In this document: piece after piece, positions 1 to 64,000 of the stretch
Numbering within the stretch: position 1 is the first letter of the stretch
How the letters are laid out: each line of letters begins with the position of its first letter
The notes under the pieces: generated by a model
The model's database searches: none
Told to the model about the DNA's origin: nothing
What the model saw: the letters and a program-made list of their open reading frames with translations, nothing else
Origin: Patescibacteria group bacterium
GTDB taxonomy: Bacteria > Patescibacteriota > Microgenomatia > UBA1400 > Chisholmbacteraceae
Reading direction: 5' to 3'
NCBI GenBank assembly: GCA_022564195.1
Contig: JADFLW010000006.1
Location: 2,474-66,473 of the forward strand
DNA: 64,000 bases
Made by a program: the position numbers and the translations under genes

Positions 1-2537
1 TTAGCAATTAATGTATCTGCTAAAGGATGCCAGTCAGTTGTATCTCTGTCTTCAAGAGCATCTATACAACCCTCTCGTAAACTTTTTAGCTCTTCGTCTT
101 CCAAATAGTTATGGAAAACCTGTTGATTCTCTAAGAAAAACTTGATTTCAGCTTGGAACTGGCCGGAGCCTAGAACAGCACTTAGTTTTTTGATCAGCTT
201 TTGTTTGGCAACTTTCTTGTGGTCTAAAGTCGAGAGAGCTTTTAGAAACGGCATGCGATCATCACCGGCTGGCTTGCTAAACGCCACATCCACCAGCTTA
301 TCGTAAAGTGGTGTTAAGTGGTTAAGTATCTCTTTGTCTTCCTGATTTGATTTGGCTACTAAATTTTCTAAATGAGCTAGGGCTTGGCTTGCATCAGCCT
401 CGAACTCATTACTAACTAAGGTGGTTAATTGCGAAATAACATCTTTGTGCAATGTATGTCCAATCTGAGTGACAGCCGTCCATTTATCGGGTAAATAGAT
501 TGCGTCGTTCCAGGGAGGTGTGGTAAAGAAGCTAGCAACATTGACGTTCTCACTAAAGCTGAAATGAAAAATTGAGCTAGCAATTCTACTTCTGACTTTT
601 GCCTGCAAGCTATGAATGAAGTTCTCCTCTTGTAACTTAGTAACTAACCCATCAAAACCGCTAGACCATGAGTGCAGCTCGAGCATTATATCAGCCATGT
701 TTATGGAAATATTTTGCTTCTCATTCGCATCTGCGGGATTAGCCAAAGCTTTTTCTGCCAGTGATAGAAGCTGCTTTTGCTTTTTCTCAGATGCGCCTTG
801 CAGATCTTTTATCAATACCTTTGAATCTGTCGTAGTTTTCAACAGTTGTAAAAACTTGTCCTCGTCTGGGCCTTTCTGGGAAGGAAGCCCTGTAAAACCA
901 GATAAATAGAGGAAATTGTCGGCATTAAAAACCACTGCATCAGTCTCGTCATGAGTGAATTTAGGAGGCAACTTCAAAAGTTCTAAATACTGTCTCTGTT
1001 CCGCTCCACTTAGTAATTCGCTTACGGTCTTGCCTTCGATTGGAGAAGGCTTCCCAGTCTTCCTAGCATCTTTCTCATGAATTGGAACTATATCAGGATG
1101 TAAAATTAATTCCTCATAGAGTGGATAAAAAAGCTCTTGGATCATCAATACTTTTGCTAGCAAGACTGGGTTCTTAAGTACTTCTTTCAAGGTCTGTAGT
1201 TCAATTGTCCTCTGTTGTTTAACAACTTCAGTGGCATTTCTCTCATTCAGGTCTATATCCCCAATCATGTAATTGATGGTGTCCAGGTTGAAGCTCAATG
1301 CGGTCAGAAATCTAGCTACTGCACGAGGGTTGCGCTCAAGGAATTTGTCTAACAAGTTGACAAGTTGTTTCTTGCCCTCTCTTCCTAAATTAGAGATATG
1401 GGCTTTTTTAATCTCACTAGCGATAAATGCTCGGAATCGGACCGGTTCAGGTGAGGGAATTAGCCAATAAACATCGAAAAGTTTCTTGAGAAATCGCCGA
1501 CCCTCTAAGACTTCCTTGCGCCTTGTTAGCTTCTCATCTATTTTGTTTTCCTCAGTATATTCAGGGTCTACATATAGTTTGCTACCTATATACTTTTCAA
1601 TCACTGTGTGGTCGCCAGTTACCACAAACGAACAATGTCGGTGACCGAAAAAGGTTGTGAGTGCATCAAGAATTTCTTTGACAACCTCAGCAGCACAACG
1701 GTCGAGGTCGTCTATAAACACCACGACTTTTCTGTGTTTTTTAAGAATGTCGTTGAATTTTTCTTTAAACTGCTCTGACGTAGTGATCTGGGAGGTAGTT
1801 CGCTTGAAGGCAAAGACGTCCTTTATCAGAAAAAGAGCGACGGGAATCAGAAGTATTTGGAAAATATTACTGCTGAATAGCAAATCTAGCGTCTCTTTAA
1901 AGTGAATGAGGTAGACTATCGATAATTCGTAGAAGCCAGTAGGCCCGATTTGTTTAACTGGGAAAGTGATAAGGTTATAGATTCCCAATAGAAATGCTAA
2001 CAAGATAAATAGGCGTAAAACTCTTCCTACCGAAACTTTTATCTGCGTGGATTCTTGATAAAGATCTGATAAGTCAACATTGCTTTTTAGGTTTTCTGCT
2101 AGCGCCTTCAAAAAAGCTCGTTTCAATGAAATTGGCTCTTGAGAATAATGCCAAGGTTGAAACCAGATTACTTTAAATCCTTTTCCACGGAGAAGGGGTC
2201 GTAGTAGCTTTAAAACCCTAGTTTTACCACTGCCCCACTTACCTGAGATGGCAAAGATTACATTCTTTTGGCCGTGCCTGGAATCAATAACATCAGCAAT
2301 TTTACGAGTATAAACTTTCCTATTTAACTTATCCTCAACATCATTTCTCTCCTCTCTTAGACCAAGTTCCTTGAGTGACTTCACAATTAGTAGCCTAATT
2401 CGTCTATTAAAGTTATTCCATTCCTTCTTAAGCCTCTTCTGCTGACTTTTATACCAACTAAAAACTTGCCCTCTGTATTTTTTGTAGAGGGCAGTCAGCT
2501 TCTTCTTTAACTGATTTACTTCTTTATCAATATTCAT
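1..2537 (-). CDS. KAP family P-loop NTPase (partial; C-terminus lies beyond the window start)
   Basis: Minus-strand ORF from ATG at 2537 running off position 1; absent from the ORF track because it is partial. Walker A GKWGSGKT, KAP-typical Walker B/hhhDDLDRC motif (VVFIDDLDRC), and two hydrophobic helices inserted in the NTPase domain (LRLFILLAFLLGIYNLI, IFQILLIPVALFLI). Confidence 0.75.
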   Translation of the reverse strand, partial: MNIDKEVNQLKKKLTALYKKYRGQVFSWYKSQQKRLKKEWNNFNRRIRLLIVKSLKELGLREERNDVEDKLNRKVYTRKIADVIDSRHGQKNVIFAISGKWGSGKTRVLKLLRPLLRGKGFKVIWFQPWHYSQEPISLKRAFLKALAENLKSNVDLSDLYQESTQIKVSVGRVLRLFILLAFLLGIYNLITFPVKQIGPTGFYELSIVYLIHFKETLDLLFSSNIFQILLIPVALFLIKDVFAFKRTTSQITTSEQFKEKFNDILKKHRKVVVFIDDLDRCAAEVVKEILDALTTFFGHRHCSFVVTGDHTVIEKYIGSKLYVDPEYTEENKIDEKLTRRKEVLEGRRFLKKLFDVYWLIPSPEPVRFRAFIASEIKKAHISNLGREGKKQLVNLLDKFLERNPRAVARFLTALSFNLDTINYMIGDIDLNERNATEVVKQQRTIELQTLKEVLKNPVLLAKVLMIQELFYPLYEELILHPDIVPIHEKDARKTGKPSPIEGKTVSELLSGAEQRQYLELLKLPPKFTHDETDAVVFNADNFLYLSGFTGLPSQKGPDEDKFLQLLKTTTDSKVLIKDLQGASEKKQKQLLSLAEKALANPADANEKQNISINMADIMLELHSWSSGFDGLVTKLQEENFIHSLQAKVRSRIASSIFHFSFSENVNVASFFTTPPWNDAIYLPDKWTAVTQIGHTLHKDVISQLTTLVSNEFEADASQALAHLENLVAKSNQEDKEILNHLTPLYDKLVDVAFSKPAGDDRMPFLKALSTLDHKKVAKQKLIKKLSAVLGSGQFQAEIKFFLENQQVFHNYLEDEELKSLREGCIDALEDRDTTDWHPLADTLIA

Positions 2538-2776
2538 CTCTCATCTCTAGTCATATTATACTCGAACTCGAAGTAAATAGTAGAAATTTTGAGGATAACA
2601 ATCTAAAAATTAACGCCGGAGAAATTCCAGAAGTAATACTTTATACCTCTCCGCCCCTAGAACCGGTTTTAGCCCCAATAGACTAGGTTCTAACGCCAGA
2701 TTTTTTCCTCAATCGGAGGCAATTATCAATAAAAAGGAGTTTGTAATTAAAAAAGATGGGTCCCTGAAACTCTTGG

Positions 2777-3454
2777 TTAATCTTCTAATTCAGATAATTG
2801 GGAGGATAGATCTCTCTCCTCCTGCTCGAGTTCTTGAGCTTCGCTATTGCCCGAGATAAACTCCTCCCATAGTATTCCTCTCCTGCTACGTATCTCTTCC
2901 AAGCGCTTCGTGATCTCTTCTCTTTGCTTTCTTCTTTGTATATACCTCTCTCCCTCTTCCTGGAGAGCTTTCTCTCTAGTCTGGATGCCCAACTTAATCC
3001 TTGGGTGCTTTCTTATCCTGTCCAAAAACTCTTTTTGCTCTGGAGATTCTTCTACCTCTGTAAACCCTTTAAAAGGTGCTTCAGGGCTATCATCTGGGGG
3101 CTCCGCATATCCTTCCCATTCTCTAAATTCTTTCCTAAAAGTATGGGCACTATTTATCAAATCACTGACATGTTCGTTATAGCTATCCCCAAAAAAAGTC
3201 GCTATGTGACGGCCAAGTAGATGGTCAGTTACACTAAACCCGACTTCATGGTTTTCGTCTTCGGGCAAATAACGAATGCCCATGGCAAACTCGTTATATA
3301 CCACCATGGTCCTTCTCAAGTGTGGTAAATTTCCTTGATATATTTCCCAGTGGTCAGCAATGTGTTGTAGGAAGGAGTCAGCCATTGAGATTACCTCTCC
3401 CCTTGTTAGGGCCTGGCTTTCACCTATTGTTTCTGGAGCTGCCATATCATTCAA
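2777..3454 (-). CDS. hypothetical protein (globular N-terminal half, E/R/K-rich coiled-coil C-terminal half)
   Basis: 225-aa ORF directly upstream of, and co-oriented with, the KAP NTPase. No recognisable motif. The 240-bp gap to the KAP start suggests a separate promoter. Confidence 0.5.
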   Translation of the reverse strand: MNDMAAPETIGESQALTRGEVISMADSFLQHIADHWEIYQGNLPHLRRTMVVYNEFAMGIRYLPEDENHEVGFSVTDHLLGRHIATFFGDSYNEHVSDLINSAHTFRKEFREWEGYAEPPDDSPEAPFKGFTEVEESPEQKEFLDRIRKHPRIKLGIQTREKALQEEGERYIQRRKQREEITKRLEEIRSRRGILWEEFISGNSEAQELEQEERDLSSQLSELED

Positions 3455-3490
3455 TAATAATATGAATCTCTTACATTATTACGTAGTGCG

Positions 3491-3506
3491 TGGCTCCCCG
3501 GGCTGG
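3491..3506. repeat. 16-nt exact copy of the 3' end of tRNA-Asn (tggctccccgggctgg)
   Basis: Identical to 3850-3865. It lies on the far side of GIY-YIG ORF 3536-3808, an att-like direct-repeat arrangement. Confidence 0.6.
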
Positions 3507-3535
3507 TGTCTTTCGCTAAAGCTACAGAGCACTTA

Positions 3536-3808
3536 TCAGCCCGAAACATCCTTCTTCAAGACTTCAGAATTAACCAATCTTTTATATGTAAACGCTTTTC
3601 CAGATCCGGTTTTAATATAACGCTCAAAATCTTTAGCCAATTTTTTATTTTCAAAAGCACAATACCAAACAAGTTTCCAAGGAATGTAGGGCTTAGTTGC
3701 TTTTGATAGACCTTTATTGTGTTCTTTAGCTCGTTTTACTACGTCTAATGTGTATCCGTAGTAAAAATCTCTCGATTTTGAGCTGTATAGGATGTAAACG
3801 TAATACAT
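3536..3808 (-). CDS. GIY-YIG nuclease family protein (90 aa)
   Basis: YVYILYS...YYGYT...RAKEHN matches the GIY-YIG catalytic-core pattern. Confidence 0.8.
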   Translation of the reverse strand: MYYVYILYSSKSRDFYYGYTLDVVKRAKEHNKGLSKATKPYIPWKLVWYCAFENKKLAKDFERYIKTGSGKAFTYKRLVNSEVLKKDVSG

Positions 3809-3849
3809 TGGCTATGTTATTTTAGCCATTCTGAAGCCTTGGCGAAAGA

Positions 3850-3924
3850 TGGCTCCCCGGGCTGGACTCGAACCAGCAACCTTGAAGTTAACAGCTTCCT
3901 GCTCTACCATTGAGCTACCGGGGA
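3850..3924 (-). tRNA. tRNA-Asn (anticodon GTT)
   Basis: 75-nt cloverleaf folded by hand: acceptor tccccgg/ccgggga, D-arm gctc-aatggta-gagc, anticodon loop ctGTTaa, T-arm gctgg-ttcgagt-ccagc, CCA encoded. Confidence 0.8.
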
Positions 3925-4160
3925 TCGTTTATTCTATTTCTAAGGAATCTCCGACCAAATCCAGTTCTGAAATATTTTTCTCTCTTCCTCGCGGCTTCCA
4001 TGCTCAGGCAGGCTTCATAATAAACAAGTTTAATCGGCAATCTTTTCTTTGTAGATTTTACTTGACCCTTTTTATGTTTGTTTATCCACTTTATCAAGTC
4101 TGCTGTACTACCAATATAGAGCTTTTTGTCTGCACACAACAAAACATAAGTATATTTCAT
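3915..4160 (-). CDS. GIY-YIG nuclease family protein (81 aa)
   Basis: YVLLCADKKLYIGSTADL...KHKKG motif. Its last codons and TAG stop overlap tRNA-Asn positions 1-10. Confidence 0.75.
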   Translation of the reverse strand: MKYTYVLLCADKKLYIGSTADLIKWINKHKKGQVKSTKKRLPIKLVYYEACLSMEAARKREKYFRTGFGRRFLRNRINDPR

Positions 4161-4227
4161 CCGGGATTGAGCTACCCGTCCGCCATCGCTAGCCGCTCAA
4201 GCGTTGCGGGCGTGGCCGGGGATTATC
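4161..4227 (-). repeat. degenerate partial copy of the tRNA-Asn 5' end (acceptor/D-arm) split by a 39-nt GC-rich insert
   Basis: attgagctacc (4166-4176) equals 3909-3919; ccggggat (4216-4223) equals 3918-3925. It sits immediately 5' of the GIY-YIG start codon. Confidence 0.45.
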
Positions 4228-4299
4228 AAAGAACGCCCAAATTATACCACCTCTGGTTCTATCATGCATGCCAGCTGCCCATAAGGTACAATTACCATC

Positions 4300-4932
4300 A
4301 TGCTTAAAGCAGTCATATTTGACATCGACGGCGTGCTACTGGACTCACAGCAAGCGAATATCAAGTTTTTCCAGGACTTATTAGAAAAGGCTGAATATAA
4401 GCGTCCTTCAGAAAAAGAGGCTTTGCAAGTTCTTCATCTGACAATGTGGGATGCAATAAAGGCGTTGACGAAAGAGCGCTCAAAACCGAAGCTCAAAGTG
4501 GTCTGGGAGATGGGGCATCATGTGAAGTATCCCTTGGAACTTCTCAAAATGCCCAAAGACGCTAAAAGTGTGGTTAAAAAGCTAGGCAAAGATTACAAAT
4601 TAGCAATAGTGACCAGTCGGATCGAAAAAGGCGTGGAGGATTTCTTCCAAATCTCAAATCTGAGAAGGCAATTCAGGGTAGTAGTCTCTTTTGAAGACTA
4701 TACAAACCCCAAGCCTCACCCTGAGCCTTTGCTCGTTGCTCTGAAGAGATTAAAAATGAAACCAAAAGAAGTCGTATACATAGGCGATACTGAATCTGAT
4801 ATAAAATCAGCCAAAGCGGCTGGTATCAAAATTATCATGTATTCAAAGAGTGTTCACAAATCCGCCGACATCAATGTAGCCTCTTTTAAAGAAATCCCAG
4901 GGGCTATAGCAAAAATAAACAAGAAGAGATAG
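4300..4932 (+). CDS. HAD-superfamily hydrolase (phosphatase-like)
   Basis: N-terminal DxDGVLLD motif (VIFDIDGVLLDS) and C-terminal IGDTESDI motif. Confidence 0.8.
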   Translation: MLKAVIFDIDGVLLDSQQANIKFFQDLLEKAEYKRPSEKEALQVLHLTMWDAIKALTKERSKPKLKVVWEMGHHVKYPLELLKMPKDAKSVVKKLGKDYKLAIVTSRIEKGVEDFFQISNLRRQFRVVVSFEDYTNPKPHPEPLLVALKRLKMKPKEVVYIGDTESDIKSAKAAGIKIIMYSKSVHKSADINVASFKEIPGAIAKINKKR

Positions 4933-5043
4933 TTCTTTAACAGTTCAAGTAAGTGAGTGCCCGCGGAGCACAACTCCTCGGCTTCAATTGTTACTAGCCC
5001 GACAGAACGCCAGACCTCTTCTCTTTGTATAATCGCTCTTAAG

Positions 5044-5541
5044 ATGAAATACGATGTTGGAATCATCTTAAGCCACTTCCATACCTGGTTCGGGTTTACC
5101 AGCAGACAAAAGAAGCGGATGGACAAGGGCATCGAACTGCTAAGAAAGGGGAAGGTGCGGTTCTTGATGACAACCGGAGGAAAGGGTGTGTTTAATCCCA
5201 CCGCACGGCCAGTGGGAGAATGGGCAAAAGACTATCTTGTCAAAAATGGAGTCAGTAAACGCAAAATCCTCGTCGAAGACAAATCGACAAGCACTGAACA
5301 AAACGCCAAGTTTGCACTAGAGATAATGAGGAAAAACAGCCTTCACTCTGCAATAGTCATCACCTCCGCTGACCATATGAGCCGGGCGCAAAGAATTTTC
5401 AAGAACGTCTTTCCCAAGAACTATAATCTGGATTTCGTTGTCTCAGACTACTTCTCCGGATTCTGGAGTGTCTGGGATTTCTTTTGGCACGCTGGCGGGT
5501 GGGTAAAATATGCAGTTGATTCGCTCCAAAGGAAGCGGTAA
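5044..5541 (+). CDS. DUF218 / YdcF-ElyC-SanA family protein
   Basis: FLMTTGGKG...STSTEQNA...VITSADHMSRAQ pattern. The ATG at 5044 is preferred over the longer track ORF start. Confidence 0.6.
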   Translation: MKYDVGIILSHFHTWFGFTSRQKKRMDKGIELLRKGKVRFLMTTGGKGVFNPTARPVGEWAKDYLVKNGVSKRKILVEDKSTSTEQNAKFALEIMRKNSLHSAIVITSADHMSRAQRIFKNVFPKNYNLDFVVSDYFSGFWSVWDFFWHAGGWVKYAVDSLQRKR

Positions 5542-5642
5542 GATCCTCCGCTTTCAAAGACGCAAAAATCCGCGAAAACATGCGAAATCGGTGGAAACAA
5601 GCGCTTTACGAGTTGTCTGAATTGGTTTGATAGAATCAAGCT

Positions 5643-6095
5643 ATGAAGAAAAATAAAAAACTTTTGCCCCCAATGTATCTTTTGATATACCTCGTCGCTG
5701 CGGCAGCGCTGCACGTTACGTTCCCGATTACCCAAATCGTTCATCCTCCGTATACCTCCATTGGTATTCCCCTCCTTCTTGTGGGGGGTAGTATCAATCT
5801 CTGGGTAAAGAACATCTTTGACAGAAGACAAACAACCATCATTCCATTTAATAAGTCTTCAGCGCTCATCACGGAAGGTCCCTTCAGTTTCAGTAGAAAT
5901 CCTATGTACTTAGGTATTGTCCTTCTCCTGCTGGGAGTGGCCTTTCTCTTAGGAAGCCTGGCCGCTTTTCTAGCGCCAATTGCGATGTTTATCACCCTCC
6001 AGAGAAAATTCATTCCCTACGAAGAGGGGATGCTTGAAGAGACATTTGGAAAGAAGTACAGAGTTTATAAAAACCGCGTGCGCCGATGGTTGTGA
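5643..6095 (+). CDS. isoprenylcysteine carboxyl methyltransferase (ICMT)/phospholipid methyltransferase family membrane protein
   Basis: Multi-TM protein with the ITEGPFSFSRNPMYLG motif. Confidence 0.7.
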   Translation: MKKNKKLLPPMYLLIYLVAAAALHVTFPITQIVHPPYTSIGIPLLLVGGSINLWVKNIFDRRQTTIIPFNKSSALITEGPFSFSRNPMYLGIVLLLLGVAFLLGSLAAFLAPIAMFITLQRKFIPYEEGMLEETFGKKYRVYKNRVRRWL

Positions 6096-6108
6096 ACAGC
6101 GAGGGCAA

Positions 6109-6755
6109 GTGGAGATCATAAAAAACTACTACGACATTGCCATATTACCTCCGCCGCCGATTGAAGACTACTTATTGCATTGAGCGAAGAGATCAACAAG
6201 CGCTTCGGCTCCAGGTTCGTTTTAGGCGAAAACCAAAACCTCCCGCACATCACGCTTTTACACGCAGCCTTTCCTAAAAGAAATGTAAGGATACTCAAAA
6301 ACAGATTATCCGCTCTTTCCAAAAAGACCCCACCCTTCCAAGCACACGTCAAAGGCTTCCTCGCCTATCCGCAAGCAGGCTTTATGACTGTAGAGGTGGC
6401 TCCGAAAAGCAAATTCGTCACACTCCACAGAGAGGTTAGCACGCTAACAAAAGACTTGATCGACAGAAGCTTTGATTATCGAGCAGTTTGGGATTATCCG
6501 AAATTGCCCAAGAAAGCGAAAAAATACGTTGACAAGTATGCCACCCCTGTTGTCAAGGAATATTTCATCCCCCATATGACCTTGAGTTTGCTAAAGGACA
6601 AGGGAAAACTAGCAGAGGTGGAGGCGACGATGAGCGTAGAGCATCACCGATTCAGGGCAGAGACGCTCGCCCTCTGCACCCTTGCAGAACACCACACTTG
6701 CCAAGAGGTTGTCTTTAGCATCCCTCTAGGAAGGGTTGACAAAAAAGACCCATAA
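6109..6755 (+). pseudogene. 2'-5' RNA ligase-like 2H phosphoesterase (LigT family) with an apparent +1 frameshift near 6178-6183
   Basis: HxT motifs (PHITLLH and PHMTLSL). The conserved N-terminus (EIIKNYYDIAILPPPPIEDYLLH, from GTG 6109) is in another frame and ends at TGA 6181-6183. The main ORF (TTG 6180) is closed just upstream by TGA 6162-6164. Confidence 0.5.
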
Positions 6756-6820
6756 GCTTAGACTCCAACCACTGCCCTATAGAACAAGTTATACTTCCCT
6801 TGGAAAAACGGAACACTGAT

Positions 6821-7453
6821 ATGCAGGAAACGCCGCAACAACCTGCTTCAGGGGGGCAAACCTTTGATGCCCAACCCCCCACCATCAAGAAAAAATCCAA
6901 AAAGAAGTGGCTAGTGATACTCCCGATCCTCATTGTCGTCTTGGCCGCAGGGGCCTTTTTCTTCTCTCGATCCCCGCAAGAAGAGCCGGAAGAACAAGAG
7001 CTGACGCCTATCGAAAGTGAAGAGAGAGAATCACCAACCCCCACCCCAACCCCCGAACCAGTCGACAAAAGCGAAATATCAATACGAGTCCTCAATGGCA
7101 CTGGCATCGCCAGGGAAGCAGCGTTTCTCAGGGGGAAATTGGAAGAGTTGGGCTACAGCGATATCGAATCAGGAAACGCAAGCGACCAAACCCGTGAAAC
7201 GACAGAAGTCTCCTTCGGATCCACTATCCCTGAGGCGGTGAGGGAGGAAATCCGAAATAAGCTCGAGGAAATCTATACAGAGGTAGAGGTCATCACAGGC
7301 AGAGCCACCGACGCTGATATCCTCGTGACCACCGGTCTCCGACCCGGCCAATCGCTCCCCACACCGACGCCGACCGCAGAACCAACTCCAACGCCGACCG
7401 CAACCGAGTCTGCAACACCGACTCCCGCCCCCACCCCAACATCAACTCCGTAA
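6821..7453 (+). CDS. LytR_C (LytR cell-envelope-related transcriptional attenuator C-terminal) domain protein, membrane anchored, with TPTP linkers
   Basis: Single TM helix, then [25 protein letters not shown], typical of LytR_C. Pro/Thr-rich low-complexity tail. Confidence 0.6.
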
Positions 7454-8521
7454 TCATAAGGAAATTCCAATCTGTTCTGCCACAAACGCGTGAATGCCTC
7501 TCCACTTCCCTACCCCTTCTTTCGGGACGAGGATGGATTGGCCGTCCTTTGATGTTGTTAAGGTGAGAACGTTTTGTTCGGTGAGTTGGGTGGTTGAGTA
7601 GGTGTATGCTGATTCGTCGCCGACAGCTTTAAGGACTGCTTTGACTACATCCTCATCGATATCGGTTTTGATCGTGTGACTCAGTTGATTAAAAAATGGA
7701 ATGACATCATCAAGAGCACCAACCGACAGCAGAGCGTCTTTCATGCCTAAAAGTAAGGCGTGTTGCCGCTGACTTCGAGCAAAATCACCGCCGTGCTGGG
7801 CTGAGTGACGTGAGCGAACAAATTGAAGTACCGTCTCCCCATCCATCAACTGTTTCCCTGCATCAAAGTGAATATGCTCAAAGCGACACGGGAATTGCTT
7901 ATCGATCTCAAAGCCTGAAAGTGTGGTAAGGATCTCTTCAACTTCCTCGGGGCTCCTCCCACAGGCCTCATTCTCTTTTCCCACAACAGGAAAGTAGTAA
8001 TCATCAAAAGTGACCGGCACATCCACCTCGACCCCACCAAGAATATCAATCGCCTCCTTAAATCCATCGAAACCCACTGCAACAACATACTGGATAGGCA
8101 AACCGACAACCGTGCTGACGGCTTGCTTGGCAAGTTCCCCGCCACCCAATACGTAAGCGTTGTTAATCTTGCGATTGCCTTTAGCGTTATTGCCCAATGG
8201 CAGTGTTATCCAGATGTCGCGCGGAACAGAAATAAGCACCACCCGCTTCTGTTCCGGGTCAATACGAACAACGAGCATTGCATCTGTCAGCGCCCCTCCC
8301 GCATGGTCAGCGCCACCATATCCAAGAAGAAGAACATGGTATGCTGCCGGAGAAACAGGTATTGGTATGGGAGATAAATCGAAACGTTCAGCGCTTTGCT
8401 CCGGAATCGGTGACAGAGGCTCCGCAACTTTGACTCTTGAAAGGGTGAAATAGAGATAACTTGCTGTGCTAGATGCTAGATACAAACCAAGAAAGAGCAA
8501 AACAACAAGTATTTTCTTCAT
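7454..8521 (-). CDS. LCP family (LytR-CpsA-Psr) cell-wall glycopolymer transferase
   Basis: [26 protein letters not shown]...ISVPRD signature. Start chosen at MKKILVV (ATG 8521) after an AGGA-like SD. Confidence 0.85.
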
Positions 8522-8729
8522 AGGTAAACGTCCTATGTTCATTGCTAGAAAATAGTATACTGCTAGCCCGGTTTGAAAAAGTTCCTATTTTATTTTTGCT
8601 GATATTACTGCTATAATGCATTTCGTTACTAGTTTAAGGTCTTCTTTCGGTTCTCTTACGGCCACCTTGCCGGCAGGTAGATCTCCAAAGAAGTTTCCGC
8701 ATTGTATGTAGATGAGGGGGTGAAGAAAA

Positions 8730-9017
8730 ATGAGTACCAAATTGTACGTTGGTAATCTTGACTATAGCGTCACTGAAGAACAATTAGGAGAGCTTTTCGC
8801 GCAAGCAGGTAAAGTCACAAGTGCTGTCGTCATCACTGACAGATATTCTGGCCGATCCAAAGGATTTGGCTTTGTTGAAATGAGCAGCGAGGAAGAAGCA
8901 AAAAAAGCAATTGAAGCCTTCAACGGAAAAGACTTCCAAGAGAGAAGTATGGTCGTGAACGAAGCTCGGCCCAGAGAACCAAGAGACTTCCAGCCAGGAA
9001 GAGGCGGCGGTCGTTAA
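8730..9017 (+). CDS. RRM-type RNA-binding protein
   Basis: RNP-2 LYVGNL and RNP-1 KGFGFVEM, with a glycine/arginine-rich tail. Confidence 0.85.
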   Translation: MSTKLYVGNLDYSVTEEQLGELFAQAGKVTSAVVITDRYSGRSKGFGFVEMSSEEEAKKAIEAFNGKDFQERSMVVNEARPREPRDFQPGRGGGR

Positions 9018-9223
9018 TAACCCCCGACTTCGAATCTCTAGTCCCCTGATGGTACAATAATCCATATCTTAAGGATAAGGACTACTGCGGTAAATGGGTG
9101 CTGTTGTTGTTCACCCTAGACTGAGCAGAATATGCGATGCTTGCCGCTAAGCGGGATCTTCTTTGCTGCAGCAGTGGTCGCCCACTCCCACATAAATAAG
9201 GATCAAACAGCAGGAAGCGATCC

Positions 9224-10411
9224 ATGATCAAGCCACACATCATCATCCCAAACCTCATCGAGCAACCAACCTGGGGTGGAAGCTATATCGCCAAAACCAA
9301 AAAGATCAAAGACCCCGCGATCGCGAAAAAAAAGATCGGCCAATCCTATGAGCTGTACCAAAACACAAATCTCTCAAGAAAACGCTCGACAGAATCCCTT
9401 CCTTCCCTTGAATTAGGAAACCCCACTGATCCAACTCAAGCCAAGCTCATATCAAAAAACGACAAGCCCACAAGCATCAACCTGCTCATGAAAAAGGATG
9501 CAGAAGCAGTGCTGGGAGCCAAAGCCTTGAAAGTCCATGGAAGGAAAATGAATATCTTAATAAAGTTCACCCAAGCCAAAGGGAACTCATATCAAATTCA
9601 TGTTAAGAAAAACCAGAAAGATCCGAAATGGCAAGCAAAGCCAGAGTCTTGGTACTACTTTGAACAGGGGCAGGTAACACTAGGGGTAAAGCCTGGAATA
9701 GACTGGGAAAAATATGAACAAACCTGCAAGCGCATCAATCAAAAAGCAATGGAAATAAGCCACCGCATCAAGTCCGGAGAACTGAAAGTGAAGGATGGCA
9801 GGAACGAGCTACGCGAAGTAATAAAAGCCAACAATCCAGAACAATGTGTACACGTGATAAAGATTAAGAAAGACCAAGCAATCAACCTCTCTTCCGGAGG
9901 CGCCCATCACTCCTGGGAAGAAAACCCCTCTTATGCACCGAATGGAAACATCGTCTACGAGGTACAGCGCAATGTCTTCGACCCAGTGAGCACGATAAGA
10001 TCTTTTGACAAAGGGAATATCAAAGGTGATGGAAGCATCAGAAAAATCCACATCAACGATTACTTCAAATACATCGATCGATCGCCAAGAGCAAACGACC
10101 CAAACACGCACTTCCGTTCGGGACGAGCGCTCATGCGCTCGTCAGGAGCGCTGGTGAAACAAATCTTCAAAACCCCTGGCTACTCGCTTCAAGAACTGAC
10201 CATCACCCAGCCCTTCAATAACGAGTTCACTCGCACGGAAGGCTCATTTCACCATCTCTTTGTCAGAGCCGGAAATCTCCTCTTGCTTGCGGGCAATGAC
10301 TCCTGGATCATCACTCAGGGATACTCTGTCTTTATCCCCCAAGCGACAAAACAGTACACAGCAAAGCCCTACAAATGCAAGCAAGCGACAATCCTCAAAA
10401 CCTACTTGTAA
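9224..10411 (+). CDS. class I mannose-6-phosphate isomerase-like (cupin) protein
   Basis: QPTWGGS near the N-terminus, YQIHV / HHSWE metal-site-like motifs, and length typical of Bacillus-type ManA. Confidence 0.5.
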   Translation: MIKPHIIIPNLIEQPTWGGSYIAKTKKIKDPAIAKKKIGQSYELYQNTNLSRKRSTESLPSLELGNPTDPTQAKLISKNDKPTSINLLMKKDAEAVLGAKALKVHGRKMNILIKFTQAKGNSYQIHVKKNQKDPKWQAKPESWYYFEQGQVTLGVKPGIDWEKYEQTCKRINQKAMEISHRIKSGELKVKDGRNELREVIKANNPEQCVHVIKIKKDQAINLSSGGAHHSWEENPSYAPNGNIVYEVQRNVFDPVSTIRSFDKGNIKGDGSIRKIHINDYFKYIDRSPRANDPNTHFRSGRALMRSSGALVKQIFKTPGYSLQELTITQPFNNEFTRTEGSFHHLFVRAGNLLLLAGNDSWIITQGYSVFIPQATKQYTAKPYKCKQATILKTYL

Positions 10412-10442
10412 TCAAAGGCTAGATAAAGGTAGGCTAAAAGAT

Positions 10443-11507
10443 ATGCTCGATAACGTAGAAAAAATCACAAAAGCGGATAAAAAGGGCGTCTTGAAGGCCA
10501 CCGAAATGCTCTGGCAGCAGTGCCAGCAGGCGTGGGATGACACAAAAGATATCGCGCTGGCTCCCAACTATCAAGATGTCAACAAAGCTATTGTTGTAGG
10601 AATGGGTGCTTCTCATCTCGGAGCTCAAGTAATCAACGCCGTCTATCAACCCTCTCTGAAAATTCCGCTCATCATCCAAAATGAATACAATGCTCCGGGC
10701 TATATCGATGATAAATCGCTAGTTATCGCCACCAGCTACTCTGGCAACACAGAAGAAACCCTCTCCTTTGCAAGTCAAGCAATAATCAGAAAGGCCAAGA
10801 TGATATGCATAAGCTCCGGAGGAAAACTAGCCGAATTTTCCAAGGAAAACAACCTCCCCAGCTACATCTTTGAGTCAAAGTTCAATCCTTCAAAGATACC
10901 AAGATATGGATCCGGATACCTTTTTATCGCCCAAATGGCGTTTCTTGCAAAAGTCGGCGCGATAAGCCTTGAACAATCCGACGTCGATACGATCATCGAT
11001 ACGCTCAAGAGTCAGAATGAGAAATACGCTCTCTCCATGGACACCACGAACAATCCTGCAAAACAGTTGGCAAAATCGTGTCTAGGCAAAGTTGTTATCC
11101 TTGTTGCATCTGAACACTTAGCAGGCTCAGCCTACATCCTTAAAAACCAGATCAACGAATCAGCCAAAAACTTCTCTGCCCTATTCAAAATCCCAGAGCT
11201 CAACCATCACCTCCTTGAAGGTCTAGCGCACCCAAGGCAAAACAAAAGGATACTTCAATTTGTGTTCTTTGAATCAAATCTGTACCACGAGCGGAATCAG
11301 ATGCGATACACAATTACAAAACAGGTCGTGACAAAGCAAGGAATCGGAATAACAAGCTTCAAACCTCAATCCCCGACAAAAATCTCACAAGCCTTTGAAA
11401 CCATCGCTTTCGGTAGCTTCACATCGCTGTATCTAAGCATCCTCAACCAGGTCGATCCAGGCCCGAATCCCTGGGTCGATTTTCTTAAGGAAAAACTGGG
11501 AAAGTGA
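10443..11507 (+). CDS. bifunctional phosphoglucose/phosphomannose isomerase (SIS domain)
   Basis: SIS-like VVGMGASHLGAQV and a second SIS half. Start moved to ATG 10443 from the 5'-extended track ORF that overlaps the upstream gene. Confidence 0.6.
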   Translation: MLDNVEKITKADKKGVLKATEMLWQQCQQAWDDTKDIALAPNYQDVNKAIVVGMGASHLGAQVINAVYQPSLKIPLIIQNEYNAPGYIDDKSLVIATSYSGNTEETLSFASQAIIRKAKMICISSGGKLAEFSKENNLPSYIFESKFNPSKIPRYGSGYLFIAQMAFLAKVGAISLEQSDVDTIIDTLKSQNEKYALSMDTTNNPAKQLAKSCLGKVVILVASEHLAGSAYILKNQINESAKNFSALFKIPELNHHLLEGLAHPRQNKRILQFVFFESNLYHERNQMRYTITKQVVTKQGIGITSFKPQSPTKISQAFETIAFGSFTSLYLSILNQVDPGPNPWVDFLKEKLGK

Positions 11508-11541
11508 ATCTTCCCGATGAAACTCAGCGGCTGTAAAGCGG

Positions 11542-12753
11542 CTAATCCAAATAGTCCTGGAGTTTCTTGCGCCTACTCGGATGTTTAAGTTTCCGAAGCG
11601 CTTTTGCCTCAATCTGTCGAATCCGTTCACGGGTAACTCCAAATCGCGACCCGACTTCCTCAAGCGTCATTGCCCGTTCTCCTGAGAGTCCAAAGCGCAT
11701 CCTCAAGACTTGAGCTTCACGAGGGGAAAGTGCCGCCAACACCTCCTCGATATTGTCTTTCAAAAACCGCTTGCTCGTCGCATCATAGGGGCTGATCTGA
11801 GAGGTATCCTCAATGAAATCACCAAGATAACTATCTTCATCATCACCAATCGGAGTCTCCAGAGAAGTCGTCCGTTGAGAAATCTTCATGATCTCCCGAA
11901 TCTTCTCGGGCAGAAGCTCCATCTCCTCCCCGATTTCCTCAGGCGTCGGCTCACGTCCCAACTCCTGCATGAGCCTGCGTTGAATGCGAATGAGTTTATT
12001 GATGGTTTCCACCATATGCACGGGAATTCTGATGGTCCGTGCCTGATCGGCAATTGCTCGAGTGATGGCCTGGCGGATCCACCAGGTGGCATAGGTGGAA
12101 AACTTGTACCCTTTTCGCCAATCGTATTTTTCAACCGCACGGATCAAACCCTTGTTCCCCTCTTGGATCAAATCCAAGAAACTCATCCCACGACCAATGT
12201 ACCGTTTGGCTATCGAGACCACGAGCCTCAAGTTCGACTGCGTCAATTTCGCCTTTGCTTCCAAATCCGCAACATCCACTTTCTGAGCCAGCTCAATCTC
12301 CTGGTCACGCGTTAAAAGCGGAATCCGTCCGATCTCCTTAAGATACATGCGCACCGGATCGGTAATCGTTTTGTCTTCAAGGGTAGAAAGGACCTCAAGC
12401 TCCTTAGCAAGCTCAGTCGTCGCCTCCTCATCCTCACGCAGCTCCCCTTCGGTAACGCTCTCAAACACATCAATACCAAGCTGAAGCAGCCGGCCGTACA
12501 GATCATCCAATTCCTCAATCCGGAGCTCTGCGTCAGGGAAAATCTCCAAGATCTCCTCCTGGGTAACGAACCCTTGATCCTGACCTTTCTTGATTAAAGG
12601 CTCAATGACCTTCTTTCGCGCATCTGCCCTGCCTACAGGTTTACCCGCCTGCCCGCCTGCCCGCCTGCCGGCGTGGCCCTTTGGCGTGGCCGCACTGGAG
12701 GGCTTCCGAGTTTTCTGTTTTGCTGGTGTTTTTGCTTTCTTTTTCACTGCCAC
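11542..12753 (-). CDS. rpoD: RNA polymerase sigma factor RpoD (sigma-70)
   Basis: Regions 1.2-4 recognisable: [29 protein letters not shown], and C-terminal [28 protein letters not shown]. Confidence 0.95.
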
Positions 12754-12784
12754 AAAGTTAGCTTACAGTATACTACCTTTTCCT

Positions 12785-14575
12785 CTAGTGCGAAAGCTTG
12801 GAAGACAGCTCACTAAACTCCTGCCGTAGCGTATCAAACCGTTGCTGCTCTGCATCAGTGGGCTTCCGCTTCTCCTCAAGAACGCCAATCTTCGAAGAGA
12901 GCGAAGCAAGCTGCTCTCGCAACCGAAGCTGACGAAGCTCATGAACAACCTGCTCAACTTCCTGGATCAATCTATCGGGGGTGGAAGGGATATCAGAAAT
13001 ATCGTGTAAAAACGCTGTTTGAGCCAAGGAATGGAGCTCAGCGGGAAGCGATGCGATAAATGAGCCAGCCTCAAAAGAATCTCCTGCTTTCGCTAAAGCG
13101 CTCCGGACGATGCGCCGAACCGCGGGATGGACAAGATCAGAAGCTTCAAAGTCATCAAGGGACGAAATCGCCTGGGTTCCGCCTTGGAGCATGAGGCTTA
13201 AGAGATATTCCTCAAGCAGCAATCGCCGGTCCTTCTTCTCTTCTTCTCCTGAAACAGGAGGTTGGGGCAACACACCCCCTTCCCCCAAGGCGGCAGTGCG
13301 TTCAAAACGAGCCACCTCATCCATCACCGCCTCTTCGGAAACATCCAGTAAACGAGCCAGTTTTTGAATGTAATGCGCCCGTTCCACGGCGTTGGAAATC
13401 TTTGAAAGCAAAGGAACAAGCTCTTCAGAGATCTGTTTTTTACCCAGTCCACTCGCCACATCAAAGCGCTGACGAGCACTTTTAATGTAAAAATCATAGA
13501 CACTTGTCGCCCGATCAACCAGCTGATGCCATTTCTTCGGATTATCTTGGGCTACTGCATCCGGGTCTTTCCCTCCTGAAAGCAGAGCAACTTTAATGTT
13601 CAGTAAAGCGGAATCGGCAATAGCTATCCCTCTTTTCGTAGCCGCATCTCCAGCCGCATCCGCGTCCAGCGCCAAGATAACATTGCGGGTATAGCGACGA
13701 AGCAATTCAACCTGCTCGCTCGTAAGCGAAGTCCCCTTCACCGCAACCACGTGTTTCACCCCTGCCTGCCACGACGAAATCGCATCAAGCTCACCTTCAA
13801 CTACGACGACCTGATCCTTCTTTTTAATTGCGGATCGATTCTCATGCAGCCCATAAAGGTGCTTGCTCTTATGGTAAAGAACGGTCTCCGGAGAATTGAT
13901 GTATTTTGCTCTCTCCTCTTCTCTCCCAGGAAGGATGCGCCCCGCAAATCCCACCACGTTCCCCCGCACATCCCGAAGCGGGAAAATCACCCGATTGCGA
14001 AACCGGTCATAGTTCCTTTTCTTGCCTTTCACCACTAACCCTGCCTCTAAAAGCTCCTCGAGTTTATAGCGCTTCTTGCCCACGAGAAAGCGGATAAGCC
14101 CATCCCAACTATTAGGGGCAAAGCCAAGCTTGAACATTTGGGTGGCTGGCTTGCGAATCCCGCGCTCAGAAAGATAGCGCTTCGCCCGCTGACCAACCGT
14201 ATGGGTGACAAGAAGGTAGTGAAAATACTCTGAAGCCAAATGGTTGACCTCCCAAAGCCGCTCCTTTTTTTTATAATCGCGACCCTTACGAAGCGGCTCA
14301 AGCCGCACCCCAGCGCGTTTCGCCAAGTATGAAAGCGCCTCTGGAAACTCCATCCCATCGAATTCGTTAAGAAAGGTAAACGCATCGCCAGCCTTTTCGC
14401 AACCAAAACACTTGAAAATGCCAAGCTCCGGCGAAACCATAAAAGACGGTGTTCGCTCGCTGTGGAACGGACACAAAGCCCTGAAGTTTCTGCCGGCCCG
14501 CACCAGCTTCACCCGCTCCCCAATAAGCGTAACGATATCCGTTTTTTGTTTGACTTCCTCAACCTGATCAGCCAT
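12785..14575 (-). CDS. dnaG: DNA primase DnaG
   Basis: CHC2 zinc finger CPFHSERTPSFMVSPELGIFKCFGC and a TOPRIM region (VVVEGELDAI). Classic dnaG-rpoD operon order. Confidence 0.95.
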   Translation of the reverse strand: MADQVEEVKQKTDIVTLIGERVKLVRAGRNFRALCPFHSERTPSFMVSPELGIFKCFGCEKAGDAFTFLNEFDGMEFPEALSYLAKRAGVRLEPLRKGRDYKKKERLWEVNHLASEYFHYLLVTHTVGQRAKRYLSERGIRKPATQMFKLGFAPNSWDGLIRFLVGKKRYKLEELLEAGLVVKGKKRNYDRFRNRVIFPLRDVRGNVVGFAGRILPGREEERAKYINSPETVLYHKSKHLYGLHENRSAIKKKDQVVVVEGELDAISSWQAGVKHVVAVKGTSLTSEQVELLRRYTRNVILALDADAAGDAATKRGIAIADSALLNIKVALLSGGKDPDAVAQDNPKKWHQLVDRATSVYDFYIKSARQRFDVASGLGKKQISEELVPLLSKISNAVERAHYIQKLARLLDVSEEAVMDEVARFERTAALGEGGVLPQPPVSGEEEKKDRRLLLEEYLLSLMLQGGTQAISSLDDFEASDLVHPAVRRIVRSALAKAGDSFEAGSFIASLPAELHSLAQTAFLHDISDIPSTPDRLIQEVEQVVHELRQLRLREQLASLSSKIGVLEEKRKPTDAEQQRFDTLRQEFSELSSKLSH

Positions 14576-14601
14576 TTCGGGAGCATTCTAACACACGAAC
14601 C

Positions 14602-15315
14602 TTATTGTCTCGCCGCTGAAACCGATATCAAGCCATCTCGCTTCCAGTGACAGAGCGGCACAACCGGATACCGATTTAAATCAGTAATAATCGGGATATC
14701 TAACTTGCAATGCTCTGGGTTATAGTACGAAAGCATGAACTCCTCAACTTCTCTAAATCGCTCCTTCCAGTCTACTGGCTTTCCCATGAGAATATCACGT
14801 AAGGTCTCAGCACAAGCCATGTCCTCAGTAACCGGATTCTCCTTGGTACGCACATCGCCAGCTGGAAGGAGGAGAACATCATGCTCAGAAATCTCGCGCA
14901 ACCATGAAACAGATGCCTCCATATTTAAGAAGCTCGTAGTTATTACGTTCCTAGCTCCCTTTCTAAACGCCAAGTCTATGATGCGAGTCCCATTGTTTGA
15001 CATATAAATGATCTCTTTTCCAGAAACATCAATCCCTTCAGTCTTATGAGGTTGGTTGCCTGTATCAAAAAAATCATCTGGCAAACTGAAATCCTCACCT
15101 ATCACCAGCGCTCCCTTATGCTGATGCTTTACCCTATGTACACTTTCGTTATTAACAAGCAGCAGCTGTGCCACTTGACGAGCAAGAAAGAAGGCAATGT
15201 TGCTCGTTGCCGCATAGACATCAATAACCACCACTACCCCAGAAAGCCGCTCCGGAAGCTCCCACGGCCAGAGGATGGGAAGGTCACGAAACATTGCGTT
15301 CTTCTTCTGTACCAT
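14602..15315 (-). CDS. 2-phosphosulfolactate phosphatase (ComB) family protein
   Basis: VVIDVYAATSNI and SNNGTR motifs typical of the ComB family. Confidence 0.55.
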   Translation of the reverse strand: MVQKKNAMFRDLPILWPWELPERLSGVVVVIDVYAATSNIAFFLARQVAQLLLVNNESVHRVKHQHKGALVIGEDFSLPDDFFDTGNQPHKTEGIDVSGKEIIYMSNNGTRIIDLAFRKGARNVITTSFLNMEASVSWLREISEHDVLLLPAGDVRTKENPVTEDMACAETLRDILMGKPVDWKERFREVEEFMLSYYNPEHCKLDIPIITDLNRYPVVPLCHWKRDGLISVSAARQ

Positions 15316-15391
15316 TTTCTGCAGAAGGAAGTAAGGGCTGCGCGTGAAACGCGCTAGTTGTCAAGCTTGCCACCTTTGCCGTGGTTCAACG

Positions 15392-15481
15392 TGGCGGTGA
15401 GGGTGGGATTCGAACCCACGGTAACCTTGCGGCTACACGGACTTTCCAGATCCGCCGATTAAACCACTCTCGCACCTCACC
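15392..15481 (-). tRNA. tRNA-Ser (anticodon GGA)
   Basis: GGTGAGGTG... anticodon loop ctGGAaa, long variable arm, T-arm gtggg-ttcgaat-cccac, CCA encoded. Very similar to E. coli tRNA-Ser(GGA). Confidence 0.75.
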
Positions 15482-15487
15482 AATCTT

Positions 15488-15533
15488 GACGCTAGACGCT
15501 AGACGCTAGACGCTAGACGCTAGACGCTAGACG
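15488..15533. repeat. heptanucleotide microsatellite (GACGCTA) x 6.6
   Basis: Perfect tandem copies. It overlaps the last six codons (KRLASSV) and stop of the NUDIX gene. Confidence 0.9.
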
Positions 15534-16058
15534 TTTAGCTATTCTATCATGAGCCTGTCGAAGGGCCTCCCTCTCCCCTTCAAACGCCAGCCGCTCCATT
15601 GCCTCTTCATACGGCAACCAAACAGCCTCCTCCATCTCCCAATCATGATCCTTCACATCTCCACTCTCATATTCCATCAGAAAAAAAGACACAACCTTAA
15701 AAACCTTGATCTTGCCTCCCCCTGCTTCTTGATACTTCGCAACTCTTCTCCGCGGCTTCACCTCATCAGATTGTTCGTAATCGTATCCCTCATCCGGCTT
15801 TTTGAGATCCGCCCAATACACATACTGCACTCGGTGAATAGGACGCTCAGACAACAACCCAACTTTCACTCCCATCTCTTCCTCAACCTCCCGCACCGCC
15901 GTCTCAAACCCCCGCTCCCCTTTCTCAATGAGTCCCTTCGGCAACACCCATTTGTGATACCCGCTATGCTTTCCAATTAACCACACCACTTTCCCTCGCT
16001 GGTACTTGTAGACTAGCCCGCCTGCTGAAAATTCTCTTTTGAATGACGATTTGGCCAT
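15513..16058 (-). CDS. NUDIX hydrolase
   Basis: Nudix box GLIEKGERGFETAVREVEEEMGV. Confidence 0.85.
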   Translation of the reverse strand: MAKSSFKREFSAGGLVYKYQRGKVVWLIGKHSGYHKWVLPKGLIEKGERGFETAVREVEEEMGVKVGLLSERPIHRVQYVYWADLKKPDEGYDYEQSDEVKPRRRVAKYQEAGGGKIKVFKVVSFFLMEYESGDVKDHDWEMEEAVWLPYEEAMERLAFEGEREALRQAHDRIAKRLASSV

Positions 16059-16103
16059 AGAAACAGAAAAAGTGTTTACACTGAAAAATCTTTGAGTTTT
16101 TAG

Positions 16104-16175
16104 TGCCTCTGACCAGAATCGAACTGGTATCGCCGGTTCCGGAGACCGGTGCTCTATCCATTAAGCTACAGAGGC
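16104..16175 (-). tRNA. tRNA-Arg (anticodon CCG)
   Basis: Hand-folded 72-nt cloverleaf with anticodon arm ccggt-ctCCGga-accgg and T-loop ttcgatt. Confidence 0.7.
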
Positions 16176-16265
16176 ATAGCCCGTTTTCTCTCTCGGGCGG
16201 ACTGCGTCCCGCCGAAGCTGAGACGAATCTCGCTTGCGCTCGAACGAGCTTCGGCGAAGCGAAGG

Positions 16266-16347
16266 CGGAGGGTAGAGGATTCGAACCCCTGAGCCCTTAC
16301 GGGCCATCGCTTTCGAGGCGATTGCATTACCACTCTGCCAACCCTCC
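16266..16347 (-). tRNA. tRNA-Ser (anticodon CGA)
   Basis: Acceptor ggagggt/accctcc, anticodon arm atcgc-ctCGAaa-gcgat, long variable arm, T-loop ttcgaat. Confidence 0.7.
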
Positions 16348-16430
16348 CAGGTATGAACAATATACAGGCAACAATTACAAGCTACCGAGTTGATGTGAAT
16401 TGTAATCTGTAACCTGTTGTCACCGCGCGG

Positions 16431-16502
16431 TGCTCCCGGCAGGAATCGAACCTGCATCAGAGGATCCGCAATCCCCTATTCTGTCCGTTGAACTACGGGA
16501 GC
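16431..16502 (-). tRNA. tRNA-Arg (anticodon GCG, unusual) - anticodon assignment tentative
   Basis: 72-nt cloverleaf: acceptor gctcccg/cgggagc, anticodon arm gggga-ttGCGga-tcctc, T-arm gcagg-ttcgatt-cctgc. The 3' end reads CCG rather than CCA. Confidence 0.55.
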
Positions 16503-16592
16503 CAGAATTGTGTGTCTATATTTTACCAGCGGTAAGCCAGGCTTGCCAGCCGAGTCCGACTTGGAGGAAGGAAAATCTGAAAACCTTTAAAG

Positions 16593-17282
16593 TTAGGCTG
16601 AGGACTTGCCCGCCGTACTGGAAGGAGAGGCAGGCTCTTTCTCAAGTGGAACCTTCTCGCTCAACCAACGGGCGCTTTTATCCAAAAACGTGGGCTCTGG
16701 CTCTTCGTGAGGTAAACGCTCATTGAAAATCTTCTTGATTTTCCCTTCATCAGCGTTACCCAACATCAGCAGCAACTGTCCAGGAAACAGCATCACAGTC
16801 TGAACAACCACCATTCGTTGTCCATATTTCTCAGAATACCAGTATCGTCGTAGATCTATCCAGCGATACAGCTTGTCGGCACTACGAATACCACGGTTGG
16901 TGAGTTTGTGCTCTGTCTTTTCTGGTGGAATCGCAGCGAAGACATAGGAAACGAAGGCAAACGCGATAACCACCGCAATCAGTAAGAATTCCCTCAAGAA
17001 ACCAAGAATGATGATGACCAAAAACGCGATCGCGGCAATAGTCGTGTAGTAGTCACGATCTCGCTTCTTAAAGGGCCGGACCGGGGCTTTCCATGTCAAA
17101 AGAACCTCTTCCTCACCCACTTCTCGCTCTGGTACTGCCGGAGCGGTTCGCTCACTTGAATCAGCACGCTTGCCCTGCCTGTCCGCCATAGCTTTAGCGT
17201 CGGCGGAAGCTGCGTCGATGGGCTCCTCTACCTTCTTAGCCGCAGCACTAGCTTTTGTCTTTCGCCTCTCCTGAGCAGCCAT
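16593..17282 (-). CDS. hypothetical membrane protein (two TM helices, charged N-terminal tail)
   Basis: ORF with a K/A/E-rich N-terminus and a hydrophobic hairpin AAIAFLVIIILGFL...AVVIAFAFVSYVFAAI. Confidence 0.5.
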   Translation of the reverse strand: MAAQERRKTKASAAAKKVEEPIDAASADAKAMADRQGKRADSSERTAPAVPEREVGEEEVLLTWKAPVRPFKKRDRDYYTTIAAIAFLVIIILGFLREFLLIAVVIAFAFVSYVFAAIPPEKTEHKLTNRGIRSADKLYRWIDLRRYWYSEKYGQRMVVVQTVMLFPGQLLLMLGNADEGKIKKIFNERLPHEEPEPTFLDKSARWLSEKVPLEKEPASPSSTAGKSSA

Positions 17283-17345
17283 AAAACCCTTCCTTCAATA
17301 TAACACACGCGTTTACCGCGTGTGAATACAATAAGCGATACGCGG

Positions 17346-17432
17346 CGGAGGCGGTGGGATTCGAACCCACGTGGCCCCGAAGGGCCCGAGTTTAGCAAAC
17401 TCGTGCGATCGGCCAGACTACGCGACGCCTCC
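17346..17432 (-). tRNA. tRNA-Ser (anticodon GCT)
   Basis: Anticodon arm cgagt-ttGCTaa-actcg, long variable arm gggcccttcggggcc, T-arm gtggg-ttcgaat-cccac. Confidence 0.75.
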
Positions 17433-17466
17433 CAGTAACATCATTATATCATCCGCAAATTAAGCT

Positions 17467-17556
17467 TGGCGGCGGGAGAGGGATTCGAACCCCCGTGCCT
17501 CTTTCGAGGCGCATGGTTTTCAAGACCAGCCTGTTTGACCGCTCCAGCATCCCGCC
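17467..17556 (-). tRNA. tRNA-Ser (anticodon TGA)
   Basis: ggcggga... anticodon loop ctTGAaa, long variable arm cgcctcgaaagaggcac, T-loop ttcgaat, CCA encoded. Confidence 0.7.
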
Positions 17557-17607
17557 ATTTTTACGGGGTCAAAACCGGTGCATTGCCATTCTGCCAACCC
17601 TCCAAGA
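17557..17607 (-). pseudogene. tRNA 5'-half fragment (pseudo-tRNA) abutting tRNA-Ser(TGA)
   Basis: ggagggttggcagaatggcaatgca matches the first 25 nt of tRNA-Ser(CGA) (ggagggttggcagagtggtaatgca) with 2 mismatches, then diverges. No anticodon or T-arm. Confidence 0.5.
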
Positions 17608-17654
17608 GGAGTCTAGCTGAGAAAAGCAGCTAAAATTATATCAGAAATCGTCGC

Positions 17655-18434
17655 CTACCACCTGCTGCGAGCAAAGGTATATCCCCACACCTTACAAGCC
17701 CCATTTCGCTTCAAAACCTTCGCACACTCCACCATCGTCGCCCCGCTTGTCCACACATCATCCACCAGCAATAACTTTGAATTTTTAACTTTGAACTTTG
17801 AATTGATTGTGAATGCTCCCCGCATCTCCTGCCCGCGAACCCGCGTTTTCTTTTCAGCCAAAAGCTTTCGTCTCGCTATCCTCCGTTGCGTCAGCGACAG
17901 GTAACGCTGTCGAAGTTCCCGATCATCCGAAGCAGAGACTCTCACGTTAAGCTCAGATAACGATCTTGTGTTCTTTATCCGCGTAAGCGCCTGCACAAAT
18001 CGCAAGTCCAACTCCTGCGCGAAAAGTTCGCCCAAAAGCGCGGCTTGATTGAAGCCTCGCCAACGTTCTCTGGATTGATGCAGTGGCACCGGCACGACAA
18101 GAAAGCGTTCCCGCCGGAGAAAAGTCAAAAACGCAGGATCGACGCGCGCTGTCGCCATCTCAACGAAGGTAAGGCCCATCTCACGGACGAATCGGAACTT
18201 TAAGCGCTTTACGGCTTCCTGGATGCCATCTTGATAGAAAAATAGACCAACCAACCCGTCTAAGCCAAATGGCCTTCTGCAACGGGCATGGCTCATACCG
18301 CCGATCGATCCCTTGCTACATATGGGACAAATCGGTGTAGCAAGCGAAAACCGTAAAATACAAGACTCACAAAAGTAGACCCCCAGCTTTCTACACCCCA
18401 CACACGTCTTCGGGAACAAAAGATCCAGCAACAT
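17655..18434 (-). CDS. comF: ComF family protein (competence; phosphoribosyltransferase-like domain)
   Basis: N-terminal Cys4 zinc-finger-like CVGC...CESC...CPIC, and C-terminal PRTase motif LLLVDDVWTSGATM. Confidence 0.8.
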   Translation of the reverse strand: MLLDLLFPKTCVGCRKLGVYFCESCILRFSLATPICPICSKGSIGGMSHARCRRPFGLDGLVGLFFYQDGIQEAVKRLKFRFVREMGLTFVEMATARVDPAFLTFLRRERFLVVPVPLHQSRERWRGFNQAALLGELFAQELDLRFVQALTRIKNTRSLSELNVRVSASDDRELRQRYLSLTQRRIARRKLLAEKKTRVRGQEMRGAFTINSKFKVKNSKLLLVDDVWTSGATMVECAKVLKRNGACKVWGYTFARSRW

Positions 18435-18522
18435 ACAAGCTGTAGTCTACCAGCAAAAAACCACTCGTGAAAAGTAACGAATGGTTTAAGCCTGCCGCGT
18501 GCGAACGCAGTGAGCTATACGT

Positions 18523-18933
18523 GGTGGAGATGGCCGAGAGTGACTCGGCGTCCGCAACCGTACCCTGACATCATCTACAAGCGTAGGTGATTGAAAATAT
18601 CGTACTCAAACCAACCACCAAGTTCTTTGAGTAAGAGTTGAGACAATAAACTTCGTCTTGAACTGTCCCTTGCCACGTTTGACGTGATCGATTTCAAGAC
18701 TGCATCTCGGCTCTGTTCTCACCCATCCGACCCCACCGAGAGAGGTCACGGATGAATGCCCAGGTTTACGCTACTGCGTAAGCAGGAGCAACTGGGGCAA
18801 ATGCTTGGTGAACCCAAGTACTTGCTCTGGCAACAAGTCTGTTGACAACTTTAGTTTGGTCTGTTTAATCCCGATTGACCAACGGGAGCTTGCAGATGTC
18901 AAAGAACAAGTCACGTCGATTCGTTACATCCCC
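18523..18933 (-). ncRNA. ssrA: tmRNA (SsrA), about 411 nt
   Basis: 5' GGGGATGTAACGAATCGACG... and 3' ...CCATCTCCACCA form the tRNA-like acceptor with G3:U70. An internal ORF ends ...AFAPVAPAYAVA-TAA (candidate tag). Located immediately downstream of smpB. Confidence 0.85.
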
Positions 18934-18945
18934 ATGACATCCCGT

Positions 18946-18974
18946 ATTATACCTCAAGAGTGCCAGAATTGCAA
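18946..18974 (-). promoter_or_regulatory. sigma-70-type promoter of ssrA (TTGCAA-17 nt-TATAAT)
   Basis: On the minus strand: TTGCAA (18974-18969), 17-nt spacer, TATAAT (18951-18946). The tmRNA 5' G lies 12 nt downstream. Confidence 0.7.
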
Positions 18975-18986
18975 AACCCGACGGCG

Positions 18987-19427
18987 CTATCCTCGACTCT
19001 TAAGCGCCCGTGCCGCCTCCCGCTCAAGATCCAGGCGACGCTTCGCTTCTCGTTTTTCGTATTTCTTCTTCCCACGCCCCAGTCCCAGCTTGACCTTCAC
19101 GAAGCGTCCGCTCATGTAGCAAGCAAGTGGCACCAAGGCCAACCGCTTCCCCTCCATCTTATGGGAAAGCGCCAGGATCTCCTTCTTATGAAGAAGAAGT
19201 TTTTTGGATCTTGCTGGATCGTATCCCCTGGCATCGGCATGTCGATACGCAGGAACGACAAAATTATGAAGCCACGCCTCCCCATCTTTGATCCGAACAA
19301 ACGACCCAATGAGCGATCCCCTGCCTTCCCGTAAACTCTTCACTTCCGCCCCTGTAAGCGCAACGCCCGCCTCAATCTCATCAATGATCTGATAATCGTG
19401 CTTCGCTCTCCTGTTAACAATCCTCAT
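18987..19427 (-). CDS. smpB: SsrA-binding protein SmpB
   Basis: KHDYQIIDEIEAGVALTGAEVKSLREGR...LLLHKKEI...GKRLALVPL...GRFVKVKLGLGRGKKKYEKRE is classic SmpB. Confidence 0.95.
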   Translation of the reverse strand: MRIVNRRAKHDYQIIDEIEAGVALTGAEVKSLREGRGSLIGSFVRIKDGEAWLHNFVVPAYRHADARGYDPARSKKLLLHKKEILALSHKMEGKRLALVPLACYMSGRFVKVKLGLGRGKKKYEKREAKRRLDLEREAARALKSRG

Positions 19428-19546
19428 AGTAAAAATTCAAATTTCCAAATGTTTAAAACTATATTTTCTATTTTGTCGTTAGTTTTTTTGGTCATTCGTG
19501 CTTGTTTAGGATTTCGTGCTTCGTGCTTCGAATTTCCAGGGAGTAA

Positions 19547-21562
19547 TCACTCCCTGAACCCTATCTCATAGATATCCGATCCAGACAAAAGCAAAATTTT
19601 CCCTTCCGTCTCACTCACCACCATATCCGAAACCGAACGAATCCCATCCCAAAGATACTGTTTTCGATATTCTCCGCTTTTATCCAAAACCACAACCCGC
19701 CGATTTCCGCGATCAAGGACATAGAGTCGCTCACTGTCATCGTCAGTATAAAGTGCAACAGGTTCCACAAACGGCACATCCAATCCCGTAATGCTGAAAA
19801 CCTCTGGAACACCTCGCCTGAAATGGAGAATGTCGTCGTTTGTAAGCACCCAAATATCGCCATCAATGGCCATAGCGACAGCGCCTGATAAATCGGGAAC
19901 GATACCCTCCCCAAACCATCGGCGCCGAGGACCAAAACCGCCTTCAGTCCCCTGGTATTGAAAAATCTCACCGTTATCGCGATCAAGAAGGTAAAGGTTG
20001 CCTCCAAAAACTTCAAGATCGACAATCCCCCCCCACTCAGGATCAGGCTCAACCACCACAGCAGACGTCTTTCGGGACAGAGAAACCTCCACCACGCCGC
20101 TATCAGAAATTACAAACCCGCGGCCAGCATACACCGATGCCAGCTGAGCTTCGGACAGCAGCGGTCCGCCTCCCACAGAATCTGCCGACTTATTCGCCAC
20201 ACTCATACGAAGAAGCACGCCTGAAGCCCGATCAAGCACAACCAGCGTATCTTCATGAAGGCCCAACGCCTCAGCATAGGTATTTGATCGGACCAAAGAA
20301 AGATCCAAGAACACATCCGCCTCCTCAATCCGATGCTCCCCAGACACCTGCTCGAGCATCAAGGAAATCTCTTCAAGTCGATCAGAGAGCCGCTCACGGT
20401 GCGCCTTGGAAAATGCGGCTGCTGTGTCGGAAAGGCCCTCTTCAATCTGCTGCTTTGCCTGGGAAAGAAGCGCTCGAGACCGCAGCGGATTAAGCTCAAT
20501 CAGGGTCAGTGCTTCATTGTACTGATGGTCGGCAACTTCCCAAATCGCGCCAAAGGCCTGCTCTCGCCCCTCCTCTACTCTCCGCCTCCACCCAAAGAAA
20601 ATGCTCAAACCAAGCAGGACGAGGAGGGAAAAAGCCACAGAGAACATCAAGCGCCTGTGTCGACGTTCTTCTCCCCGAACAATAATCTCTCCCTCTTCAA
20701 GCGCGGGGGAACCTGTTGGCCGCCGACGCAAGTGAGCAACCCCTTTTCGTGCTCTTTCCCAAAAACCAGCCAACCTGGTCCAAAAAAAGCGAGTCTTGCC
20801 TCCATCAAGTTCCGGTGCCGTCGCCGACTCCGAAGCTTCTGCTCTCTCCCGCTCTTCAGGCCCAGAAACCAAAGTCGCTTCATCCCGCAGCGCTTTGCCA
20901 AAGGAAGCGATCACTGCCGCCACGCCACTGCTCTCTTGAGTTCCATGAACCTGTGGGGCAAGGACTGAGCTGATCTCATCCGGATCACGCAAAAGCAGGG
21001 ACTTCCGTAACAGCTCAGGAGAAACAAGGCGAAAAAACTCCCCACTTCCCAACAGCAGGACATCGCCGCTCTTGACAAAACCACTGGCAACAACCACCTT
21101 CCCCGATTTGCGAGACTCCTCCCGGCCATCAACCGCAAGCACCCGATAGAGCCGATCGTCCCGCAACACCACACAAGATCCCGAACCAACGCCGGCAAAA
21201 TAGCAAACCCCAAGCCTACCGGGAGTCTCCGTTGGCAGAAAAACCCCAGCAACAAGGTGCACAACAACTTGCTCAAACTCATGTGAGACCACTTTAACGG
21301 TATCTACAAGGTGGGTAAGCACAGACACATCGCGGGCCTCAACGCCATAGTACTGTTCATGGAAACGCTGGATCACTTCCTTCCCAAAAGAAGGCATATC
21401 AACATCATTGTCTTCAGGAGATTCTAGGGCCTGAAGCAGAACGACAAGAAGAAGCGTTCCATGAGAGGAGAGCTTCTCATGAGAAGGCTCAAAGGTATGA
21501 ACTTGAGACCAACGATCCGGGCTCGCAGCACCGACAATTTTTGAAAGAGAAACTCTAGTCAT
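19547..21562 (-). CDS. large membrane-anchored protein (N-terminal globular domain, one TM helix, C-terminal NHL/beta-propeller-like repeats)
   Basis: Start set at MTRVSLSK (ATG 21562). The 74 upstream codons of the track ORF are Cys-rich junk and overlap a better small ORF. TM helix LMFSVAFSLLVLLGLSIFFGW. C-terminal repeats YLLDRDNGEIFQYQG / YVLDRGNRRVVVLDKSG. Confidence 0.5.
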   Translation of the reverse strand: MTRVSLSKIVGAASPDRWSQVHTFEPSHEKLSSHGTLLLVVLLQALESPEDNDVDMPSFGKEVIQRFHEQYYGVEARDVSVLTHLVDTVKVVSHEFEQVVVHLVAGVFLPTETPGRLGVCYFAGVGSGSCVVLRDDRLYRVLAVDGREESRKSGKVVVASGFVKSGDVLLLGSGEFFRLVSPELLRKSLLLRDPDEISSVLAPQVHGTQESSGVAAVIASFGKALRDEATLVSGPEERERAEASESATAPELDGGKTRFFWTRLAGFWERARKGVAHLRRRPTGSPALEEGEIIVRGEERRHRRLMFSVAFSLLVLLGLSIFFGWRRRVEEGREQAFGAIWEVADHQYNEALTLIELNPLRSRALLSQAKQQIEEGLSDTAAAFSKAHRERLSDRLEEISLMLEQVSGEHRIEEADVFLDLSLVRSNTYAEALGLHEDTLVVLDRASGVLLRMSVANKSADSVGGGPLLSEAQLASVYAGRGFVISDSGVVEVSLSRKTSAVVVEPDPEWGGIVDLEVFGGNLYLLDRDNGEIFQYQGTEGGFGPRRRWFGEGIVPDLSGAVAMAIDGDIWVLTNDDILHFRRGVPEVFSITGLDVPFVEPVALYTDDDSERLYVLDRGNRRVVVLDKSGEYRKQYLWDGIRSVSDMVVSETEGKILLLSGSDIYEIGFRE

Positions 21563-21591
21563 GGCTATCCGAAAGCAAGGGGGTAGGCGGT

Positions 21592-21837
21592 TTAAAGGAA
21601 CAGCAAAGCTAAAAGAAAAATGCCAACCGCGAAAGCAAAATGGACCCAGGCTACCGCCCGTATCTTCCCATCCAGCTCCCCGGTGACCGTTCGGGCCATG
21701 AGCTGCACTTGTCGGATCACCACAACAGCAAAAGCCAAATAGAGAAGCAAACCCACAAGCACAAAAAGCTTCGCAATACCCCAAATGCTTTGCTCAAATT
21801 CCGCAGGAATCTGGACCAACGCTTGCCCAACCAACAT
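21592..21837 (-). CDS. small hydrophobic membrane protein (81 aa)
   Basis: Two predicted TM helices. Preferred over the alternative-frame N-terminal extension of the downstream gene. Confidence 0.35.
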   Translation of the reverse strand: MLVGQALVQIPAEFEQSIWGIAKLFVLVGLLLYLAFAVVVIRQVQLMARTVTGELDGKIRAVAWVHFAFAVGIFLLALLFL

Positions 21838-21872
21838 GCTGCTAAATCTCCCTAAACGCTCGACGCTTCCTC

Positions 21873-22532
21873 CTATCTCACCCTTCCCTCAATCTTCTCT
21901 TGCTCTTCTTCTATGATAAGCTCGTTCAACACCTTGGCAACCCGATCCGGACGGGGAACATCGTCAAAATCAAACTCCCGACGCTGCCCTGCGGTCTGGA
22001 TATACACGGTTCCGTAGTTTAAAAGCGACCGCAATGCTCCTCCCATCACGAAGGTCACGTCCTGGATGTTATCAATCTTCATATCAGACACCTCTTTATA
22101 AAGAAGCGAGTGAAAATCAACATCAACAATACGCTCATCCGTGATGATATGAACGTTGTAGTACCAGGAAAGGAAATGCTCAAAAATGTACGCGGTGACC
22201 AGAAGGTACCACATCACGATAATCACAATTTGAAAACGAGTCGGGAAAAAGCCAACCAGGGGGACAAAACTCCAAAACGCCGGGACGACAAAAAGGAAAA
22301 GCGCCGTCAATACCCACCCAATGTTCGTAATCACATGGCGACGCAGCAAAAGGATAATCTTCTCCTCACGATCCTGGGTTTCAAAATGCACCTTGGGTTT
22401 GACCATGTAGGACGAGAGGGGGTTGTGGGTTGGCCGCTCATGCAACATGCTCTCCGGCATGGGGAGGTGATGAGGCTCTCCCTTCGTTTGAGATGAAATT
22501 GACTTATTAGATGGACTGAGTTCCCCCACCAT
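21873..22532 (-). CDS. bacterial PH-domain (bPH_2/YdbT-like) membrane protein
   Basis: Two TM helices followed by a PH-like region: RIVDVDFHSLLYKEVSDMKIDNIQDV...GTVYIQTAGQRREFDFDDVPRPDRV. Confidence 0.5.
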   Translation of the reverse strand: MVGELSPSNKSISSQTKGEPHHLPMPESMLHERPTHNPLSSYMVKPKVHFETQDREEKIILLLRRHVITNIGWVLTALFLFVVPAFWSFVPLVGFFPTRFQIVIIVMWYLLVTAYIFEHFLSWYYNVHIITDERIVDVDFHSLLYKEVSDMKIDNIQDVTFVMGGALRSLLNYGTVYIQTAGQRREFDFDDVPRPDRVAKVLNELIIEEEQEKIEGRVR

Positions 22533-22566
22533 GCTCCTATCTTAACCCTTCTTCTAATGTATCCTA

Positions 22567-24318
22567 CTATGTTTTCTCGAGGTTATAAAGCGGACTATAG
22601 ATCGCGATATAACCTGGAGCCCGCAGGTTGAACGCTTTCTTGAACTCGCTCCCTGAAATCGTTAACGGCCCACGATTGGTATCAAACGTGACACTCGCCG
22701 TTTCCCCACTGTTTGAGTAGGTAACGGAAACTCCTTGAACACTGGTATAGGCTCCCCCGAAGCTATTTGCACGATCCTTGAGTTCAGCGATTGAGTAGGG
22801 GTTCCCACTCACCCCTCCGATCTGGCATTGGTTGATCGTCACGGGCATAATTCGCTCATCACTCTCACGCGAAAGTACCAACCATGCATTCAAGATATCT
22901 GCCATCTCCTCCTGCGAGAGCCAAGGGTGACTGCGACCACAAGTCGCTGAACCTGCCCTATACGTCTGGGTGTACCAGGAGCTGTAAAACCAAGGCGATC
23001 CTGCCTTGCTTTCCCAAGCTCGACTGGGAAAACCGGAGCCGCCTTGTCCGTCAGTGGTATCCCATATCCCCCGTGGGTAAGTCAGATACCCTCCCGCAGT
23101 TGAGGAATAGAAAGCCGTAATCCCATCCACCACCTGACCGCGAGTCTCTTCCACCGCCCTCCGCCACTCCAAAGGCGGACTATCAGCTTTGCTCTTGGAA
23201 AATACCTGACAGGACTCGGTCGTGCAGATCGCCCGACCCTCACTTTTATAACGGTAGGCAAAACTGCGGGCTGCAATCGCCTGAGCTTTCAGTGCCTCGT
23301 TGGGCCAGCTCGATGGCATCTCCGCAATTCCCATGAGGTAGTAGCCTTCAAAATCCAAGTCCCCATAGCCGACAACCGAAATTGACCCTCCGGTATCTTT
23401 TCCTTCTGGGCCTTTTCCATAATAGGCGTTAATTATGTCGCTGGTGCTCTGACCAGCTTCCGCTCGTCCCTTGGCTCCGTACTGGCTCATTCCCTTGCGA
23501 TGTGTCCAAGCTCCGAATGAAAATGCTCCAAAATACCCTCCTCCCGGACTGCAAAAAACCGGACTCCCCGGTGGTCCGGAGCAGGAAATCGAAGAAACCG
23601 GCACCTCACCTACGCTAGAAGTAAATGTACCAGATCTTCCCTGTAATATCGCCTGTTGCCTTGCCGTCAGCTCCGAAATCTTACTGGAAAGCTCTGCCTG
23701 GTACTCCTTCGCACCAGCAATCTCTCCCCGGAAAAACCCCGCTTCCCGATCGAGTTGTGCTTGCAGCCCAGCCAGCCGGCTCCGTTGGACTTCAACGCTT
23801 GCCTTATCCCCCTCAAGCGTAATGAGATCGGAGGTGACGGAAACAATGATCCGCTTATCTTCACTGGCGGCCGCCGACTGATAGGAGATGTTGCGAGCAA
23901 GATCAGACGCACTCGCGGAAGAGAAAAAAACCAAAAGCGGTGAGAAGCGCTTTGTCCGCTTATAAAAGCTTCTGATGCGCGCCGACAAAAGCGCATACTG
24001 AAAGGAAAGATCCTCTTCGCGTGCTTCAATGCTCGCTTCAAGCTCATCAGTCCGCCGCGCCGCCGCAGTGAGCTGCCGCTCGATCCCATCAATCTGTGTT
24101 TCTAAACGTTCAACCTCTGCCTCCAACGGAGTGGTCGCCGCAACTGAGAGCTCCCGCGCCCGCGTTAAATCCTCAAGCTGCTTGGCAATATCCAACAGCT
24201 CATCCGCCTTTACCCCGGAATTCAAAAAGCCTACAAATCCAAGAAGCAAAACCAAAAGCAGCACAATGCCAATTCTTCGAAAGAGATTTGAGATTTTCAC
24301 TTCTTCCATTATACCCAT
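22567..24318 (-). CDS. SpoIID/LytB domain protein (peptidoglycan remodelling) with N-terminal coiled coil
   Basis: TM anchor, long coiled coil, then a SpoIID-like core: THRKGMSQYGAKGRAEAG...YYLMGIAEMPSSWPNEALKAQAIAARSFA. Confidence 0.7.
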   Translation of the reverse strand: MGIMEEVKISNLFRRIGIVLLLVLLLGFVGFLNSGVKADELLDIAKQLEDLTRARELSVAATTPLEAEVERLETQIDGIERQLTAAARRTDELEASIEAREEDLSFQYALLSARIRSFYKRTKRFSPLLVFFSSASASDLARNISYQSAAASEDKRIIVSVTSDLITLEGDKASVEVQRSRLAGLQAQLDREAGFFRGEIAGAKEYQAELSSKISELTARQQAILQGRSGTFTSSVGEVPVSSISCSGPPGSPVFCSPGGGYFGAFSFGAWTHRKGMSQYGAKGRAEAGQSTSDIINAYYGKGPEGKDTGGSISVVGYGDLDFEGYYLMGIAEMPSSWPNEALKAQAIAARSFAYRYKSEGRAICTTESCQVFSKSKADSPPLEWRRAVEETRGQVVDGITAFYSSTAGGYLTYPRGIWDTTDGQGGSGFPSRAWESKAGSPWFYSSWYTQTYRAGSATCGRSHPWLSQEEMADILNAWLVLSRESDERIMPVTINQCQIGGVSGNPYSIAELKDRANSFGGAYTSVQGVSVTYSNSGETASVTFDTNRGPLTISGSEFKKAFNLRAPGYIAIYSPLYNLEKT

Positions 24319-24507
24319 CTCCTCTCAGAGAATCAGAATCTACAAAAAATCCAGCAATTCGCAGTGTAGCAATGTAACCATTGAGCAATGGGACAATGAT
24401 TCAATGACGCTATACCCTTATTCCCGAAACGCTCGTCCTGAGCTCTGTCGAAGGGCTAAACGCCTATATTGTCCTCTTCCCTACTTCTCTGCTACACTCA
24501 ATATAGG

Positions 24508-25269
24508 ATGAAGAAAGTAGTAATCTCTTTAATATCCTTGCTGCTTCTCGCAAGCTCCGTTCTGCTGTTCCCGAGAATAGCCCACGCCGCCCCCGACCGA
24601 TGTGAAGCTATCAACATATCCCCAAGCGGTCTTACAATCTGTGCAGGAGAATTTGGGAGTGAAAATGATTGTCTTGCTCACATCCTTGAAGTGAGAACCC
24701 CTGGCCCATCAGCGGAGTGTGAGCAAACGTTTCCCTTTGACACCTGCGCAGAAGATGCCAACGGCTGGTTTACCTGTGTCACTGCTTCAGGCCCTGCCTC
24801 CGGTTGCGAAGATAGAAATCTGGATTATCGGGCCAGAAGAGGATTTTTAGGCACAACCTGGTGCAAACTAACAATCAACCTAACCGGCGATGAAGGGGAA
24901 ACAATTGGCATCGGTGGCGGTGGTGCTGGCGATTACTTCAAGCCTACAGAATGCCCGTGTCCAAAAGGGTTCACTGGAGAGTTCTGCGCAGACAATCCTG
25001 CAATCGAAACAGCCTTAGGATGCATCCCGACCCACCCCCTCTATTTCGTCGGCAGTATTCGCGACCTCTTAATAGGTGTTGGCGGAGGGATCGCGCTTCT
25101 TTTGATGATCATCGGCGCATTCTTCGTCCTCACCTCGCAAGGTCAACCGGAGCGGGTGCAACGTGGGAAAGAGATATTTGTCGGGGCGCTCGTAGGACTC
25201 CTCATCATGATTTTCGCAGTCTTTTTGCTGCAGCTCATCGGCGTTGATATACTTGGCTTGTTTATTTAA
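24508..25269 (+). CDS. TrbC/VirB2-like pilin with a large Cys-rich N-terminal extracellular domain (paralog 1 of 9)
   Basis: Signal peptide MKKVVISLISLLLLASSVLLFPRIAHA. C-terminus has two hydrophobic helices around LTSQGQPERVQRGKEIFVGALVGLLIMIFAVFLL, the same architecture as the 30.0-32.8 kb pilin array. Confidence 0.55.
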   Translation: MKKVVISLISLLLLASSVLLFPRIAHAAPDRCEAINISPSGLTICAGEFGSENDCLAHILEVRTPGPSAECEQTFPFDTCAEDANGWFTCVTASGPASGCEDRNLDYRARRGFLGTTWCKLTINLTGDEGETIGIGGGGAGDYFKPTECPCPKGFTGEFCADNPAIETALGCIPTHPLYFVGSIRDLLIGVGGGIALLLMIIGAFFVLTSQGQPERVQRGKEIFVGALVGLLIMIFAVFLLQLIGVDILGLFI

Positions 25270-25280
25270 TAAAAGAACAT

Positions 25281-25667
25281 ATGCTTCTAGTGATGGGCCC
25301 CATCAATGTCGAAAGGGGGATATCTCTGCTCGCAGCCGCCTTCTGTGTTCCTTGGGGTGGAGGATGGTACTGCTCCTCAGCTCCGGAAGGTTTTGGCAGT
25401 GGAACGGGTGACGTCTCCAGCCTTGGCGCCATCCTCATAAGCCTCATGGACTACGTCTTCGTCATCGCCGGAATCATTCTTCTTTTCATGATCATCGCCT
25501 CCGGCTACACCCTGCTCACCTCAGCAGGAAACCCCGAAGCCATCGCCAAAGGCAAAAGCCGCTTGACCGCAGCCCTCATCGGATTCATCATCGTCTTCGC
25601 CGCGTTCTGGATCTTCCAAATTATCGAACTGCTCCTGGGGGGTGTAGGGACCGTCTTCACGCCGTAA
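25281..25667 (+). CDS. TrbC/VirB2-like pilin (paralog 2)
   Basis: LTSAGNPEAIAKGKSRLTAALIGFIIVFAAFWIFQII flanked by hydrophobic helices. Confidence 0.6.
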   Translation: MLLVMGPINVERGISLLAAAFCVPWGGGWYCSSAPEGFGSGTGDVSSLGAILISLMDYVFVIAGIILLFMIIASGYTLLTSAGNPEAIAKGKSRLTAALIGFIIVFAAFWIFQIIELLLGGVGTVFTP

Positions 25668-25674
25668 GCGGGGC

Positions 25675-26388
25675 TTATCGACCAAATCTCCGTTGTCTGC
25701 TTTGATATTCCGCAATAGCTTTATCAAACTCTTTCGGCGTAAAATCCGGCCAGTACGTGTCTGTAAAATACAATTCAGTGTACGCAATCTGCCACAACAT
25801 AAACCCTGAAAGCCGAAACTCCCCACCCGTCCGAATCAACAAATCCGGATCCGGCTGCCCCGCAGTATCCAAGAACTGAGCAAAGCTTTGCTCAGTTAAA
25901 TTTCGAATTTCGAATTTCGAATTTCGAATTTCTCCTGCGAGTGTCACAATAGCTCGCAGGAGCTCGTCCCTTCCTCCATAGCTCAAGGCAATATTCACCG
26001 TGATCGCGGAGTTATGTTTCGTCTTCTCAATCCACGCCTTGGTCTTTTCCTGAATGTCGTTGGGGAACATCGAAACATTACCAATAACGTTTATCTTCAC
26101 ATTCTTCCGATGAAAACTCTCAACCTTTTTCGATAAATTATCTCGAAAAATATTCAACAAAAACCCAACCTCCCGCTTCGTTCTCTTCCAATTCTCTGTG
26201 GAGAACGCCCAAAACGTAAGATAGCCAATCCCAAGCTCAATCGCCCGATCAACAATCGGCTCAATCCGCTCCTCACCCGCAAGATGCCCCTTCAAAGGGA
26301 AAAATCCTCGCTTTCTTGCCCATCTTCTGTTGCCATCCATGATGAGCGCCACATGCTGCGGAATGTTTGACGAATCTACGCGACCCAT
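25675..26388 (-). CDS. uppS: undecaprenyl diphosphate synthase (isoprenyl transferase) UppS
   Basis: HVALIMDGNRRWA...YLTFWAFSTENWKR...RTGGEFRLSGFMLWQIAYTELYFTD. Start at ATG 26388. Confidence 0.9.
   Translation of the reverse strand: MGRVDSSNIPQHVALIMDGNRRWARKRGFFPLKGHLAGEERIEPIVDRAIELGIGYLTFWAFSTENWKRTKREVGFLLNIFRDNLSKKVESFHRKNVKINVIGNVSMFPNDIQEKTKAWIEKTKHNSAITVNIALSYGGRDELLRAIVTLAGEIRNSKFEIRNLTEQSFAQFLDTAGQPDPDLLIRTGGEFRLSGFMLWQIAYTELYFTDTYWPDFTPKEFDKAIAEYQSRQRRFGR
25900..25932. repeat. heptanucleotide repeat (ATTTCGA) x 4.7 inside the uppS coding sequence, preceded by a perfect 20-bp palindrome (25876-25895)
   Basis: Encodes EIRNSKFEIRN in a variable loop of UppS. Palindrome ctgagcaaagctttgctcag. 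Confidence 0.9.
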
Positions 26389-26420
26389 TCCAACCTCCAA
26401 AGTCCGACTCTCGCCCCTAG

Positions 26421-27227
26421 TCACTTCTCCACCCTCGTTCCGAATACCCGCTTACCCCGCACCGCCTCCGACAAGCTTCCGTTGACAATCCCATCAATAA
26501 TAAGGCTCGGAACTCCACGTTTCGCCAGTGAAAGCGCCTCCTCAACCTTATGCGCCATTCCCCCCGTCACATCCACGCCACCCGATCCTCCCAACACTCC
26601 TTGGTACCGTTTGTAGTTTTTGCCGTTAATAAGCCGCACTGTCGTCCCATTCTCGTCATAAACGCCGTTGGTCAGTCCACAATGAATGATACGCTCAACA
26701 ACAAAACCCTTTTCCTGAAGGTGAAGCGCCAAGTAGCCCAACACTTTCTCCGTCGAGAAAACAGTACAGCCCAGCTTGACATCCATGATCTGATCCCCGT
26801 AGACAACCGGTAGAAGCCCAAGTCGTAAAAGCTCCTCTACGCTGTCCGTGCAGATGGACTTGATCCTGTGATTCTCAGCAACCATGATGCTCAACGGGCT
26901 TATCGAAACCGCATTCACGCGCTTTGCAAGAAGTGTCTTAATAACAATCCGATTAAGCTGGGCCGCCACGTCCGCAACCTCAGCAATTCCCCGATAACTC
27001 TCGCTATTGATAAGGCCTTTATGGGTCTGGTACTTTTTTGCCGGAAAATGTGCAAAAGAACCTGCTCCGTGCCCAACGATAAGATGCTTCCCCAGCTTTA
27101 ACGATTTCTTAATCTCTTGGCAGACCAGCAGTAAGGCTTTCTCTCTAATTGAGAATGGTTTGTTCTTATTGGTGATGAGGGAACCGCCAATTTTGACAAG
27201 GACGATCGGTGGTCTCGAATGTTTCAT
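26421..27227 (-). CDS. isopentenyl phosphate kinase (amino-acid-kinase fold)
   Basis: VLVKIGGSLITNK...VGHGAGSFAH glycine-rich kinase motifs, about 270 aa. ATG 27227 overlaps the upstream stop (ATGA). Confidence 0.6.
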   Translation of the reverse strand: MKHSRPPIVLVKIGGSLITNKNKPFSIREKALLLVCQEIKKSLKLGKHLIVGHGAGSFAHFPAKKYQTHKGLINSESYRGIAEVADVAAQLNRIVIKTLLAKRVNAVSISPLSIMVAENHRIKSICTDSVEELLRLGLLPVVYGDQIMDVKLGCTVFSTEKVLGYLALHLQEKGFVVERIIHCGLTNGVYDENGTTVRLINGKNYKRYQGVLGGSGGVDVTGGMAHKVEEALSLAKRGVPSLIIDGIVNGSLSEAVRGKRVFGTRVEK

Positions 27228-27535
27228 GCTGCCTCCGCGAACGAGTCGCGGCTCTTCTGCGCAAAGACCGGATCTTCCCAAAACCCCGCACCGCCGCTCA
27301 CGCCATTAAACCTCATATTTCTGGTGTTTGGAAAATAAACAGTTTCTCCCCCAATGTGTCCTTCAAGTTTATGTCCGTCAGGATCCCGGCGCAGGAAGAC
27401 TCTGCTCTCCTGGCCTAAAACAACCACCTGAATACCCCAGAATCGCGCTGCTTCCTGCTCAACCTCACTCCCCCGTTCCATGAATGAATCGTAAGTAAGA
27501 AGTGCTGAATTGGGGCGCTCAAAGTGAACGGCCAT
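27224..27535 (-). CDS. small glyoxalase/VOC-like protein (tentative)
   Basis: VFLRRDPDGHKLE resembles the VOC C-terminal beta-strand motif. Short; translationally coupled to IPK. Confidence 0.35.
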   Translation of the reverse strand: MAVHFERPNSALLTYDSFMERGSEVEQEAARFWGIQVVVLGQESRVFLRRDPDGHKLEGHIGGETVYFPNTRNMRFNGVSGGAGFWEDPVFAQKSRDSFAEAA

Positions 27536-28076
27536 TACCCTCCTCAAAAAGCTGTTTGACTTCCTCCCGCTCAACGATCATCCAAAACCATGGGGCATAC
27601 GACTCCGGATGCTGTACAATACCACGAACCAACTCTCGCCAACCGATCCAGCCCACTTCGGCCACTTCTTCTGGATTAGGACGGGCCGATCCGGAGTACT
27701 CCCCCACAATCACGGAGTCCAGCTCGTGCTCGCCCAATCCATCGCTGTATCGTACACGATACTCAAACCGATAAAGAGTTTTCAGTGCATCATGAGAGAT
27801 GGTAATCCCCAACTCTTCTTTGAGTCTCCGCACCCCACAGGACACATACCCCTCACCATCTCTCGGATGAGTACAACAGGTATTGGACCAGAAGAGAGGC
27901 CAGAGGAGTTTGTGTCTACTTCTTTTCTGAAGCAAAACTTCCTTGCCGCGTTGACCATCTCGATAAAGGAGCACTGAGATTGCCCGATGCAGCTGACCAC
28001 TATTCTGGTGGGCCTCAAGCTTCTCCATCAAGCCCAGCTCTTCATCTTTAGCATTGACCAAGATGACCTCATCCAT
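27519..28076 (-). CDS. idi: isopentenyl-diphosphate delta-isomerase type 1 (Nudix fold)
   Basis: HRAISVLLYRDG...LLQKRSRHKLLWPLFWSNTCCTHP...RRLKEELGI. Start at MDEVILV (ATG 28076). Confidence 0.8.
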   Translation of the reverse strand: MDEVILVNAKDEELGLMEKLEAHQNSGQLHRAISVLLYRDGQRGKEVLLQKRSRHKLLWPLFWSNTCCTHPRDGEGYVSCGVRRLKEELGITISHDALKTLYRFEYRVRYSDGLGEHELDSVIVGEYSGSARPNPEEVAEVGWIGWRELVRGIVQHPESYAPWFWMIVEREEVKQLFEEGNGRSL

Positions 28077-28172
28077 ATGTATTTCTTTCAACCAACTCAA
28101 AATTCTCGCACCACGGCCTGGCACTGAACGCGCAGCTTATCAACAGTCACAAAACGTCACGTAATCATCTAC

Positions 28173-28613
28173 TTACAGCTTTCTCTTCTTCATCTCATCT
28201 GGCAAGGCTCGGTAAACCGTCGTTTCTGACACACCAGCTAGTTGGGCTTGCTGTCTACGAGTGGCATTCGGGAATACTTCTATCACCTCCAGCACCCTGC
28301 CCCGATCTGCCTTAGGCGCTCCCGGTCCGTTCTTTAACTCCGCATCGAGCACTCCAGCATTCACCGCCGCTCTCACTACCCGTGCCACTGATTGGGGCGA
28401 ATAATACACACCTTCTTGCATGCTCGCCCGATCACAACTTCGGGTCTCCTTATAAGCTTCTAGAACGCGTCCAACGTGCTCCACTGCAGCTTCGGGAACA
28501 TTTGCCTGCTGGGCGAGCTCTTCGATCGAAGCATCAAGAAATGTGCTCATCACCTCCAAAACAGACTGGGTTTCACAAGAGATATTAGGCTCGAAACGCA
28601 GCGTCTCTACCAT
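28173..28613 (-). CDS. hypothetical protein with C-terminal helix-turn-helix
   Basis: PNATRRQQAQLAGVSETTVYRAL is HTH-like. No SD sequence; the start is preceded by an aaccctaac motif. Confidence 0.45.
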   Translation of the reverse strand: MVETLRFEPNISCETQSVLEVMSTFLDASIEELAQQANVPEAAVEHVGRVLEAYKETRSCDRASMQEGVYYSPQSVARVVRAAVNAGVLDAELKNGPGAPKADRGRVLEVIEVFPNATRRQQAQLAGVSETTVYRALPDEMKKRKL

Positions 28614-28710
28614 AAATCGAGGAGACAGTTAGGGTTACAGTATTAGAGTCGTAAAAACTGGGAAAAATCCTTCGACGGGTACCGGCCGGTACCTGACCAG
28701 CCCCACCCCC

Positions 28711-29061
28711 TCACCTCTTCAACCCAATCCAAAAGCGTACCGCTAAATAGACAAGAAGTCCCTGCCACAAACCGATACTCAGAAGCGCCGTGGCATAGAA
28801 AAGCCCAAGAACGTCGCGGAGGGAAAAAGGAACCTCAACCACCCAAGCGACAATCCGCCCAGTGACAAAAATCCACACCAAAAGCCCCGTTGGCAAAAAC
28901 ACCAAGGGAACAAACCAGCGTCCCCGCATGATCTCCCGCGTCGTTCGATACGGATGAACCACTAACCCTAACCCCAAACGCAACACGTGATAAACCACCC
29001 ACGCCAAAAAAGCGAGAATTTGGGAAAGCGACAAATCTTCAAATACGCGGGCCCTACCCAT
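28711..29061 (-). CDS. hypothetical membrane protein (3-4 TM helices)
   Basis: Strongly hydrophobic 116-aa ORF co-directional with the ECF sigma gene. Confidence 0.4.
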   Translation of the reverse strand: MGRARVFEDLSLSQILAFLAWVVYHVLRLGLGLVVHPYRTTREIMRGRWFVPLVFLPTGLLVWIFVTGRIVAWVVEVPFSLRDVLGLFYATALLSIGLWQGLLVYLAVRFWIGLKR

Positions 29062-29297
29062 TACTTTCCTCCTAATATTCGAAGCACCAATTCAGAAAAG
29101 TTCCGTCCCCATAGCAGCCGCAGAATGAGCACAACGAGAGCCGAAACCGGGATCAACACTTTCCAAGGATTAGCACCTAGGTGCGATGCAACAAACTTTC
29201 CAAACGGAGAATCAAAGACAACAAACGGAGATCCTTCTTTATAAAGCCTTTTGTTTTCCTCTAAACGCCACCGCAGCTCCTTATAAAAATCCTGCAT
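29061..29297 (-). CDS. small membrane protein (possible anti-sigma-like partner, speculative)
   Basis: 78-aa ORF with one TM helix, immediately downstream of the ECF sigma gene, with a 1-nt overlap to the next ORF. Confidence 0.35.
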   Translation of the reverse strand: MQDFYKELRWRLEENKRLYKEGSPFVVFDSPFGKFVASHLGANPWKVLIPVSALVVLILRLLWGRNFSELVLRILGGK

Positions 29298-29305
29298 GAT
29301 AGGAT

Positions 29306-29923
29306 TTATCCACCCGGAACTTCCTCATACGCCATCTCAAATGCTCGTCGAGCCCGCGTCAGTGCCGACTCACAACCCTTAAAACTCATACCGAGCTTCT
29401 GAGCAATCTCCCGCACCGACAATCCATCCATGTACTTCAGCTCCAAAATTTCCCGATAGTGAGGCAAAAGCGTCTGCAACGCCCGCCTCACCCGCCGCTC
29501 GTACTCAGCTCGCATCATCTTCGCGTCCGGCTCAAGCGCCCGACTCACAAACCCCTCGACAAACGGGAAACGCGAAAACACAACGGTCTTGAGTGTCCGT
29601 CGACGGTAATAGTCAGCAATCTCATGCCGGGCAATCCCACAGAGCCAAGTAAAAAGGCTCGACCTCCCGGAGTAAAGAGCTAAAGCGTCTAAGGAGGAAA
29701 GCAAGCTATCCTGAAGAATCTCCTCTGCATCTTCGCGAGAGCGTGTCTTGCTTTGAATAAATGCCCGAAGCCTCGGAGCGTATCCCTGATAAAATCTCCG
29801 AAGAGCCCGCTCGGATCCACCAAGCAATCCCGCAACCAACTCCCGCTCGTCTCCAACTTCGTAATGCATAGCTAGCTTCCTGTCATTGTACCCCAAAGGG
29901 GCAACTGCTTCACTACATTCCAT
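29306..29923 (-). CDS. ECF-type RNA polymerase sigma factor (sigma-70 regions 2 and 4)
   Basis: Region 2 DAEEILQDSLL...FTWLCGIARHEIADYYRRR; region 4 LPHYREILELKYMDGLSVREIAQKLGMSFKGCESALTRARRAF. Alternative start at MHYEV (ATG 29869). Confidence 0.85.
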   Translation of the reverse strand: MECSEAVAPLGYNDRKLAMHYEVGDERELVAGLLGGSERALRRFYQGYAPRLRAFIQSKTRSREDAEEILQDSLLSSLDALALYSGRSSLFTWLCGIARHEIADYYRRRTLKTVVFSRFPFVEGFVSRALEPDAKMMRAEYERRVRRALQTLLPHYREILELKYMDGLSVREIAQKLGMSFKGCESALTRARRAFEMAYEEVPGG

Positions 29924-29988
29924 TCTCCCTAAACCCTAGACCCTATACACTAAACCCTGTTTTTAAACTGTGCTACACTTTACAAAGA

Positions 29989-30402
29989 ATGCGCAGGCTT
30001 CCTCCTCAATCAGCACGAAGGATCATGTGCTATTGGCTTTTTTTTATTGCCTTTCTGTTTACCCCGTGGCGCAGCTTTACGGGGCTATTAGCCGCCCCGG
30101 TCCACGCGATAGATATAGGCGACGTCTTCTTTGGAGGTCAGCTCAAAACCCGAACCCTTGGAGATTTCATCACTCCCATAGTCAGAGCCTCAATCGTCAT
30201 CGCCGGCGTCATCGCCTTTCTCCTCTTCTTAGGAGGCGGGATAACCATGATCTCCTCTGCCGGAAATCCCCAGGCACAAGAGAAAGGAAAAGGCGCCGTT
30301 ACTGCCGGCGTCACCGGACTCGTGCTGGTCATCAGTGCCTACTGGATCGTCCAAATTATCGAGGTGCTCACCGGAATCAACCTCTTGAATCCGAGTCTCT
30401 AA
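29989..30402 (+). CDS. TrbC/VirB2-like pilin (paralog 3)
   Basis: Signal peptide; ISSAGNPQAQEKGKGAVTAGVTGLVLVISAYWIVQII. Confidence 0.6.
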   Translation: MRRLPPQSARRIMCYWLFFIAFLFTPWRSFTGLLAAPVHAIDIGDVFFGGQLKTRTLGDFITPIVRASIVIAGVIAFLLFLGGGITMISSAGNPQAQEKGKGAVTAGVTGLVLVISAYWIVQIIEVLTGINLLNPSL

Positions 30403-30450
30403 AATGCTCAAATGAATATACCAATACAATAAAGTGCGCCCTTCAAAACC

Positions 30451-30786
30451 ATGATGATATTCGACCTCATCGGAACCATCGGCGATCCACTCACGGGTCC
30501 ATTAGCGGGCGGAGCGGGTAAAGCAACACTGCTCCTCTCCGGATTCATTCGCCTGCTCACCATCGCCGCCGGGATCTATATGATGATCAACTTCATCCTC
30601 GGCGGCATCGGTTACATCAGCTCCGCCGGAAACCCGGAAGGCATCCAACACGCCTGGCAAAGGATCTATCGGTCCATGATCGGCCTCGCCATCGTCATCC
30701 TCTCGTTTGCCTTTGCCGGCCTCCTCGGCCTCCTTCTCTACGGAAATGCAACCGCAATATTGAGTCCGGAGATCACTGGTCCATGA
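30451..30786 (+). CDS. TrbC/VirB2-like pilin (paralog 4)
   Basis: ISSAGNPEGIQHAWQRIYRSMIGLAIVILSFAF between hydrophobic helices. Confidence 0.55.
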   Translation: MMIFDLIGTIGDPLTGPLAGGAGKATLLLSGFIRLLTIAAGIYMMINFILGGIGYISSAGNPEGIQHAWQRIYRSMIGLAIVILSFAFAGLLGLLLYGNATAILSPEITGP

Positions 30787-31139
30787 AGTTCAACATCGTA
30801 CAGAAGGCTTTTGCAATAAACTTTGAACCGATAACCGGCATCGGTGGGCTTCAAGTTGGTGACGATCCGGGAGGAACGCTGGAAAACTTCTTCACCATCC
30901 TCTTAGGCTTCTTCACCATCATCGGCGGCATCATGTTTCTCATCTATTTCGTCCTCGGAGCCCTATCCTGGATCTCCTCAACGGGCGATAGGGAGAAAGT
31001 TGCCAAAGCCCAACGCTACATGTCAAACGCCCTGATCGGACTGATCTTCGTCGTCCTTGCCTGGGCCTTCACCGGAATCATCGGTGCCACCCTGGGATTT
31101 TCAATACTCGATCTGGCAACCAACATTGGAAACCTATAA
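30783..31139 (+). CDS. TrbC/VirB2-like pilin (paralog 5)
   Basis: ISSTGDREKVAKAQRYMSNALIGLIFVVLAWAF. Start overlaps the upstream stop (ATGA). Confidence 0.55.
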   Translation: MKFNIVQKAFAINFEPITGIGGLQVGDDPGGTLENFFTILLGFFTIIGGIMFLIYFVLGALSWISSTGDREKVAKAQRYMSNALIGLIFVVLAWAFTGIIGATLGFSILDLATNIGNL

Positions 31140-31150
31140 AGGCGAGAATA

Positions 31151-31561
31151 ATGGAAACAATCCTTCATCATCCAGGCTTCAAAATAAAGGTATCCGTGCT
31201 ACTGGGTGTGATTTCTCTACTTATGGCTAGTCCCGCCAACGCCCAAATCACCAACCCCGTCCTTCCTACTCTCGGCTCCGGAGACCCTGGAGGCGCACTC
31301 GCCACAATCATTGCCAATCTCTGGAAGAGCGGTGTCATCATTGGCGGTATCCTCTTCATCCTCTACTTCGTCTGGGGAGCGATAAGCTGGCTGACCGCCG
31401 GAGGAGACAAAGCCAGGCTTGAAGAAGCAAGGCAAAAAATCTCCAATGCCCTCATCGGTCTTGTCATTCTTGCCGCATCGCTCGCCATTATTGAGCTTTT
31501 AGGAGGACTCTTAAATATTCCATTCTTGGAAACGTTATCATTCACATTCCCAACACCATGA
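31151..31561 (+). CDS. TrbC/VirB2-like pilin (paralog 6)
   Basis: Signal peptide ...SPANA; LTAGGDKARLEEARQKISNALIGLVILAASLAII. Confidence 0.6.
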   Translation: METILHHPGFKIKVSVLLGVISLLMASPANAQITNPVLPTLGSGDPGGALATIIANLWKSGVIIGGILFILYFVWGAISWLTAGGDKARLEEARQKISNALIGLVILAASLAIIELLGGLLNIPFLETLSFTFPTP

Positions 31562-31574
31562 CCGTGGACAAAAC

Positions 31575-31922
31575 ATGATATTCCCAACCTTTCTGCAGAC
31601 AACCGTCGATATCGGCTCCCAGCTCGGAACATTCTTCAGCATCACCGATGTCGGCTCACTCATAAGCGGCATCTTGGGCGCTGCTCTTCTCTTTGCTGCC
31701 ATCGCCTTCGTCCTCTACTTCGTCTGGGGTGCGCTGGGCTGGTTGACGGCAGGAGGCGACAAAACCCAACTCGAGCTTGCAAAGCAGCGCATCACCAACG
31801 CCTTCATCGGTCTTGTACTCGTCGCCGTTGCCTGGGCTATTTATCTTTTAGTCATCCACGTCCTTGGGCTCGGCGGGGTAATCAAGCTTACTAGCGTCCC
31901 TGCACCTCCTGCCCATAGTTGA
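31575..31922 (+). CDS. TrbC/VirB2-like pilin (paralog 7)
   Basis: LTAGGDKTQLELAKQRITNAFIGLVLVAVAWAIYLL. Confidence 0.6.
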   Translation: MIFPTFLQTTVDIGSQLGTFFSITDVGSLISGILGAALLFAAIAFVLYFVWGALGWLTAGGDKTQLELAKQRITNAFIGLVLVAVAWAIYLLVIHVLGLGGVIKLTSVPAPPAHS

Positions 31923-32030
31923 CAGCATTACAATACTCATCAATAATAGATGATAGATCGTCAAAATCATTCCAACAGTAGGAGGAGAAATTAACCGCAA
32001 CCAATCGGTAAGGTGAGAGGGGGTGAATAT

Positions 32031-32369
32031 ATGCTGACACTATTTGGTGTTGCCTACGCCCAAGGATCAATAACCGTAGCCCAACCTGTAGGATTCCAAA
32101 TCACAGACATCGGTACGCTCATCTCCGGAGCAATTGGCGCCGCCTTCATCATTGCGGGGCTATTGGTATTCGCCTATCTCGTTTGGGGAGGAATCCAGTG
32201 GATCACCGCTGGAGGAGACAAGGCTAACCTCGAGGCGGCAAGAGGACGCATATCCAATGCCCTCGTTGGTTTGGCGATCGTCGCTGCCGCATTCGCGGTG
32301 ATGCTCCTAGTCGAATTCGTCTTTGGATTCACGATCCTTGGAGGCGTCGAACTCCCAATATTCTATTAA
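32031..32369 (+). CDS. TrbC/VirB2-like pilin (paralog 8)
   Basis: ATG 32031 is preceded by a GGTGAGAGGGGG SD. ITAGGDKANLEAARGRISNALVGLAIVAAAFAVMLL. Confidence 0.6.
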   Translation: MLTLFGVAYAQGSITVAQPVGFQITDIGTLISGAIGAAFIIAGLLVFAYLVWGGIQWITAGGDKANLEAARGRISNALVGLAIVAAAFAVMLLVEFVFGFTILGGVELPIFY

Positions 32370-32418
32370 AGGGGAAGAGTGATGGTTCTAGTCGCGTACG
32401 CGACTAGAAAGTCTTCAA

Positions 32419-32835
32419 ATGGAAAACAGCAGTGGAAACTGGCAAGAGAGGCTTCGCCTCTGGATCAAAAAGCAGTTCTCACACTTGATTGCTGCTTTTG
32501 CTGTGATCATAGGATTCCTCGGCAATCCTATCAAAGCATACGCTGCGTTAGTCGGCGAAGAGCCAACGGAATTCTCCGCTTTAGAACCAATTGTCGAAAA
32601 TCTTATTAAAGCCGCCGTCCCAATCGCGGGTGTCGTGCTGTTTGGGATGCTGGTCTTCGGCGGCATCCAATACCTCACAAGCGGCGGTGATCCCGAAGGC
32701 ATGCAGAAAGCCAAAAGCACCCTCACCTACGCCATCATCGGCATCGTGCTTCTGGTTCTAACTTGGTTCGTGCTTCTATTTATCAAAACATTCACTGGTG
32801 TAGACGTCACCACCTTCACCATCCCCTCCCCATAA
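32419..32835 (+). CDS. TrbC/VirB2-like pilin (paralog 9)
   Basis: LTSGGDPEGMQKAKSTLTYAIIGIVLLVLTWFVLLF. Confidence 0.55.
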   Translation: MENSSGNWQERLRLWIKKQFSHLIAAFAVIIGFLGNPIKAYAALVGEEPTEFSALEPIVENLIKAAVPIAGVVLFGMLVFGGIQYLTSGGDPEGMQKAKSTLTYAIIGIVLLVLTWFVLLFIKTFTGVDVTTFTIPSP

Positions 32836-32895
32836 ACACAAAACGCTAAACCCTCTACCCTATTGCCTGATTCTTGTGCTACTATTATTTTTGAA

Positions 32896-34617
32896 ATGGG
32901 AAAACTTCGGTACTGGCTGCCCACGCTGCTCTTGGCAATTTTGGTGCTGATGCTGCCGCGTCCAGCCCGCGCCCTACCGATCACAAGCTGTGTCACCAAT
33001 CCCAACGAACCCCATCCCCTGCGCCCCTACCCCGGAGAGATCTGCGGACCTGAAGCCGCACGCACCATCGACCAAACCGATACCCCTTACTGCGCCATGC
33101 GGCCCTGGGCTGTTGGGAACATCGAATACCTCAGAAATCAGCAAGACTGCCCAGCAGGAGATCCCATTTTTCCCTGCATCATCAGAACCCTCTCCGGCAT
33201 CTACTCGATCGACCTTACCGAGTACGAACTTCCTCTCGTTTCGGTGAATCGACCGGGCTTTGAGTCCTTGACGTTCTTCAACCGTGCCCAAGAGCACCTG
33301 GCTGACTACCTCGAGGGCCGCACCTACTACGAAGGGGTTGCCGAGCCAGAGCCATCAAACAGCCCTATCGACTGGATTCCGGTCTGGAACCGGATCGGAG
33401 TGCTGCGCAAGCTCACCTCAACCCTGCCAAAACATGAGGGGAATATGATCCAGGATGCACTGAAGATCCAGATGATTGAGGGCGCCGGAGTAAGCCATCA
33501 CAACTACATCGTCGGCTACATCTCAGGCGGCGAACCAGCCGACTGGGGAACCGGGACCCCCATCCGATTAAGAGACTTCATCGGAAACTTTCCTCCGGAG
33601 TACATCTGCAACACAATCGCGGATCCGGTAGCAAGGAAGCTGTGCAACGAAGCCTGGCAAGCAGACTTTAATATATGGAAGGAAACCATCTACGGCAAGC
33701 TCTGGCCCTATGTTCCACTGGTCACCCGCGAGGATGCCAAAGGGTTTGTCCGCGTCTTTCCCGAACCGGGACAACCATTCACCACCCAAACCGCCCCGGT
33801 CAGCATCCCTCACCTGCCGCGCCTCCATGCCGTAAGCGGCATGCTCCAGCAGATGCTCGAATCGAACCTGATCGAAGAAGAGCCGGCGGAAGAAGCCGGA
33901 CCGTACGAAGGCGTCGCCTGCCCCGCCGGGCCCTGGTGGACATCGGGAACCTACGGCGCCTGCGGCAGCACCAGCTTCTGCCAGGTCGGTGCCTGTTCCG
34001 ATCCCGGATCCATGCCGTCGCTCTCCGGCGGTTCCGGCTCCTGCCGAGTCAACTGCTCAAGCCTTGCCGGTAACAGCGTTCCTCCGCTGATGCGGGACAT
34101 CATCGGAACCGCTGGCCAGGAGTATGGCGTCCCAGGCGCCCTCATCATCGCCATCATGTTCGCCGAAGGTGGGTTTGAGCGGCAATCCTGCTACGGCGGC
34201 GCTTGGAGCAACGCGCTCGTTGAAGAGTCAAGCGCTTGTGGAGGCCAAGTACCCAACTGCTGCAACTGCAACGTCAGCTCCTCCGGGGCTCGCGGCACCT
34301 TCCAATGGATTCCACGCTGGTTTGAAGCGTACAGAGATGCAGCCCAAGCCGTCGACCCTTCCCGAGCCGGAGATCCCTGCAACTTCCTGGATGCCGCCTT
34401 CGCCACTGCCAAGAAACTCTCCCTGGAACACGGCGGTGCCGCAAGCTATTCTCCGCCCTCCTGCGATGGCATCACCTACAACACCTTGGCACCCAGAAAA
34501 ACCAGCTGCGGCGACTGGAATAGCCAAGACATCGCGACCGCCACTCGCCAATACGTCGGCGCCTGCAATGTCGACTACCAGCAAAATGTGTTTTCCGCCT
34601 ACGACAAATGCAAGTAG
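32896..34617 (+). CDS. secreted Cys-rich protein with C-terminal VirB1/SLT-like lytic transglycosylase motifs
   Basis: Signal peptide. The C-terminal region AIMFAEGGFE ... SSGARGTFQWIP resembles the SLT catalytic-Glu and GxxQ motifs. Many paired cysteines. Confidence 0.45.
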   Translation: MGKLRYWLPTLLLAILVLMLPRPARALPITSCVTNPNEPHPLRPYPGEICGPEAARTIDQTDTPYCAMRPWAVGNIEYLRNQQDCPAGDPIFPCIIRTLSGIYSIDLTEYELPLVSVNRPGFESLTFFNRAQEHLADYLEGRTYYEGVAEPEPSNSPIDWIPVWNRIGVLRKLTSTLPKHEGNMIQDALKIQMIEGAGVSHHNYIVGYISGGEPADWGTGTPIRLRDFIGNFPPEYICNTIADPVARKLCNEAWQADFNIWKETIYGKLWPYVPLVTREDAKGFVRVFPEPGQPFTTQTAPVSIPHLPRLHAVSGMLQQMLESNLIEEEPAEEAGPYEGVACPAGPWWTSGTYGACGSTSFCQVGACSDPGSMPSLSGGSGSCRVNCSSLAGNSVPPLMRDIIGTAGQEYGVPGALIIAIMFAEGGFERQSCYGGAWSNALVEESSACGGQVPNCCNCNVSSSGARGTFQWIPRWFEAYRDAAQAVDPSRAGDPCNFLDAAFATAKKLSLEHGGAASYSPPSCDGITYNTLAPRKTSCGDWNSQDIATATRQYVGACNVDYQQNVFSAYDKCK

Positions 34618-34633
34618 TCGTGAATCATGAATA

Positions 34634-35644
34634 ATGAATAAAAAATTATCAAAACTACTACTGGTACCAGCTCTAGTCATTGCCTCAGTGCTGCTGTTCC
34701 ATGCCCCAGCAGCACAAGCCCAAGACTTCAGCGTCTTTTACAACGCCTGCACCGTCGGTCCCATCTGCGACCTCTGTGAGCAGTACTACTCCCCCGGCGA
34801 CTATGTGTTGGACGATGTCATCAGTTTCCCCGCAGAAGAGGAAAAGATCATCCCCCATCCCTATTATGAGGAATACAAAGACTTCACTTGTAAAGCCGAC
34901 GAGTGCTTAGTCGGCGTCTCCGACACCACGTATTGTGTCTCACCGACTGACGATGAGATACCAGCAATACGCCTTTGTACTGCGATCACACTCCCCAATT
35001 GCAATCTCAACGAGTGTCAAGACAGTCCGTCCAGCTCTCCCTATTGCGATATCGGCGCCGTAAGATTCTGCGACTCCAGCATATACGCACTCGGAGGTTG
35101 GCATTTCTGCACAACGTCGGGCTGGGACCCCACCGCCGTCGGTGGGACGAGTGGCGACTGCATTGCCGAGCCACCCCACCCAATCATGGGTTGCGATAAC
35201 GGAACCGTGGGCGTACCAGGTTCCGGCAATTGGATTGACCTTCCATCAAGGCCGAATGAACAGGGCCGCTGTGAAGAAATGCTCGAGGAGATACGGGTCG
35301 CCTTCACCCCAGGCTATGTCAAAACCTACACGCCATATCTTTTTGATATCTGGCAAAACACCGTCAAGCACACCGCGGCCATCTTCACACTCTTCCGCAC
35401 CCAAATCGGCGCCGAGATCTTCGACTGGCCTGGGGAATCAACCATCGCCTACGACTTCACCAACGATCTTGCCGAAGCCGGCTTTCCACCGACGATCCGG
35501 CCCGGATGGGATGCTAAAATCTACTTCCGCTATTTGGGTTACATCCACTGCGCCAAGGAAAATCTCCTACAAAAGCTCTCCTCCAGACTTGCAGACACGC
35601 CATACGTCTACTACGACGCCCGCTGCGATGCAGAACTTTGGTGA
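34634..35644 (+). CDS. secreted Cys-rich hypothetical protein
   Basis: Signal peptide ...APAAQA, about 24 cysteines, no recognisable catalytic motif. Confidence 0.5.
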   Translation: MNKKLSKLLLVPALVIASVLLFHAPAAQAQDFSVFYNACTVGPICDLCEQYYSPGDYVLDDVISFPAEEEKIIPHPYYEEYKDFTCKADECLVGVSDTTYCVSPTDDEIPAIRLCTAITLPNCNLNECQDSPSSSPYCDIGAVRFCDSSIYALGGWHFCTTSGWDPTAVGGTSGDCIAEPPHPIMGCDNGTVGVPGSGNWIDLPSRPNEQGRCEEMLEEIRVAFTPGYVKTYTPYLFDIWQNTVKHTAAIFTLFRTQIGAEIFDWPGESTIAYDFTNDLAEAGFPPTIRPGWDAKIYFRYLGYIHCAKENLLQKLSSRLADTPYVYYDARCDAELW

Positions 35645-35654
35645 TACATCTCAA

Positions 35655-35984
35655 ATGTCAAAACGCAAAAGTCAAAACCACAACTCAAATGTAAAAACCG
35701 ATCTCAAAATTAGATCCTACCAATTCTCTCTGAGAATCATCAGGCTAGTAAGTAGGCTTCCAAGCACAAGAATTTTCTGGGTAATAGGAGACCAATTACT
35801 TAGAAACAGCACCAGCATAGGCGCAAATATCGTAGAAACAAAATCCTCAAGCTCCAAAAAAGAATTCATTAAGTTTTACGAAATATCCCTGAAGAGCACG
35901 AACGAAACAAAGTATTGGCTCTGCCTCCTTCGGGACTCTAATCTTGAAGGCATAGATCAAAAAACAGTAAAGGAAGCTCTATAG
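35655..35984 (+). CDS. four-helix-bundle protein (23S rRNA intervening-sequence protein family)
   Basis: YQFSLRIIRLVSRLP...RNSTSIGANIVE...YEISLKSTNETKYWLCLLRDSNL matches the IVS-protein pattern (SIPSNIAEG-like, LLAKRLGY-like). Only the 3' 109 codons of track ORF 35142-35984 are taken as real. Confidence 0.55.
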   Translation: MSKRKSQNHNSNVKTDLKIRSYQFSLRIIRLVSRLPSTRIFWVIGDQLLRNSTSIGANIVETKSSSSKKEFIKFYEISLKSTNETKYWLCLLRDSNLEGIDQKTVKEAL

Positions 35985-36104
35985 GAAGCGGTTGAGATCA
36001 ACAACATGTTAGGTTCTAGTCTGTTAACGATGAAAGGAAAAAGATAGTTCTCTGGATTTTAGTTGTAGTTTTGAGACTTGAGATTTGAGTTTTGACTTTT
36101 AATT

Positions 36105-37601
36105 ATGTTCTATTCTAAAATGATCTCAATGAGTCCTTTCCCGGCCCGCAAAAAGCTCCTCCTAACCATCGGGTTGATCTTTACCCTCCTTGTATTTGTT
36201 GGGGCAGTCAAAAAAGCCCATGCCCAACCTGCCTGGTTCATCCCCGTACCAGAAGAACATGCCGCTGCCCTCCAAGAGTGCCAAGCAGGCGATGTCGGTC
36301 TTGAATGTACGGTCCAGGCCATCGTCACCAGCATCGCCAATTCGTTCAACTACGGCCTCGGCGGAGATCCAACCGGAGGACCGACGCTCGGGAGACGCCC
36401 TGGGGCTATTCATTTTGCAAGCAACTTGCTTGGTACCCTCGTCGCCAACCCCCCAATCTCATCAGGAGACTACGTCCAGTATGTTGCCCAGCGCCTAAAC
36501 ATCGCCGAACCTGCCTACGCTCAGGCGGGCACAGGATTCAGAGCCCTCCAGCCGCTCATCCCTCTCTGGGCTGCTTTCCGAAACATCGCCTACTTGGCTT
36601 TCGTCGTCATCTTTATCTTGATAGGTTTCATGATCATGTTCAGGGCCCGCCTCGATCCCCAAACCGTGGTCAACGTCCAAAACTCTCTCCCGAAACTGGT
36701 GATCACCCTGCTTTTGATCACCTTCTCGTATGCCATTGCCGGCTTCTTGGTTGACTTGATCTACCTCGGCATCTTCGTCATCGTCTCCGTCCTTGCCTCC
36801 CAAGGCCTAATCGACAGTGCGGCAGCAGCACGCACTACCCTTATCGGAGAAAATCTCTTCACCTTCATCTTCAAAGGGGGAATTTTCCGAGCCGGAGACA
36901 CAGCCGGAGAAGCCATACGACTAATCATTGAAAAGGCAATTGACAACGACGCGTTAGGAGCAGTCGCGGGCTTCCTCGGAGACCCGTTCGTGCAGGTCAT
37001 CATGACCATCGCGCTCTTGTTTTCCGTGTTCAGGCTCTTCTTCCAACTCCTAATCGCCTATGTCCAAATCGTCATCCTCACCATCTTCGCCCCCATCATG
37101 ATCCTCTTCAACGCCCTACCAGGCTCTCAAAGCTTCGGCAACTGGCTGAGAAACTTTTTATCCAATATCCTCCTGTTTCCGGCCGTTGCGGCGCTCATCC
37201 TCGTTGCCGCCATCCTCATGGGCCCCTGCGAGTCAACTGGGCCAGATGATCCCTGCTCCCTCGGCCGCGAGAAATGGGGAATCTCGGATTCGCTCATTGA
37301 GCGTTACCCAGATCAGGGCTGGCTGCCGCCATTCATCGGCTTCACGACGGACACGAAAGCCGTCATCGCCCTCATCGGCTACGGCTTCATCCTCTTCGCT
37401 CCCCAAATGGTCTCTGCCCTGCAAAAGGCGCTCAAGGCCCAGCCGATCCCAGCCGCCGGCGTCTTCGCCCCCCTCGCCGCCGGCGCCAGAGTAGCCACGG
37501 CACCGATTAGAGCACCACTCCAAGCGATAGGCGCCGGAGCAAGAGTATTCGTCGGCCAAAAGATAGAGTCTCTCGCAGGCGAAACAAGAAAAAGAGGGTA
37601 A
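36105..37601 (+). CDS. polytopic membrane protein, candidate VirB6/TrbL-like T4SS component
   Basis: Signal/anchor plus at least 6 TM helices with a large loop. Location inside the T4SS-like locus; no enzymatic motifs. Confidence 0.4.
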   Translation: MFYSKMISMSPFPARKKLLLTIGLIFTLLVFVGAVKKAHAQPAWFIPVPEEHAAALQECQAGDVGLECTVQAIVTSIANSFNYGLGGDPTGGPTLGRRPGAIHFASNLLGTLVANPPISSGDYVQYVAQRLNIAEPAYAQAGTGFRALQPLIPLWAAFRNIAYLAFVVIFILIGFMIMFRARLDPQTVVNVQNSLPKLVITLLLITFSYAIAGFLVDLIYLGIFVIVSVLASQGLIDSAAAARTTLIGENLFTFIFKGGIFRAGDTAGEAIRLIIEKAIDNDALGAVAGFLGDPFVQVIMTIALLFSVFRLFFQLLIAYVQIVILTIFAPIMILFNALPGSQSFGNWLRNFLSNILLFPAVAALILVAAILMGPCESTGPDDPCSLGREKWGISDSLIERYPDQGWLPPFIGFTTDTKAVIALIGYGFILFAPQMVSALQKALKAQPIPAAGVFAPLAAGARVATAPIRAPLQAIGAGARVFVGQKIESLAGETRKRG

Positions 37602-37611
37602 AACAGCTTCT

Positions 37612-40600
37612 CTACTCCTGCTGAAGATATGGACCCAACTCGTCAAGAAACGGTTTCATGATGAGCGTCCAAACCCCGATTGGTAAGGCAATGGGCCCGT
37701 ACTCTACAGCCAGCGAGGCAGCAACATGTCCTGCTCTTGCCCGATGCTTTCTCAGAAGCTTTCCCGCCTTCTCATTTCCAATAATCGGTCGCAGTTGATT
37801 AACGAACTGGAAAATCTCCAGCTTTGTCATACTCAACGCTTTGCCACCGAACTTGAGTTGCGCTTTTGAAGACATCGTCCAAGGTTTCCATATATTAATC
37901 GGCCCACCCCAATCCGCAATAAAACCACCGGGAAACCAATTCGCCCACCACTTAGCTTGATAAAGATTCTTCAATATCGTATCGGCTTTTGCGGCAATCA
38001 ATTTCTCCCTTTCAAATCCTGCCAGATGTTGGGCAGCTCCATAAAGCTCGGTAAACTGCTTGAACAGTTCTCCCTGGGAAGCCACAACCCGATCCTCAGG
38101 AGCAAATAATCCATTATCAATGTGTGTCATGACTCGGTCTGTGTTTTGTGCAAACTCAGCATCTCCGCCGATCCTTCTCGACACACCCCTCGGCCCTATC
38201 TTCCACCATTCAGCCTCCTCGTGTACCAAATCCTCCATGAAAGGCAAAAAGCTAAAATCAACTCCAGCCATTCTCTCCGCCCCTGTCTTAGCCCCGCCTT
38301 TACTCTTAGCTCCAAGGTGCGTCAGCCGCTCAACAACCTTTATCTCTTGATCAGAAAAACTCAATCCCAACTCATCCTCTCTCACTAGCTCAAGGACGCT
38401 CTTCTTGTAGTGCTTCTCACGATCTTCTGGTGATAAACCCTCTTTTTGATACCCATCGCTCTTGACATAATCCCGAAGTGCTTTTTCTTCATACACAGTC
38501 AGCTTCGAATGGAGCTCCTTCCATTGTTCAAAAACTTTTTCTTCCCAACCTTCTTTTTCCGTGTCAACAACGAATTGTTCAGCCAGCATCCAGGTGAAAC
38601 TCGCCTCCGCGCCCACCTGAAGCATGAGTTCCTTTTTCCTCTGCTCCATTCGTTTGTCGATTTCTCTATCCTTATCGCGCTTCTTGTCCTTAACGAACTT
38701 CGATTCTATGTCGGTTTTGACATCCTTCTCAATCACTTCCCAAATCTCTTCATCCTCAATCTTTTCCTTAACTTTCTTCTTGACGTAATCACACAAACCA
38801 TCCACATCTTGAACCACCGCGCCTCCCTCTCTGCCTTTTAACCTACTTCTAAGATCAAAGTAATCGTCTCTGCTTGCGTCTTTCCCTAGGGCTTCGAGTG
38901 AAAGCGTTGGAAAATATCTTGAGATGACTGTCGGCATCCGCTTCCCAACTTTCTCCCAAATATCTGCTTTTAGTGAATCTTCTATCGTGTCTTTATCCCA
39001 CTTCTTAATCCCTAACCTTTTCATGATTTTCATCTTCTCGCTCTTATCCTTACGACCCCTCCTCATCAACCTCTTCGCCTCATCTCCCATGTCATAGAGC
39101 TGCACACCCAATGCCACCCCCCGACTCCGTTGTTTCTCAGTTGCAACAACCGATCTCCAGTGAGACCCACTCAAAGGCCCCCCATACTTGACGTAATTCT
39201 CAACATTAATCCCCCACTCATCAAGTGGATCGCCTGGTATTTTTTCATGCACACCACTTTGAACAAACTGATTGAGTCTATCCAGCCAAGGCTTTCCCCC
39301 TTCTCTTCCTCGTCCCCAAGTCTCAAATCGCTCAGGACCTAAGCGCAAAAGTCGAAGCGGAACCTTATCAAATGGATAGCTCATATAGAGCTCGCCCATC
39401 TTCTGCGGGGCAAGTTGGGTCTGCGCTACATGTTCGGCGCTGCGCAGTAGAACATTGGACATCTTCATCGCCAATGCCGCCACCCGACGCGCCTCTTTTT
39501 CTCTTTCAGCTCCTTCACCTCCCAATTCCAACACTCCCTTGTCAGACATCGCCAGCAAGCCCTCAGCAACAATCTGCTCAATTTCCGGAGGCCTATAACC
39601 CCCATGAGAACTCGGTATAAGAAAGTCAATAGGGATCCGCCCTTTATATTGAGGATCCATACGAACCTGAGCCAAAATCCGCTCAACTATTCCGAGCGCC
39701 GGGGACAGTGTAGGCTCCATGATCGACATGGTATCCAAGTCCTCAGAAAGCAAAAGCTTTCCAGAAACTCCTTTGAGTTCTTCAGGATCTCCGCCCCTGA
39801 TGAGCTCAGAATTCAAAAAACTGAAAACCCGTCGCGTCCATAGCAGGTTTTCGTATCTCCGCTTCTCATCTACTCCCGTCGGGCCTGCATCACGAAGTTT
39901 TTTCATTAATGTCGAAAACAGAATATGTCCCCAACTCTCCATCCGAAAGCCTTCGCGCGGGTCGCTCTCGGCATCTCCGATAATTTCTTCAAACAGGGGT
40001 TTAATGAAATGCGTGCGTAATCTTTCTCGAAAATCCTCCATGCTCTCTTTATCGATCGGCTTGCTCTGTAATTGTTGAATTTCAGAGACCAGCTGATCCC
40101 TCATAGAGCTAGAGGCAAACTGAACCTCTTTCCCTTGGATATTGAAAACAACATTTTCTTCGTCCAGAGTGCTTTGATCCACCAATTGCTGTAACCCTTC
40201 TTCATCAAGAGTCAGCACCTGAAAAACACCCGCCTCTTCAACATCCAATATGTGGTAGTAAATCTCTTTCGTTTCCAATCCGTACATCCTTCCGAGATAA
40301 TCAGCAATCTCCCTCTCATTTTCCGTGATGTGAGAAAGTGAAAATTCTATCCCACGCAACTCTTTATTCCCCTGTTCCCACTCTTCCATAAGCTGCTTAA
40401 CCAGCTTCTCACTACCGGCGTCATCTGCCTCATCGAGGTTATTCGAAATCTGCTGCAGTTTATCTTCTGCCTTCTGCCGCAGGGCTTCAAACCTTTTTAC
40501 TTGTCTGTCCATGCTCTCACGCTCGTCTCCTATATCTCCCGCAGGAGAAGCCCCTGCTAGTCCTTCCAACATCGCTGTCTTTTTAGCCGCTATTTCCTCA

Positions 40601-41172
40601 GGGCTCTTGCCAGCCTCTTCAAGTTTTTTCACCCGCTCATCCACCTCCGCCTCATGCACAGCTCGTTCAAGTCGTGTTTCTTCTTCTTTAGTAAAATCAA
40701 GCCCTGTAAACATCCACTTGAGTATTGCCTCTGGAGTATCATGGCCGGCTTCCTTAGCCGCCTTGATCAACTCCGCAAACTCCCCTTCTTCGTCTTCGAA
40801 GATCTCTTTAATCTGCTTCCAGAGATACTTTAGAAGCGCGAGAAGCAACTCAAGGATAGAGGCTTTTTCCTCCTCATCAACTTTCTTTCCCTGCTCCTTC
40901 TTCTTGAGTAATTCAAGAAGCTTTTTGAGGTTTGTATCTGCTATTTTAAGCTCCCCGGGCTTCAATTGAGCCTGCTCCAGTGCCGCCTGAAACAGTTCCC
41001 CCCGACTTTTTGCTCCCTTATCAACATCCTTTGCATCCTTTTTCGCTTCATAAACCGTCTTTTTCTCCTTCGGTCGCTCTGCCTTTTTTTTCTCAGCCCG
41101 ACGCTCACTGGAAGGTTTTTTTGCCTTCTCTTCTTTCGGTTTTTTGGTTGGTTCTCCCTCGTGTTCATTCAT
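37612..41172 (-). CDS. 1186-aa hypothetical protein, K/E-rich N-terminus, extensive coiled coils, no recognisable catalytic motifs
   Basis: Long uninterrupted ORF on the opposite strand inside the T4SS-like locus. No Walker or relaxase motifs seen. Confidence 0.6.
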   Translation of the reverse strand: MNEHEGEPTKKPKEEKAKKPSSERRAEKKKAERPKEKKTVYEAKKDAKDVDKGAKSRGELFQAALEQAQLKPGELKIADTNLKKLLELLKKKEQGKKVDEEEKASILELLLALLKYLWKQIKEIFEDEEGEFAELIKAAKEAGHDTPEAILKWMFTGLDFTKEEETRLERAVHEAEVDERVKKLEEAGKSPEEIAAKKTAMLEGLAGASPAGDIGDERESMDRQVKRFEALRQKAEDKLQQISNNLDEADDAGSEKLVKQLMEEWEQGNKELRGIEFSLSHITENEREIADYLGRMYGLETKEIYYHILDVEEAGVFQVLTLDEEGLQQLVDQSTLDEENVVFNIQGKEVQFASSSMRDQLVSEIQQLQSKPIDKESMEDFRERLRTHFIKPLFEEIIGDAESDPREGFRMESWGHILFSTLMKKLRDAGPTGVDEKRRYENLLWTRRVFSFLNSELIRGGDPEELKGVSGKLLLSEDLDTMSIMEPTLSPALGIVERILAQVRMDPQYKGRIPIDFLIPSSHGGYRPPEIEQIVAEGLLAMSDKGVLELGGEGAEREKEARRVAALAMKMSNVLLRSAEHVAQTQLAPQKMGELYMSYPFDKVPLRLLRLGPERFETWGRGREGGKPWLDRLNQFVQSGVHEKIPGDPLDEWGINVENYVKYGGPLSGSHWRSVVATEKQRSRGVALGVQLYDMGDEAKRLMRRGRKDKSEKMKIMKRLGIKKWDKDTIEDSLKADIWEKVGKRMPTVISRYFPTLSLEALGKDASRDDYFDLRSRLKGREGGAVVQDVDGLCDYVKKKVKEKIEDEEIWEVIEKDVKTDIESKFVKDKKRDKDREIDKRMEQRKKELMLQVGAEASFTWMLAEQFVVDTEKEGWEEKVFEQWKELHSKLTVYEEKALRDYVKSDGYQKEGLSPEDREKHYKKSVLELVREDELGLSFSDQEIKVVERLTHLGAKSKGGAKTGAERMAGVDFSFLPFMEDLVHEEAEWWKIGPRGVSRRIGGDAEFAQNTDRVMTHIDNGLFAPEDRVVASQGELFKQFTELYGAAQHLAGFEREKLIAAKADTILKNLYQAKWWANWFPGGFIADWGGPINIWKPWTMSSKAQLKFGGKALSMTKLEIFQFVNQLRPIIGNEKAGKLLRKHRARAGHVAASLAVEYGPIALPIGVWTLIMKPFLDELGPYLQQE

Positions 41173-41387
41173 AGTTCTGCGCTATTCCCTAATTCTTAAT
41201 TCATAATTCTTGTTTCCTGCCTCAATCCTACAACAAAACCCTCAACCCCGCACCACAACCTTTGACTTCTACTCGGGCTCAAATTGTACCATAAAATCCT
41301 AAAAGGGTCAACCACTAATATGTACCCCTAAGTTTAAGGCCTAGCGTCTGAGGAAAAATGAAACTCAAACACTTTTCACGCAATGCG

Positions 41388-41690
41388 TCACGCCACAGCC
41401 GCCTTCCGCTTTCGAGGTCGTCCACCACGCTTTCCATACTCTCTGGGGCTTTTGAGGAAAGACTTATACTTCTCAACTGCTCTTCCCGTCGTTAACCACC
41501 GCCACGGATAACCACGACCATCTTTGCGCACCTTCCAACCCTTAACACGTCCGGTGTTCAACAGACGACGAATCCTGTGCGTAGAAAGCCCAACGCGCTT
41601 TGCAACTTCCGAAATTGGAAGAACCCCTCGCTCCTTCTCAGACTTCTTTGCAATCTCCGGTGGTCGTGGTGCATACTCCCCTTCTACCAT
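41388..41690 (-). CDS. excisionase/AlpA-family helix-turn-helix DNA-binding protein
   Basis: LPISEVAKRVGLSTHRIRRLLNTGRVKGWKV...W matches the Xis-type HTH pattern. Basic C-terminal tail. Confidence 0.5.
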   Translation of the reverse strand: MVEGEYAPRPPEIAKKSEKERGVLPISEVAKRVGLSTHRIRRLLNTGRVKGWKVRKDGRGYPWRWLTTGRAVEKYKSFLKSPREYGKRGGRPRKRKAAVA

Positions 41691-41837
41691 ACCCGAAGTA
41701 TACCAAACACTTTCTACCCCACCCTAAACCCTAGACCCCAGACCCTCATGAATGCTATTATGGCCTCAACAATCTGTCGTTGAATCTTGGAGCTTTAATT
41801 TTGAACTTTTCACTCTGAACTTTTAATCGGTGTTCCC

Positions 41838-44678
41838 ATGCCCGACGAGCCGCAAGCACCAGACGTTCCTGAAACACCTCAGCCAGAACAACCCACGCCC
41901 CCCGATGGTGGAGAAGAACTACCTCCCGAAAAGCCCATCGACACCTACGAAGGCCTCCGTGACGACCTCAAAACCCAACTGGAAGGCCAGTATCAGGAAA
42001 AGATGCAGGGGTTTCTCCATCCAGAACCCAACCCGCAGCTTGCTTCTAGCGCCGCCAACATCGTTTCCCAACACGCCATCAGATACCTCCCTGCAGAAGG
42101 GGAGGTCTCTCCAGAACACCTCTCCCAGGCAATCACTGCCGCCCAAACCGATCTTGCCGACAGAAGGCTCTGGTACCAAGCCATTCTCCCAAAAGAGCCC
42201 ATACGAATCGATATCGCCAAATCCATCGCTTCAAGATACACTCCTGAAAAGCTAGTCGGCCGCAGGCTCACAAAGACAAGCAATGCCTTAAGAACCGCGG
42301 CGGATGACTACAGAAACAGGGTTGAACAAACTCGCGTGCAACTTCCGAAGCGCGAGGATTTGCTTCCCGCAATCCAATCAGAGCTCCAGAAATCAGGAAT
42401 CACTGATAAAAAACTCTACACGAAGCAGGCGGTAAAAATAGCCAGTGATCTGGATAAATGGACCTTCAGCTACCAGGCCGCCCCGCCCCAAGAAGTCATT
42501 CAAACCGCCGTTCAAAGACGTGCCGGAAAACACGTTGAGGATACCCAGGGCCTTGCAACGCGGCTGTCGGAAAACACCACGGTCTCCAAGCACTACGAGG
42601 CGGGCGCCCAGCATCACCATCTCGTCGCTCACGGGCTCACCAAGACAATCAACAAAGCCGCCTCCAGTCGTCTCGTCCGAGGAGCAAGGAAGCTTACAAA
42701 GGCAGCCGACATCATCAGACGCCCCCTCACCTACGCCGGAAGGGCAGCCACCTTCCCGGTGCGGTTTGCCGTCCGAAAAGTCACCCGCCCAATCGGAAGA
42801 GTGGTCAAAAGAGGAGTCCGACGAGTAGCCATCGGAGCTGCCCGATTGGCAGCCAAGGTCCTGGTGAAAGTCGGCCTCGGCGGACTGGTCAAAAACATCG
42901 AGCGAGTCGCCCTTGCCAGCACCGGCGTGGGCATTCCCCTCCTCATCGCCCAAGAAGCCGCCTTGTTTGGAATAGGACAACTTTTTAAAGCCAAAAAATC
43001 GCTTCAGGAGAGCTGGCAAAAGGCATATCAGTCGCGCAATGTCGGCGAAGCGCTGATCAACAACATCGGTGCCTCGATCGACACAGTCGGTGCCGGCATA
43101 GGCGGGATCGTTGGTGGCGTTGCCGGAACAGGCGTGGGAGCCATAGGTGGTGCCATCATCGGCTCGCTACTGGGACCGGTCGGCACCATCATCGGAGGAG
43201 TGCTCGGTGGAGTAGCTGGTGGCCTCTTTGGCGCAGGTGTTGGTGCCAACGCCGGAGCAAGACTGCGCAAAAACCTCAAGCGCATGATTGCCATTCGGCT
43301 CTTCCTCAAACTCCTTTGGGCCAAGATAGCAGGGCTCATAAAGGCAGCTGCCTTCACACTTGGTGGTGCGCTTACTGGTGCAGTCATCGGCTTCGCAGTG
43401 GGAGGGCCCGTTGGTGCCCTTGTGGGAGGTATTATTGGTGGAACTGCCGGATATCTGCTGCCCAAAGCAGCCACCAGCGCCAGACAGCTCGTCTACATCG
43501 CCAGGCACTACGCTTTTATCGAAGGCCCAATCGCCCAAGTCTTCAAAGGAATCGGCAATCTCCTTGCAAAAATCCCTTCAGGCATCGCGAGAGCTTTCAA
43601 CGCCGCCACCGGCTGGATCGGAGGAACCACCACCTCTGCAACCGCAACGGCCGAAGCGGTTGCCACCGGAATCACCACCGCTGGCCCCGGAACCGCACTC
43701 GCCCTCACGCCAGTTGCTACCATCGCCACGGTGGGGCTATTTGCCTTCATCACCTACTCGGTTTTGATCACCGCCTTCTTCGTCCCCCCAACCGAAGTCA
43801 CCCCGTTCTTTGAAATTCCATCGCGCTTCATCAAAATCACCAAAACCGCCTGCGCCACCTCAGCGGGTGGGGAGACCTTCTGTGACGTCAATGGCCAGCT
43901 TGTCCTTGAAAATCCCACCGCCGAAGGCCCCTATGACATCGTCTATCAGATCATAGTTGAGGCCGTGGATCAGACCTTAACCAACGTTGCCATTGAAGAT
44001 ACCTATACGGCATTCGGCGAAAACGATCCGACCCCGCCAGCTCCACTATCATGGAACGGCACAATCACCATCGGCTCCGGAGACCCTTGGAGTGAGACCG
44101 TCAATCTCACCATCCCCAGATCCAGCAGCTGGGATGACTCTCTCCTCATCAACACCGTCACGGTCACAGCCTTCCTCACAGGCACGACAGAGCCCATCGT
44201 CAATTCCAATTCGGTAAACATCATCTTTGGAAACCCTCCCTTCTGCCCGCCCAGCGGCGATCCGTTAGCCACCCCCTACGGTTGGATTCGGGGCTTCACT
44301 CCTGGCTTCCACACCGGAGTTGACGTAAAAGGCTCGCCCGCAATCGGCGCCACCATCTCCTCCACCTTCCCCTGCCGAGCCATCGTCCGCCACGCCGGCC
44401 TCGACACCTACGACAGGGGGCAGTTTGGCTTCTACGTTGCGCTCCAATCCGGCCCCTGGTTCGCCTTCTATTCCCACATGAACGCTACGCCCTATGTCAA
44501 CGAAGGTGATATCGTCGGCGGTGGCACTGCGCTCGGCCCCCAAGGGTCGTCGGGAAACTCCTCAGGTCCACACCTACACTACGAAATCCGAGAAGGGACA
44601 AGCGTCAATCCAAAAGTAAACTGGCAGCCGACGTTGGCCAAAGACCCCTGTAATTTCGGCGTCACCGCCTGCCCATGA
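41838..44678 (+). CDS. 946-aa protein with C-terminal M23 (LytM) metallopeptidase domain and central glycine-zipper membrane region
   Basis: M23 motifs HTGVDV ... HAG ... AFYSHMNA ... GSSGNSSGPHLHYEI. Central run of GxxxG repeats (GAGIGGIVGGVAGTGVGAIGGAIIGSLLG...). Proline-rich N-terminus. Confidence 0.75.
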   Translation: MPDEPQAPDVPETPQPEQPTPPDGGEELPPEKPIDTYEGLRDDLKTQLEGQYQEKMQGFLHPEPNPQLASSAANIVSQHAIRYLPAEGEVSPEHLSQAITAAQTDLADRRLWYQAILPKEPIRIDIAKSIASRYTPEKLVGRRLTKTSNALRTAADDYRNRVEQTRVQLPKREDLLPAIQSELQKSGITDKKLYTKQAVKIASDLDKWTFSYQAAPPQEVIQTAVQRRAGKHVEDTQGLATRLSENTTVSKHYEAGAQHHHLVAHGLTKTINKAASSRLVRGARKLTKAADIIRRPLTYAGRAATFPVRFAVRKVTRPIGRVVKRGVRRVAIGAARLAAKVLVKVGLGGLVKNIERVALASTGVGIPLLIAQEAALFGIGQLFKAKKSLQESWQKAYQSRNVGEALINNIGASIDTVGAGIGGIVGGVAGTGVGAIGGAIIGSLLGPVGTIIGGVLGGVAGGLFGAGVGANAGARLRKNLKRMIAIRLFLKLLWAKIAGLIKAAAFTLGGALTGAVIGFAVGGPVGALVGGIIGGTAGYLLPKAATSARQLVYIARHYAFIEGPIAQVFKGIGNLLAKIPSGIARAFNAATGWIGGTTTSATATAEAVATGITTAGPGTALALTPVATIATVGLFAFITYSVLITAFFVPPTEVTPFFEIPSRFIKITKTACATSAGGETFCDVNGQLVLENPTAEGPYDIVYQIIVEAVDQTLTNVAIEDTYTAFGENDPTPPAPLSWNGTITIGSGDPWSETVNLTIPRSSSWDDSLLINTVTVTAFLTGTTEPIVNSNSVNIIFGNPPFCPPSGDPLATPYGWIRGFTPGFHTGVDVKGSPAIGATISSTFPCRAIVRHAGLDTYDRGQFGFYVALQSGPWFAFYSHMNATPYVNEGDIVGGGTALGPQGSSGNSSGPHLHYEIREGTSVNPKVNWQPTLAKDPCNFGVTACP

Positions 44679-44703
44679 TGGAAAAACGCAGTATACTACA
44701 CCA

Positions 44704-45783
44704 ATGATGGATGTGCCCGGCCGACTCACAATCAAAAGGTTTCTCACGGGAAAAACGCTCCTGTTTCTCTTGCTTGCAACCATCATCACCCTCGTTATCG
44801 GAGTACGTTTGGTTAAACGGCAACAGGAGCAACGCCCTGGAATCAAACCTACATTCGGAGAGCTGCTCGCCCCCCTGCCAGCCTATAAATCTCCTCACCC
44901 GAACCCGCAGACGTCCAAGATAGAGCTCCCCCCAGCGCTCAATCTCCCTGAAACGGCCGTGGTCTATCGTCAAGGGATCCGTTCGATAGAAGATCAGCGG
45001 GCGCGCCAAATTGGACAAGCGTTGAGGATGGGCGTCCAGCCCCAAATATTCGGAAACACCATGGTCTTCCAACAAGAAGCGAAGTTTTTAAGCCTCAACC
45101 TCAAAACCGGAGATGTCTCCTACTCCGAACCGCTTCCCGAGTACCTCAAGACCCTCAGTCAACCGGCGCTGGAAGATTATGCGCTTTTATTAATCAAACA
45201 ATTGTTCCCGGACTCGACATTTTGGGAAAATCCGGTGATGCAAACCCAGCACCTCGCCACACGGGAACCAGAGCCCAGCCCCCACGGAGACCTCCAACTT
45301 GTCCCTCCTGAAAGTGCCCAACTCGCCATCGTCGAGGCTTTCCCAACAATCAATGGCACAAGAATCGTCGGACCAAAAGATCCCTTCGGTCAACGCGGAA
45401 TAGTGACCGCAAAATTCCTCAAAAACGACGGCCTCATCTCGCTCAACGGCGCTGTTGTCGCCATAGATATCTCTAACACCGGTACCTACCCCTTGAAATC
45501 CCTCCCTCTCGCACAACAAGAGATCGGCGCCGGAAGAGCCCTGTTTACCACCGCCATTCCAGCAGGGACATCCTACGGACAAGTCGAGCCCGGAGCAGAC
45601 ATTACTCCAACCAGCGCAGAATACACCGAAGCAGAGGTGGTCTACTACTACAACCCTGATCCCAACACATTCCTGCAGCCCATGTACCTGTTTACCGGCA
45701 AAACAACCCTCACCGATGGCCGACCAGCAACCATCATCGCCATCCTTCCCGCCATTGACCCCCAATTCCTGAAACAACCATAA
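44704..45783 (+). CDS. N-terminally anchored hypothetical protein (possible VirB8/VirB10-like bitopic component, speculative)
   Basis: Single N-terminal TM helix and large extracytoplasmic domain. Placement between the M23 protein and the PrgI-like gene. Confidence 0.4.
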   Translation: MMDVPGRLTIKRFLTGKTLLFLLLATIITLVIGVRLVKRQQEQRPGIKPTFGELLAPLPAYKSPHPNPQTSKIELPPALNLPETAVVYRQGIRSIEDQRARQIGQALRMGVQPQIFGNTMVFQQEAKFLSLNLKTGDVSYSEPLPEYLKTLSQPALEDYALLLIKQLFPDSTFWENPVMQTQHLATREPEPSPHGDLQLVPPESAQLAIVEAFPTINGTRIVGPKDPFGQRGIVTAKFLKNDGLISLNGAVVAIDISNTGTYPLKSLPLAQQEIGAGRALFTTAIPAGTSYGQVEPGADITPTSAEYTEAEVVYYYNPDPNTFLQPMYLFTGKTTLTDGRPATIIAILPAIDPQFLKQP

Positions 45784-45927
45784 AAAGCAGTACCTAGCCC
45801 TAGCCCTGTCCTCTGCTCCCCTGTTATAATGACCGCGATAGCAATTTGTCCCTTTTGAAACTCGCGAAGCACGAGGAAACAAGAATTCTTACTAAACCCT
45901 ATACCCTAAACGCTAAACGCTAATTTA

Positions 45928-47019
45928 ATGGAACAACACCCCGTCCCCCAACAAATCTCAGCCTACCACTTCCGCTTGGTCGGCGACATGACCATTAAGC
46001 AGTTCATCGAGCTGTCAGCCGGCGTCGTCGTCGGCTGGATCATCTACTCACTCCCCATCCATCCCATCATCCGCTGGCCATTGGTCATCTCTTCGGTCTT
46101 TGCCGGAGTCACCTTCGCCTTCCTTCCCCTTGAAGAGCGCCCCCTAGACCGCTGGCTCCTAGCCTTCATTAAAGCTGTCTACTCACCCACGCAATACATC
46201 TGGAAGAAATCCGTCATCATTCCGGAATTCTTCGAAGAGATAAAACTGAGAAAAGTGGCAGCCAAGGAAGAACGGGTAGGGGTTGATCGCAAGAAGCTGG
46301 AAGAGTATCTCGAAACCCTGCCCGCCCCAGGGCCTGAAACCTCAATCGATAAAAAGGAGAACCAGTTTATCTCCGACATCATGAAGCTCTACATAGAGGT
46401 CCAACCAAAGGTTGTCACCCCAGTCAAGCCAAAAAAGGCCATCCTTGAGGAGGAACGGATTCCAAAAGTCGCGGTCAGGAAACTCAAGACCCCCCCGCTT
46501 GATCCACGCGCCATCATGCGAGGCGAAATTATTATGCCGAAACGCCCAAAGCCAAGAACCATCCAAGTCCCTGAAATTGAACCGACTCCAGTGGAAAAGC
46601 TGTCCCCGTCACCCGAAACCCCGCCTCCACAGGAGCAAGCGCCCACCGAAACTGTCGCGTCTTCCGGCATCGATCCAACAGGAGCAATAAAGATTCCTTC
46701 CATGAAACAGGTTGCCGAAGCAACCATGGCTCCTGGACTACCGATGCCAGCCCCGCCAACCGAACCAAACGTCGTCGCCGGGATGGTCGTGGACGACAAG
46801 GGCAATATCGTCGAAAACGCAATCGTGACAATTAAAGACCATGAAGGCAATGTCGCTCGCGCCCAAAAAACCAACAAAATCGGCCAATTCTTCATTGCCA
46901 CACCTTTAGAAAACGGGGACTACGAAATCGAAGTTGAGAAAGAAGCCTTAAGCTTTGATATAATTAAAATAAAGCTCGAAGGAAAGCTCGTTCTACCCAT
47001 CGAAATCCGAGCCAAATAA
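45928..47019 (+). CDS. PrgI/VirB3-like membrane protein fused to a C-terminal carboxypeptidase-regulatory-like beta-sandwich domain
   Basis: N-terminus MTIKQFIELSAGVVVGWIIYSL...WPLVISSVFAGVTFAFLPLEERPLDRWLLAFIK resembles PrgI family/VirB3. C-terminus GMVVDDKGNIVENAIVTIKDHEGN...GDYEIEVEKE. Confidence 0.4.
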   Translation: MEQHPVPQQISAYHFRLVGDMTIKQFIELSAGVVVGWIIYSLPIHPIIRWPLVISSVFAGVTFAFLPLEERPLDRWLLAFIKAVYSPTQYIWKKSVIIPEFFEEIKLRKVAAKEERVGVDRKKLEEYLETLPAPGPETSIDKKENQFISDIMKLYIEVQPKVVTPVKPKKAILEEERIPKVAVRKLKTPPLDPRAIMRGEIIMPKRPKPRTIQVPEIEPTPVEKLSPSPETPPPQEQAPTETVASSGIDPTGAIKIPSMKQVAEATMAPGLPMPAPPTEPNVVAGMVVDDKGNIVENAIVTIKDHEGNVARAQKTNKIGQFFIATPLENGDYEIEVEKEALSFDIIKIKLEGKLVLPIEIRAK

Positions 47020-47023
47020 CCAA

Positions 47024-48013
47024 ATGCCCACCCCAATCCAAGCCACCACCCAGGAACACCTGGACATCGAGGACATCGTCGAAAATATCATCCTCTTAAA
47101 AGATGGCTCTGCCGCAATGGTCCTCACCACGACAGCCGTCAATTTCGGACTACTTTCCGAGTCTGAGCAAGACGCCACTATCTACGCCTACGCTGCCCTC
47201 TTAAATTCGCTAACCTTTCCAATCCAAATCCTCATCCGCAGCCACCGCAAGGATATTTCAGGATACGAAAAGCTTCTTGCGGAACAAGAAGTGCGCGCAA
47301 TACAGCCCCAAAACAAAGAGCGAATCAGAAAATATAGAGAATTCATCCAAGAAACGGTCAGGGAAAGGAATGTGTTGGATAAAAAGTTTTACATCACCAT
47401 CCCATTCTCCGTCATGGAATTAGGGGTCACCAAATCGGCAACCGCCCTTGTGAAGGGCCGTCGCCGTGGCCTCCCCTTCCCCAAAGACTACATCATAAAG
47501 CGCGCCAAAATGGCTCTGGATCCAAAGTCCGATCATCTGGTGCACCAGCTCGCTCGCTTGGGCCTGAAGGCCAGACAGCTCACCACCAAAGAACTCATTC
47601 AACTCATGTTTGAGATCTACAACCCCGATAGTGCTCAAGGACAAATTCTCGCATCTCCAAAGGAATACGAAACCCCGCTGGTCAAAGCAGCAGTCGCCTT
47701 CCAGGAGAACCCACAAATCACAGGACCAGAGGAAGGGCCACCAACAACCCCACCTCCCCCAGTTGATCCGCCGCCAGCTGCGACTCCCTCCACTGCGCAA
47801 CCTCAACTGCAACCAAAACCAAACGAAACGCAAACGACCGAATCAACTGACCAAGAAGCCCAAGCGGCAATAAACGCCGCAGTGGGCGCCCAAGCACCAG
47901 AAGCTCAACCGAGCCCACCAGAAGCTCAACCGAGCCCACCAGAAGCTCAACCGAGCCCACCAGAAGCTCAACCGAGCCCACCAGAAGCTCAACCGAAATC
48001 GGAGAAAAGGTAA
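47024..48013 (+). CDS. T4SS protein resembling the N-terminal domain of Gram-positive-type VirB4 (PrgJ-like); ends in a PEAQPSP x4 repeat
   Basis: DIVENIILLKDGSAAMVLTTTAVNFGLLSESEQDATIYAYAALLNSLTFPIQILIRS (recalled similarity, not searched). Stop TAA overlaps the ATG of the VirB4 ATPase ORF (TAATG). Confidence 0.45.
   Translation: MPTPIQATTQEHLDIEDIVENIILLKDGSAAMVLTTTAVNFGLLSESEQDATIYAYAALLNSLTFPIQILIRSHRKDISGYEKLLAEQEVRAIQPQNKERIRKYREFIQETVRERNVLDKKFYITIPFSVMELGVTKSATALVKGRRRGLPFPKDYIIKRAKMALDPKSDHLVHQLARLGLKARQLTTKELIQLMFEIYNPDSAQGQILASPKEYETPLVKAAVAFQENPQITGPEEGPPTTPPPPVDPPPAATPSTAQPQLQPKPNETQTTESTDQEAQAAINAAVGAQAPEAQPSPPEAQPSPPEAQPSPPEAQPSPPEAQPKSEKR
47897..47996. repeat. 21-bp tandem repeat (ccagaagctcaaccgagccca) x 4.8, in frame (PEAQPSP)
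   Basis: Perfect copies at the 3' end of ORF 47024-48013. Confidence 0.9.
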
Positions 48014-49962
48014 TGCCGCCACTCATCGATACCATCAAAAGCAAGTTAGCCGGAGGAAAACCACAACCGACTTCATCCACCGCTCAGCCTGGTCCGGCGC
48101 AACAGCCCTCACCCGCAGCGGCCGAAGAAAAAGCGCCAACAAAGGCTGACGGGCCGGCCGAGAAACTTGGAGCCGGGATGGTCTCAATCCAAGACATCAT
48201 CGCCCCAGAATCAATTGATGTCGACTTCAATCATTTAAAAATTGGCAACGCCTACTTCCGCACCCTCTTTGTGGCAGGCTACCCACGATACGTCAGCGCC
48301 AACTGGCTCGCCCCCCTCATCAACTTCGAACACTCACTTGAAGTTTCAATGTTCATCTACCCGGTTGAGGGCCGAGAAGTGCTCGATGAGTTACGGCGCA
48401 AAATAGGGGAAATGGAAGCAGAAGTCGACTCCGACTTCAAGCGCGGCCACATTGCAAGCGTTGATACCGAAATTAAACTTGCAGACGCCAAATCCCTCCA
48501 GCAAGAGCTTGCAAAAGGCGCTGAGCGCTTCTTCCAGTTTGGCCTCTACATCACCATAACGGCCGACTCACTGGATGAGCTAAACTCAACAACCAAGAAA
48601 GTACAGTCCCTCTTAGGGTCGCTCCTCATCGTCTCCAAAGCCTCCACCCTCCAAATGGAGGACGGACTCAAAGCAACGCTCCCCCTAGGACAAGACCACC
48701 TCATGATCACCCGCAACATGGACACCACCTCATTGGCAACAACATTTCCCTTTGCCTCATCGGAGTTAAGTGCCAACGAAGGAATCATGTACGGCATCAA
48801 CGAACACAACGACTCATTAATCATCTTTGACCGCTTCACCCTTGAGAACGCCAACATGGTGATCTTCGGTAAATCAGGATCCGGAAAGAGCTTCTTCGAA
48901 AAACTAGAAATCATGCGCTCCTTGATGTTCGGAACCGAAGTGATCGTCATCGACCCAGAAAAAGAGTACCAACGCATGTGCGAGGCCCTGCAAGGAACCT
49001 ACATCGACTTTCACTTCAATGCCGAGGCAAAAATCAATCCCTTTGACCTCTCAATGATCTACGAAGAAGGGGAAAATGAGCTGGGCTTAAAGATTCTCTC
49101 GCTCCATGGCCTGTTAAAAATCATGCTCGGAGAAGTAAGTCCCAACGAGGAGGCAATTCTCGATCGAGCCCTCATCGCCACCTATAAAGCGAGGGGCATC
49201 ACCCCAAACCCAGACACGCAAAAAAACGAACCGCCCCTCATGGAGGATCTGTACAAAACGCTCATTGGGATGGAAGAAGAGGTGTCAAAGGGCTTGTCCA
49301 ACCGGCTAGAAAAGTACGTCAAGGGCTCCCTGAGAAGCTTTTTCGATCAGCAGTCAAACGTGGACATCAAAAATCCGTTCACGGTCTTCTCCCTCAAAGA
49401 AGTGGAAGATGAAACACGCCCAATTGTCATGTACATGGTGCTCGATTACATCTGGACAAAGGTGAAACGCGACATGAAAAAACGACTTGTCGTCGTCGAC
49501 GAGGCGTGGTACCTCATGAAAAACGAAGACTCTGCAACTTTCCTCTACTCCATCGCCAAGCGCGCCCGAAAATATTTCATGGGACTAACCACCATCACAC
49601 AAGACGTCGAAGACTTCTTAAATACCGACTACGGTCACGCCATCGTCACCAACTCCTCAATCCAAGTTCTTTTCAAACAATCATCAGCCGCAATCGAGCG
49701 TCTTGCGGAGGCGTTCTACCTCTCGGAAGGAGAAAAACACCTGCTGCTCGCAGCAGACGTTGGGGAAGGGCTATTCTTTGCCGGACAAAACCACGTCGCA
49801 ATGCGCGTCGTCGCCTCCTCAGAAGAGCACCGCCTCATCACCACAAAACCAGAAGAAATCCTTGATATTGAGAGAGAAAAGAAAAAGCGAGAACAACGAC
49901 GAGGGCCTAACGCTCCACAGCCCGACCAAGCGCAACAAACAAAATCTCACCCATCAGCCTAG
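48013..49962 (+). CDS. virB4: VirB4/TrbE-family type IV secretion ATPase
   Basis: IGNAYFRTLFVAGYPRYVSANWL N-domain. Walker A GKSGSGKS, Walker B RLVVVDEAWYL. C-terminal VirB4 motifs. Confidence 0.9.
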   Translation: MPPLIDTIKSKLAGGKPQPTSSTAQPGPAQQPSPAAAEEKAPTKADGPAEKLGAGMVSIQDIIAPESIDVDFNHLKIGNAYFRTLFVAGYPRYVSANWLAPLINFEHSLEVSMFIYPVEGREVLDELRRKIGEMEAEVDSDFKRGHIASVDTEIKLADAKSLQQELAKGAERFFQFGLYITITADSLDELNSTTKKVQSLLGSLLIVSKASTLQMEDGLKATLPLGQDHLMITRNMDTTSLATTFPFASSELSANEGIMYGINEHNDSLIIFDRFTLENANMVIFGKSGSGKSFFEKLEIMRSLMFGTEVIVIDPEKEYQRMCEALQGTYIDFHFNAEAKINPFDLSMIYEEGENELGLKILSLHGLLKIMLGEVSPNEEAILDRALIATYKARGITPNPDTQKNEPPLMEDLYKTLIGMEEEVSKGLSNRLEKYVKGSLRSFFDQQSNVDIKNPFTVFSLKEVEDETRPIVMYMVLDYIWTKVKRDMKKRLVVVDEAWYLMKNEDSATFLYSIAKRARKYFMGLTTITQDVEDFLNTDYGHAIVTNSSIQVLFKQSSAAIERLAEAFYLSEGEKHLLLAADVGEGLFFAGQNHVAMRVVASSEEHRLITTKPEEILDIEREKKKREQRRGPNAPQPDQAQQTKSHPSA

Positions 49963-49966
49963 CGCT

Positions 49967-51115
49967 CTATTTTTGAACGCGCACGGGCATGATGACGTGC
50001 AAAAACTCTTCACTCTTTCCGAGTAGCCGAAAAACGCCCGGATCCAAGCTTCCATTCAAAACAAATTGAAGCTTTTCTGAAGGAAAAATCGAAAAAAGCT
50101 CCAAAAGGTACCGGCTATTAAAGGCGGTCTCCCCTCCCGGGCCCTTGAGGCGAACCTCGACCGCACTCTCGCTTGCACCATAAGACGGGGCATTTGCAGA
50201 AATCGTCAGCCCCCGCTTAGCAAGCTTCCAGTGAACAATGTTAGCGCTGTCACGAGCAAAAATGCTGGCTGTGCGAACCGCCCGCACCAAAGGCTCCAGC
50301 TCAATCTCTGCCACAGATTCCTCCTTACGAGGTATAACTTGAGAAAAATTAGGAAACGCCCCATCAATAAGCCTTGTTGTCACCTCTCCATCCCCAATCG
50401 AAAAGACAACCAGATTCTGATCAGAGACAAGACCAATCCTCACCTGAGAAGCTCCCAGCTCATCAGCCAATCGATCAACATCAACGAGCGCCCGCGCTGG
50501 AACGATAAGTCCCTCCCCAATGACAGCCTCAACTGCCTTCCTCCACTTCCCCGCTCCCTTTCCAGAAACACCCGCCACCCTCACTAAACTCAAACGATAC
50601 CCATCCGTCGCAACCAACTGTAAATTCCCGTTCTGCTGTTTCCAGAGAACCCCAGAAAGAACGGGTCGCGTCTCGTCCGTTGAGGCAGCAATGGTGACCA
50701 TCTCAACCGCCCGATGCAACTGTTCATAAGAAAGGTCAAACTCCCGCTTACCTGACAGTTTACCGAGTGACGGATATTCAGAGGCAGCAATCCCCATAAG
50801 ACTCGCTGTGTTTCCAGCGCACGTTACAGTCAAAGATTCTCCATCAAGAGCCATCTCAACGGTCGAGGGAGGAAAAGAAGAAACAAGCTCTCCAAAAACC
50901 TTTGCTGGAACAGAAATCGCTCCCCCTTTCTCTATCTTGGCTCCAACCCAAAGCCGCATCCCCAAATTCAAATCAGTTGCCGTCAATTGCAATCTCCCCT
51001 CACGAGCTTCAAGCAACACATTGGAAAGAATAGGCAGTGATGGTTTAGACGGAACTACCCTAGAAACAGAGGCAAGTGATTTAGAAAGCTTTTCTTGCAA
51101 AACTGAGAGTTTCAT
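49967..51115 (-). CDS. dnaN: DNA polymerase III beta subunit (sliding clamp)
   Basis: Three-domain clamp pattern: LQLTATDLNLGMRL ... LQLVATDGYRLSLVRV ... VIMPVRV. Confidence 0.95.
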   Translation of the reverse strand: MKLSVLQEKLSKSLASVSRVVPSKPSLPILSNVLLEAREGRLQLTATDLNLGMRLWVGAKIEKGGAISVPAKVFGELVSSFPPSTVEMALDGESLTVTCAGNTASLMGIAASEYPSLGKLSGKREFDLSYEQLHRAVEMVTIAASTDETRPVLSGVLWKQQNGNLQLVATDGYRLSLVRVAGVSGKGAGKWRKAVEAVIGEGLIVPARALVDVDRLADELGASQVRIGLVSDQNLVVFSIGDGEVTTRLIDGAFPNFSQVIPRKEESVAEIELEPLVRAVRTASIFARDSANIVHWKLAKRGLTISANAPSYGASESAVEVRLKGPGGETAFNSRYLLELFSIFPSEKLQFVLNGSLDPGVFRLLGKSEEFLHVIMPVRVQK

Positions 51116-51361
51116 AGACCTCCACTACTTACTATTTACTATATATAATACTTTAGCAGTACTAGTAGTAGGAAGTGAGGAAAAGTTAAAAACCCTCCCC
51201 CTTCTTCCAAGAAACCGTAAGATACTGCCTGTGTAAAATCTCCAAGTTTCTGTGGATAACTCTGTGGATAAGTAGCATGAACTTGTGAATAAGTGAATAT
51301 GTTCTGATGGGTTGTTAAGAATTCAACAAAACTCTCCTAAATATACACAAATCGGAACAAC
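51116..51361. promoter_or_regulatory. oriC: chromosomal replication origin (oriC): AT-rich unwinding element plus DnaA boxes
   Basis: Two perfect TGTGGATAA boxes (51251-51259, 51263-51271) and TGTGAATAA (51284-51292). AT-rich tactatttactatatataatac (51131-51155). Lies between dnaA and dnaN. Confidence 0.75.
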
Positions 51362-52741
51362 TTATCCATAGATCTCCTTACGAATGTGTGCTAGCTCAAG
51401 ACGCAACTGCTCAGACGCCGAGAGGGATTTCGTGACCTTCTCAACGGCATGGATCACGGTCGTATGGTCCCTCCCCCCACAGAGAGAGCCGATCTCTTCA
51501 AGGGGAAGCTGATGATAGGTTCGAAGAATATACATCGCGAGATGCCGAGGCGTAACCAGCGATTTTGAGCGACGGGGGCCCTCGAGTGCTGCGAGCGTGA
51601 TGTTAAAGTGCGCCGCGACGATTTTGAGAACTTCTTTCGGCCGTGCGGCTGGGAGCGAACGCACTTCGCTTTCATTGACCCGACCAAGAAGTCCTCTGAC
51701 CAGCTCTTCGGAGATTTCTTGATTTCGCAAGTTCGCTTCAGTAGTTAACCGAGCCAAAAAGCCCTCAAGCCGTCGTGCGCTTTCGATGTTGGCGGCAATG
51801 AGCTTGGCGGTTTCCATAGAGAGAGAAACGCCCAGCGCTTTAGATTTAATGAGAAGAATGGCGGTGCGCAATTCGAAATTGGGTTGCTGAATGTCTATCG
51901 TCAGTCCTCCCTCAAATCGACTACGCAGGCGATCTTCGAGCCCGTCGATTTCGTGGGGCGGCTGGTCACTGACCAAGACGATCTGGCCCTCCTCCTGTAG
52001 AATCGCATTGAACGTGTGAAAGAACTCCTCTTGAACAGCAGTTTTGCCGGCGATGAATTGAACATCATCAATAAGGAGAAGCTTGGTGCTCCGAAACTTT
52101 TTCTTAAAGGGATGGGTTTCCTTGCGCCTGATCGCATCAATGATCCCGTTGGTAAACTCTTCCCCGGTACAGTAGATAAGGGAAGAGCTCGGGTCTCGCA
52201 GCAAAACGGCATGTCCAATTGCCTGAGTAAGGTGAGTTTTTCCGACACCCACCCCACCATAAAGAAAAAGAAGGGTATACGCTTTTCCTGGGGATTTTGC
52301 CACGGCCTGAGCCGCCGCATGCGCCATCTCATTGGAGGGAGACACCGCAAAGGTTGCAAAAGTGAAATCTTCTCTCAGGCGCACGCGCAAGAAGGCATCT
52401 CGGTACTGTTGGTCAAGCGAAGGGGGATCAGATTGAAACAAAGGCCCATTTTCTGGCCGCCCGGCGTCCCGCTCATCGGAAAAATCCCGAACAACAAACA
52501 CAAGCTCGTTTTTCCGATTAGTGATCCTATTGAGAGCATCTTTGATTTGTCCATGATAACGCTCCTCGATAAATTGGCGATGAAAAGCACTTTTGCATGC
52601 AATCTCAACGATTTGCCGGCGAGCGTCAACCCGTTGAATGCGAACCAGTCGCGTCGGGAATATCCAAGTCATGAAATTTCCGCGAGAGAGCGAAACTTCA
52701 AGATCACTCAGAACAGTTTTCCACAATTGATCAGCCTTCAT
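51362..52741 (-). CDS. dnaA: chromosomal replication initiator DnaA
   Basis: Walker A GGVGVGKTHL; LLIDDVQFIAGK; C-terminal DNA-binding DHTTVIHAVEKV. Confidence 0.95.
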   Translation of the reverse strand: MKADQLWKTVLSDLEVSLSRGNFMTWIFPTRLVRIQRVDARRQIVEIACKSAFHRQFIEERYHGQIKDALNRITNRKNELVFVVRDFSDERDAGRPENGPLFQSDPPSLDQQYRDAFLRVRLREDFTFATFAVSPSNEMAHAAAQAVAKSPGKAYTLLFLYGGVGVGKTHLTQAIGHAVLLRDPSSSLIYCTGEEFTNGIIDAIRRKETHPFKKKFRSTKLLLIDDVQFIAGKTAVQEEFFHTFNAILQEEGQIVLVSDQPPHEIDGLEDRLRSRFEGGLTIDIQQPNFELRTAILLIKSKALGVSLSMETAKLIAANIESARRLEGFLARLTTEANLRNQEISEELVRGLLGRVNESEVRSLPAARPKEVLKIVAAHFNITLAALEGPRRSKSLVTPRHLAMYILRTYHQLPLEEIGSLCGGRDHTTVIHAVEKVTKSLSASEQLRLELAHIRKEIYG

Positions 52742-52965
52742 GGTGTATACGGGCAGGAGACGATGCCTTTATCTGGGTTGAAGACGTCGATAGCGAACAG
52801 ATCTTTGCAAGTTTTCCACAACGAGTCAACCCACAAATTCCCCAAAACAAAGCCCCACGACGATGGCGCGATGGATGCTCACAGCGCAATAATGGAATGA
52901 ACTTTCTCAGACAGGTCAAATCATGCTAAAATAACAATTAAATCTTAAATCTCAAATCGTAATTC

Positions 52966-53115
52966 CATGCCGAAGCGAACCTGGCAACCAAAGAAAAAGA
53001 AGAGAGCTCGCAAGCACGGCTTCCGCAAACGGATGAAATCTTCATCCGGAAGAGAAGTCATCAAGCGCCGCCGCACGAAAGGAAGAAAACGCCTGGCAGT
53101 CAGCGTCCGCTTCTA
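52966..53115 (+). CDS. rpmH: 50S ribosomal protein L34
   Basis: [23 protein letters not shown]...GRKRLAVS. The 49-aa ORF is below the track cutoff and was read directly. Canonical rpmH-rnpA order. Confidence 0.9.
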
Positions 53116-53306
53116 GCAAGGGAATCGTAAAAAAGTGATTTTCATCGAATTATTAATGAAACAATGCTTGCCCACCGCAGCATTCGGCTCACAAAACGGC
53201 TGAATAAGCAGTCGAGTACCAGACGATACCCGACTAGCCAGGCATCGGATGGTACTTGGAAGTCTGTGTGAAGCCGAAATGCGAAGGTGGGGAACAATGA
53301 AGTGAC

Positions 53307-53654
53307 ATGCTTCCTCAGAAACACCGCCTCTCACTATCTAAAAGACCACAACGAAGAAAAAGGGAAGAAAGGCTCATTCAGGGAGAGTATTTTGGGCTAT
53401 TGGTAGGCAAGCAAGACACGGATGCCGACTCCCGCTTCGCAATCATCGTAAGCGCGAAGGTGGCCAAAAAGGCAACGCAAAGAAACAGGACCAAACGCCG
53501 ATTGACCGAAGCAATACGTTCCCTGGTAAAAGACACCAGAAAAGGATTTGACATTGTACTCTTAGTAAAAAAGAAAGCGACAACCGCAAGCGTGGATGAG
53601 CTCCAAAGCTCAATCCAACACACGCTTCGCAAAGCAGGAATAGTAAAGCAATGA
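53307..53654 (+). CDS. rnpA: ribonuclease P protein component
   Basis: Basic 115-aa protein, RLTEAIR...FDIVLLVKKKA pattern, position after rpmH. Confidence 0.8.
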   Translation: MLPQKHRLSLSKRPQRRKREERLIQGEYFGLLVGKQDTDADSRFAIIVSAKVAKKATQRNRTKRRLTEAIRSLVKDTRKGFDIVLLVKKKATTASVDELQSSIQHTLRKAGIVKQ

Positions 53655-53869
53655 AAAAGCTGGTCCTCAGCCTCATTCGCCTCTATCAACACGTAGTGCC
53701 ACTCCGCATCGCGAGAGGAGCCTGTCGGTTCCAACCGACCTGTTCTCAGTACGTATATGAGGCCATAAAGAGGTATGGTATAGTAAAGGGCGTTTTTCTT
53801 GGAACAAAAAGAATAGCAAGATGCCACCCATGGTCCAAAGGAGGCGTCGACCCCATCCCCAGCCTCTAA
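53651..53869 (+). CDS. yidD: membrane protein insertion efficiency factor YidD
   Basis: LIRLYQHVVPLRIARGACRFQPTCSQYVYEAIKRYG is the YidD signature. Start overlaps the rnpA stop. Confidence 0.85.
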   Translation: MKKLVLSLIRLYQHVVPLRIARGACRFQPTCSQYVYEAIKRYGIVKGVFLGTKRIARCHPWSKGGVDPIPSL

Positions 53870-53926
53870 ACCCTAAACGCTATACCTTGATACCCTAAAC
53901 CCTAAGAAGCTAAAAACCCTATTCCT

Positions 53927-54718
53927 ATGCCGATATTCAACACCCTCCTCTATCAACCGCTGCTGCAGACACTGACATTCCTAACCAACGTCTTAGGAGG
54001 AAGCTTTGGATTTGCAATCATAGCCCTGACGTTCTTGTTAAGAACGGCAATGATTCCCTTAACCCTTCCAACAATGCGCTCCGCTCAGAAGATGAAAGAC
54101 ATAAAACCTCACCTTGACGAGCTGAAAAGAAAACACGGGAAGGACAAGAAGCGCTTCCAGAAGGAACAACTCAATCTGTACAAAGAGCACGGCATCAACC
54201 CTGCGGCGGGGTGTCTTCCCACCATCGTTCAGTTTGCAATACTCATCGCCATGTATCGGGTATTTATTGATTTCATAGAGAACGGAAATGGAGGCGGCAT
54301 TGCAGCAGACATGCAATTTCTCTGGCTGGATCTTACAAAACCGGATCCGCTCTACATCCTTCCGCTCGTGGCAGGAGGAACACAGCTCATACTCTCACAA
54401 ATGCTTATGGCTGGAAAAGAGCATCATAAATCAGAAGACTTGAAAAAAAGCGCAAGAGAGAAGCAAGAGCGGGGAGCAAAAAAAGCAAAGGCAGACGAAG
54501 ACAAAACATTGGATATGGCAGGGGCGATGCAAAAACAGATGCTGTACGTGATGCCCCTCATGACGGGACTGATCGCCCTCAGCTTTCCCTCAGGACTGGC
54601 ACTGTACTGGGTAGCGACAACCATATTTTCTCTAGTTCAGCAATACGTGATCAGCGGTCCAGGAGGGCTTGCCACAGTAGTTGAAAAATTACGAGCCAGG
54701 AGGCGAGATGGAAAGTGA
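53927..54718 (+). CDS. yidC: membrane protein insertase YidC/Oxa1 (short form)
   Basis: IALTFLLRTAMIPLTLPTMRS...QLNLYKEHGINPAAGCLPTIVQFAILIAMY. Confidence 0.85.
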   Translation: MPIFNTLLYQPLLQTLTFLTNVLGGSFGFAIIALTFLLRTAMIPLTLPTMRSAQKMKDIKPHLDELKRKHGKDKKRFQKEQLNLYKEHGINPAAGCLPTIVQFAILIAMYRVFIDFIENGNGGGIAADMQFLWLDLTKPDPLYILPLVAGGTQLILSQMLMAGKEHHKSEDLKKSAREKQERGAKKAKADEDKTLDMAGAMQKQMLYVMPLMTGLIALSFPSGLALYWVATTIFSLVQQYVISGPGGLATVVEKLRARRRDGK

Positions 54719-55226
54719 CGTGAGCGCCATAGAACAAACGGTAAAAGAACTATTGGAGTCTCTGGGTTTTTCACAAGTAGAGATAAAAGCAGAATCGGGT
54801 GAGGAAGAAACGACCGAGGTGCAAATTGAAGTTTCTCCAGAAGATTCTGGAATGCTCATCGGCTTTCATGGAGAAACACTCTCCGCACTGCAGCTTGTTG
54901 TTGGACAGATGGTATTTAAGAAACTTGGGGAGTGGCGCCGAGTCGTCATAAACATCGGGGACTATCGTGAGAAGCGTGCAAAATCACTAGAAACCATGGC
55001 GCTGAACGCCTCCGAGCGAGTGAGGATGACAAAACAAGCCATCGTGTTACCCTATCTAACCAGCAGCGAGCGCCGCCTTATTCATGTATCACTCTCATCC
55101 GATCCTGACGTGCAAACTTATTCTGAGGGAGAGGGAAGAAGGAGAAGACTAGTCATAGGTCCAAAAGAGGAGAAGGGGGAAAAAGAGCAAGAGCAAAAGA
55201 TGGATGAAAAGACCAACCAAAGTTGA
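54708..55226 (+). CDS. jag: Jag/KhpB (KH + R3H domain RNA-binding protein)
   Basis: KH-like region and R3H motif; position after yidC. ATG 54708 with AGGAGG SD. Confidence 0.7.
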   Translation: MESDVSAIEQTVKELLESLGFSQVEIKAESGEEETTEVQIEVSPEDSGMLIGFHGETLSALQLVVGQMVFKKLGEWRRVVINIGDYREKRAKSLETMALNASERVRMTKQAIVLPYLTSSERRLIHVSLSSDPDVQTYSEGEGRRRRLVIGPKEEKGEKEQEQKMDEKTNQS

Positions 55227-56469
55227 ACAGATTCTTTTTTTGCTTCTCATCGTCCTCCTCCCCGCCCAAATCGGAAAGCATTTCTGGCCACCAACCGCCT
55301 TTGTAAGAGGCATTCGTATCGATTACCTCTCTCCGACGATCTTTGCCACCGACCTCATTCTTATTGCCTTGTTGATAAGTTGGGCAGCAAGAGCGAGAGG
55401 GAAAACGATTGTCAACATTCTGGAAAAACACAAACGATCAATCGGCGTCTTCATCGCGCTCCTCCTGCTGATGGCGCTGAATATCGCGATCTCAACAAAC
55501 CCACTCTCAACGCTCTATTATTGGCTACGCTTAGGAGAGCTTGCGCTGCTCTTTTTTTATCTGAAGTCAGTGCCGAAAAGCACAACCGGCGCGCTACGCA
55601 AGCTCTTACCGTTGCCAGTGATCTATTCTTCAACAATTGCCATCATCCAATTCGTGAAGCAAGGATCAGTCGGAGGGCTGCTCTACTGGCTCGGAGAACG
55701 CTCGTTTACGATCGCAACACCAGGGATCGCAAAAGCCGAAAGCCTTGGAAGACTCCTGTTGCGGCCCTATGCGACCTTTCCCCACCCGAACGCCCTCGCG
55801 GGATTTATCGTCGTATCCCTTGTGCTTCTGCTTCCATTGATGGAGAGAAAACAAGGAAGGGATACGTATACAAAGGTCGTATTGCCCTTAGCCTTTATCT
55901 TGGGAGCCATAACACTACTGTTGACATTTTCCCTTTCGGGCTGGATAGCAGCAGCGCTGCTGGCAATCTTAGCAAAAGCACTAAAGGACAAAAGAAAGAT
56001 GTTGCCCAGCGCAGCGCTGGTGGTGCTTGGGTTGACTGTGGCAGTCGTGGCGTTCCCACCGGAAAAAGAGTCGATCAGCAATCGTCTGACGGTAGCGAAA
56101 CATGCGCAGACAATGATTAGAGACAGCCCTCTTACGGGCGTTGGCTTGGGAAATTTCATTCCAAGCTTGAGCCAACAACCAAATCAAGGAAGTCTGCCGT
56201 TGCAATCTCCCTTCCTGTTCTATCAACCCGTGCATAATATCTACCTACTTCTAGCAGCGGAGGCGGGGTTGATCGCCCTCGGGCTGTTTGCGTGGTTCAT
56301 GGCAGGGGCACTAAGAAACGCAAAAAGAAAAGAAAGGACGAATATATTTCTTGCACTAGTTGGCATCCTCATGATCGGAGCAGTCGACCATTACTGGTTG
56401 ACCCTTCATCAAACCCGCTTGCTTTTCACCATCACGCTCGCGCTTGCATGGAGAAAAGAGAATTCATAG
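55204..56469 (+). CDS. O-antigen ligase/polymerase family (Wzy_C-like) membrane protein
   Basis: 10-12 TM helices plus the HNIYLLLAAEAGLIALGLF motif. Confidence 0.55.
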   Translation: MKRPTKVEQILFLLLIVLLPAQIGKHFWPPTAFVRGIRIDYLSPTIFATDLILIALLISWAARARGKTIVNILEKHKRSIGVFIALLLLMALNIAISTNPLSTLYYWLRLGELALLFFYLKSVPKSTTGALRKLLPLPVIYSSTIAIIQFVKQGSVGGLLYWLGERSFTIATPGIAKAESLGRLLLRPYATFPHPNALAGFIVVSLVLLLPLMERKQGRDTYTKVVLPLAFILGAITLLLTFSLSGWIAAALLAILAKALKDKRKMLPSAALVVLGLTVAVVAFPPEKESISNRLTVAKHAQTMIRDSPLTGVGLGNFIPSLSQQPNQGSLPLQSPFLFYQPVHNIYLLLAAEAGLIALGLFAWFMAGALRNAKRKERTNIFLALVGILMIGAVDHYWLTLHQTRLLFTITLALAWRKENS

Positions 56470-56515
56470 ATACAACCCAATACAGGAGGTTAAATGCTGT
56501 GCTAGGATATATTCA

Positions 56516-56818
56516 ATGAATGAACAACTTCGAGACACCCCCGAACAGCTTCCCTTTGAGGACCAACCTCCGATTAGTCGGACTATTTCAAGAAGAATGG
56601 TTGAAATAGGAGCTGAGTTGGAACAGCGTCATGGACCTGAATATTCAGCAGTTGATTTTATTATAAGATCTCCCGGTCTGGCTGCTGAGAATACGGCCTT
56701 GATATTAGGCCTTGTGTGCATTGCTGGTCCAGAGGCTGCTGTCCATTCTCTTATAAATGCTTTAGATCAGGCCGAAGAGCTTCTGTCTCATCTCCATGAA
56801 GAAGGAGGGAGGGAGTAA
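56516..56818 (+). CDS. hypothetical protein (100 aa)
   Basis: ORF from ATG 56516; no motif. Confidence 0.35.
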   Translation: MNEQLRDTPEQLPFEDQPPISRTISRRMVEIGAELEQRHGPEYSAVDFIIRSPGLAAENTALILGLVCIAGPEAAVHSLINALDQAEELLSHLHEEGGRE

Positions 56819-57179
56819 ACCTCTCTTCTTTTGGCCTTTTGGAAGCGGATAACCGCCTTCCCTTCTCTTGCTCCCGACAAGAAAAAACCTTACCACTAAG
56901 CTCCAGCGAAGAATCTTATGTACAATAACAATCACGAGTTTCGCACCATACCCTTATCTCAAATAATCATAAACTAACAGAGAGCGCGGAACAAATTTGT
57001 GCTGGCTGCTAGGCCAGGCTATTAGCCTGGCTAGCTTAACAATCAATTGTAAACTATCAATACCTAACCTTCTGCAGTCAAACAAATTTCTGTTACGCGA
57101 TCTCCTGTTCCTAAGCTTATAGAAACTGCGAAACTCGTAACAATGCAACAATGAAGCAGTGTAACAATGGATATTTCAT

Positions 57180-58442
57180 ATGTCAGCCAAACGCACAATT
57201 GCCACAAACACAATCGTCCAGCTCATCGGCAAAGCAGTAAACACCACAAGCTCGCTCCTAGTAACGCTCCTCATTGCCCGCAGCTTAGGCGCAGACTTTT
57301 ACGGGGAGTTCACTAAAGCATTCGTCACGGCAACCCTGTTCTTTATAGGAATCGACTTCGGATTGAATGCAATCGTTGTCCGCCGAATTGTAAAAGACCA
57401 AGCAAACGAGCAAGAGGAGTTCAGAAACACACTGGGGCTGCGGCTACTCTTTGCTGTGGCCTCCTTAGCACTCTTAGCTGTTTTCTTGTTGCTCGTTCCA
57501 ACCTCGGTTGATCAAGGATATTCCGCGAGAGTGAAGCTCGCAACCCTTATTTTTGGCCTCACCTTTTTCGAGCATGCGAGCTTCACCACGGCAAACAGCA
57601 TTTTCCAAAGAAGACTTCAATACGCGAAATCCGTTTTGGCTTCCGTAGTAGGGAGCCTGGTGGTTCTAGGCGCGGTCGCGGTCGCAGTCGCTGCCAAAGC
57701 CGACATCAGGATAGTTGCCCTGTCTCACGTCGCAGGATCGCTCACGATGATGGCAATCGCGTTGGTATTCGTCAAGGATATGATTGGAAAGGTGTCCCCG
57801 ACATTTGTGTGGAGGAAAATGATGGGGCTTTTTAAAGAAGCGCTCCCCCTAGGCTTCACGCTGTTGTTGAGTGTGTTGACAACTAGGATAGGCATAATTG
57901 TTTTGTCGCTTTTAAAGTCCAACGCAGAAGTCGGCTTCTACGGACTCGCGTACCGCGCCTTCGATGTTGCCCTCGTCTTCCCCACTTTCTTCATGAATGC
58001 GACATACCCGATCATGGTGGAACAGGCGAGCCAGGGAAGAGATAAGCTAAAAAAAATCGTTAAACAATCGGCGGCAGTGCTCCTGGTGGTTTCTCTTCTT
58101 AGCACAGCAGCGCTGTATAGTATAAGCCCTCTGCTTGCCTTCATTCGAGAAGAGTTCGGCCAAGCGCAAACACCGTTGAAAATACTGAGCCTTTCCTTAC
58201 CCTTATTCTTTTTAACATCGCTGCTCCAGTGGACAATCGTCACCCTAAAGAAGGAAAAGGTACTCATTCCAGTGTACGCCGCAGCAACAGGATTGAATCT
58301 TACTGCCAACCTCCTCTTGATTCCTCGCTATGGCATGCTTGCGGCAGCAGCAACCACCGTCATCACAGAAGCGGCAATCCTTTTTCTCTTGGCCTTCCCC
58401 GTGCTACAATCATTCCGCCGAATTGACAGAGAGACAAGTTGA
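57180..58442 (+). CDS. polysaccharide biosynthesis protein / Wzx-type flippase (MOP superfamily)
   Basis: About 12-14 TM helices, 420 aa, N-terminal IVQLIGKAVNTTSSLLVTLLIARSLG typical of Wzx. Confidence 0.7.
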   Translation: MSAKRTIATNTIVQLIGKAVNTTSSLLVTLLIARSLGADFYGEFTKAFVTATLFFIGIDFGLNAIVVRRIVKDQANEQEEFRNTLGLRLLFAVASLALLAVFLLLVPTSVDQGYSARVKLATLIFGLTFFEHASFTTANSIFQRRLQYAKSVLASVVGSLVVLGAVAVAVAAKADIRIVALSHVAGSLTMMAIALVFVKDMIGKVSPTFVWRKMMGLFKEALPLGFTLLLSVLTTRIGIIVLSLLKSNAEVGFYGLAYRAFDVALVFPTFFMNATYPIMVEQASQGRDKLKKIVKQSAAVLLVVSLLSTAALYSISPLLAFIREEFGQAQTPLKILSLSLPLFFLTSLLQWTIVTLKKEKVLIPVYAAATGLNLTANLLLIPRYGMLAAAATTVITEAAILFLLAFPVLQSFRRIDRETS

Positions 58443-58508
58443 CATAAGCCAAGCAGATAACGAGGACTGAAATGAAATATAGTTAACAGCATAAATAACT
58501 AAAACCCT

Positions 58509-59003
58509 ATGACCCTAAAACCCTATGACACTAAAACCCTACATATATACTGCGATGGGGGAGCAAGGGGCAACCCCGGTCCAGCCGCAATCGGATTTGT
58601 TGTCAAAAGCAGCGAAGGAAAAATACTTCACCAACATTCCCAACGGATAGGCGAGGCGACAAATAACGTTGCCGAATACAAAGCAGTCATTGCCGCACTA
58701 GGCTGGATAGGAAGGCAGAGACAGCGGACAGAGAATCAATATACGCCATACACAATTTTTTTAGATTCCCGTCTCGTGATTAACCAGCTAAGCGGAAAGT
58801 TCAAAGTGAAAGATGAGAAGCTCAAAGACTTGATAATCCAAGCAAGAAGGCTTGAAAAACGAGCCAACCTTACGCTCGAAAACAGGGCCCAGCTGTTTTC
58901 CTCAAACCCACCCGCTATCCGGTACGTATTAATCCCGCGCGAGCAAAACAGCGAAGCGGATGCCCTGGTGAATGAGGCGCTCGATACCTCTCCCACCCGC
59001 TAA
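58509..59003 (+). CDS. rnhA: ribonuclease HI
   Basis: IYCDGGARGNPGPAAIGFVV...TNNVAEYKAVIAAL...SDSRLVINQL...NSEADALVNEA, with catalytic D/E/D/D positions. Confidence 0.8.
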   Translation: MTLKPYDTKTLHIYCDGGARGNPGPAAIGFVVKSSEGKILHQHSQRIGEATNNVAEYKAVIAALGWIGRQRQRTENQYTPYTIFLDSRLVINQLSGKFKVKDEKLKDLIIQARRLEKRANLTLENRAQLFSSNPPAIRYVLIPREQNSEADALVNEALDTSPTR

Positions 59004-59365
59004 GACACTTCAACCGAGCGCAATTTATTTAGCCATCCAACAAAGAATATAGGCCGACAAGAAAAACCCCTGGGATCCGAATGGAAGAAGCACCGACCCC
59101 AAGGAGAACACATGAAAAATAAGTAAGAACGAAAAACACGGGGAAATGGGGCAAAATAGAGATAGTCACCAGGAGAAGATAGGGAGCAAAATGACGTAAG
59201 TAATAGTGAAATCGAACAAGAACATTTTCTCTAGGATATGACTACCCGAAACATCATTGCTCAAAAAAGCCTAATTGAGTAACATGAAAGGCGCGTCAAC
59301 GCACGCAAGAGGACTGTGGTTAAATAGAGAAAAAGCAAAGCTCAGCCACAAGCGAAAGCCAACCA

Positions 59366-62359
59366 ATGAAACGCAAAGGGAATCAGCCCAAACCAACACA
59401 TCAGATCGAAACGGTTAACGAGGTCCCTGCCGTCTTAATTGTTTCAAACGATGGGTTCATCGGATCCTACCTTGCTCAAAAACTCCTAGAGCTTCCATTA
59501 CACCTCGTATTTGTGAGCGATCAAGAGCTTGAAGAGATAAAGCACCTGAAGACCAACGAACGCTTCACACACAAGACGCTCGACAAGAGAGAAACGCTCA
59601 CCCAAGCAGCTCTTCCTAAACTCAACTATATTTTTCAGATAGTCGACGACCAAAGCCTTAACGTTGAGAGCGGTCAAAAGGGGAGAACAAGAGAACTTTT
59701 GCAAATAGCAAAGACCAACGCAGCAAAGTTTCAACTCGTGATCACCCTAGATTCAGAAAAACAGATGAGGAGCCTGGTTGACACCCACAGCAGGGAGACA
59801 GAGCTACAAGGATTCGCAAACGACGGACAGGCACAAAACGACACCCAAAATCCACTGGAAGCGATGGTGTTGGACTACGCCGAACAACACGAACTTGATG
59901 TTCGGATTGTATGGCTCATCATGGCATTTGGTCCCAAAATGCCATTAAACAACGATTGGGAAGTAGCAAAGATGCTAAGAACCCTCCACCAGGCCAGACA
60001 ATTGGTAGTGGAGGGCGAAGGCCTCACACCTCTATACCCGATATTCGTAACCGACGCGGTAAGCGCGTTGATAAAGGCAATGTTTACCGAAGGCTTGAAC
60101 GGAGAGACGCTCCTTGTTGCCGGTGGAAAAGAGATCACAGCAGTGAATCTAGCGTACAAATTGAGAGAACTGATGCTGAAGAAAACGGGAGAGTTCGTTG
60201 AAATTCGTTTTACGAAAACAGAGGAAGATGCGCCGTCACTACCAAGCCGAGCAGCGCTGAAAAACCTTCTCAGCCATTCACAGGAAAATCTGGGATGGAA
60301 GCCGTCGGTGGAGGTAGAAGAGGGGCTAGAAAGAACACTAGAGTGGGTGGAGCAGAAAGCAAAGATCATTTATCCTGAGCCTACCAGGGTAGTCGAATCC
60401 CTCGAATGGGCGCTCCCCACGACTCGCAAGGCGCCGGAACGGAAAAAGAAAGAGGAGAGAAAAACCGCAATCCCGAAACACGAAAAGAAGAAAAAGGCGC
60501 CAGCCAGAAAAAAGGCATGGACCAGGATAGGCGTGGCGCTGGTGAGCGCATTACTGATACCGCCGATCACATTTGCAATAACGGTAGGATCTGGAGCGTT
60601 TGCACTAAAAAAGGCAGCGGCAGAGCTCAAAAAAACGAACCTCGATGCGGCGAAGGTAACATCTCAAATAGCCAACGGCTCGTTTCGGGCTGCGAGACGG
60701 GAGCTGGCACTGATATCGAAAGCAATTCCCAAAAATCGCAAGAGCGTCGTAGAAGACCTAGACGGATATCTTGAAGTAGGACAGCTGATCGCGCAAGCCC
60801 TGCGTCTTAGCTCAAAGACAATAACCCACATGGCACTCATAAAAGACATCATGCTTTCTCAGTCAAACGAAGAGATGAACCAGTTGCTGATAACGCTAAA
60901 CGGGGAGCTAGATTCGCTGTACGCAAAACTATCGCACATTGAGGCGGCACTGAACCAGATGAATAAACAGCAGAAGGGCTTGCCATTCTCGCTCGTAGAT
61001 TCTCACATCAGTCAGGTATCAAAGGATGTTCATGAGGTTCGTGACTTGATCCTCGATGCCAGAAGGATGCTTGATCTCGCTCCACAACTTGTAGGAATAG
61101 AGGGGAGACGAACCTACCTCGTGCTTCTACAAAACAACGCCGAACTACGGCCAACGGGAGGGTTTATTGGATCGTATGGTCTCTTGACATTTGAGAAGGG
61201 GAGGCTATTGGACCTTGTCGTAGAAGATGTCTACGTGGCCGACGGGCAACTGAAAGGGCATGTTGAGCCACCCCAAGAATTAAAGAAGTATCTTGGAGAG
61301 GCGAGTTGGTATTTGCGCGATGCAAACTGGGATCCTGACTTTCCAACAGCGGCAAGAAGGATAGAGTGGTTCTTTGAGAAAGAAACAGGCAAGCGAGTTG
61401 ACGGAACGATCGCGCTAAATCTCTACGTGGTCCAAGAGTTTCTGCGAGCGCTGGGCCCGATCGAGATCCCCGATTATGAAGAGGAGATTTCTGCCGACAA
61501 CCTCTTCGAAACTGCAGAGTATTACAGCGAGATAAACTTTTTCCCCGGATCAACACAGAAGAAAGATTTCCTCGCGAGTTTAACGAACAACATCATGATC
61601 AGCGCAGGGCAGGCAGAGATCCATGAGCTTATAAAGATAGTCTCCGCGCTCAGTACTTCATTGCAAAGAGGACAGCTGCTCGTCGCGCTCCACGACCCTC
61701 TTGCCCAACAGACACTCAACGACTTCGGATGGGACGGAAGCTTAAGAGAAGTGGAATGCCCAACAAGACTCAAGGATCAATGTGCAAAAACCTTCATAGC
61801 AATTCGCGAAGCAAACCTTGGAGTGAATAAAGCCAACTACTTCATACAGCGGGCGATTGCAATCACGCAAAACATAAAGAAAGAATCAGTGGAGACAACA
61901 CTAACAGTAAACTACATAAACGAAAGTCTGGAAAACACTTGGCCGGGAGGCACATACAAAAACTACATGAGGATCTATATGGGAGAAGGAAACAAAGTGG
62001 TGAAAGTGAGTGTCGATGGGAATGAGCTAGACAGCTCGCAAGTGAACATCAAAGCAGAGCACGGCAAGACGGTTGCAGGATTCTTGATAACAGTTCCCAT
62101 CCAACAAGAAAGGCAAGTGCGTGTGGTCATGCAATCGAAAGGACCAAAGTTTGTAAGTGGCAAATCCCTAGCCAACTGGCTCGTGCAAAAGCAACCAGGG
62201 ACAGAAAACGATCCCTTGACCATAACCATAACCTTTCCCCAAGATACGAAAGTGACAAGCGCAAACCTGCCACTGCGGATAGACGGAAGACAGGCGACGC
62301 TCTTTGAGAATTTCTCCCGCGACCTTAACCTGCAAGTTGAATTCGAAAAGATCCAGTGA
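59366..62359 (+). CDS. fusion protein: NAD-dependent epimerase/dehydratase-like Rossmann domain + TM segment + DUF4012 domain
   Basis: N-terminus VLIVSNDGFIGSYLAQKLL (GxxGxxG-like). Central TM. LVLLQNNAELRPTGGFIGSYGLLTF typical of DUF4012. Confidence 0.6.
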   Translation: MKRKGNQPKPTHQIETVNEVPAVLIVSNDGFIGSYLAQKLLELPLHLVFVSDQELEEIKHLKTNERFTHKTLDKRETLTQAALPKLNYIFQIVDDQSLNVESGQKGRTRELLQIAKTNAAKFQLVITLDSEKQMRSLVDTHSRETELQGFANDGQAQNDTQNPLEAMVLDYAEQHELDVRIVWLIMAFGPKMPLNNDWEVAKMLRTLHQARQLVVEGEGLTPLYPIFVTDAVSALIKAMFTEGLNGETLLVAGGKEITAVNLAYKLRELMLKKTGEFVEIRFTKTEEDAPSLPSRAALKNLLSHSQENLGWKPSVEVEEGLERTLEWVEQKAKIIYPEPTRVVESLEWALPTTRKAPERKKKEERKTAIPKHEKKKKAPARKKAWTRIGVALVSALLIPPITFAITVGSGAFALKKAAAELKKTNLDAAKVTSQIANGSFRAARRELALISKAIPKNRKSVVEDLDGYLEVGQLIAQALRLSSKTITHMALIKDIMLSQSNEEMNQLLITLNGELDSLYAKLSHIEAALNQMNKQQKGLPFSLVDSHISQVSKDVHEVRDLILDARRMLDLAPQLVGIEGRRTYLVLLQNNAELRPTGGFIGSYGLLTFEKGRLLDLVVEDVYVADGQLKGHVEPPQELKKYLGEASWYLRDANWDPDFPTAARRIEWFFEKETGKRVDGTIALNLYVVQEFLRALGPIEIPDYEEEISADNLFETAEYYSEINFFPGSTQKKDFLASLTNNIMISAGQAEIHELIKIVSALSTSLQRGQLLVALHDPLAQQTLNDFGWDGSLREVECPTRLKDQCAKTFIAIREANLGVNKANYFIQRAIAITQNIKKESVETTLTVNYINESLENTWPGGTYKNYMRIYMGEGNKVVKVSVDGNELDSSQVNIKAEHGKTVAGFLITVPIQQERQVRVVMQSKGPKFVSGKSLANWLVQKQPGTENDPLTITITFPQDTKVTSANLPLRIDGRQATLFENFSRDLNLQVEFEKIQ

Positions 62360-62421
62360 TAGAATACCTTCCTTAGGAAGCGAGCCTTTCTCGTGTGCAG
62401 CAAGAAGCAAGAGAAAAATAA

Positions 62422-62442
62422 AACAGGGCTTGCCCTGTTTAC
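62422..62442 (+). terminator. weak intrinsic-terminator-like hairpin (aacaggg-cttg-ccctgtt then TTTA)
   Basis: 7-bp GC-rich stem 63 nt after the stop of the 997-aa gene, with only a short T run. Confidence 0.3.
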
Positions 62443-62481
62443 CCTTAGTACCACCGAAGGGAGCCTCGTCGAAGGGAAACA

Positions 62482-63210
62482 ATGATGCAACCACAATTGG
62501 TCCTTCAAGCAAAGAAAAGATCGCTCTTCGGCAGAGGTGTGAAACGCCTTCGTCACGAAGGGATCTTGCCTGCCAATATCTACGGCAAAAAAGTGAAATC
62601 TCTCGCCATTCAAGTATCTACCAAGGACTTCGAGAAGGTGTATAAAGAAACGGGCGAAACCGGTCTTATACAGCTGAAAGTTGAGAAGGAATCAAAAACA
62701 CGGCACGTCCTTGCAACCAACCTACAAATTGATCCCATAACCGACGCGCCTCTACACGCCGATTTTCATCAGGTTGACCTGAAACAAAAGGTCACCGTTG
62801 CAGTACCAATAGGGACAAGAGGAGAATCACCGGCAGTAAAAGAAAAGGGAGCCATCCTTATAAGACTCCTTAATGAAGTCGAAGTTGAAGCACTCCCACA
62901 GGATCTGCCAGATCAATTTGAAGTCGACATTTCAACACTCACGGAGTTTGACGACAACCTCCTGATTAAAAACCTAAAGGTGGATAAGAAGAAAGTCGTA
63001 ATTCTCACAGACGGGGACGAGGTAATAGTCATGGTCCAACAGCCGAAGAAAGAAGAAGAGGAAGCACCGGTGGAGGAGGAAGTCCCAGAAGAAGAGGAAG
63101 AGAAAGCTGAAGAAGAAGAGACGGCACCAACAGAGGAAGGAGCAGAACCAGAGAAGAAAGGAGAAGGGAAGCGAACAACTCAAGAGACAAAGGCAAAGCA
63201 GGAGAAATAA
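62482..63210 (+). CDS. rplY: 50S ribosomal protein L25 / general stress protein Ctc
   Basis: LQAKKRSLFGRGVKRLRHEGILPANIYGK...HADFHQVDL, with an acidic C-terminal extension. Confidence 0.85.
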   Translation: MMQPQLVLQAKKRSLFGRGVKRLRHEGILPANIYGKKVKSLAIQVSTKDFEKVYKETGETGLIQLKVEKESKTRHVLATNLQIDPITDAPLHADFHQVDLKQKVTVAVPIGTRGESPAVKEKGAILIRLLNEVEVEALPQDLPDQFEVDISTLTEFDDNLLIKNLKVDKKKVVILTDGDEVIVMVQQPKKEEEEAPVEEEVPEEEEEKAEEEETAPTEEGAEPEKKGEGKRTTQETKAKQEK

Positions 63211-63265
63211 CAATCGAATAGATCAACCCTGTATCCTGATATTCTAACCCTCAGAACTTTCCGGT

Positions 63266-63778
63266 TCATTGATCTACACCCAAGAACCTTCCCAAAGCGT
63301 GAATCTGCTCGTTATTTGGATCGATCTCCCAAGCTTTTTGCCAGTTTGCTTGAGTTTCTGAATCATCAGAAAACTGGTAATGAAGAATCGCCAGCATAAG
63401 ATATGCATCTCGATTCCCCGGCTGTCTCAAAAGAGCGTATTCCCATCGGGCAATCTCCTCTCGAAGATATCGTTCTGCAAAAACTTTTACACGAACATCA
63501 GCAAAACGTTTACCCAGTCCTGCAAGGTTTCCGATGACAGGCCGCTCTACAAGTGCAACAGCATGAGTGAATTCCCGCCGCGCAACCTCCCAGTCAGAAG
63601 CGTGAGCAGCAAGCTCGGCGAGTTCCAGATGAATGGAATAAGAGTTTGGATGCGAGAGGACAGAGATCCTGGCTTTTTGGAAACCAGAATCCGGGGAAAG
63701 AAAGCTGGGCACAACAATCACCACCAGAATCAAAACCGCAAGGCTCCATCTTAATGTGATGATGTGCTTTATTTCCAT
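63266..63778 (-). CDS. membrane-anchored TPR-like hypothetical protein
   Basis: N-terminal TM helix and helical-repeat character; no specific motif. Confidence 0.4.
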   Translation of the reverse strand: MEIKHIITLRWSLAVLILVVIVVPSFLSPDSGFQKARISVLSHPNSYSIHLELAELAAHASDWEVARREFTHAVALVERPVIGNLAGLGKRFADVRVKVFAERYLREEIARWEYALLRQPGNRDAYLMLAILHYQFSDDSETQANWQKAWEIDPNNEQIHALGRFLGVDQ

Positions 63779-63805
63779 GCAATCCTATGATACCGTTATC
63801 TTGAT

Positions 63806-64000
63806 ATGAATCAAGATAAATGGAAGAAAGAGCAGGCAAGAGACAAGTACAAAGTCGACAATGAGAGGATCAAGAAGTTGATGAAAGGGGGCTTCCTGTT
63901 TGGTTTTTCAGGGAGCGACCTATTTATTTTCCTTGCCGCGCTTGTAACGTTCATTTTTCTCCAACTCCAGCCGTACCTCATCCCGTATCTTGAGGGAAAA
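63806..64000 (+). CDS. hypothetical membrane protein (partial, runs off the window end)
   Basis: ATG 63806; MNQDKWKKEQARDKYK... then a hydrophobic segment; open to the window end. Confidence 0.3.
   Translation, partial: MNQDKWKKEQARDKYKVDNERIKKLMKGGFLFGFSGSDLFIFLAALVTFIFLQLQPYLIPYLEGK

Follow-up and report, generated by a model that had tools for sequence, protein, structure and literature searches.

At the left edge of the 64-kb stretch of DNA analyzed (the window) lies a gene for a stand-alone KAP-family NTPase. The protein is predicted to be membrane-anchored, its subfamily occurs predominantly in CPR/Patescibacteria MAGs, and it most likely acts as a single-gene immune protein against phages or other mobile elements, a reading that can be put forward with moderate confidence. 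The defence reading derives from the family context, i.e., from homologues residing in restriction-modification (R-M) loci and on recombinase-borne islands. Together with the low-GC segment beside a tRNA in which the window copy lies, these homologues in R-M operons and mobile islands render the defence role proposed in the original prediction plausible.

The minus strand is open from position 2540 to the window edge, and the ATG at 2537 opens a reading frame of 845 aa (positions 1–2537, minus strand). These residues correspond to codons 1–845 of a full-length protein of 979 aa (P0001; NCBI IH980_02485, Patescibacteria), with which the translation agrees completely (100% identity, 100% query coverage). 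As had been predicted, the C-terminus lies outside the window, which covers 845 of the 979 residues; the C-terminal 134 aa are located beyond the left edge, a region that was read from a 99.9%-identical ENA contig (L001). In that near-identical contig, an N-run inside the KAP gene gives rise to a false 950-aa call. Reading of the frame and hydropathy analysis bore out the predicted partial ORF with a GKWGSGKT motif, a DDLDRC motif, and two hydrophobic helices between them, and the proposed check against Pfam returned PF07693 (KAP_NTPase) with E=1.7e-28 and a score of 100.2 bits (cut-off 20), residues 73–415 matching profile positions 1–287 of 293. Walker A (GKWGSGKT, aa 99–106; positions 2220–2243, minus strand) contains W101, G102, G104, and K105, all invariant in 68 homologues, and Walker B (DDLDRC, aa 276–281; positions 1695–1712, minus strand; full context VVVFIDDLDRC, aa 270–281) contains D276, D279, and R280, invariant in the homologue alignment (n=68). 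The intact P-loop NTPase also carries conserved TGDHTVIE, EGRRFLKK, and NPR motifs, and the catalytic motifs are intact across the homologues of the subfamily.

Under the definition attributed to Aravind et al. (2004), the hallmark of KAP proteins is that transmembrane (TM) helices interrupt the P-loop domain in the stretch separating Walker A from Walker B. Such an insertion is found here by hydropathy and among the AF2 helices, membrane insertion as such being predicted: a TM hairpin (aa ~166–195 and ~217–241; positions 1815–2042, minus strand) coincides with modelled helices at 170–195, 202–222, and 224–241, and at least two hydrophobic segments occupy the hairpin position in 53 of 57 subfamily members. 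Both ATPase halves and the ~560-aa C-terminal helical region would consequently be cytoplasmic. The AF2 model (mean pLDDT 89.2) comprises the P-loop core, the TM hairpin, and a C-terminal solenoid. Its secondary structure also contains a long basic N-terminal helix (aa 3–57; positions 2367–2531, minus strand) that is present in the ~1000-aa clade to which the window protein belongs and missing from a ~870-aa sister clade, Walker A starting at residue 99 in the former protein versus about residues 41–46 in the sister clade. The ARM/HEAT-like alpha-helical solenoid (aa ~561–960), whose onset is encoded at positions 1–857 (minus strand), is all-helical in the model with pLDDT above 90 and constitutes the most variable region; identity to the closest homologues amounts to 33–48% in the solenoid versus 65–70% in the NTPase core, so that the C-terminus diverges fastest. 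Foldseek searches of the PDB placed RdrA rings (8hr8, 8fnt) first, at E about 3e-5 and with TM-scores of only ~0.24, followed by HEAT/ARM proteins (importins, CAND1, beta-catenin), whereas a profile search of PDB sequences returned designed helical repeats only. Judged by its motifs and profile match, the gene thus encodes a genuine KAP-family ATPase with a predicted membrane anchor.

The KAP copy resides in a compositionally foreign low-GC segment adjoining tRNA-Asn. GC content is 0.40 in the gene and 0.36 downstream of it compared with 0.495 (sd 0.034) for the window, of which this is the lowest stretch, and it is roughly at tRNA-Asn(GTT) (positions 3850–3924, minus strand) that the low-GC segment holding the KAP gene gives way to the core genome with its GC content of ~0.5. 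Two GIY-YIG ORFs (positions 3536–3808 and 3915–4160, both minus strand) were confirmed. The predicted GIY-YIG/tRNA region therefore exists, but it is located upstream of the KAP gene and precedes it rather than following it. Within L001, no second copy of the tRNA-Asn 3′ end that would bound a larger island was detected beyond the KAP gene. No known defence genes were found adjoining the KAP gene in this genome, and the two genes downstream of it, encoding a DUF5677 protein and a 259-aa protein of no assignment, gave no PADLOC match. One preprint counts DUF5677 among the domains that are enriched on defence contigs linked to recombinases (PMC12632615); as a partner of the KAP gene, DUF5677 was rejected because it is not conserved beside KAP homologues and, as noted, lacks a PADLOC match.

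The subfamily is patchily distributed and occurs in varying contexts, with only about 130 clusters at 50% identity matching full-length among 1.84 billion representatives. IMG/VR contained no relatives of the KAP protein or of the 225-aa protein encoded upstream of it, INPHARED phages likewise contained none, and plasmids yielded only distant KAP/QatA domains (24–31% identity). Among 49 dereplicated loci, an R-M gene lies within three genes of the KAP homologue in 17—a count made with separate references, the initial clustering having joined LexA-like proteins to methyltransferases via a LexA–methyltransferase fusion. The commonest Pfam families in the 103 immediate neighbours at these 49 loci are all of the R-M type (N6_Mtase 10, ResIII 9, Eco57I 8, HSDR_N 7, Methylase_S 5), and integrases and resolvases are also found there. 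The sister clade features six type I operons in which the KAP gene is inserted between hsdM and hsdS, the hsdM stop overlapping the KAP start by 4 nt in 6/6 cases; the operon order RadC-HsdR-HsdM-KAP-HsdS was confirmed by Pfam. While the window copy is not located inside an R-M operon, such embedding is partly seen in two members of its own clade. In L022, HsdS lies 7 nt upstream of KAP, and in L069, which encodes a 42%-identical homologue, genes for Vsr, a C5-methyltransferase, and an HpaII restriction endonuclease are situated directly upstream, the locus itself being carried on a serine-recombinase island lodged within a Mg-chelatase gene, which is thereby split. A serine recombinase is likewise found near the KAP gene in L061, another member of this clade, and type II/IIG R-M genes adjoin KAP homologues in L069, L011, and L014.

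These arrangements could also be taken to mean that the subfamily monitors R-M complexes in the manner of PrrC and fires upon their inhibition, the window copy being an orphan or acting in trans, a reading that is conceivable but rather unlikely. The overlaps in the six operons are of the translational-coupling type, the restriction genes beside the KAP homologues of L022, L069, L011, and L014 fit such a role, and PrrC, an anticodon nuclease whose gene lies within EcoprrI, a type Ic locus, provides a precedent for a guardian of restriction (PMC12707154). However, neither the 64-kb window nor the adjoining 2.4 kb past its edge contains an R-M homologue, the R-M types vary between loci, a pattern that general clustering in defence islands would explain as well as a specific partnership would, and about 30 of the 49 loci, many of them short contigs, have no recognizable R-M or defence neighbour. 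It is similarly doubtful, yet worth stating, that the protein descends from a membrane-anchored "restriction guardian" ancestrally coupled between hsdM and hsdS, from which window-like copies escaped as autonomous single-gene immunity. In such a guardian, the C-terminal solenoid would sense interference with type I R-M or a phage protein, and the response would occur at the membrane. A literature search on KAP proteins inside type I R-M loci yielded nothing relevant.

A still less probable explanation holds that the protein is a housekeeping membrane NTPase of CPR bacteria, serving the envelope, signalling, or episymbiosis and having no immune role. In its favour, Kidins220 and other eukaryotic KAP proteins serve as signalling scaffolds, members of the subfamily come mostly from Patescibacteria MAGs, and the neighbouring genes on the right-hand side within the window are of an ordinary kind (HAD hydrolase, PEMT, LigT, LytR). 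Against this stand the patchy distribution over about 130 clusters and the variable context described above, as well as the embedding within R-M operons and on a recombinase island, the atypically low GC content, and the fast-evolving C-terminus.

The original prediction had combined the KAP gene with an upstream partner into a defence module. The ORF in question exists (positions 2777–3454, minus strand) and encodes an all-helical orphan protein of 225 aa with no Pfam, PADLOC, or NCBIfam match and no PDB fold match; the long helices at residues 151–198 and 204–224 of its AF2 model (pLDDT 84.3) fit the "coiled-coil tail" ascribed to it. Its family is tiny, comprising 14 proteins among 5.8 billion, and the long form represents the real gene, since the N-terminal part omitted in a 175-aa gene call (P0121) is conserved in the homologues. 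That this protein and the KAP NTPase act together as a two-gene system is very improbable and already close to refuted. The two genes are adjacent and co-directional here and in 99.9%-identical L001, and an R-M/Mrr/SocA island has one partner homologue, that of L063, at its edge. Nevertheless, tblastn searches with five proteins of the partner family against 57 loci with KAP homologues (62 loci in all) gave a match only in L001, the near-identical contig of the same organism, which leaves this genome as the only one with the ORF beside the KAP gene and 0/48 for the other dereplicated KAP loci. Conversely, none of the seven informative contexts of partner homologues (L002, L003, L004, L063, L064, L066, L068) contains a KAP gene, the neighbours there including HrcA/DnaK, a cold-shock protein, RuvCAB/DUF192, and NUDIX genes. 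With co-occurrence absent in both directions, the outcome that the original prediction had named as its refutation has been obtained for the module idea. Moreover, a 239-nt spacer (positions 2538–2776, minus strand) separates the ORF from the KAP start and contains a weak terminator-like hairpin (2630–2616) and a TATAAT sequence (2560–2555) 18 nt upstream of the KAP ATG at 2537, whereas operonic KAP homologues overlap their neighbours. The 225-aa ORF is probably transcribed separately from the KAP gene and, as its homologues' contexts suggest, is an unrelated neighbour with a conserved function of its own.

That the gene encodes a bona fide Tmn defence protein, i.e., a YobI-family transmembrane NTPase, is hardly credible, because the shared architecture (two TM helices in the P-loop domain and a long helical, ARM-like C-terminus) and the occurrence as a single gene in variable contexts, as in Tmn (PMC13001434), are outweighed by the lack of any Tmn match among PADLOC profiles at E≤0.1 and 0.01, by Pfam matches at E≤0.1 that include KAP_NTPase rather than YobI (presuming a YobI model in the Pfam set), and by the published placement of Tmn in a distinct YobI family phylogenetically separate from KAP (PMC13001434). 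PADLOC has been used to detect Tmn and hence carries Tmn models; the genomes so detected belong to Pseudomonadota (68%), Bacillota (24%), and Bacteroidota (7%), with one archaeal genome and no CPR listed (PMC13001434). "Tmn-like" can therefore not be maintained as a family assignment, and the PADLOC check suggested along with it turned up partial PifA, QatA, and PDC-S20 matches over the P-loop region only. Set apart by profiles and published description, the window protein is to be placed outside the Tmn family, the resemblance being architectural.

How a single-gene KAP immune protein of this kind might work can be sketched by analogy with PifA, EF_KAP, and the convergent Tmn. The solenoid would sense a phage protein or disturbed restriction; NTP binding or hydrolysis might next drive oligomerization or a conformational change at the membrane; and assembly of the TM hairpins could then perturb the membrane or ion homeostasis and thereby halt infection. 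The membrane-effector step is pure analogy. TM-bearing single-gene KAP NTPases with C-terminal regions of no known domain do protect against phages, and this protection requires Walker B and the C-terminal region alike; experimental validation came in 2026 for EF_KAP and three metagenomic KAPs (PMC13552941). EF_KAP is reported not to act by abortive infection, and mechanisms may therefore differ between KAP members.

Single-gene KAP defence is thus already known, and the window protein adds another member to the KAP proteins. For the window, the analysis serves chiefly as a correction: the appropriate annotation of the gene is KAP-family transmembrane NTPase and candidate defence gene rather than Tmn, and its 225-aa neighbour should carry no annotation as a system component. 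To our knowledge, few non-R-M defences are known from the ultra-small genomes of Patescibacteria. If functional, the protein would enlarge the sparse CPR/Patescibacteria defence repertoire by a single-gene immune protein associated with the membrane, and in the hsdM-KAP-hsdS operons of the sister clade the coupling of a KAP NTPase to type I restriction can be tested on a concrete example.

Several known systems invite comparison. QatA, the KAP-type ATPase of QatABCD, is matched only partially (NCBIfam, E=1.5e-17, 63.6 bits versus a cut-off of 600), and the KAP gene is flanked by the DUF5677 gene, the gene of the 259-aa protein, and the 225-aa ORF, with no QatB, QatC, or QatD beside it. With RdrA, the ATPase of RADAR, the protein shares fold similarity only, and no RdrB/adenosine deaminase is encoded near the KAP gene. 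QatA and RdrA are soluble, whereas the window protein carries a predicted TM hairpin. PrrC resembles the sister-clade proteins in being an NTPase-containing accessory gene product encoded inside a type I R-M operon; its fold and effector, an ABC-type ATPase combined with a tRNA nuclease, are unrelated, however, and the window copy lies outside any R-M locus. PifA, the KAP-family protein of F-plasmid T7 exclusion, constitutes the best PADLOC match (E=1.3e-18, over the Walker A region) and is likewise a KAP NTPase, one whose exclusion function is associated with the membrane. Nevertheless, the best-scoring stretch spans only profile positions ~15–106 of 720, the C-terminal regions are dissimilar, and, unlike the window protein with its predicted hairpin, PifA reportedly has no TM helices (PMC13001434). 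Tmn and the window protein are both self-contained, without a conserved operon partner, and in both a solenoid C-terminus varies among homologues; the window protein also has the pair of predicted TM helices inside the P-loop domain and the helical, ARM-like C-terminus of variable sequence that characterize Tmn. At 979 aa it is shorter than the proteins of Tmn clade I, whose median length is ~1270 aa. Tmn forms a decameric, pore-like assembly that exports Mg2+ in an ATP-dependent manner and causes plasmolysis upon sensing a phage protein, RIIB (PMC13001434). The experimentally validated KAP defences differ in several respects: by comparison of descriptions, the EF_KAP model has one N-terminal TM helix and one within the domain, whereas both lie between Walker A and Walker B here; the C-terminal region of EF_KAP measures 322 aa versus a ~560-aa helical bundle and solenoid; and EF_KAP stems from Bacillota rather than CPR. 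What they share with the window protein is a DDxDR-type Walker B, NTPase-associated TM helices, a long C-terminus without known domains, and the occurrence as single genes in variable contexts rich in mobile elements.

On the minus strand, an open frame runs from position 2540 up to the window's left edge; its ATG at 2537 leaves 845 codons inside the window. A search of 5.8 billion proteins yielded an identical match of 979 aa, P0001, which lies on a 72.6-kb contig of a Patescibacteria group bacterium and carries the label hypothetical protein IH980_02485. The last 134 residues therefore fall outside the window, as had been anticipated for the C-terminus. The Walker A motif GKWGSGKT (aa 99-106), the Walker B motif DDLDRC (aa 276-281) and the pair of strongly hydrophobic stretches that separates them (aa ~166-195 and ~217-241) all correspond to the original description, and assignment to the KAP family was borne out by Pfam, where KAP_NTPase matches with E=1.7e-28 (100 bits vs a cut-off of 20). 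The left-edge gene is a genuine KAP-family NTPase with predicted transmembrane segments. In an AlphaFold2 model based on 68 homologues (mean pLDDT 89.2), a long basic N-terminal helix (aa 3-57) precedes the P-loop alpha/beta core (aa ~70-420). A helical hairpin (aa 170-195 and 202-241) breaks into this core where the hydrophobic stretches lie, and the core is followed by a middle region made of helices (aa ~430-550) and then by a regular alpha-solenoid (aa ~560-960). Catalytic motifs do not vary among the homologues, and 53 of 57 family members keep the hairpin placed between Walker A and Walker B; identity to the closest homologues amounts to 65-70% in the NTPase core vs 33-48% in the C-terminus. 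An intact NTPase is joined to a conserved, predicted intradomain transmembrane hairpin and a fast-diverging solenoid, predicted to be cytoplasmic. Neither Pfam nor a profile search of PDB sequences revealed a nuclease, a protease or any other effector domain. The loop SGFTGLPSxKGPDE (aa 544-558 of P0001; window ~864-908, minus strand), which joins the helical middle region to the solenoid, is highly conserved and contains the sole residues modelled with pLDDT <50 (aa 549-554); it may serve as a hinge, in an interaction or as a target of modification.

Homologous loci were collected from species-representative genomes (16), metagenomes (39) and by exact look-up (4), and dereplicated at 90% identity to 49. 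Nearly all of the 16 species-representative loci stem from CPR MAGs (Saccharibacteria, Parcubacteria, Peregrinibacteria, CPR3, Paceibacterota). In an exhaustive profile search the subfamily came to about 130 full-length 50%-identity clusters; matches numbered 664 at E<=1e-30, and the wider KAP superfamily about 30,000. No members were found in IMG/VR or among INPHARED phages, nor on plasmids except for distant KAP/QatA domains. When 103 neighbours were analysed by clustering and Pfam scans, the commonest families were all restriction-modification (R-M): N6_Mtase (10), ResIII/SWI2_SNF2 (9), Eco57I (8), HSDR_N (7), Methylase_S (5), and N6_N4_Mtase (4), accompanied by LexA/S24 repressors, integrases, and resolvases. 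An R-M gene lies within three genes of the KAP homologue at 17 of 49 loci, and association with R-M and mobile islands is a repeated feature of the subfamily. In a sister clade of ~870 aa, KAP is embedded in type I R-M operons arranged RadC-HsdR-HsdM-KAP-HsdS (L010, L028, L031, L034, L035, and L045; e.g., L035:3516-11055). At each of these six loci, a 4-nt overlap links the hsdM stop with the KAP start, and at three the end of KAP also overlaps hsdS, which suggests that the sister-clade NTPase is functionally coupled to type I restriction. For this operon-embedded clade, a PrrC-like guardian role (PMC12707154) is a serious alternative to a defence function of its own. The window copy has no R-M neighbour, and neither an R-M homologue nor a second KAP gene occurs in the 64-kb window. 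Within the window's own clade of ~1000 aa, HsdS lies 7 nt upstream of KAP in L022 (49% identity), while in L069 (42% identity) Vsr, C5 methylase and HpaII-type endonuclease genes directly precede it. The latter copy resides in a ~13-kb segment that interrupts a Mg-chelatase gene and has a large serine recombinase at its end. The island (L069:1144-15625) leaves this ComM-like gene as an N-terminal piece of 413 aa and a Mg_chelatase_C piece of 110 aa; besides the three genes just named, it holds the KAP homologue P0008, the 557-aa recombinase and several small ORFs. A serine recombinase and an HTH gene lie near KAP in L061, and no R-M or recombinase-type neighbours were seen in L025/L062. Neighbour clustering identified no conserved accessory gene in this clade.

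The KAP gene has the lowest GC content of the window (0.40, against 0.495 for the whole stretch, with an sd of 0.034 among 2.5-kb windows). GC is 0.36 in the 2 kb past the gene in L001, a near-identical contig, and climbs to genome level right of tRNA-Asn; a low-GC segment abutting tRNA-Asn fits horizontal acquisition. Downstream of KAP, beyond the window's left edge, L001 encodes in these 2 kb a DUF5677 protein (11015-11779) and a 259-aa protein without family match (11919-12698), neither of which is conserved beside KAP homologues by neighbour clustering. DUF5677 is among the domains enriched on recombinase-linked defence contigs according to one preprint (PMC12632615). Of the GIY-YIG/tRNA region in the original prediction, two small GIY-YIG ORFs and tRNA-Asn are present, but they lie upstream of KAP rather than following it. 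An exact 16-nt direct repeat, CCAGCCCGGGGAGCCA (minus strand; window 3491-3506 and 3850-3865), copies the tRNA-Asn 3′ end and brackets a 90-aa GIY-YIG gene (ORF 3536-3808); the second GIY-YIG gene (3915-4160) abuts the opposite side of the tRNA. The arrangement resembles either a GIY-YIG mini-element that integrated at the 3′ end of the tRNA and duplicated its target, or a duplication of tRNA plus GIY-YIG that has since decayed. Further right, ~620 bp (window 4934-5553) containing a DUF218 ORF (4957-5541; Pfam E=1.6e-22) are missing from L001 without an N-run, which points to an indel between strains or to a difference between the assemblies.

The designation Tmn-like did not hold as a family assignment. 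In PADLOC-DB, the protein matches PifA (1.3e-18), QatA and PDC-S20, all partially and over the P-loop, and no Tmn model. PADLOC does hold Tmn models, since a 2026 study identified Tmn by this means; the same study places Tmn in the YobI family, phylogenetically distinct from KAP (PMC13001434). Pfam reports KAP_NTPase and no YobI match. Judged by these profile matches and the published family description, the window gene is not Tmn.

The 225-aa ORF upstream of KAP (window 2777-3454, minus strand) is a real gene, and its N-terminal region, including residues dropped by one gene caller, is conserved among homologues. The model (pLDDT 84.3) is all-helical with a long coiled-coil-like C-terminal helix, in agreement with the predicted coiled-coil tail. 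The protein has no match in Pfam, PADLOC or NCBIfam, nor its fold in the PDB, and its family numbers 14 among 5.8 billion proteins, one annotated Levybacteria. Homologues neighbour acetyltransferase, hydrolase and sigma-70 genes (L002), a cold-shock protein and M23 peptidase (L003), HrcA and DnaK (L004), RuvCAB and DUF192 (L066/L067), NUDIX (L068), or lie where an R-M/Mrr/SocA cluster ends, with a Band_7 gene coming next (L063/L064); none of these loci has a KAP gene, and the L005 contig terminates at the homologue. When five family proteins were searched by tblastn against 57 KAP-homologue loci, only L001, which is another assembly of this organism at 99.9% identity, had both. A weak hairpin resembling a terminator lies in the 239-nt spacer between the two genes, as does a TATAAT that precedes the KAP ATG by 18 nt. 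A two-gene module is rejected, as at the loci compared the proposed partner and KAP never occur together outside the same organism; the co-conservation test spoke against the upstream partner, and the window KAP gene is not part of such a module. The family borders defence-like genes in two of ~9 contexts, the window and L063:1-6828 (an R-M/Mrr/SocA_Panacea cluster), which may reflect chance or a hotspot-flanking gene. The window copy of this orphan protein lacks a ~42-residue segment carried by most homologues between the WEGYxEPxxDxPEA and GFTTVEEFPEQKEFLD motifs (alignment A2, columns 159-203).

The window KAP gene probably acts in defence on its own, from an acquired segment of low GC in a Patescibacteria genome. 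We infer a single-gene immune function, and a mechanism, from the precedents of PifA, EF_KAP and the metagenomic KAPs, and Tmn. PifA is described in the Tmn study as a KAP protein mediating T7 exclusion with membrane leakage (PMC13001434). EF_KAP and three metagenomic KAP proteins confer protection of up to 6-log, for which EF_KAP needs both Walker B and the C-terminal region (PMC13552941), and Tmn forms a decamer that senses RIIB through its solenoid arms and exports Mg2+ (PMC13001434). By analogy, the KAP solenoid would act as sensor, NTP binding or hydrolysis would make the protein assemble or change conformation at the membrane, and the hairpins embedded there would constitute the effector. 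The top Foldseek PDB match of the model is RdrA, the ATPase of the RADAR defence system (E about 3e-5), a likeness in fold at a TM of only ~0.24; importins, CAND1, beta-catenin and other HEAT/ARM proteins follow, aligned to the solenoid. Like Tmn, the window KAP protein carries a predicted transmembrane hairpin inside its P-loop domain, ends in a helical, ARM-like region that varies, and lacks a conserved partner gene, a resemblance that is architectural. Single-gene KAP defences were already validated experimentally in 2026, and the window gene brings no new domain or partner to them; what it adds is the CPR host and, in its relatives, the hsdM-KAP-hsdS operons.

Follow-up and report, generated by a model that had tools for sequence, protein, structure and literature searches.

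Two putative selfish GIY-YIG mini-elements flank a single tRNA-Asn gene and have relatives at many other tRNA genes

In an uncultured Patescibacteria bacterium, a tRNA-Asn gene within the 64,000-nt stretch of DNA analysed here (the window) has probably received two selfish mini-elements by unrelated insertions, each element amounting to little beyond one gene for a minimal Slx1/UPF0213-type GIY-YIG nuclease; we put the probability of this reading at about 0.8. The tRNA-Asn(GTT) gene was called by ARAGORN at 3850-3924 on the minus strand and scores 67.5 bits against the Rfam tRNA model. A GIY-YIG gene lies on either side of it, the two products (ORF1 and ORF2) being 37% identical to each other, and the window holds no further GIY-YIG ORF. 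An earlier inspection of the letters without database searches (the sequence-only reading) had already placed the tRNA between two such genes, and ARAGORN, Rfam and Pfam agree with it apart from small coordinate corrections. Its larger claim, two independent selfish insertions with the tRNA kept by partial duplication, is supported by 160 related loci and by two relatives, L166 and L170. Sequence comparison with such loci established the anatomy of the elements, their recurrence at many tRNA species and in many lineages, empty and half-occupied sites, and tandem and decayed copies. The locus contains the following features:

3491-3506, minus strand: direct repeat copy 2, displaced duplicate of tRNA nt 61-76 (same arrangement in 45 other loci)
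3507-3528, plus strand: right terminal inverted repeat of the type-1 element (3509-3528) with its 2-nt terminus (3507-3508), 0 mismatches to the family consensus
3536-3808, minus strand: ORF1, type-1 minimal GIY-YIG nuclease gene, 90 aa (Pfam PF01541)
3549-3568, plus strand: inner, weaker copy of the inverted-repeat motif, within the 3' end of ORF1, 3 mismatches to the consensus
3830-3849, minus strand: left terminal inverted repeat of the type-1 element (TCTTTCGCCAAGGCTTCAGA), 0 mismatches to the family consensus TCYTTCGCYAARGCTWCRGA
3850-3865, minus strand: direct repeat copy 1, tRNA nt 61-76 (CCAGCCCGGGGAGCCA), found as a sequence repeat
3850-3924, minus strand: functional tRNA-Asn(GUU) (ARAGORN, Rfam); nt 1-16 are the duplicated copy, nt 17-76 the original
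3915-4160, minus strand: ORF2, type-2 minimal GIY-YIG nuclease gene, 81 aa (Pfam PF01541)
4166-4176, minus strand: fragment "b", original tRNA nt 6/8-16 (GGTAGCTCAAT), exact 11-nt repeat of 3909-3919
4177-4215, no strand: GC-rich palindromic module "H", 39 nt, a family feature that splits the left-behind tRNA fragment
4216-4223, minus strand: fragment "a", original tRNA 5' end, nt -1 to 7 (ATCCCCGG), exact copy of 3918-3925
4241-4249, minus strand: extended -10 box TGGTATAAT, predicted native promoter of the tRNA-Asn gene, lying 18 nt before the +1 of the original tRNA

Both proteins match Pfam PF01541 well above its cut-off of 22.6 bits (ORF1, E 2.8e-15, 56.8 bits; ORF2, E 1.2e-12, 48.4 bits). 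In the family alignments, ORF1 keeps the invariant Y5, Y16, G18, H30 and E62 as well as R26, which is at least 90% conserved, and all of its conserved catalytic positions are intact. ORF2 has a tryptophan at the catalytic Arg25, a residue kept by at least 90% of family members; with this Arg25-to-Trp change, the ORF2 protein of the window is probably catalytically dead. A profile search of the PDB returned 1zg2 (E 2.6e-11) and 1ywl (E 2.1e-9), followed by SLX1. The AlphaFold model of ORF1 (pLDDT 87.6) has UPF0213 and Slx1 as its nearest folds: 1zg2 and Slx1 chains took Foldseek ranks 1-9, and I-TevI came only at ranks 10-12 with E>0.2. Profile and predicted structure thus place ORF1 and ORF2 in the Slx1/UPF0213 clade, not with I-TevI or UvrC. 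The label "homing-endonuclease-like" given by the sequence-only reading fits the lifestyle; as a statement of family it does not hold, the nucleases lying outside the I-TevI homing-endonuclease clade. The UPF0213 (YhbQ-like) proteins BH0048 (PDB 1zg2) and EF2693 (1ywl) are likewise minimal stand-alone GIY-YIG domains, to which the families described here add a mobile-element context and a conserved C-terminal tail, G(S/F)G(K/R)xF..(K/N)R(L/I), which is present in both families and lies outside the PDB alignment. NCBIfam has no specific model for these proteins.

The whole type-1 element spans 343 bp (3507-3849) and has tRNA nt 61-76, CCA included, on both sides as an exact direct repeat: 3491-3506 equals 3850-3865. 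This 16-mer has only these two sites in the window even when two mismatches are allowed, and two sites occurred in 0 of 100 shuffles, which bears out the copy of the tRNA 3' end previously noticed beyond ORF1. It had been called att-like. A direct repeat it is, but a better description is a 14-bp target-site duplication beside terminal inverted repeats, with no integrase. Between the repeats there is one GIY-YIG ORF and room for no other gene; these 343 bp encode no site-specific recombinase or integrase, and none of the known classes of transposase (DDE, HUH, serine, tyrosine, Cas1) is found in the element. Its left and right arms pair over 22 positions with 17 Watson-Crick and 2 G:T oppositions. 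The inner copy of the inverted-repeat motif is found at the equivalent position in L161-L165 too.

We compared the type-1 element with 80 homologous loci from other genomes, 72 of which could be tested for an upstream tRNA. A same-strand tRNA ended 0-150 nt upstream in 54 of these 72, against a background of 1.2%. In 40 of 55 loci the tRNA segment from nt 61 onward was repeated just past the gene over at least 12 nt, compared with 2 in the upstream control and 1 in the reverse-complement control; when 6 nt of 3' flank were added and an 11-nt cut-off was used, a repeat starting at nt 61 was found in 45 loci and in the window. Repeats of 14, 15 and 16 nt were observed 24, 7 and 2 times, against 24.8, 6.2 and 2.1 expected for a duplication of constant 14 nt that chance matches extend; the lengths thus fit a fixed 14-bp target-site duplication. 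The inverted-repeat ends (about 20 bp, with a common consensus) reach to within 0-2 nt of this duplication. Over 46 loci the arms oppose G to T 104 times and A to C 96 times and, since these counts are about equal, the arms are DNA-level repeats and not an RNA stem; an RNA helix of the arms around the ORF was ruled out on this ground. Some elements share 79% identity yet lie on different tRNAs and have an exact repeat of the respective tRNA, so that the duplication must be remade when the target changes. In L001, L019, L021 and L024, the distal repeat does not match the local tRNA but is identical to the 3' end of the same isoacceptor in other organisms (L001 versus L078, for example); the tRNAs of the nearest elements match such repeats in part (L021 with L020; L019 with L010, L024 and L034).

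Type-1 copies also occur as a tandem array (L049) and as remnants or truncated copies (L002, L074, L152 and L161), and an intact upstream tRNA is missing in about a quarter of them. The target tRNAs almost always have G52/C62, as do most non-targets. A terminator follows the distal repeat in 7 of 44 loci, which lends weak support to insertion between tRNA and terminator. Taking both families together, GIY-YIG elements were found at more than 15 different tRNA species, and tRNAs flanked on both sides recur in other loci; for some of the contigs from non-Patescibacteria MAGs, the taxonomic label may be a binning error. The family comprises 5138 clusters at 50% identity (E<=1e-10), and scans of IMG/VR returned no type-1 relative and one type-2 relative. 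By these comparisons, the two elements of the window belong to large families that act likewise at many tRNA genes.

On the other side of the tRNA, ORF2 ends within the tRNA gene, its stop codon TAG (3917-3915, minus strand) falling on tRNA nt 8-10, just as the sequence-only reading had it. Compared with an empty site, the locus has gained 257 bp, from 4165 to 3909, a new copy of tRNA nt -1 to 16 included. Upstream of ORF2, fragments "a" and "b" are contiguous in tRNA numbering and are separated by 39 nt. The earlier claim of a degenerate tRNA 5' copy with an insert therefore stands as to the copy, both pieces being present (4216-4223 and 4166-4176), but the insert is a palindrome conserved in the family and not decay. 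The 11-nt match taken alone is marginally beyond chance in 1.1 kb; this doubt is removed because the order and spacing of both pieces are right and the same layout is seen in dozens of unrelated loci. The position of "a" relative to the promoter matches that of the empty site in L166. We consequently read the upstream fragment as the original tRNA 5' end, still on its native promoter, with the functional tRNA using the new copy.

In most type-2 loci, module H, with the consensus CCCGCCCGC...GCGGGCGGG, splits the partial copy of the tRNA. It is found in both orientations, measures 35-55 nt, sometimes occurs in several copies per locus, and is inserted without loss of flanking nucleotides. Its occurrence is almost confined to the non-functional tRNA fragment beside a type-2 GIY-YIG gene; the copy in the window is slightly degenerate and folds weakly (z -0.94), and there are no others elsewhere in the 64 kb. 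The a-H-b layout is common to L170 and about 30 other loci. In a comparison set of 80 type-2 loci, a same-strand tRNA started between -15 and +100 nt past the stop codon in 37 (background, 0.8%). The duplications vary from 15 to 48 nt, and the family lacks terminal inverted repeats like those of type 1. Since the repeats take in 1-4 nt of the 5' leader, the boundary is not the RNase P site. A mirror variant of type 2 was seen at tRNA 3' ends.

In the close relative L166, the same tRNA-Asn has neither gene and neither fragment, and a terminator follows directly after the tRNA. L170 has the ORF2-type element only and no 3' repeat. The tRNA-Asn site thus exists empty on both sides (L166), occupied on the 5' side (L170) and occupied on both sides (window). 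The -10 box of the predicted promoter precedes the tRNA-Asn at the same spacing in L166 and L170 too. Between the tRNA of the window and that of L166 (98.7% identity), the sole difference is a 1-nt indel in the D-loop, at the type-2 junction. Relatives carrying the fragments without the genes, which the sequence-only reading had named as evidence against it, are the opposite of what was found: in L166 and L170 fragments occur only together with the genes. Three other contigs encode an ORF1 protein identical to that of the window, but across the locus they show 100% identity and hence are uninformative on strain-level polymorphism, and the closest other homologue of ORF1 (P0003, 86% identical, L161) lies in a different context, with only a tRNA remnant upstream.

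That the elements move, and that their products are active nucleases, we infer from these comparisons. A type-1 unit would enter at the tRNA 3' end, after nt 74-76, the duplication of nt 61-74(76) keeping the tRNA intact. In type 2, an almost naked ORF would enter the D-loop after nt 16 and bring fresh tRNA nt -1 to 16, so that the downstream tRNA is complete and the original 5' end is left on the native promoter, split by the palindrome. Both genes would be transcribed from the tRNA promoter, with RNase P and RNase Z freeing the tRNA. The ground for this co-transcription is the absence of terminators and promoters and nothing else: terminator-like hairpins were found neither on the minus strand of 3300-4400 nor inside any of 44 elements. 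Insertion would be started by the encoded nuclease cutting tRNA-gene DNA. Only type 1 has the classical transposon features of terminal inverted repeats and a target-site duplication of fixed length. Because the duplication is fixed at 14 bp and the inverted-repeat ends are precise, we lean, by a little, towards a transposon-like staggered cut with nicks 14 bp apart at 60/61 and 74/75; that the type-1 duplication arises through break-repair copying seems doubtful, although the non-local distal repeats suit such copying, or old insertions, better than fresh duplication. For type 2, the variable duplication length suggests break repair with the flanking tRNA pieces as homology. One point counts against these proposals: the presumed target would be regenerated by the duplication, and therefore the immunity of occupied sites is not obvious.

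A more far-reaching proposal, which we advance tentatively and hold to be somewhat improbable, is that type 1 represents an unrecognised class of prokaryotic DNA transposon with a Slx1-type GIY-YIG protein of about 90 aa as its "transposase", type 2 with its palindrome being a second solution, of different mechanism, within this nuclease clade. The type-1 nuclease, structure- or sequence-specific, would recognise the T-arm and acceptor end of tRNA genes, make cuts at a distance of 14 bp, and join in the unit with its inverted-repeat ends. We know of no transposase that is a GIY-YIG protein.

The elements might instead spread by double-strand-break repair alone, like free-standing homing endonuclease genes: the nuclease would cut an empty tRNA gene, the occupied copy would serve as template, and the tRNA pieces would be portable homology arms usable in any genome, their duplications inherited and not made at each insertion. 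Some of the comparative data fit such pure homing, which we nonetheless consider unlikely. The four non-local distal repeats match other organisms' isoacceptors, and the repeat stops exactly where tRNA homology between genomes would stop. Nearest-neighbour elements share the amino-acid type of their tRNA in 23 of 46 cases, where about 10 are expected by chance; the tRNA-Asn lineage of type 2 keeps the a-H-b layout and the overlapping stop codon throughout (window, L170, L098, L109 and L141); and the variable type-2 duplications fit as well. Homing predicts neither a target-site duplication nor terminal inverted repeats, yet type 1 has both and type 2 has long duplications. A fixed 14 bp and precise inverted-repeat ends are unneeded for homing and typical of transposition, 14 nt would make a very short right homology arm, and the 79%-identical elements on different tRNAs each have their own exact repeats.

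Two further explanations do without a mobile DNA element of this kind. It is very improbable that the genes are ordinary host genes, encoding repair or RNA-processing enzymes co-transcribed with tRNAs by chance, with repeats left over from old tRNA duplications or integrase-mediated islands. Prokaryotic Slx1-like proteins have indeed been proposed as vertically inherited repair enzymes, and the domain is found fused to a TrmH-like tRNA methyltransferase (PMC1564403). At one and the same tRNA, however, some close relatives have the genes and others lack them; more than 15 tRNA species are occupied; the inverted repeats, fixed-length duplication, tandem arrays, truncated copies and probably dead ORF2 active site all speak against host function; no integrase lies in the 343 bp between the repeats; and there was no match to a defence family (PADLOC) or a phage family (PHROGs). 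Least credible of all is an RNA-level element, intron-like or a retro-mobile RNA, with the arms paired as an RNA helix and the tRNA ends serving as processing or priming sites. The junctions do lie near the mature 5' and 3' ends of the tRNA, and the element is probably co-transcribed with it. But the arms show no surplus of G:U relative to A:C, the palindrome is found in either orientation, the leader nucleotides in the type-2 repeats move that boundary off the RNase P site, and no splicing is needed for an intact tRNA; there is no reverse transcriptase, and a search of 3300-4400 against Rfam at E<=10 returned only the tRNA, with no ribozyme or other RNA family. We thus retain two insertions of selfish mini-elements as the preferred reading.

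Several known systems resemble the elements in part. Casposons, which are Cas1-dependent self-synthesising transposons, duplicate 14-15 bp of their target, close to the 14 bp seen here, and measure from several kb to about 20 kb. They encode Cas1 and a DNA polymerase, whereas the elements described here are 330-480 bp with one GIY-YIG gene, and neither Cas1 nor a family-B polymerase is found in them. Integrase islands and prophages at tRNA 3' ends similarly have a tRNA 3' repeat from near the T-loop on either side and regenerate the tRNA; here, in contrast, a 343-bp insert with inverted-repeat ends lacks any tyrosine or serine recombinase, and one element family occupies many tRNAs, with repeats derived from the target. 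Type 2 performs the mirror-image operation at the tRNA 5' end, which integrases rarely do. Module H, being short, GC-rich and palindromic, resembles REP/MITE-like elements, Rickettsia palindromic elements and the GC clusters of yeast mitochondria, but unlike these repeats it is confined almost wholly to the tRNA fragment by a type-2 gene. The insertion sites of casposons overlap the last nucleotides of tRNA genes and leave the tRNA undamaged (PMC4046053). T4-like phages have free-standing GIY-YIG Seg genes, SegB lying within a tRNA gene cluster (PMC2330249); these too are selfish GIY-YIG genes beside tRNAs, variably present and presumed to cut alleles that lack them. Seg proteins, however, are members of the I-TevI/UvrC lineage, longer than 200 aa and equipped with additional DNA-binding domains, whereas those described here are bare Slx1/UPF0213-type domains of 80-90 aa; Seg genes are phage-borne and have neither inverted-repeat ends nor target duplication, whereas the present elements are chromosomal and almost absent from IMG/VR. 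Full-text literature searches turned up no account of GIY-YIG mini-elements on the flanks of tRNA genes; closest to this are a report that non-intron rRNA insertions of CPR bacteria contain GIY-YIG genes (PMC11270868) and the 2006 survey of the GIY-YIG superfamily (PMC1564403).

If the comparative reading is true, few known autonomous mobile elements would be smaller than these, which measure about 250-350 bp and encode one protein of 80-90 aa. A tRNA gene would serve them as a place to land and as a platform for expression, at its 5' or its 3' end, and would not be inactivated. Genomic context would point to a selfish lifestyle for a large and widespread family of thousands of 50%-identity clusters. 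In candidate phyla radiation genomes, the elements would also account for stray tRNA fragments and broken contigs beside tRNA genes. Enzymologists and tool builders might be drawn to a minimal nuclease whose target is apparently precise and structure-linked. Should the transposon-class proposal be true as well, many prokaryotic "Slx1/UPF0213 repair nucleases" would be mobile-element genes. Annotation has so far given members of the family no name other than "GIY-YIG nuclease family protein" or "excinuclease ABC C subunit domain".

The tRNA-Asn gene of the window is flanked by ORF1 on one side and ORF2 on the other, both on the minus strand, and these are the only GIY-YIG ORFs in the window.

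Features of the tRNA-Asn locus
3850-3924, minus strand: tRNA-Asn(GTT), found by ARAGORN and Rfam (67.5 bits)
3536-3808, minus strand: ORF1, 90 aa, Pfam GIY-YIG match
3915-4160, minus strand: ORF2, 81 aa, Pfam GIY-YIG match
3491-3506: 16-nt direct repeat, exact copy of 3850-3865 (tRNA nt 61-76)
4216-4223: ATCCCCGG, repeat of tRNA nt -1 to 7, 5' of ORF2
4166-4176: GGTAGCTCAAT, repeat of tRNA nt 6-16, 5' of ORF2
3830-3849 (minus) and 3509-3528 (plus): arms of the ORF1 unit, both with 0 mismatches to the consensus TCYTTCGCYAARGCTWCRGA, for which 0.11 chance matches are expected per 64 kb

The sequence-only reading had proposed a tRNA-Asn bracketed by two GIY-YIG genes, a 16-nt copy of the tRNA 3' end beyond ORF1, and an ORF2 TAG inside the tRNA. 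All of this is borne out: the ORF2 stop codon is tRNA nt 8-10, and no shuffle of the window gave two sites for the 16-mer, even with 2 mismatches allowed. The proteins of ORF1 and ORF2 are 37% identical to each other, and both have 100% identical NCBI entries labelled uncultured Patescibacteria bacterium.

Relatives of the locus were found through the neighbouring HAD hydrolase gene. In one of them, L166, the HAD region is 90.6% identical to that of the window at the nucleotide level and the tRNA-Asn 98.7%; this tRNA-Asn has neither GIY-YIG gene and neither tRNA fragment. It is preceded by TGGTATAAT and 18 nt, and directly followed by a perfect terminator hairpin and T-run. In the window the TGGTATAAT box lies at 4241-4249, as far from fragment 4216-4223 as the L166 box is from its tRNA. 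Thus, this fragment is the original tRNA 5' end on its native promoter. ORF2 was inserted after nt 16, along with a new copy of nt -1 to 16 that serves as the 5' end of the functional tRNA. The closest readable ORF2 homologue (L170, 79% identical) shares with the window the promoter box, the two fragments separated by a palindrome at the same tRNA positions, and a stop codon inside the tRNA. At the 3' end of the L170 tRNA the sequence is native, and both the ORF1-type unit and the 3' repeat are absent. The three states (L166 empty, L170 with the ORF2 type only, the window with both) show that the two insertions were independent, as had been suspected. The window and L166 tRNAs differ once over 78 nt, by a 1-base D-loop indel exactly at the ORF2 junction: L166 has an extra T (nt 17; window 3909) at the duplication boundary. 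This indel could be a footprint of insertion or a change protecting the occupied allele. In L166 (region 167-1250) an EamA-family transporter gene separates the tRNA-Asn promoter from the HAD gene. In the window (region 4228-4300) 50 nt lie between the -10 box and the start of the HAD gene; a gene-sized indel therefore adjoins the locus. Beside a 64%-identical HAD homologue, L167 carries an eRF1-like protein gene (4622-7225) whose intein contains a LAGLIDADG domain; the contig probably comes from an archaeon and has no bearing on the GIY-YIG elements.

ORF1 has hundreds of close homologues (60-86% identity), and we sampled 80 such type-1 loci from one-per-species genomes. Of the 72 loci with sufficient upstream sequence, 54 have a same-strand tRNA whose end lies 0-150 nt, mostly 25-70 nt, ahead of the start codon, against 1.2% in equivalent windows elsewhere in the same loci. 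The host tRNAs are Gln, Asn, Gly, Ser, Trp, Glu, Tyr and Met. An exact tRNA repeat of at least 12 nt was present within about 60 nt past the stop codon in 40 of 55 loci (controls: 2 cases upstream of the tRNA and 1 on the reverse complement). When the search took in 6 nt of 3' flank and accepted matches from 11 nt upwards, the repeat was present in 45 loci and in the window; it invariably begins at tRNA nt 61, directly past the T-loop, and ends at nt 73-76. Repeats of 14, 15 and 16 nt numbered 24, 7 and 2, against 24.8, 6.2 and 2.1 expected if the duplication is always 14 nt and looks longer where adjoining bases happen to match. Between the repeats and the gene, 0-2 nt from the repeats, lie inverted copies of TCYTTCGCYAARGCTWCRGA. 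Their oppositions in 46 loci comprise 617 Watson-Crick pairs, 104 G:T and 96 A:C; since this shows no G:U preference, we rejected an RNA stem and regard the arms as DNA-level terminal inverted repeats. The unit measures 328-524 bp. With inverted-repeat ends, a fixed target duplication and a precise position at the tRNA 3' end, its anatomy is that of a miniature transposon.

ORF1 itself contains, within its 3' end (3549-3568, plus), a weaker third copy of the inverted repeat with 3 mismatches, 40 nt inward of the right arm. This copy coincides with codons of the conserved C-terminal SE(V/A)LKKD and is also found in L161-L165, so the conservation of the protein tail may partly reflect a DNA-level site. 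In L036 (about 2870-3000) a unit of about 27 nt (gaattgcatgccacattcccaagttta), present as four tandem copies, takes the place of the usual left arm 5' of a type-1 gene.

Loci of the ORF2 family (type 2) are the mirror image. In 37 of 80 metagenome loci a same-strand tRNA starts -15 to +100 nt from the stop codon, usually at 0-10 nt (background 0.8%); the hosts are Lys, Asn, Leu, Pro, Val, Ile, Gly, Glu, Asp, Thr, Arg, Gln and Met. The 5' part of the tRNA, from about nt -3 to +1 up to nt 14-45, is copied 5' of the start codon, and this copy is split by one, sometimes two, GC-rich imperfect palindromes of 35-55 nt with the outer stem CCCGCCCGC/GCGGGCGGG; the flanking tRNA pieces are contiguous in tRNA numbering. 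Because such palindrome-split copies recur across the family, the 39 GC-rich nt between ATCCCCGG and GGTAGCTCAAT are regular type-2 architecture: the interrupted 5'-end copy that had been noted before ORF2 as degenerate is present and has the layout normal for the family. The window palindrome itself is slightly degenerate. The palindrome is found in either orientation (17 vs 24) and almost only in the non-functional tRNA copy. In L152 (2745-2793) it follows the type-2 stop codon and precedes tRNA +1 instead of lying in the upstream fragment, so the module is not tied to one position. Longer duplications contain more palindrome copies. In a tRNA-Val/tRNA-Pro sub-group the order is tRNA, gene and then a fragment of the tRNA 3' part (about nt 42-76), which the same palindrome divides. 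In L106 (305-660) tRNA-Pro is followed by a 3' fragment with palindrome, the type-2 ORF and a second copy of the same fragment and palindrome, so that palindrome-bearing fragments stand on both sides of the ORF. The sole other window match to a loose GC-palindrome pattern, a short GGCAGGCGG-type repeat run at 12645-12675, was rejected as a copy of the module. A six-tRNA cluster (4 Ser, 2 Arg; 15392-17556, minus strand) contains no GIY-YIG gene, inverted-repeat motif or palindrome.

Comparison of sequences documents insertion at defined tRNA-gene positions, retention of the tRNA through duplication, variable presence among relatives and decay of copies. We propose that type 1 inserts like a transposon, through a staggered cut at tRNA 60/61 and 74/75. 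In favour of this model are the constant 14-bp length of the duplication, the sharply defined inverted-repeat ends, and the occurrence of 79%-identical units at different tRNAs, where every unit is flanked by an exact repeat of its own. That type 1 constitutes a new transposon class we would give about one chance in three. Not everything fits an exclusively transposon-like picture, and break-repair copying with the tRNA itself as homology may also contribute to its spread. This is suggested by L001, L019, L021 and L024, where the distal repeat does not match the local tRNA but is identical to the 3' end that this isoacceptor has in other organisms, and by nearest-neighbour units, which share a tRNA type at twice the chance expectation; alternatively, these four insertions may simply be old. 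For type 2, with its variable duplication of 15-48 nt and no inverted-repeat ends, a repair-based mechanism appears more likely.

Both genes would be transcribed from the tRNA promoter. In a type-2 insertion the ORF would follow the native promoter and precede the tRNA, and the type-1 unit would come to lie between the tRNA and the place of the terminator seen in L166; cleavage by RNase P and RNase Z would then set the tRNA free. No terminator-like hairpin was found inside 44 type-1 units or on the minus strand of window 3300-4400. A 225-aa ORF rich in charged residues (2777-3454, minus) starts 37 nt past the distal repeat and has no match in Pfam, PADLOC or PHROG; being on the same strand without an intervening terminator, it may receive read-through from the tRNA promoter.

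A family profile search retrieved the UPF0213 proteins BH0048 (1zg2, E 2.6e-11) and EF2693 (1ywl), then Slx1, and the AlphaFold model of ORF1 (pLDDT 87.6) gave the same ranking by fold, with I-TevI far lower. Profile and predicted fold thus assign both nucleases to the Slx1/UPF0213 clade. A 2006 survey of the superfamily described this clade as vertically inherited repair enzymes, with selfish members coming from the other lineage (PMC1564403). At E<=1e-10 the family falls into 5138 clusters (50% identity). It has almost no members in IMG/VR, and matches no PADLOC, PHROG or specific NCBIfam model. In window ORF2 a Trp replaces an arginine that at least 90% of the family has and that is the catalytic Arg of the GIY-YIG superfamily; the encoded enzyme is probably inactive. 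Slx1 belongs to the structure-specific nucleases, and such an activity would suit targets made of inverted repeats, palindromes and self-complementary tRNA-gene DNA. The palindrome may be a cis site for such a nuclease; alternatively, it may interrupt long direct repeats and so keep the element from being deleted through them.

Elements of both types fit a known kind, selfish nuclease-gene elements at conserved genes. Phage Seg genes are likewise selfish GIY-YIG nuclease genes near tRNA genes, but differ in nuclease clade, protein size, element ends and host. Casposons share inverted repeats, target duplication and tRNA 3'-end targeting, and integrase-borne islands the tRNA 3'-end repeat, but the enzymes differ in both cases. 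Rickettsia-type or mitochondrial GC palindromes resemble the palindrome module, although their context differs. No earlier description of these elements was found in the full-text literature, a coverage that leaves out most subscription journals and does not by itself prove novelty.

Several loci show signs of selfish behaviour besides the lost Arg. L049 is a tandem array, in which tRNA-Trp is followed by repeat-unit-repeat-unit-repeat with 459-bp spacing, and partial second copies occur in L002, L074 and L007. L152 holds an internally deleted copy, reduced to its left arm, 25 codons and a portion of the distal repeat. Ten loci (L012, L018, L021, L028, L035, L039, L048, L066, L069 and L161) lack an intact tRNA and retain a full tRNA-like 3' segment past the right arm. 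Two genomes are represented by two loci each, in one case at different tRNAs (L002 at tRNA-Gln, L052 at tRNA-Asn), and doubly flanked tRNAs like that of the window occur in L046, L062, L071, L037, L121 and L160. In L161, an IS200/IS605-type Y1 transposase gene (2922-3545) lies about 1.5 kb from the type-1 copy.

Follow-up and report, generated by a model that had tools for sequence, protein, structure and literature searches.

Short heptanucleotide repeat arrays 5' of genes in a Patescibacteria genome

Tandem heptamers in the window

The window, by which we mean the whole 64,000-nucleotide (nt) stretch analysed, belongs to a Chisholmbacteria-related Patescibacteria genome and lies near oriC, with dnaA, dnaN and DnaA boxes at 50–52.7 kb, and includes genes of a T4SS-like/pilus cluster together with yidC, rpmH and an RNase H gene. 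"Telomere-like" CCCTAAA motifs had been annotated in front of several of these genes, and closer analysis revealed that they are real short tandem 7-base repeats. Clear arrays are present at five of the annotated sites, 29927, 32841, 41722, 45893 and 53866 (Table 1), but the repeat at 58499 has a period of 8/16 nt and not 7, the element at 24456 is marginal, with scarcely two degenerate units, and the minus-strand site at 28626 holds one AACCCTAAC copy and no array. TRF called arrays at 29927, 41721, 45892, 53866 and 58499, with copy numbers of 3.7–5.6 at the first four, and head-to-tail 7-nt units were found at several loci by TRF and by the counting of tandem pairs. The units conform to the family consensus C[CGA]CTA[AGT]A, and at most two perfect CCCTAAA units are consecutive.

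Enrichment resides in the tandem arrangement and not in the word itself. The exact CCCTAAA word is not enriched in the window (8 seen, 9.07 expected), and all 8 occurrences are on the plus strand. By contrast, C[CGA]CTA cores spaced 7 nt apart form 16 plus-strand pairs against 0.35 expected, the mean of 300 dinucleotide shuffles (maximum 3), five of the 16 being supplied by the array at 15488; the minus strand of the window holds no such pair. Every multi-copy array of the CCCTAAA family points the same way as its downstream gene; the family arrays at 15488 and 21850 are antisense, amid minus-strand genes. No flanking sequence is common to the arrays, which led us to reject a mobile element with shared flanks; the only piece shared with L029 is a 48-nt element containing GTCGAAGGG, at a non-orthologous site. 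Rfam 15 covariance models returned only tRNAs and tmRNA at gathering score in the window, with no credible match in 41150–41860 or 58950–59420.

Table 1. Repeat arrays and associated promoter elements in the window
Feature	Positions	Strand	Context
C[CA]CTA[AGT]A array, 4.6 units (sequence, TRF): CCCTAAA CCCTAGA CCCTATA CACTAAA CCCTG	29927..29959	+	Within 65-bp divergent spacer between ECF sigma gene (ATG 29923, minus strand) and first T4SS-pilin gene (ATG 29989); ends 11 nt before extended -10 box
Extended -10 box TGCTACACT	29971..29979	+	9 nt 5' of ATG 29989; leaderless-type promoter
Heptamer array: CGCTAAA CCCTCTA CCCTA	32841..32862	+	Directly after stop codon of pilin gene 32419-32835; ends 14 nt before -10 box TGCTACTAT (32877-32885); ATG 32896
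Heptamer array, 3.7 units: CCCTAAA CCCTAGA CCCCAGA CCCTC	41722..41747	+	5 nt 5' of extended -10 box TGCTATTAT (41753-41761); M23 peptidase ATG 41838
Heptamer array, 4.6 units: TAAA CCCTATA CCCTAAA CGCTAAA CGCTAAT	45893..45924	+	Ends 3 nt 5' of PrgI-like ATG 45928; 3' end of ~90-nt leader that begins at promoter TGTTATAAT (45822-45830)
C-rich tract CCTAGCC CTAGCCC TGTCCTC TGCTCCCC	45793..45821	+	Abuts PrgI-operon -10 box on its 5' side
Degenerate heptamer array, ~6 units	53866..53921	+	Fills entire yidD-yidC spacer; first unit holds yidD stop TAA (53867-53869); ends 5 nt 5' of yidC ATG 53927
CTAAAACCCTATGAC x 2.8, 8/16-nt period	58499..58541	+	RNase H start codon 58509 inside; codes RNase H variable N-terminal tail MTLKPYDTKTL
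Two-unit remnant CTAAACG CCTATA, marginal	24456..24468	+	21 nt 5' of -10 box TGCTACACT (24490-24498) of gene with ATG 24508; GTCGAAGGG element just 5' of remnant
Single AACCCTAAC copy	28626..28636	-	Leader of gene 28173-28613
Perfect (GACGCTA)6.6 = (CGCTAGA)n	15488..15533	+	Between NUDIX stop codon and tRNA-Ser
(TTAAATC)3.6	52938..52962	+	rpmH leader, 3' of -10 box TGCTAAAAT (52924-52932); ends 4 nt 5' of ATG 52967
(AGAATTA)3	41190..41211	-	~17 nt 5' of ATG of 1186-aa gene 37612-41172
(AGTTTTG)n	36055..36100	+	Last unit gives TTGACT, then 18 nt, TAAAAT, 7 nt, ATG 36129; inverted partner array 35650-35699
(AATTTCG)4.9	25899..25932	+	Within UppS gene; codes loop EIRNSKFEIRN
Array resembling (AATTTCG)4.9	17773..17802		Within ComF-like gene

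Promoters, start codons and leaders

Gene starts were taken from gene calls in public assemblies of the same species, which place them at 24508, 29989, 32896, 41838, 45928, 53927 and 58509 and replace over-long open reading frames (ORFs) that had been begun at TTG 24469, GTG 29970 and TTG 32863. With these starts, the description of the motif as abutting the ATG stands for three of the seven genes, those for the PrgI-like protein (gap of 3 nt), YidC (5 nt) and RNase H, where the ATG falls within the array. The other four arrays end 39 nt (24508), 29 nt (29989), 33 nt (32896) and 90 nt (41838) upstream.

Each of these four arrays (24456, 29927, 32841 and 41722) is separated from its ATG by an extended -10 box (TGnTAnnnT). 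At three of the sites the box is 9–10 nt 5' of the ATG, suggesting that the three genes have leaderless mRNAs. An extended -10 box 6–14 nt 5' of the ATG was found for 7 genes against 0.5 expected (P ~ 1e-6), and three of the 7 are array genes. Because the box lies between array and ATG, the four arrays sit at promoter positions of about -20 to -60, outside the 5' untranslated region (UTR). The initial annotation had considered a promoter role unlikely, which is wrong for these four, and had suggested a 5'-UTR element or a regulator site; at the PrgI-like, yidC and RNase H genes the array does take the position expected of a ribosome-binding site. The pilin promoter of the relative L134 has the identical TGCTACACT box and spacing, and C-rich tracts occupy the position equivalent to that of the PrgI operon in L004, L005, L007 and L134. 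Neither the consensus promoter scan nor the terminator scan rose above its own shuffles.

The absence of a Shine–Dalgarno sequence before the array genes was confirmed, with the canonical anti-Shine–Dalgarno CCUCC, 5–10 nt before the start, as reference (the 16S rRNA gene lies outside the window). The arrays are not Shine–Dalgarno-type sites themselves, being C/A/T-rich with G almost absent. Shine–Dalgarno-like motifs precede only ~29% of genes in the window and, across the wider clade, are present in just 12 of the 63 distinct yidC leaders. The region from -40 to +30 has a predicted folding energy of 0.0 kcal/mol for yidC and -1.9 kcal/mol for both the RNase H and PrgI-like genes, against a median of -8.8 kcal/mol for 63 genes; initiation regions in the window are thus least structured where an array abuts the start, at genes that also have no Shine–Dalgarno sequence. 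In relatives, too, heptamer arrays often end 0–14 nt 5' of start codons (17 of 19 start-proximal arrays end within 14 nt of the ATG), which agrees with the published proposal for TAACTGA repeats (PMC4679880). A comparison of array distance to the start with that to the upstream stop was compromised by yidD and rpmH falling below the ORF threshold and by arrays that fill their spacers.

Period 7 and the turnover of units

A lag-7 test identified nine regions in the window, compared with 0–1 at each of the lags 4–13, and seven of the nine lie in non-coding DNA, which makes up ~10% of the window. The same period dominates in 835 kb from relatives, where 54 arrays of period 7 stand against 10–13 each for periods 6, 8, 9 and 12, and 35 of 48 arrays fall outside long ORFs; the repeats are therefore both predominantly intergenic and over-represented at period 7. 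CCCTAAA-type arrays are the commonest family among the period-7 arrays of the window, which also contains the units GACGCTA, AATTTCG, AACTTTG, TAATTCT, TTAAATC and AGTTTTG, some of them intragenic, in protein loops. What had been taken for one specific motif element is accordingly one unit family among many period-7 arrays. Nor did the sequence prove unexpected in bacteria, as had been supposed: a pattern scan of GTDB genomes detected intergenic CCCTAAA-type arrays in at least 120 contigs from many phyla. Among the matches listed, most of those in other phyla lie outside long ORFs, some are contig-end, eukaryote-like telomere arrays, and orientation follows no rule, with 45 arrays co-oriented with and 46 opposed to the downstream gene.

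Comparison of strains revealed a change of size in one perfect array: the array at 15488 has 6.6 copies here and a single copy in strain L011, which is 99.9% identical, corresponding to a 42-nt indel. The CCCTAAA-type arrays kept the same copy number among 3–4 strains that are 99.5–99.9% identical. In distant relatives, orthologous spacers carry other units or no array. Before yidC, for example, relatives have TTAAACA, AACTTTT, CCATTAA, AAATTGA, TAAATCT or CCTAAAT, and independent heptamer arrays lie just 5' of the yidC start in at least eight lineages. Arrays also run over gene ends (the yidD stop, the NUDIX stop, the RNase H start and the start at 34634), which points to growth in place and not insertion. 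The (AGTTTTG)n array at 36055 is kept in L133 and L135. The 60-nt spacer with the 32841 array is 95% identical in the relative L136, compared with 71–85% at third codon positions of neighbouring genes, a conservation that may reflect purifying selection and not mere tolerance. We also considered the G-poor sense strand of the arrays as a sign of selection (14 versus 4, P = 0.03) and rejected it, since the sense strand around the arrays itself has a strong C>G skew (background up to -0.35), so that the match is not independent evidence.

Origin, alternatives and comparison with known repeats

The explanation we favour, with moderate confidence, is that the arrays are heptanucleotide simple-sequence repeats that arise by slippage, are tolerated where constraint is low and have possibly been co-opted. 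Replication slippage probably makes and resizes them in place, and slippage at period 7 would be a mutational habit of the Microgenomates/Chisholmbacteria-like Patescibacteria lineage, with CCCTAAA/CCCTATA/CGCTAAA simply the dominant unit family of this genome. Arrays would persist where sequence constraint is lowest, in the spacer directly 5' of genes. In leaderless-type genes, the array halts at the core promoter and fills the -35/upstream zone, with the box 9–10 nt 5' of the ATG, and a single unit may act as a weak -35 element. In leadered, Shine–Dalgarno-free genes (those for the PrgI-like protein, YidC and RNase H, plus rpmH, which has a different unit), it reaches or crosses the start and forms a leader that is poor in G and predicted to be nearly unstructured, which would permit initiation independent of a Shine–Dalgarno sequence. 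The arrays may contribute positively to transcription or translation. Counterpoints to the slippage explanation are the invariance of the CCCTAAA-type arrays among strains, the possible constraint on the 32841 spacer and the recurrence of the unit family before five operons of one T4SS-like/pilus gene cluster, which could reflect a shared regulator.

That recurrence is the starting point for a rival explanation that we consider fairly unlikely, namely that the arrays are a specific cis-regulatory element bound by a dedicated DNA- or RNA-binding factor that coordinates the array genes; candidates would be a protein that activates or represses the T4SS-like pilus cluster, or an RNA binder of the S1, Csp or RRM type. 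CCCTA-type repeats lie just 5' of the -10 boxes of the genes at 24508, 29989, 32896, 41838 and 45928, all in one gene cluster, the L134 pilin promoter retains CTAAACC 17 nt before TGCTACACT, L136 retains the 32841 array, the multi-copy arrays of the family share the orientation of their downstream genes, and a comparable idea has been proposed for TAACTGA repeats (PMC4679880). However, yidC and RNase H are unrelated to the pilus cluster, array position varies from overlap with the ATG to 90 nt upstream and falls on either side of the -10 box, and units differ between genes of the genome as well as at the same gene across relatives. Moreover, a 7-bp period would place successive sites on different faces of the DNA duplex, and neither the even split of orientations elsewhere nor the antisense arrays at 15488 and 21850 fit such an element. 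A wider functional reading, which we hold to be unlikely, would make the lineage-specific arrays of Microgenomates-type bacteria a functional module that substitutes for the Shine–Dalgarno sequence at selected genes such as yidC, rpmH, rnpA, pilins and secretion genes and is recognised by a dedicated reader, either the ribosome or a protein of the S1, Csp or RRM type. In this genome the arrays would, in addition, form the upstream half of the T4SS-like pilus cluster promoters. This reading is supported by the yidC-start arrays in at least eight lineages and by the above-neutral conservation of the 32841 spacer and, if true, would mean that the arrays and the TAACTGA repeats of Beggiatoaceae have converged.

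Other readings assign the arrays a narrower task. It is improbable, in our judgement, that the promoter-proximal unit is the -35 element (TA[AG][AC]CC) of extended -10 promoters and that the arrays are duplications for tuning or alternative registers. TAAACC does lie 17 nt 5' of TACACT in the pilin promoter, here and in L134, the consensus scan found TAGACC with an 18-nt spacer to TATTAT at 41732–41761, TAGCCC lies 17–18 nt 5' of the PrgI -10 box in the window, L134 and L004, and the (AGTTTTG)n array terminates in a TTGACT similarly spaced from TAAAAT. The 16–18-bp register is kept at 29989, 41838 and 45928 and in L134 and L055, but is missed at 32896 and in L016 and L093; a unit falls in register at ~6 of 11 promoters as judged by eye, against the 3/7 that a 7-nt period gives by chance, which is not significant. 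In addition, extended -10 promoters do not need a -35 element, three arrays have no downstream -10 box, and the promoter scan as a whole did no better than shuffles. We give very little credence to template-strand G-quadruplexes of the TTTAGGG-like complement as modulators of transcription. The complements of 29927, 41722, 53866 and 58499 hold 4–5 GGG runs each, and the heptamers GGGAATC of Xanthomonas and GGGGAYT of Nostoc provide a precedent (PMC4692102); yet no more than two G-runs occur at 24456, 32841 or 45893, the loops at 53866, 58499 and 29927 are 11–21 nt long, CGCTAAA and CACTAAA variants interrupt the runs, and other heptamer families at equivalent positions are A/T-rich, and we rejected quadruplex potential as a common array property. 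Equally remote is phase variation, in which the arrays would be contingency repeats that switch surface or secretion genes in the manner of the 7-bp hmw repeats of Haemophilus influenzae, a documented heptanucleotide case (PMC8262952, PMC12721329). One heptamer array here does differ by six units between strains, and several arrays lie 5' of pilin or secretion genes, but the variable array precedes a tRNA gene and no surface gene. The CCCTAAA-type arrays are short and imperfect and do not differ among any of the strains compared, and the 32841 array has retained its copy number in a relative with 80% identity in the adjacent protein (336 aa, 34634–35644).

Our literature search turned up no account of heptamer arrays from candidate-phyla-radiation bacteria, to which heptamer simple-sequence repeats, known in cyanobacteria, Xanthomonas, Beggiatoaceae and Bacteroidetes, are now extended. 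The presence of different units in equivalent spacers of relatives provides a natural comparative series for weighing neutral slippage against translation or transcription elements and for asking why the period is 7. The corrected gene starts are relevant both to gene calling and to the design of expression tools in Patescibacteria, as is the heavy use that this uncultured lineage makes of leaderless-type promoters with an extended -10 box and of Shine–Dalgarno-free leaders that lack structure.

The CCCTAAA arrays are unrelated to telomeres. With the plant-type telomere repeat (TTTAGGG)n they have no more than the 7-nt word in common, and a telomere repeat was ruled out: the arrays are not terminal but internal to a bacterial chromosome, among ordinary genes near dnaA, dnaN and DnaA boxes, and contain no long homogeneous stretch, the perfect units being mixed with CCCTATA, CCCTAGA and CGCTAAA. 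The hmw1A/hmw2A repeats of H. influenzae likewise place a 7-bp unit between promoter and start, with a copy number that slippage can change; however, these hypervariable repeats are long and perfect, and their effect on expression has been demonstrated (PMC8262952, PMC12721329), in contrast to the CCCTAAA arrays, which are short, imperfect and invariant among the strains compared. In many bacteria heptamers outnumber all other long simple-sequence repeats, and polymerase slippage has been proposed as the cause (Mrazek 2007, as cited in PMC4679880; PMC4692102). The arrays share with the cyanobacterial STRRs, Xanthomonas GGGAATC and Nostoc GGGGAYT (Rehm 2015, PMC4692102) an over-represented period of 7, an intergenic location, a lineage-specific unit with one G3-rich strand, variation of length and sequence at equivalent intergenic sites of related genomes, and polymerase slippage as the proposed origin, but are shorter and more degenerate, lack a common quadruplex potential and accompany leaderless-type promoters and Shine–Dalgarno-free starts. 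The TAACTGA direct repeats of marine Beggiatoaceae, some Cyanobacteria and Bacteroidetes, for which translational roles were proposed (MacGregor 2015, PMC4679880), are similar in forming short tandem 7-nt arrays (2–6 copies) at many intergenic loci, in spacers without a canonical Shine–Dalgarno sequence and before functionally unrelated genes that include ribosomal-protein genes, and the functional role is putative for both. Proximity to the start, as in the TAACTGA repeats, is seen at 45893, 53866 and 58499 and not at 24456, 29927, 32841 or 41722; over half of the arrays of the CCCTAAA type are thus placed 5' of a -10 box and not beside the ATG. The C[CGA]CTA[AGT]A units, the several unit families per genome that are swapped between relatives, and the candidate-phyla-radiation host also differ, making the arrays an analogue and not a member of that group. 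They are closest to the TAACTGA repeats, the STRRs of cyanobacteria and the heptamers of Xanthomonas and Nostoc, and represent a type of simple-sequence repeat already known from bacteria and frequent in this candidate-phyla-radiation lineage.

Tandem heptamers and their distance from start codons

CCCTAAA as an exact word shows no enrichment in the window (8 found versus 9.07 expected); all eight copies lie on the + strand. C[CGA]CTA cores exactly 7 nt apart occurred 16 times on the + strand and never on the minus strand, whereas 300 dinucleotide shuffles averaged 0.35 and never exceeded 3. The tandem arrangement, rather than the exact word, is the non-random part. Five of the arrays that the initial annotation had placed before genes are short, degenerate heptamer arrays, but the remaining three sites are weak or differ in period (see table). 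The four period-7 arrays of this family listed by TRF have 3.7-5.6 copies with 76-88% match. An Rfam search of the window revealed no structured RNA family matching the arrays, and quadruplex potential was present in only about 4/7 of them.

Measured to the starts in public-assembly gene calls, the gaps establish start adjacency for three arrays only: the position directly 5′ of the start codon, as first described, stands for the PrgI-like gene, yidC and the RNase H gene but not for the other four. The RNase H ATG lies inside its array, which codes for a variable N-terminal tail, MTLKPYDTKTL, preceding the conserved IYCDGGARGNPG.

Arrays in the window and the distance from array end to ATG
Feature	Coordinates	Strand	ATG	Gap (nt)	TGnTAnnnT between array and ATG	Basis
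Weak site, barely two degenerate units	24456-24468		24508	39	24490	
Weak site, single heptamer copy	28626-28636					
Short degenerate C[CGA]CTA[AGT]A array	29927-29959	+	29989	29	29971	site read directly
Short degenerate C[CGA]CTA[AGT]A array	32841-32862	+	32896	33	32877	site read directly
Short degenerate C[CGA]CTA[AGT]A array	41722-41747	+	41838	90	41753	site read directly
Short degenerate C[CGA]CTA[AGT]A array	45893-45924	+	45928 (PrgI-like)	3		site read directly
Short degenerate C[CGA]CTA[AGT]A array	53866-53921	+	53927 (yidC)	5		site read directly
Array, period 8/16 nt	58499-58541		58509 (RNase H)	overlap		site read; also in TRF list at period 8/16
CAAAAGT-type array flanking degraded IVP-type ORF	35650-35699					
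AGTTTTG-type array flanking degraded IVP-type ORF	36055-36100					

Pfam matches in the window comprise T4SS_pilin, PrgI, Peptidase_M23, DUF4012, YidC and RNase H. Its YidC protein carries the GenBank name "Patescibacteria group bacterium", with Candidatus Chisholmbacteria as nearest named relatives (64-70% identity), and four public assemblies carry the same species at 99.5-99.9% identity. Because the gene content includes dnaN, dnaA, two TGTGGATAA boxes and rpmH-rnpA-yidD-yidC, the window represents a chromosomal origin region and not a replicon end, and a telomere relic was rejected as the source of the CCCTAAA-type arrays. The two TGTGGATAA DnaA boxes lie at 51249-51271, between dnaN and dnaA, and the fall in cumulative GC skew ends at ~54-60 kb; the replication origin is likely at ~50-54 kb.

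Heptamer arrays in the window, its relatives and other phyla

The CCCTAAA type is one family among many heptamer arrays in the window, where TRF also reported period-7 units of GACGCTA, AACTTTG, TTCGTGC, AATTTCG, TGAATAA, CTCAAAA, AGTTTTG, TAATTCT, ACTATTT and TTAAATC. Mismatch-tolerant autocorrelation gave nine regions at lag 7 and 0-1 at each of the other lags between 4 and 13; seven of these nine fall in non-coding DNA, which makes up ~10% of the window, and two arrays are intragenic, coding for loops in UppS and a ComF-like protein. A strict gene-orientation rule is weakened because family arrays at 15488 and 21850 lie antisense among minus-strand genes. Strain L011 has one copy where the window has the perfect (GACGCTA)6.6 array (15488), and this 42-nt indel shows rapid expansion or contraction; the imperfect CCCTAAA-type arrays do not differ in any strain compared.

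Further strain differences include a perfect 21-nt coding tandem repeat in the TraC-like gene (47895-47996, CACCAGAAGCTCAACCGAGCC x 4.9; two units fewer in strain L001, three fewer in L002), a 30-nt in-frame indel in a pilin gene (25435-25464), and a 20-nt indel in a uridylate-kinase-like gene (AA_kinase, 26421-27281) called as two overlapping pieces. A ~620-bp insertion at 4934-5553, possibly a small mobile or accessory gene (ORF 4957-5541, 194 aa), is absent from same-species strains L010 and L011. A recurrent element, CCTGAGC..GTCGAAGGG, adjoins heptamer arrays at 24437-24455, 15543-15557 and 62448-62478; a 48-nt copy, 83% identical, lies beside a CCCTAAA array at a non-syntenic position in a Chisholmbacteria genome (L029, 623-670). 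Between inverted heptamer arrays lies a degraded four-helix-bundle (23S_rRNA_IVP-type) ORF (35650-36100), at a site where the relatives' loci L133 and L135 carry intact IVP genes.

Comparison with the relatives' syntenic loci (L004, L005, L007 and L133-L136) revealed that CCCTAAA arrays are missing at most orthologous sites, with other heptamers in their place: (TTAAACA)n before yidC and TTTTCAT/AACTTTT before PrgI and a TraC-like gene in L007, CTATTCC before PrgI and ACTTTTC before rnpA in L005, and (CCATTAG)4 abutting a pilin ATG and CATTAGA before M23 in L133. In a wider survey of 87 loci centred on YidC homologues (835 kb), 54 arrays had period 7 versus 10-13 at periods 6, 8, 9 and 12. Long ORFs contain 13 of the 48 unique arrays, and 19/48 end ≤20 nt from a co-oriented start codon (17 of these within 14 nt). 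Because arrays mostly fill short spacers, any preference for the start-codon side is inseparable from plain filling. An array stands just before yidC in at least eight lineages, with a different unit in each, and a Shine-Dalgarno-like motif precedes yidC in only 12 of 63 distinct leaders.

Scanning GTDB genomes for CCCTAAA-type arrays gave at least 120 matches. Among those listed are Bacteroidota, many candidate-phyla-radiation groups, Omnitrophota, Cyanobacteria, Methylomirabilota and others; most of the arrays are internal, 23-50 nt long and located outside long ORFs, with no orientation bias relative to flanking genes (45 co-oriented, 46 opposed). Two candidate-phyla-radiation contigs (L016, L055) repeat the window's order of array, TGnTAnnnT, 7-8 nt and ATG, and in contigs L098 and L110 arrays lie 2 and 6 nt upstream of ATG, the L110 gene being rplP. 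Inverted pairs, a G-rich arm followed 10-40 nt away by a C-rich arm, are frequent (L031, L049, L055, L093, L098, L110, L125) and might fold into long hairpins; in a Saccharibacteria genome one such pair separates rpsC from rplP.

Arrays at promoters and in leaders

At four sites the extended -10 motif TGnTAnnnT stands between array and ATG, and these arrays (class A) span promoter positions of roughly -20 to -60. In seven of the window's genes, 6-14 nt separate the end of TGnTAnnnT from the start codon (mode 9 nt; 0.5 expected, Poisson P ~1e-6); these include 12785-14575, 17655-18434 and those at 24508, 29989, 32896 and 56516. An extended -10 box shortly before the start codon is a signature for inferring leaderless mRNAs (PMC3160421), and the excess of seven over 0.5 implies, at the sequence level, that such mRNAs would be common in this candidate-phyla-radiation genome. 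Consensus promoter scans of the window did not rise above their shuffles. The 665 nt between a 1186-aa gene and the M23 gene (41173-41837) hold neither a convincing ORF nor an Rfam match; a minus-strand promoter-like site lies at 41311-41283 (TTGACC, 17 nt, TACAAT, with TG).

At start codons (class B), the PrgI-like gene has its -10 box (45822) ~90 nt upstream and the array as the 3′ end of its leader; at yidC the array fills the 57-nt yidD-yidC spacer, with the yidD stop codon inside its first unit; rpmH has a different array, (TTAAATC)3.6, between an TGCTAAAAT box and the ATG. Predicted folding of -40..+30 gave 0.0 kcal/mol for yidC and -1.9 kcal/mol for both RNase H and PrgI-like, placing these among the four least structured of 63 gene starts (median -8.8 kcal/mol). 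A Shine-Dalgarno-like motif occurs in only ~29% of the window's genes, and genes without one depend on low structure near the start (PMC5397173), a published view that the low predicted folding at class B starts fits. The sense strand of start-proximal arrays is G-poor (14 vs 4), which is not independent evidence of selection because the surrounding sense strand has a strong C>G skew. Elsewhere, a conserved non-coding motif, ACCCGAAACATCATTGCT-N12-14-AATTGAGTAACATGAAAG, lies at 59240-59300 in the ~360-nt leader of a DUF4012/epimerase gene (59366-62359) and at the same place in L004, L005 and L007 (YidC identity 64-70%); this leader has no Rfam match and could be an uncharacterised leader RNA or regulatory site.

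Origin of the arrays and comparison with known repeats

The CCCTAAA-type motif is a real heptanucleotide simple-sequence repeat family rather than a single dedicated element. We favour, with moderate confidence, arrays made by slippage that persist at low constraint: slippage would generate heptamers, which would be retained upstream of leaderless genes' core promoters and in leaders lacking a Shine-Dalgarno sequence, where unstructured, G-poor arrays would be compatible with Shine-Dalgarno-independent initiation and may help it.

A specific regulatory role appears unlikely, and service as a -35 element more doubtful still, the register of array units relative to the -10 boxes having shown no significant excess. 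Both are retained mainly because of conservation in two relatives. In L136, the closest (80% identity in the 336-aa protein encoded at 34634-35644), the array at 32841 is kept together with its promoter, the 60-nt spacer with the array being 95% identical and third codon positions of neighbouring genes 71-85%; in L134, CTAAACC is retained at the pilin promoter, where the same TGCTACACT box follows 17 nt downstream.

A literature search brought up no account of such arrays from candidate-phyla-radiation bacteria. Among long simple-sequence repeats, heptamers rank first in abundance in many bacterial genomes, and an origin by polymerase slippage has been proposed (PMC4679880, summarising Mrazek 2007; PMC4692102). 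A translational role has been proposed for TAACTGA repeats (PMC4679880), the G-rich heptamers found in Xanthomonas and Nostoc differ between related genomes at corresponding intergenic sites (PMC4692102), and the Haemophilus hmw genes undergo phase variation through heptanucleotide repeats (PMC8262952, PMC12721329).
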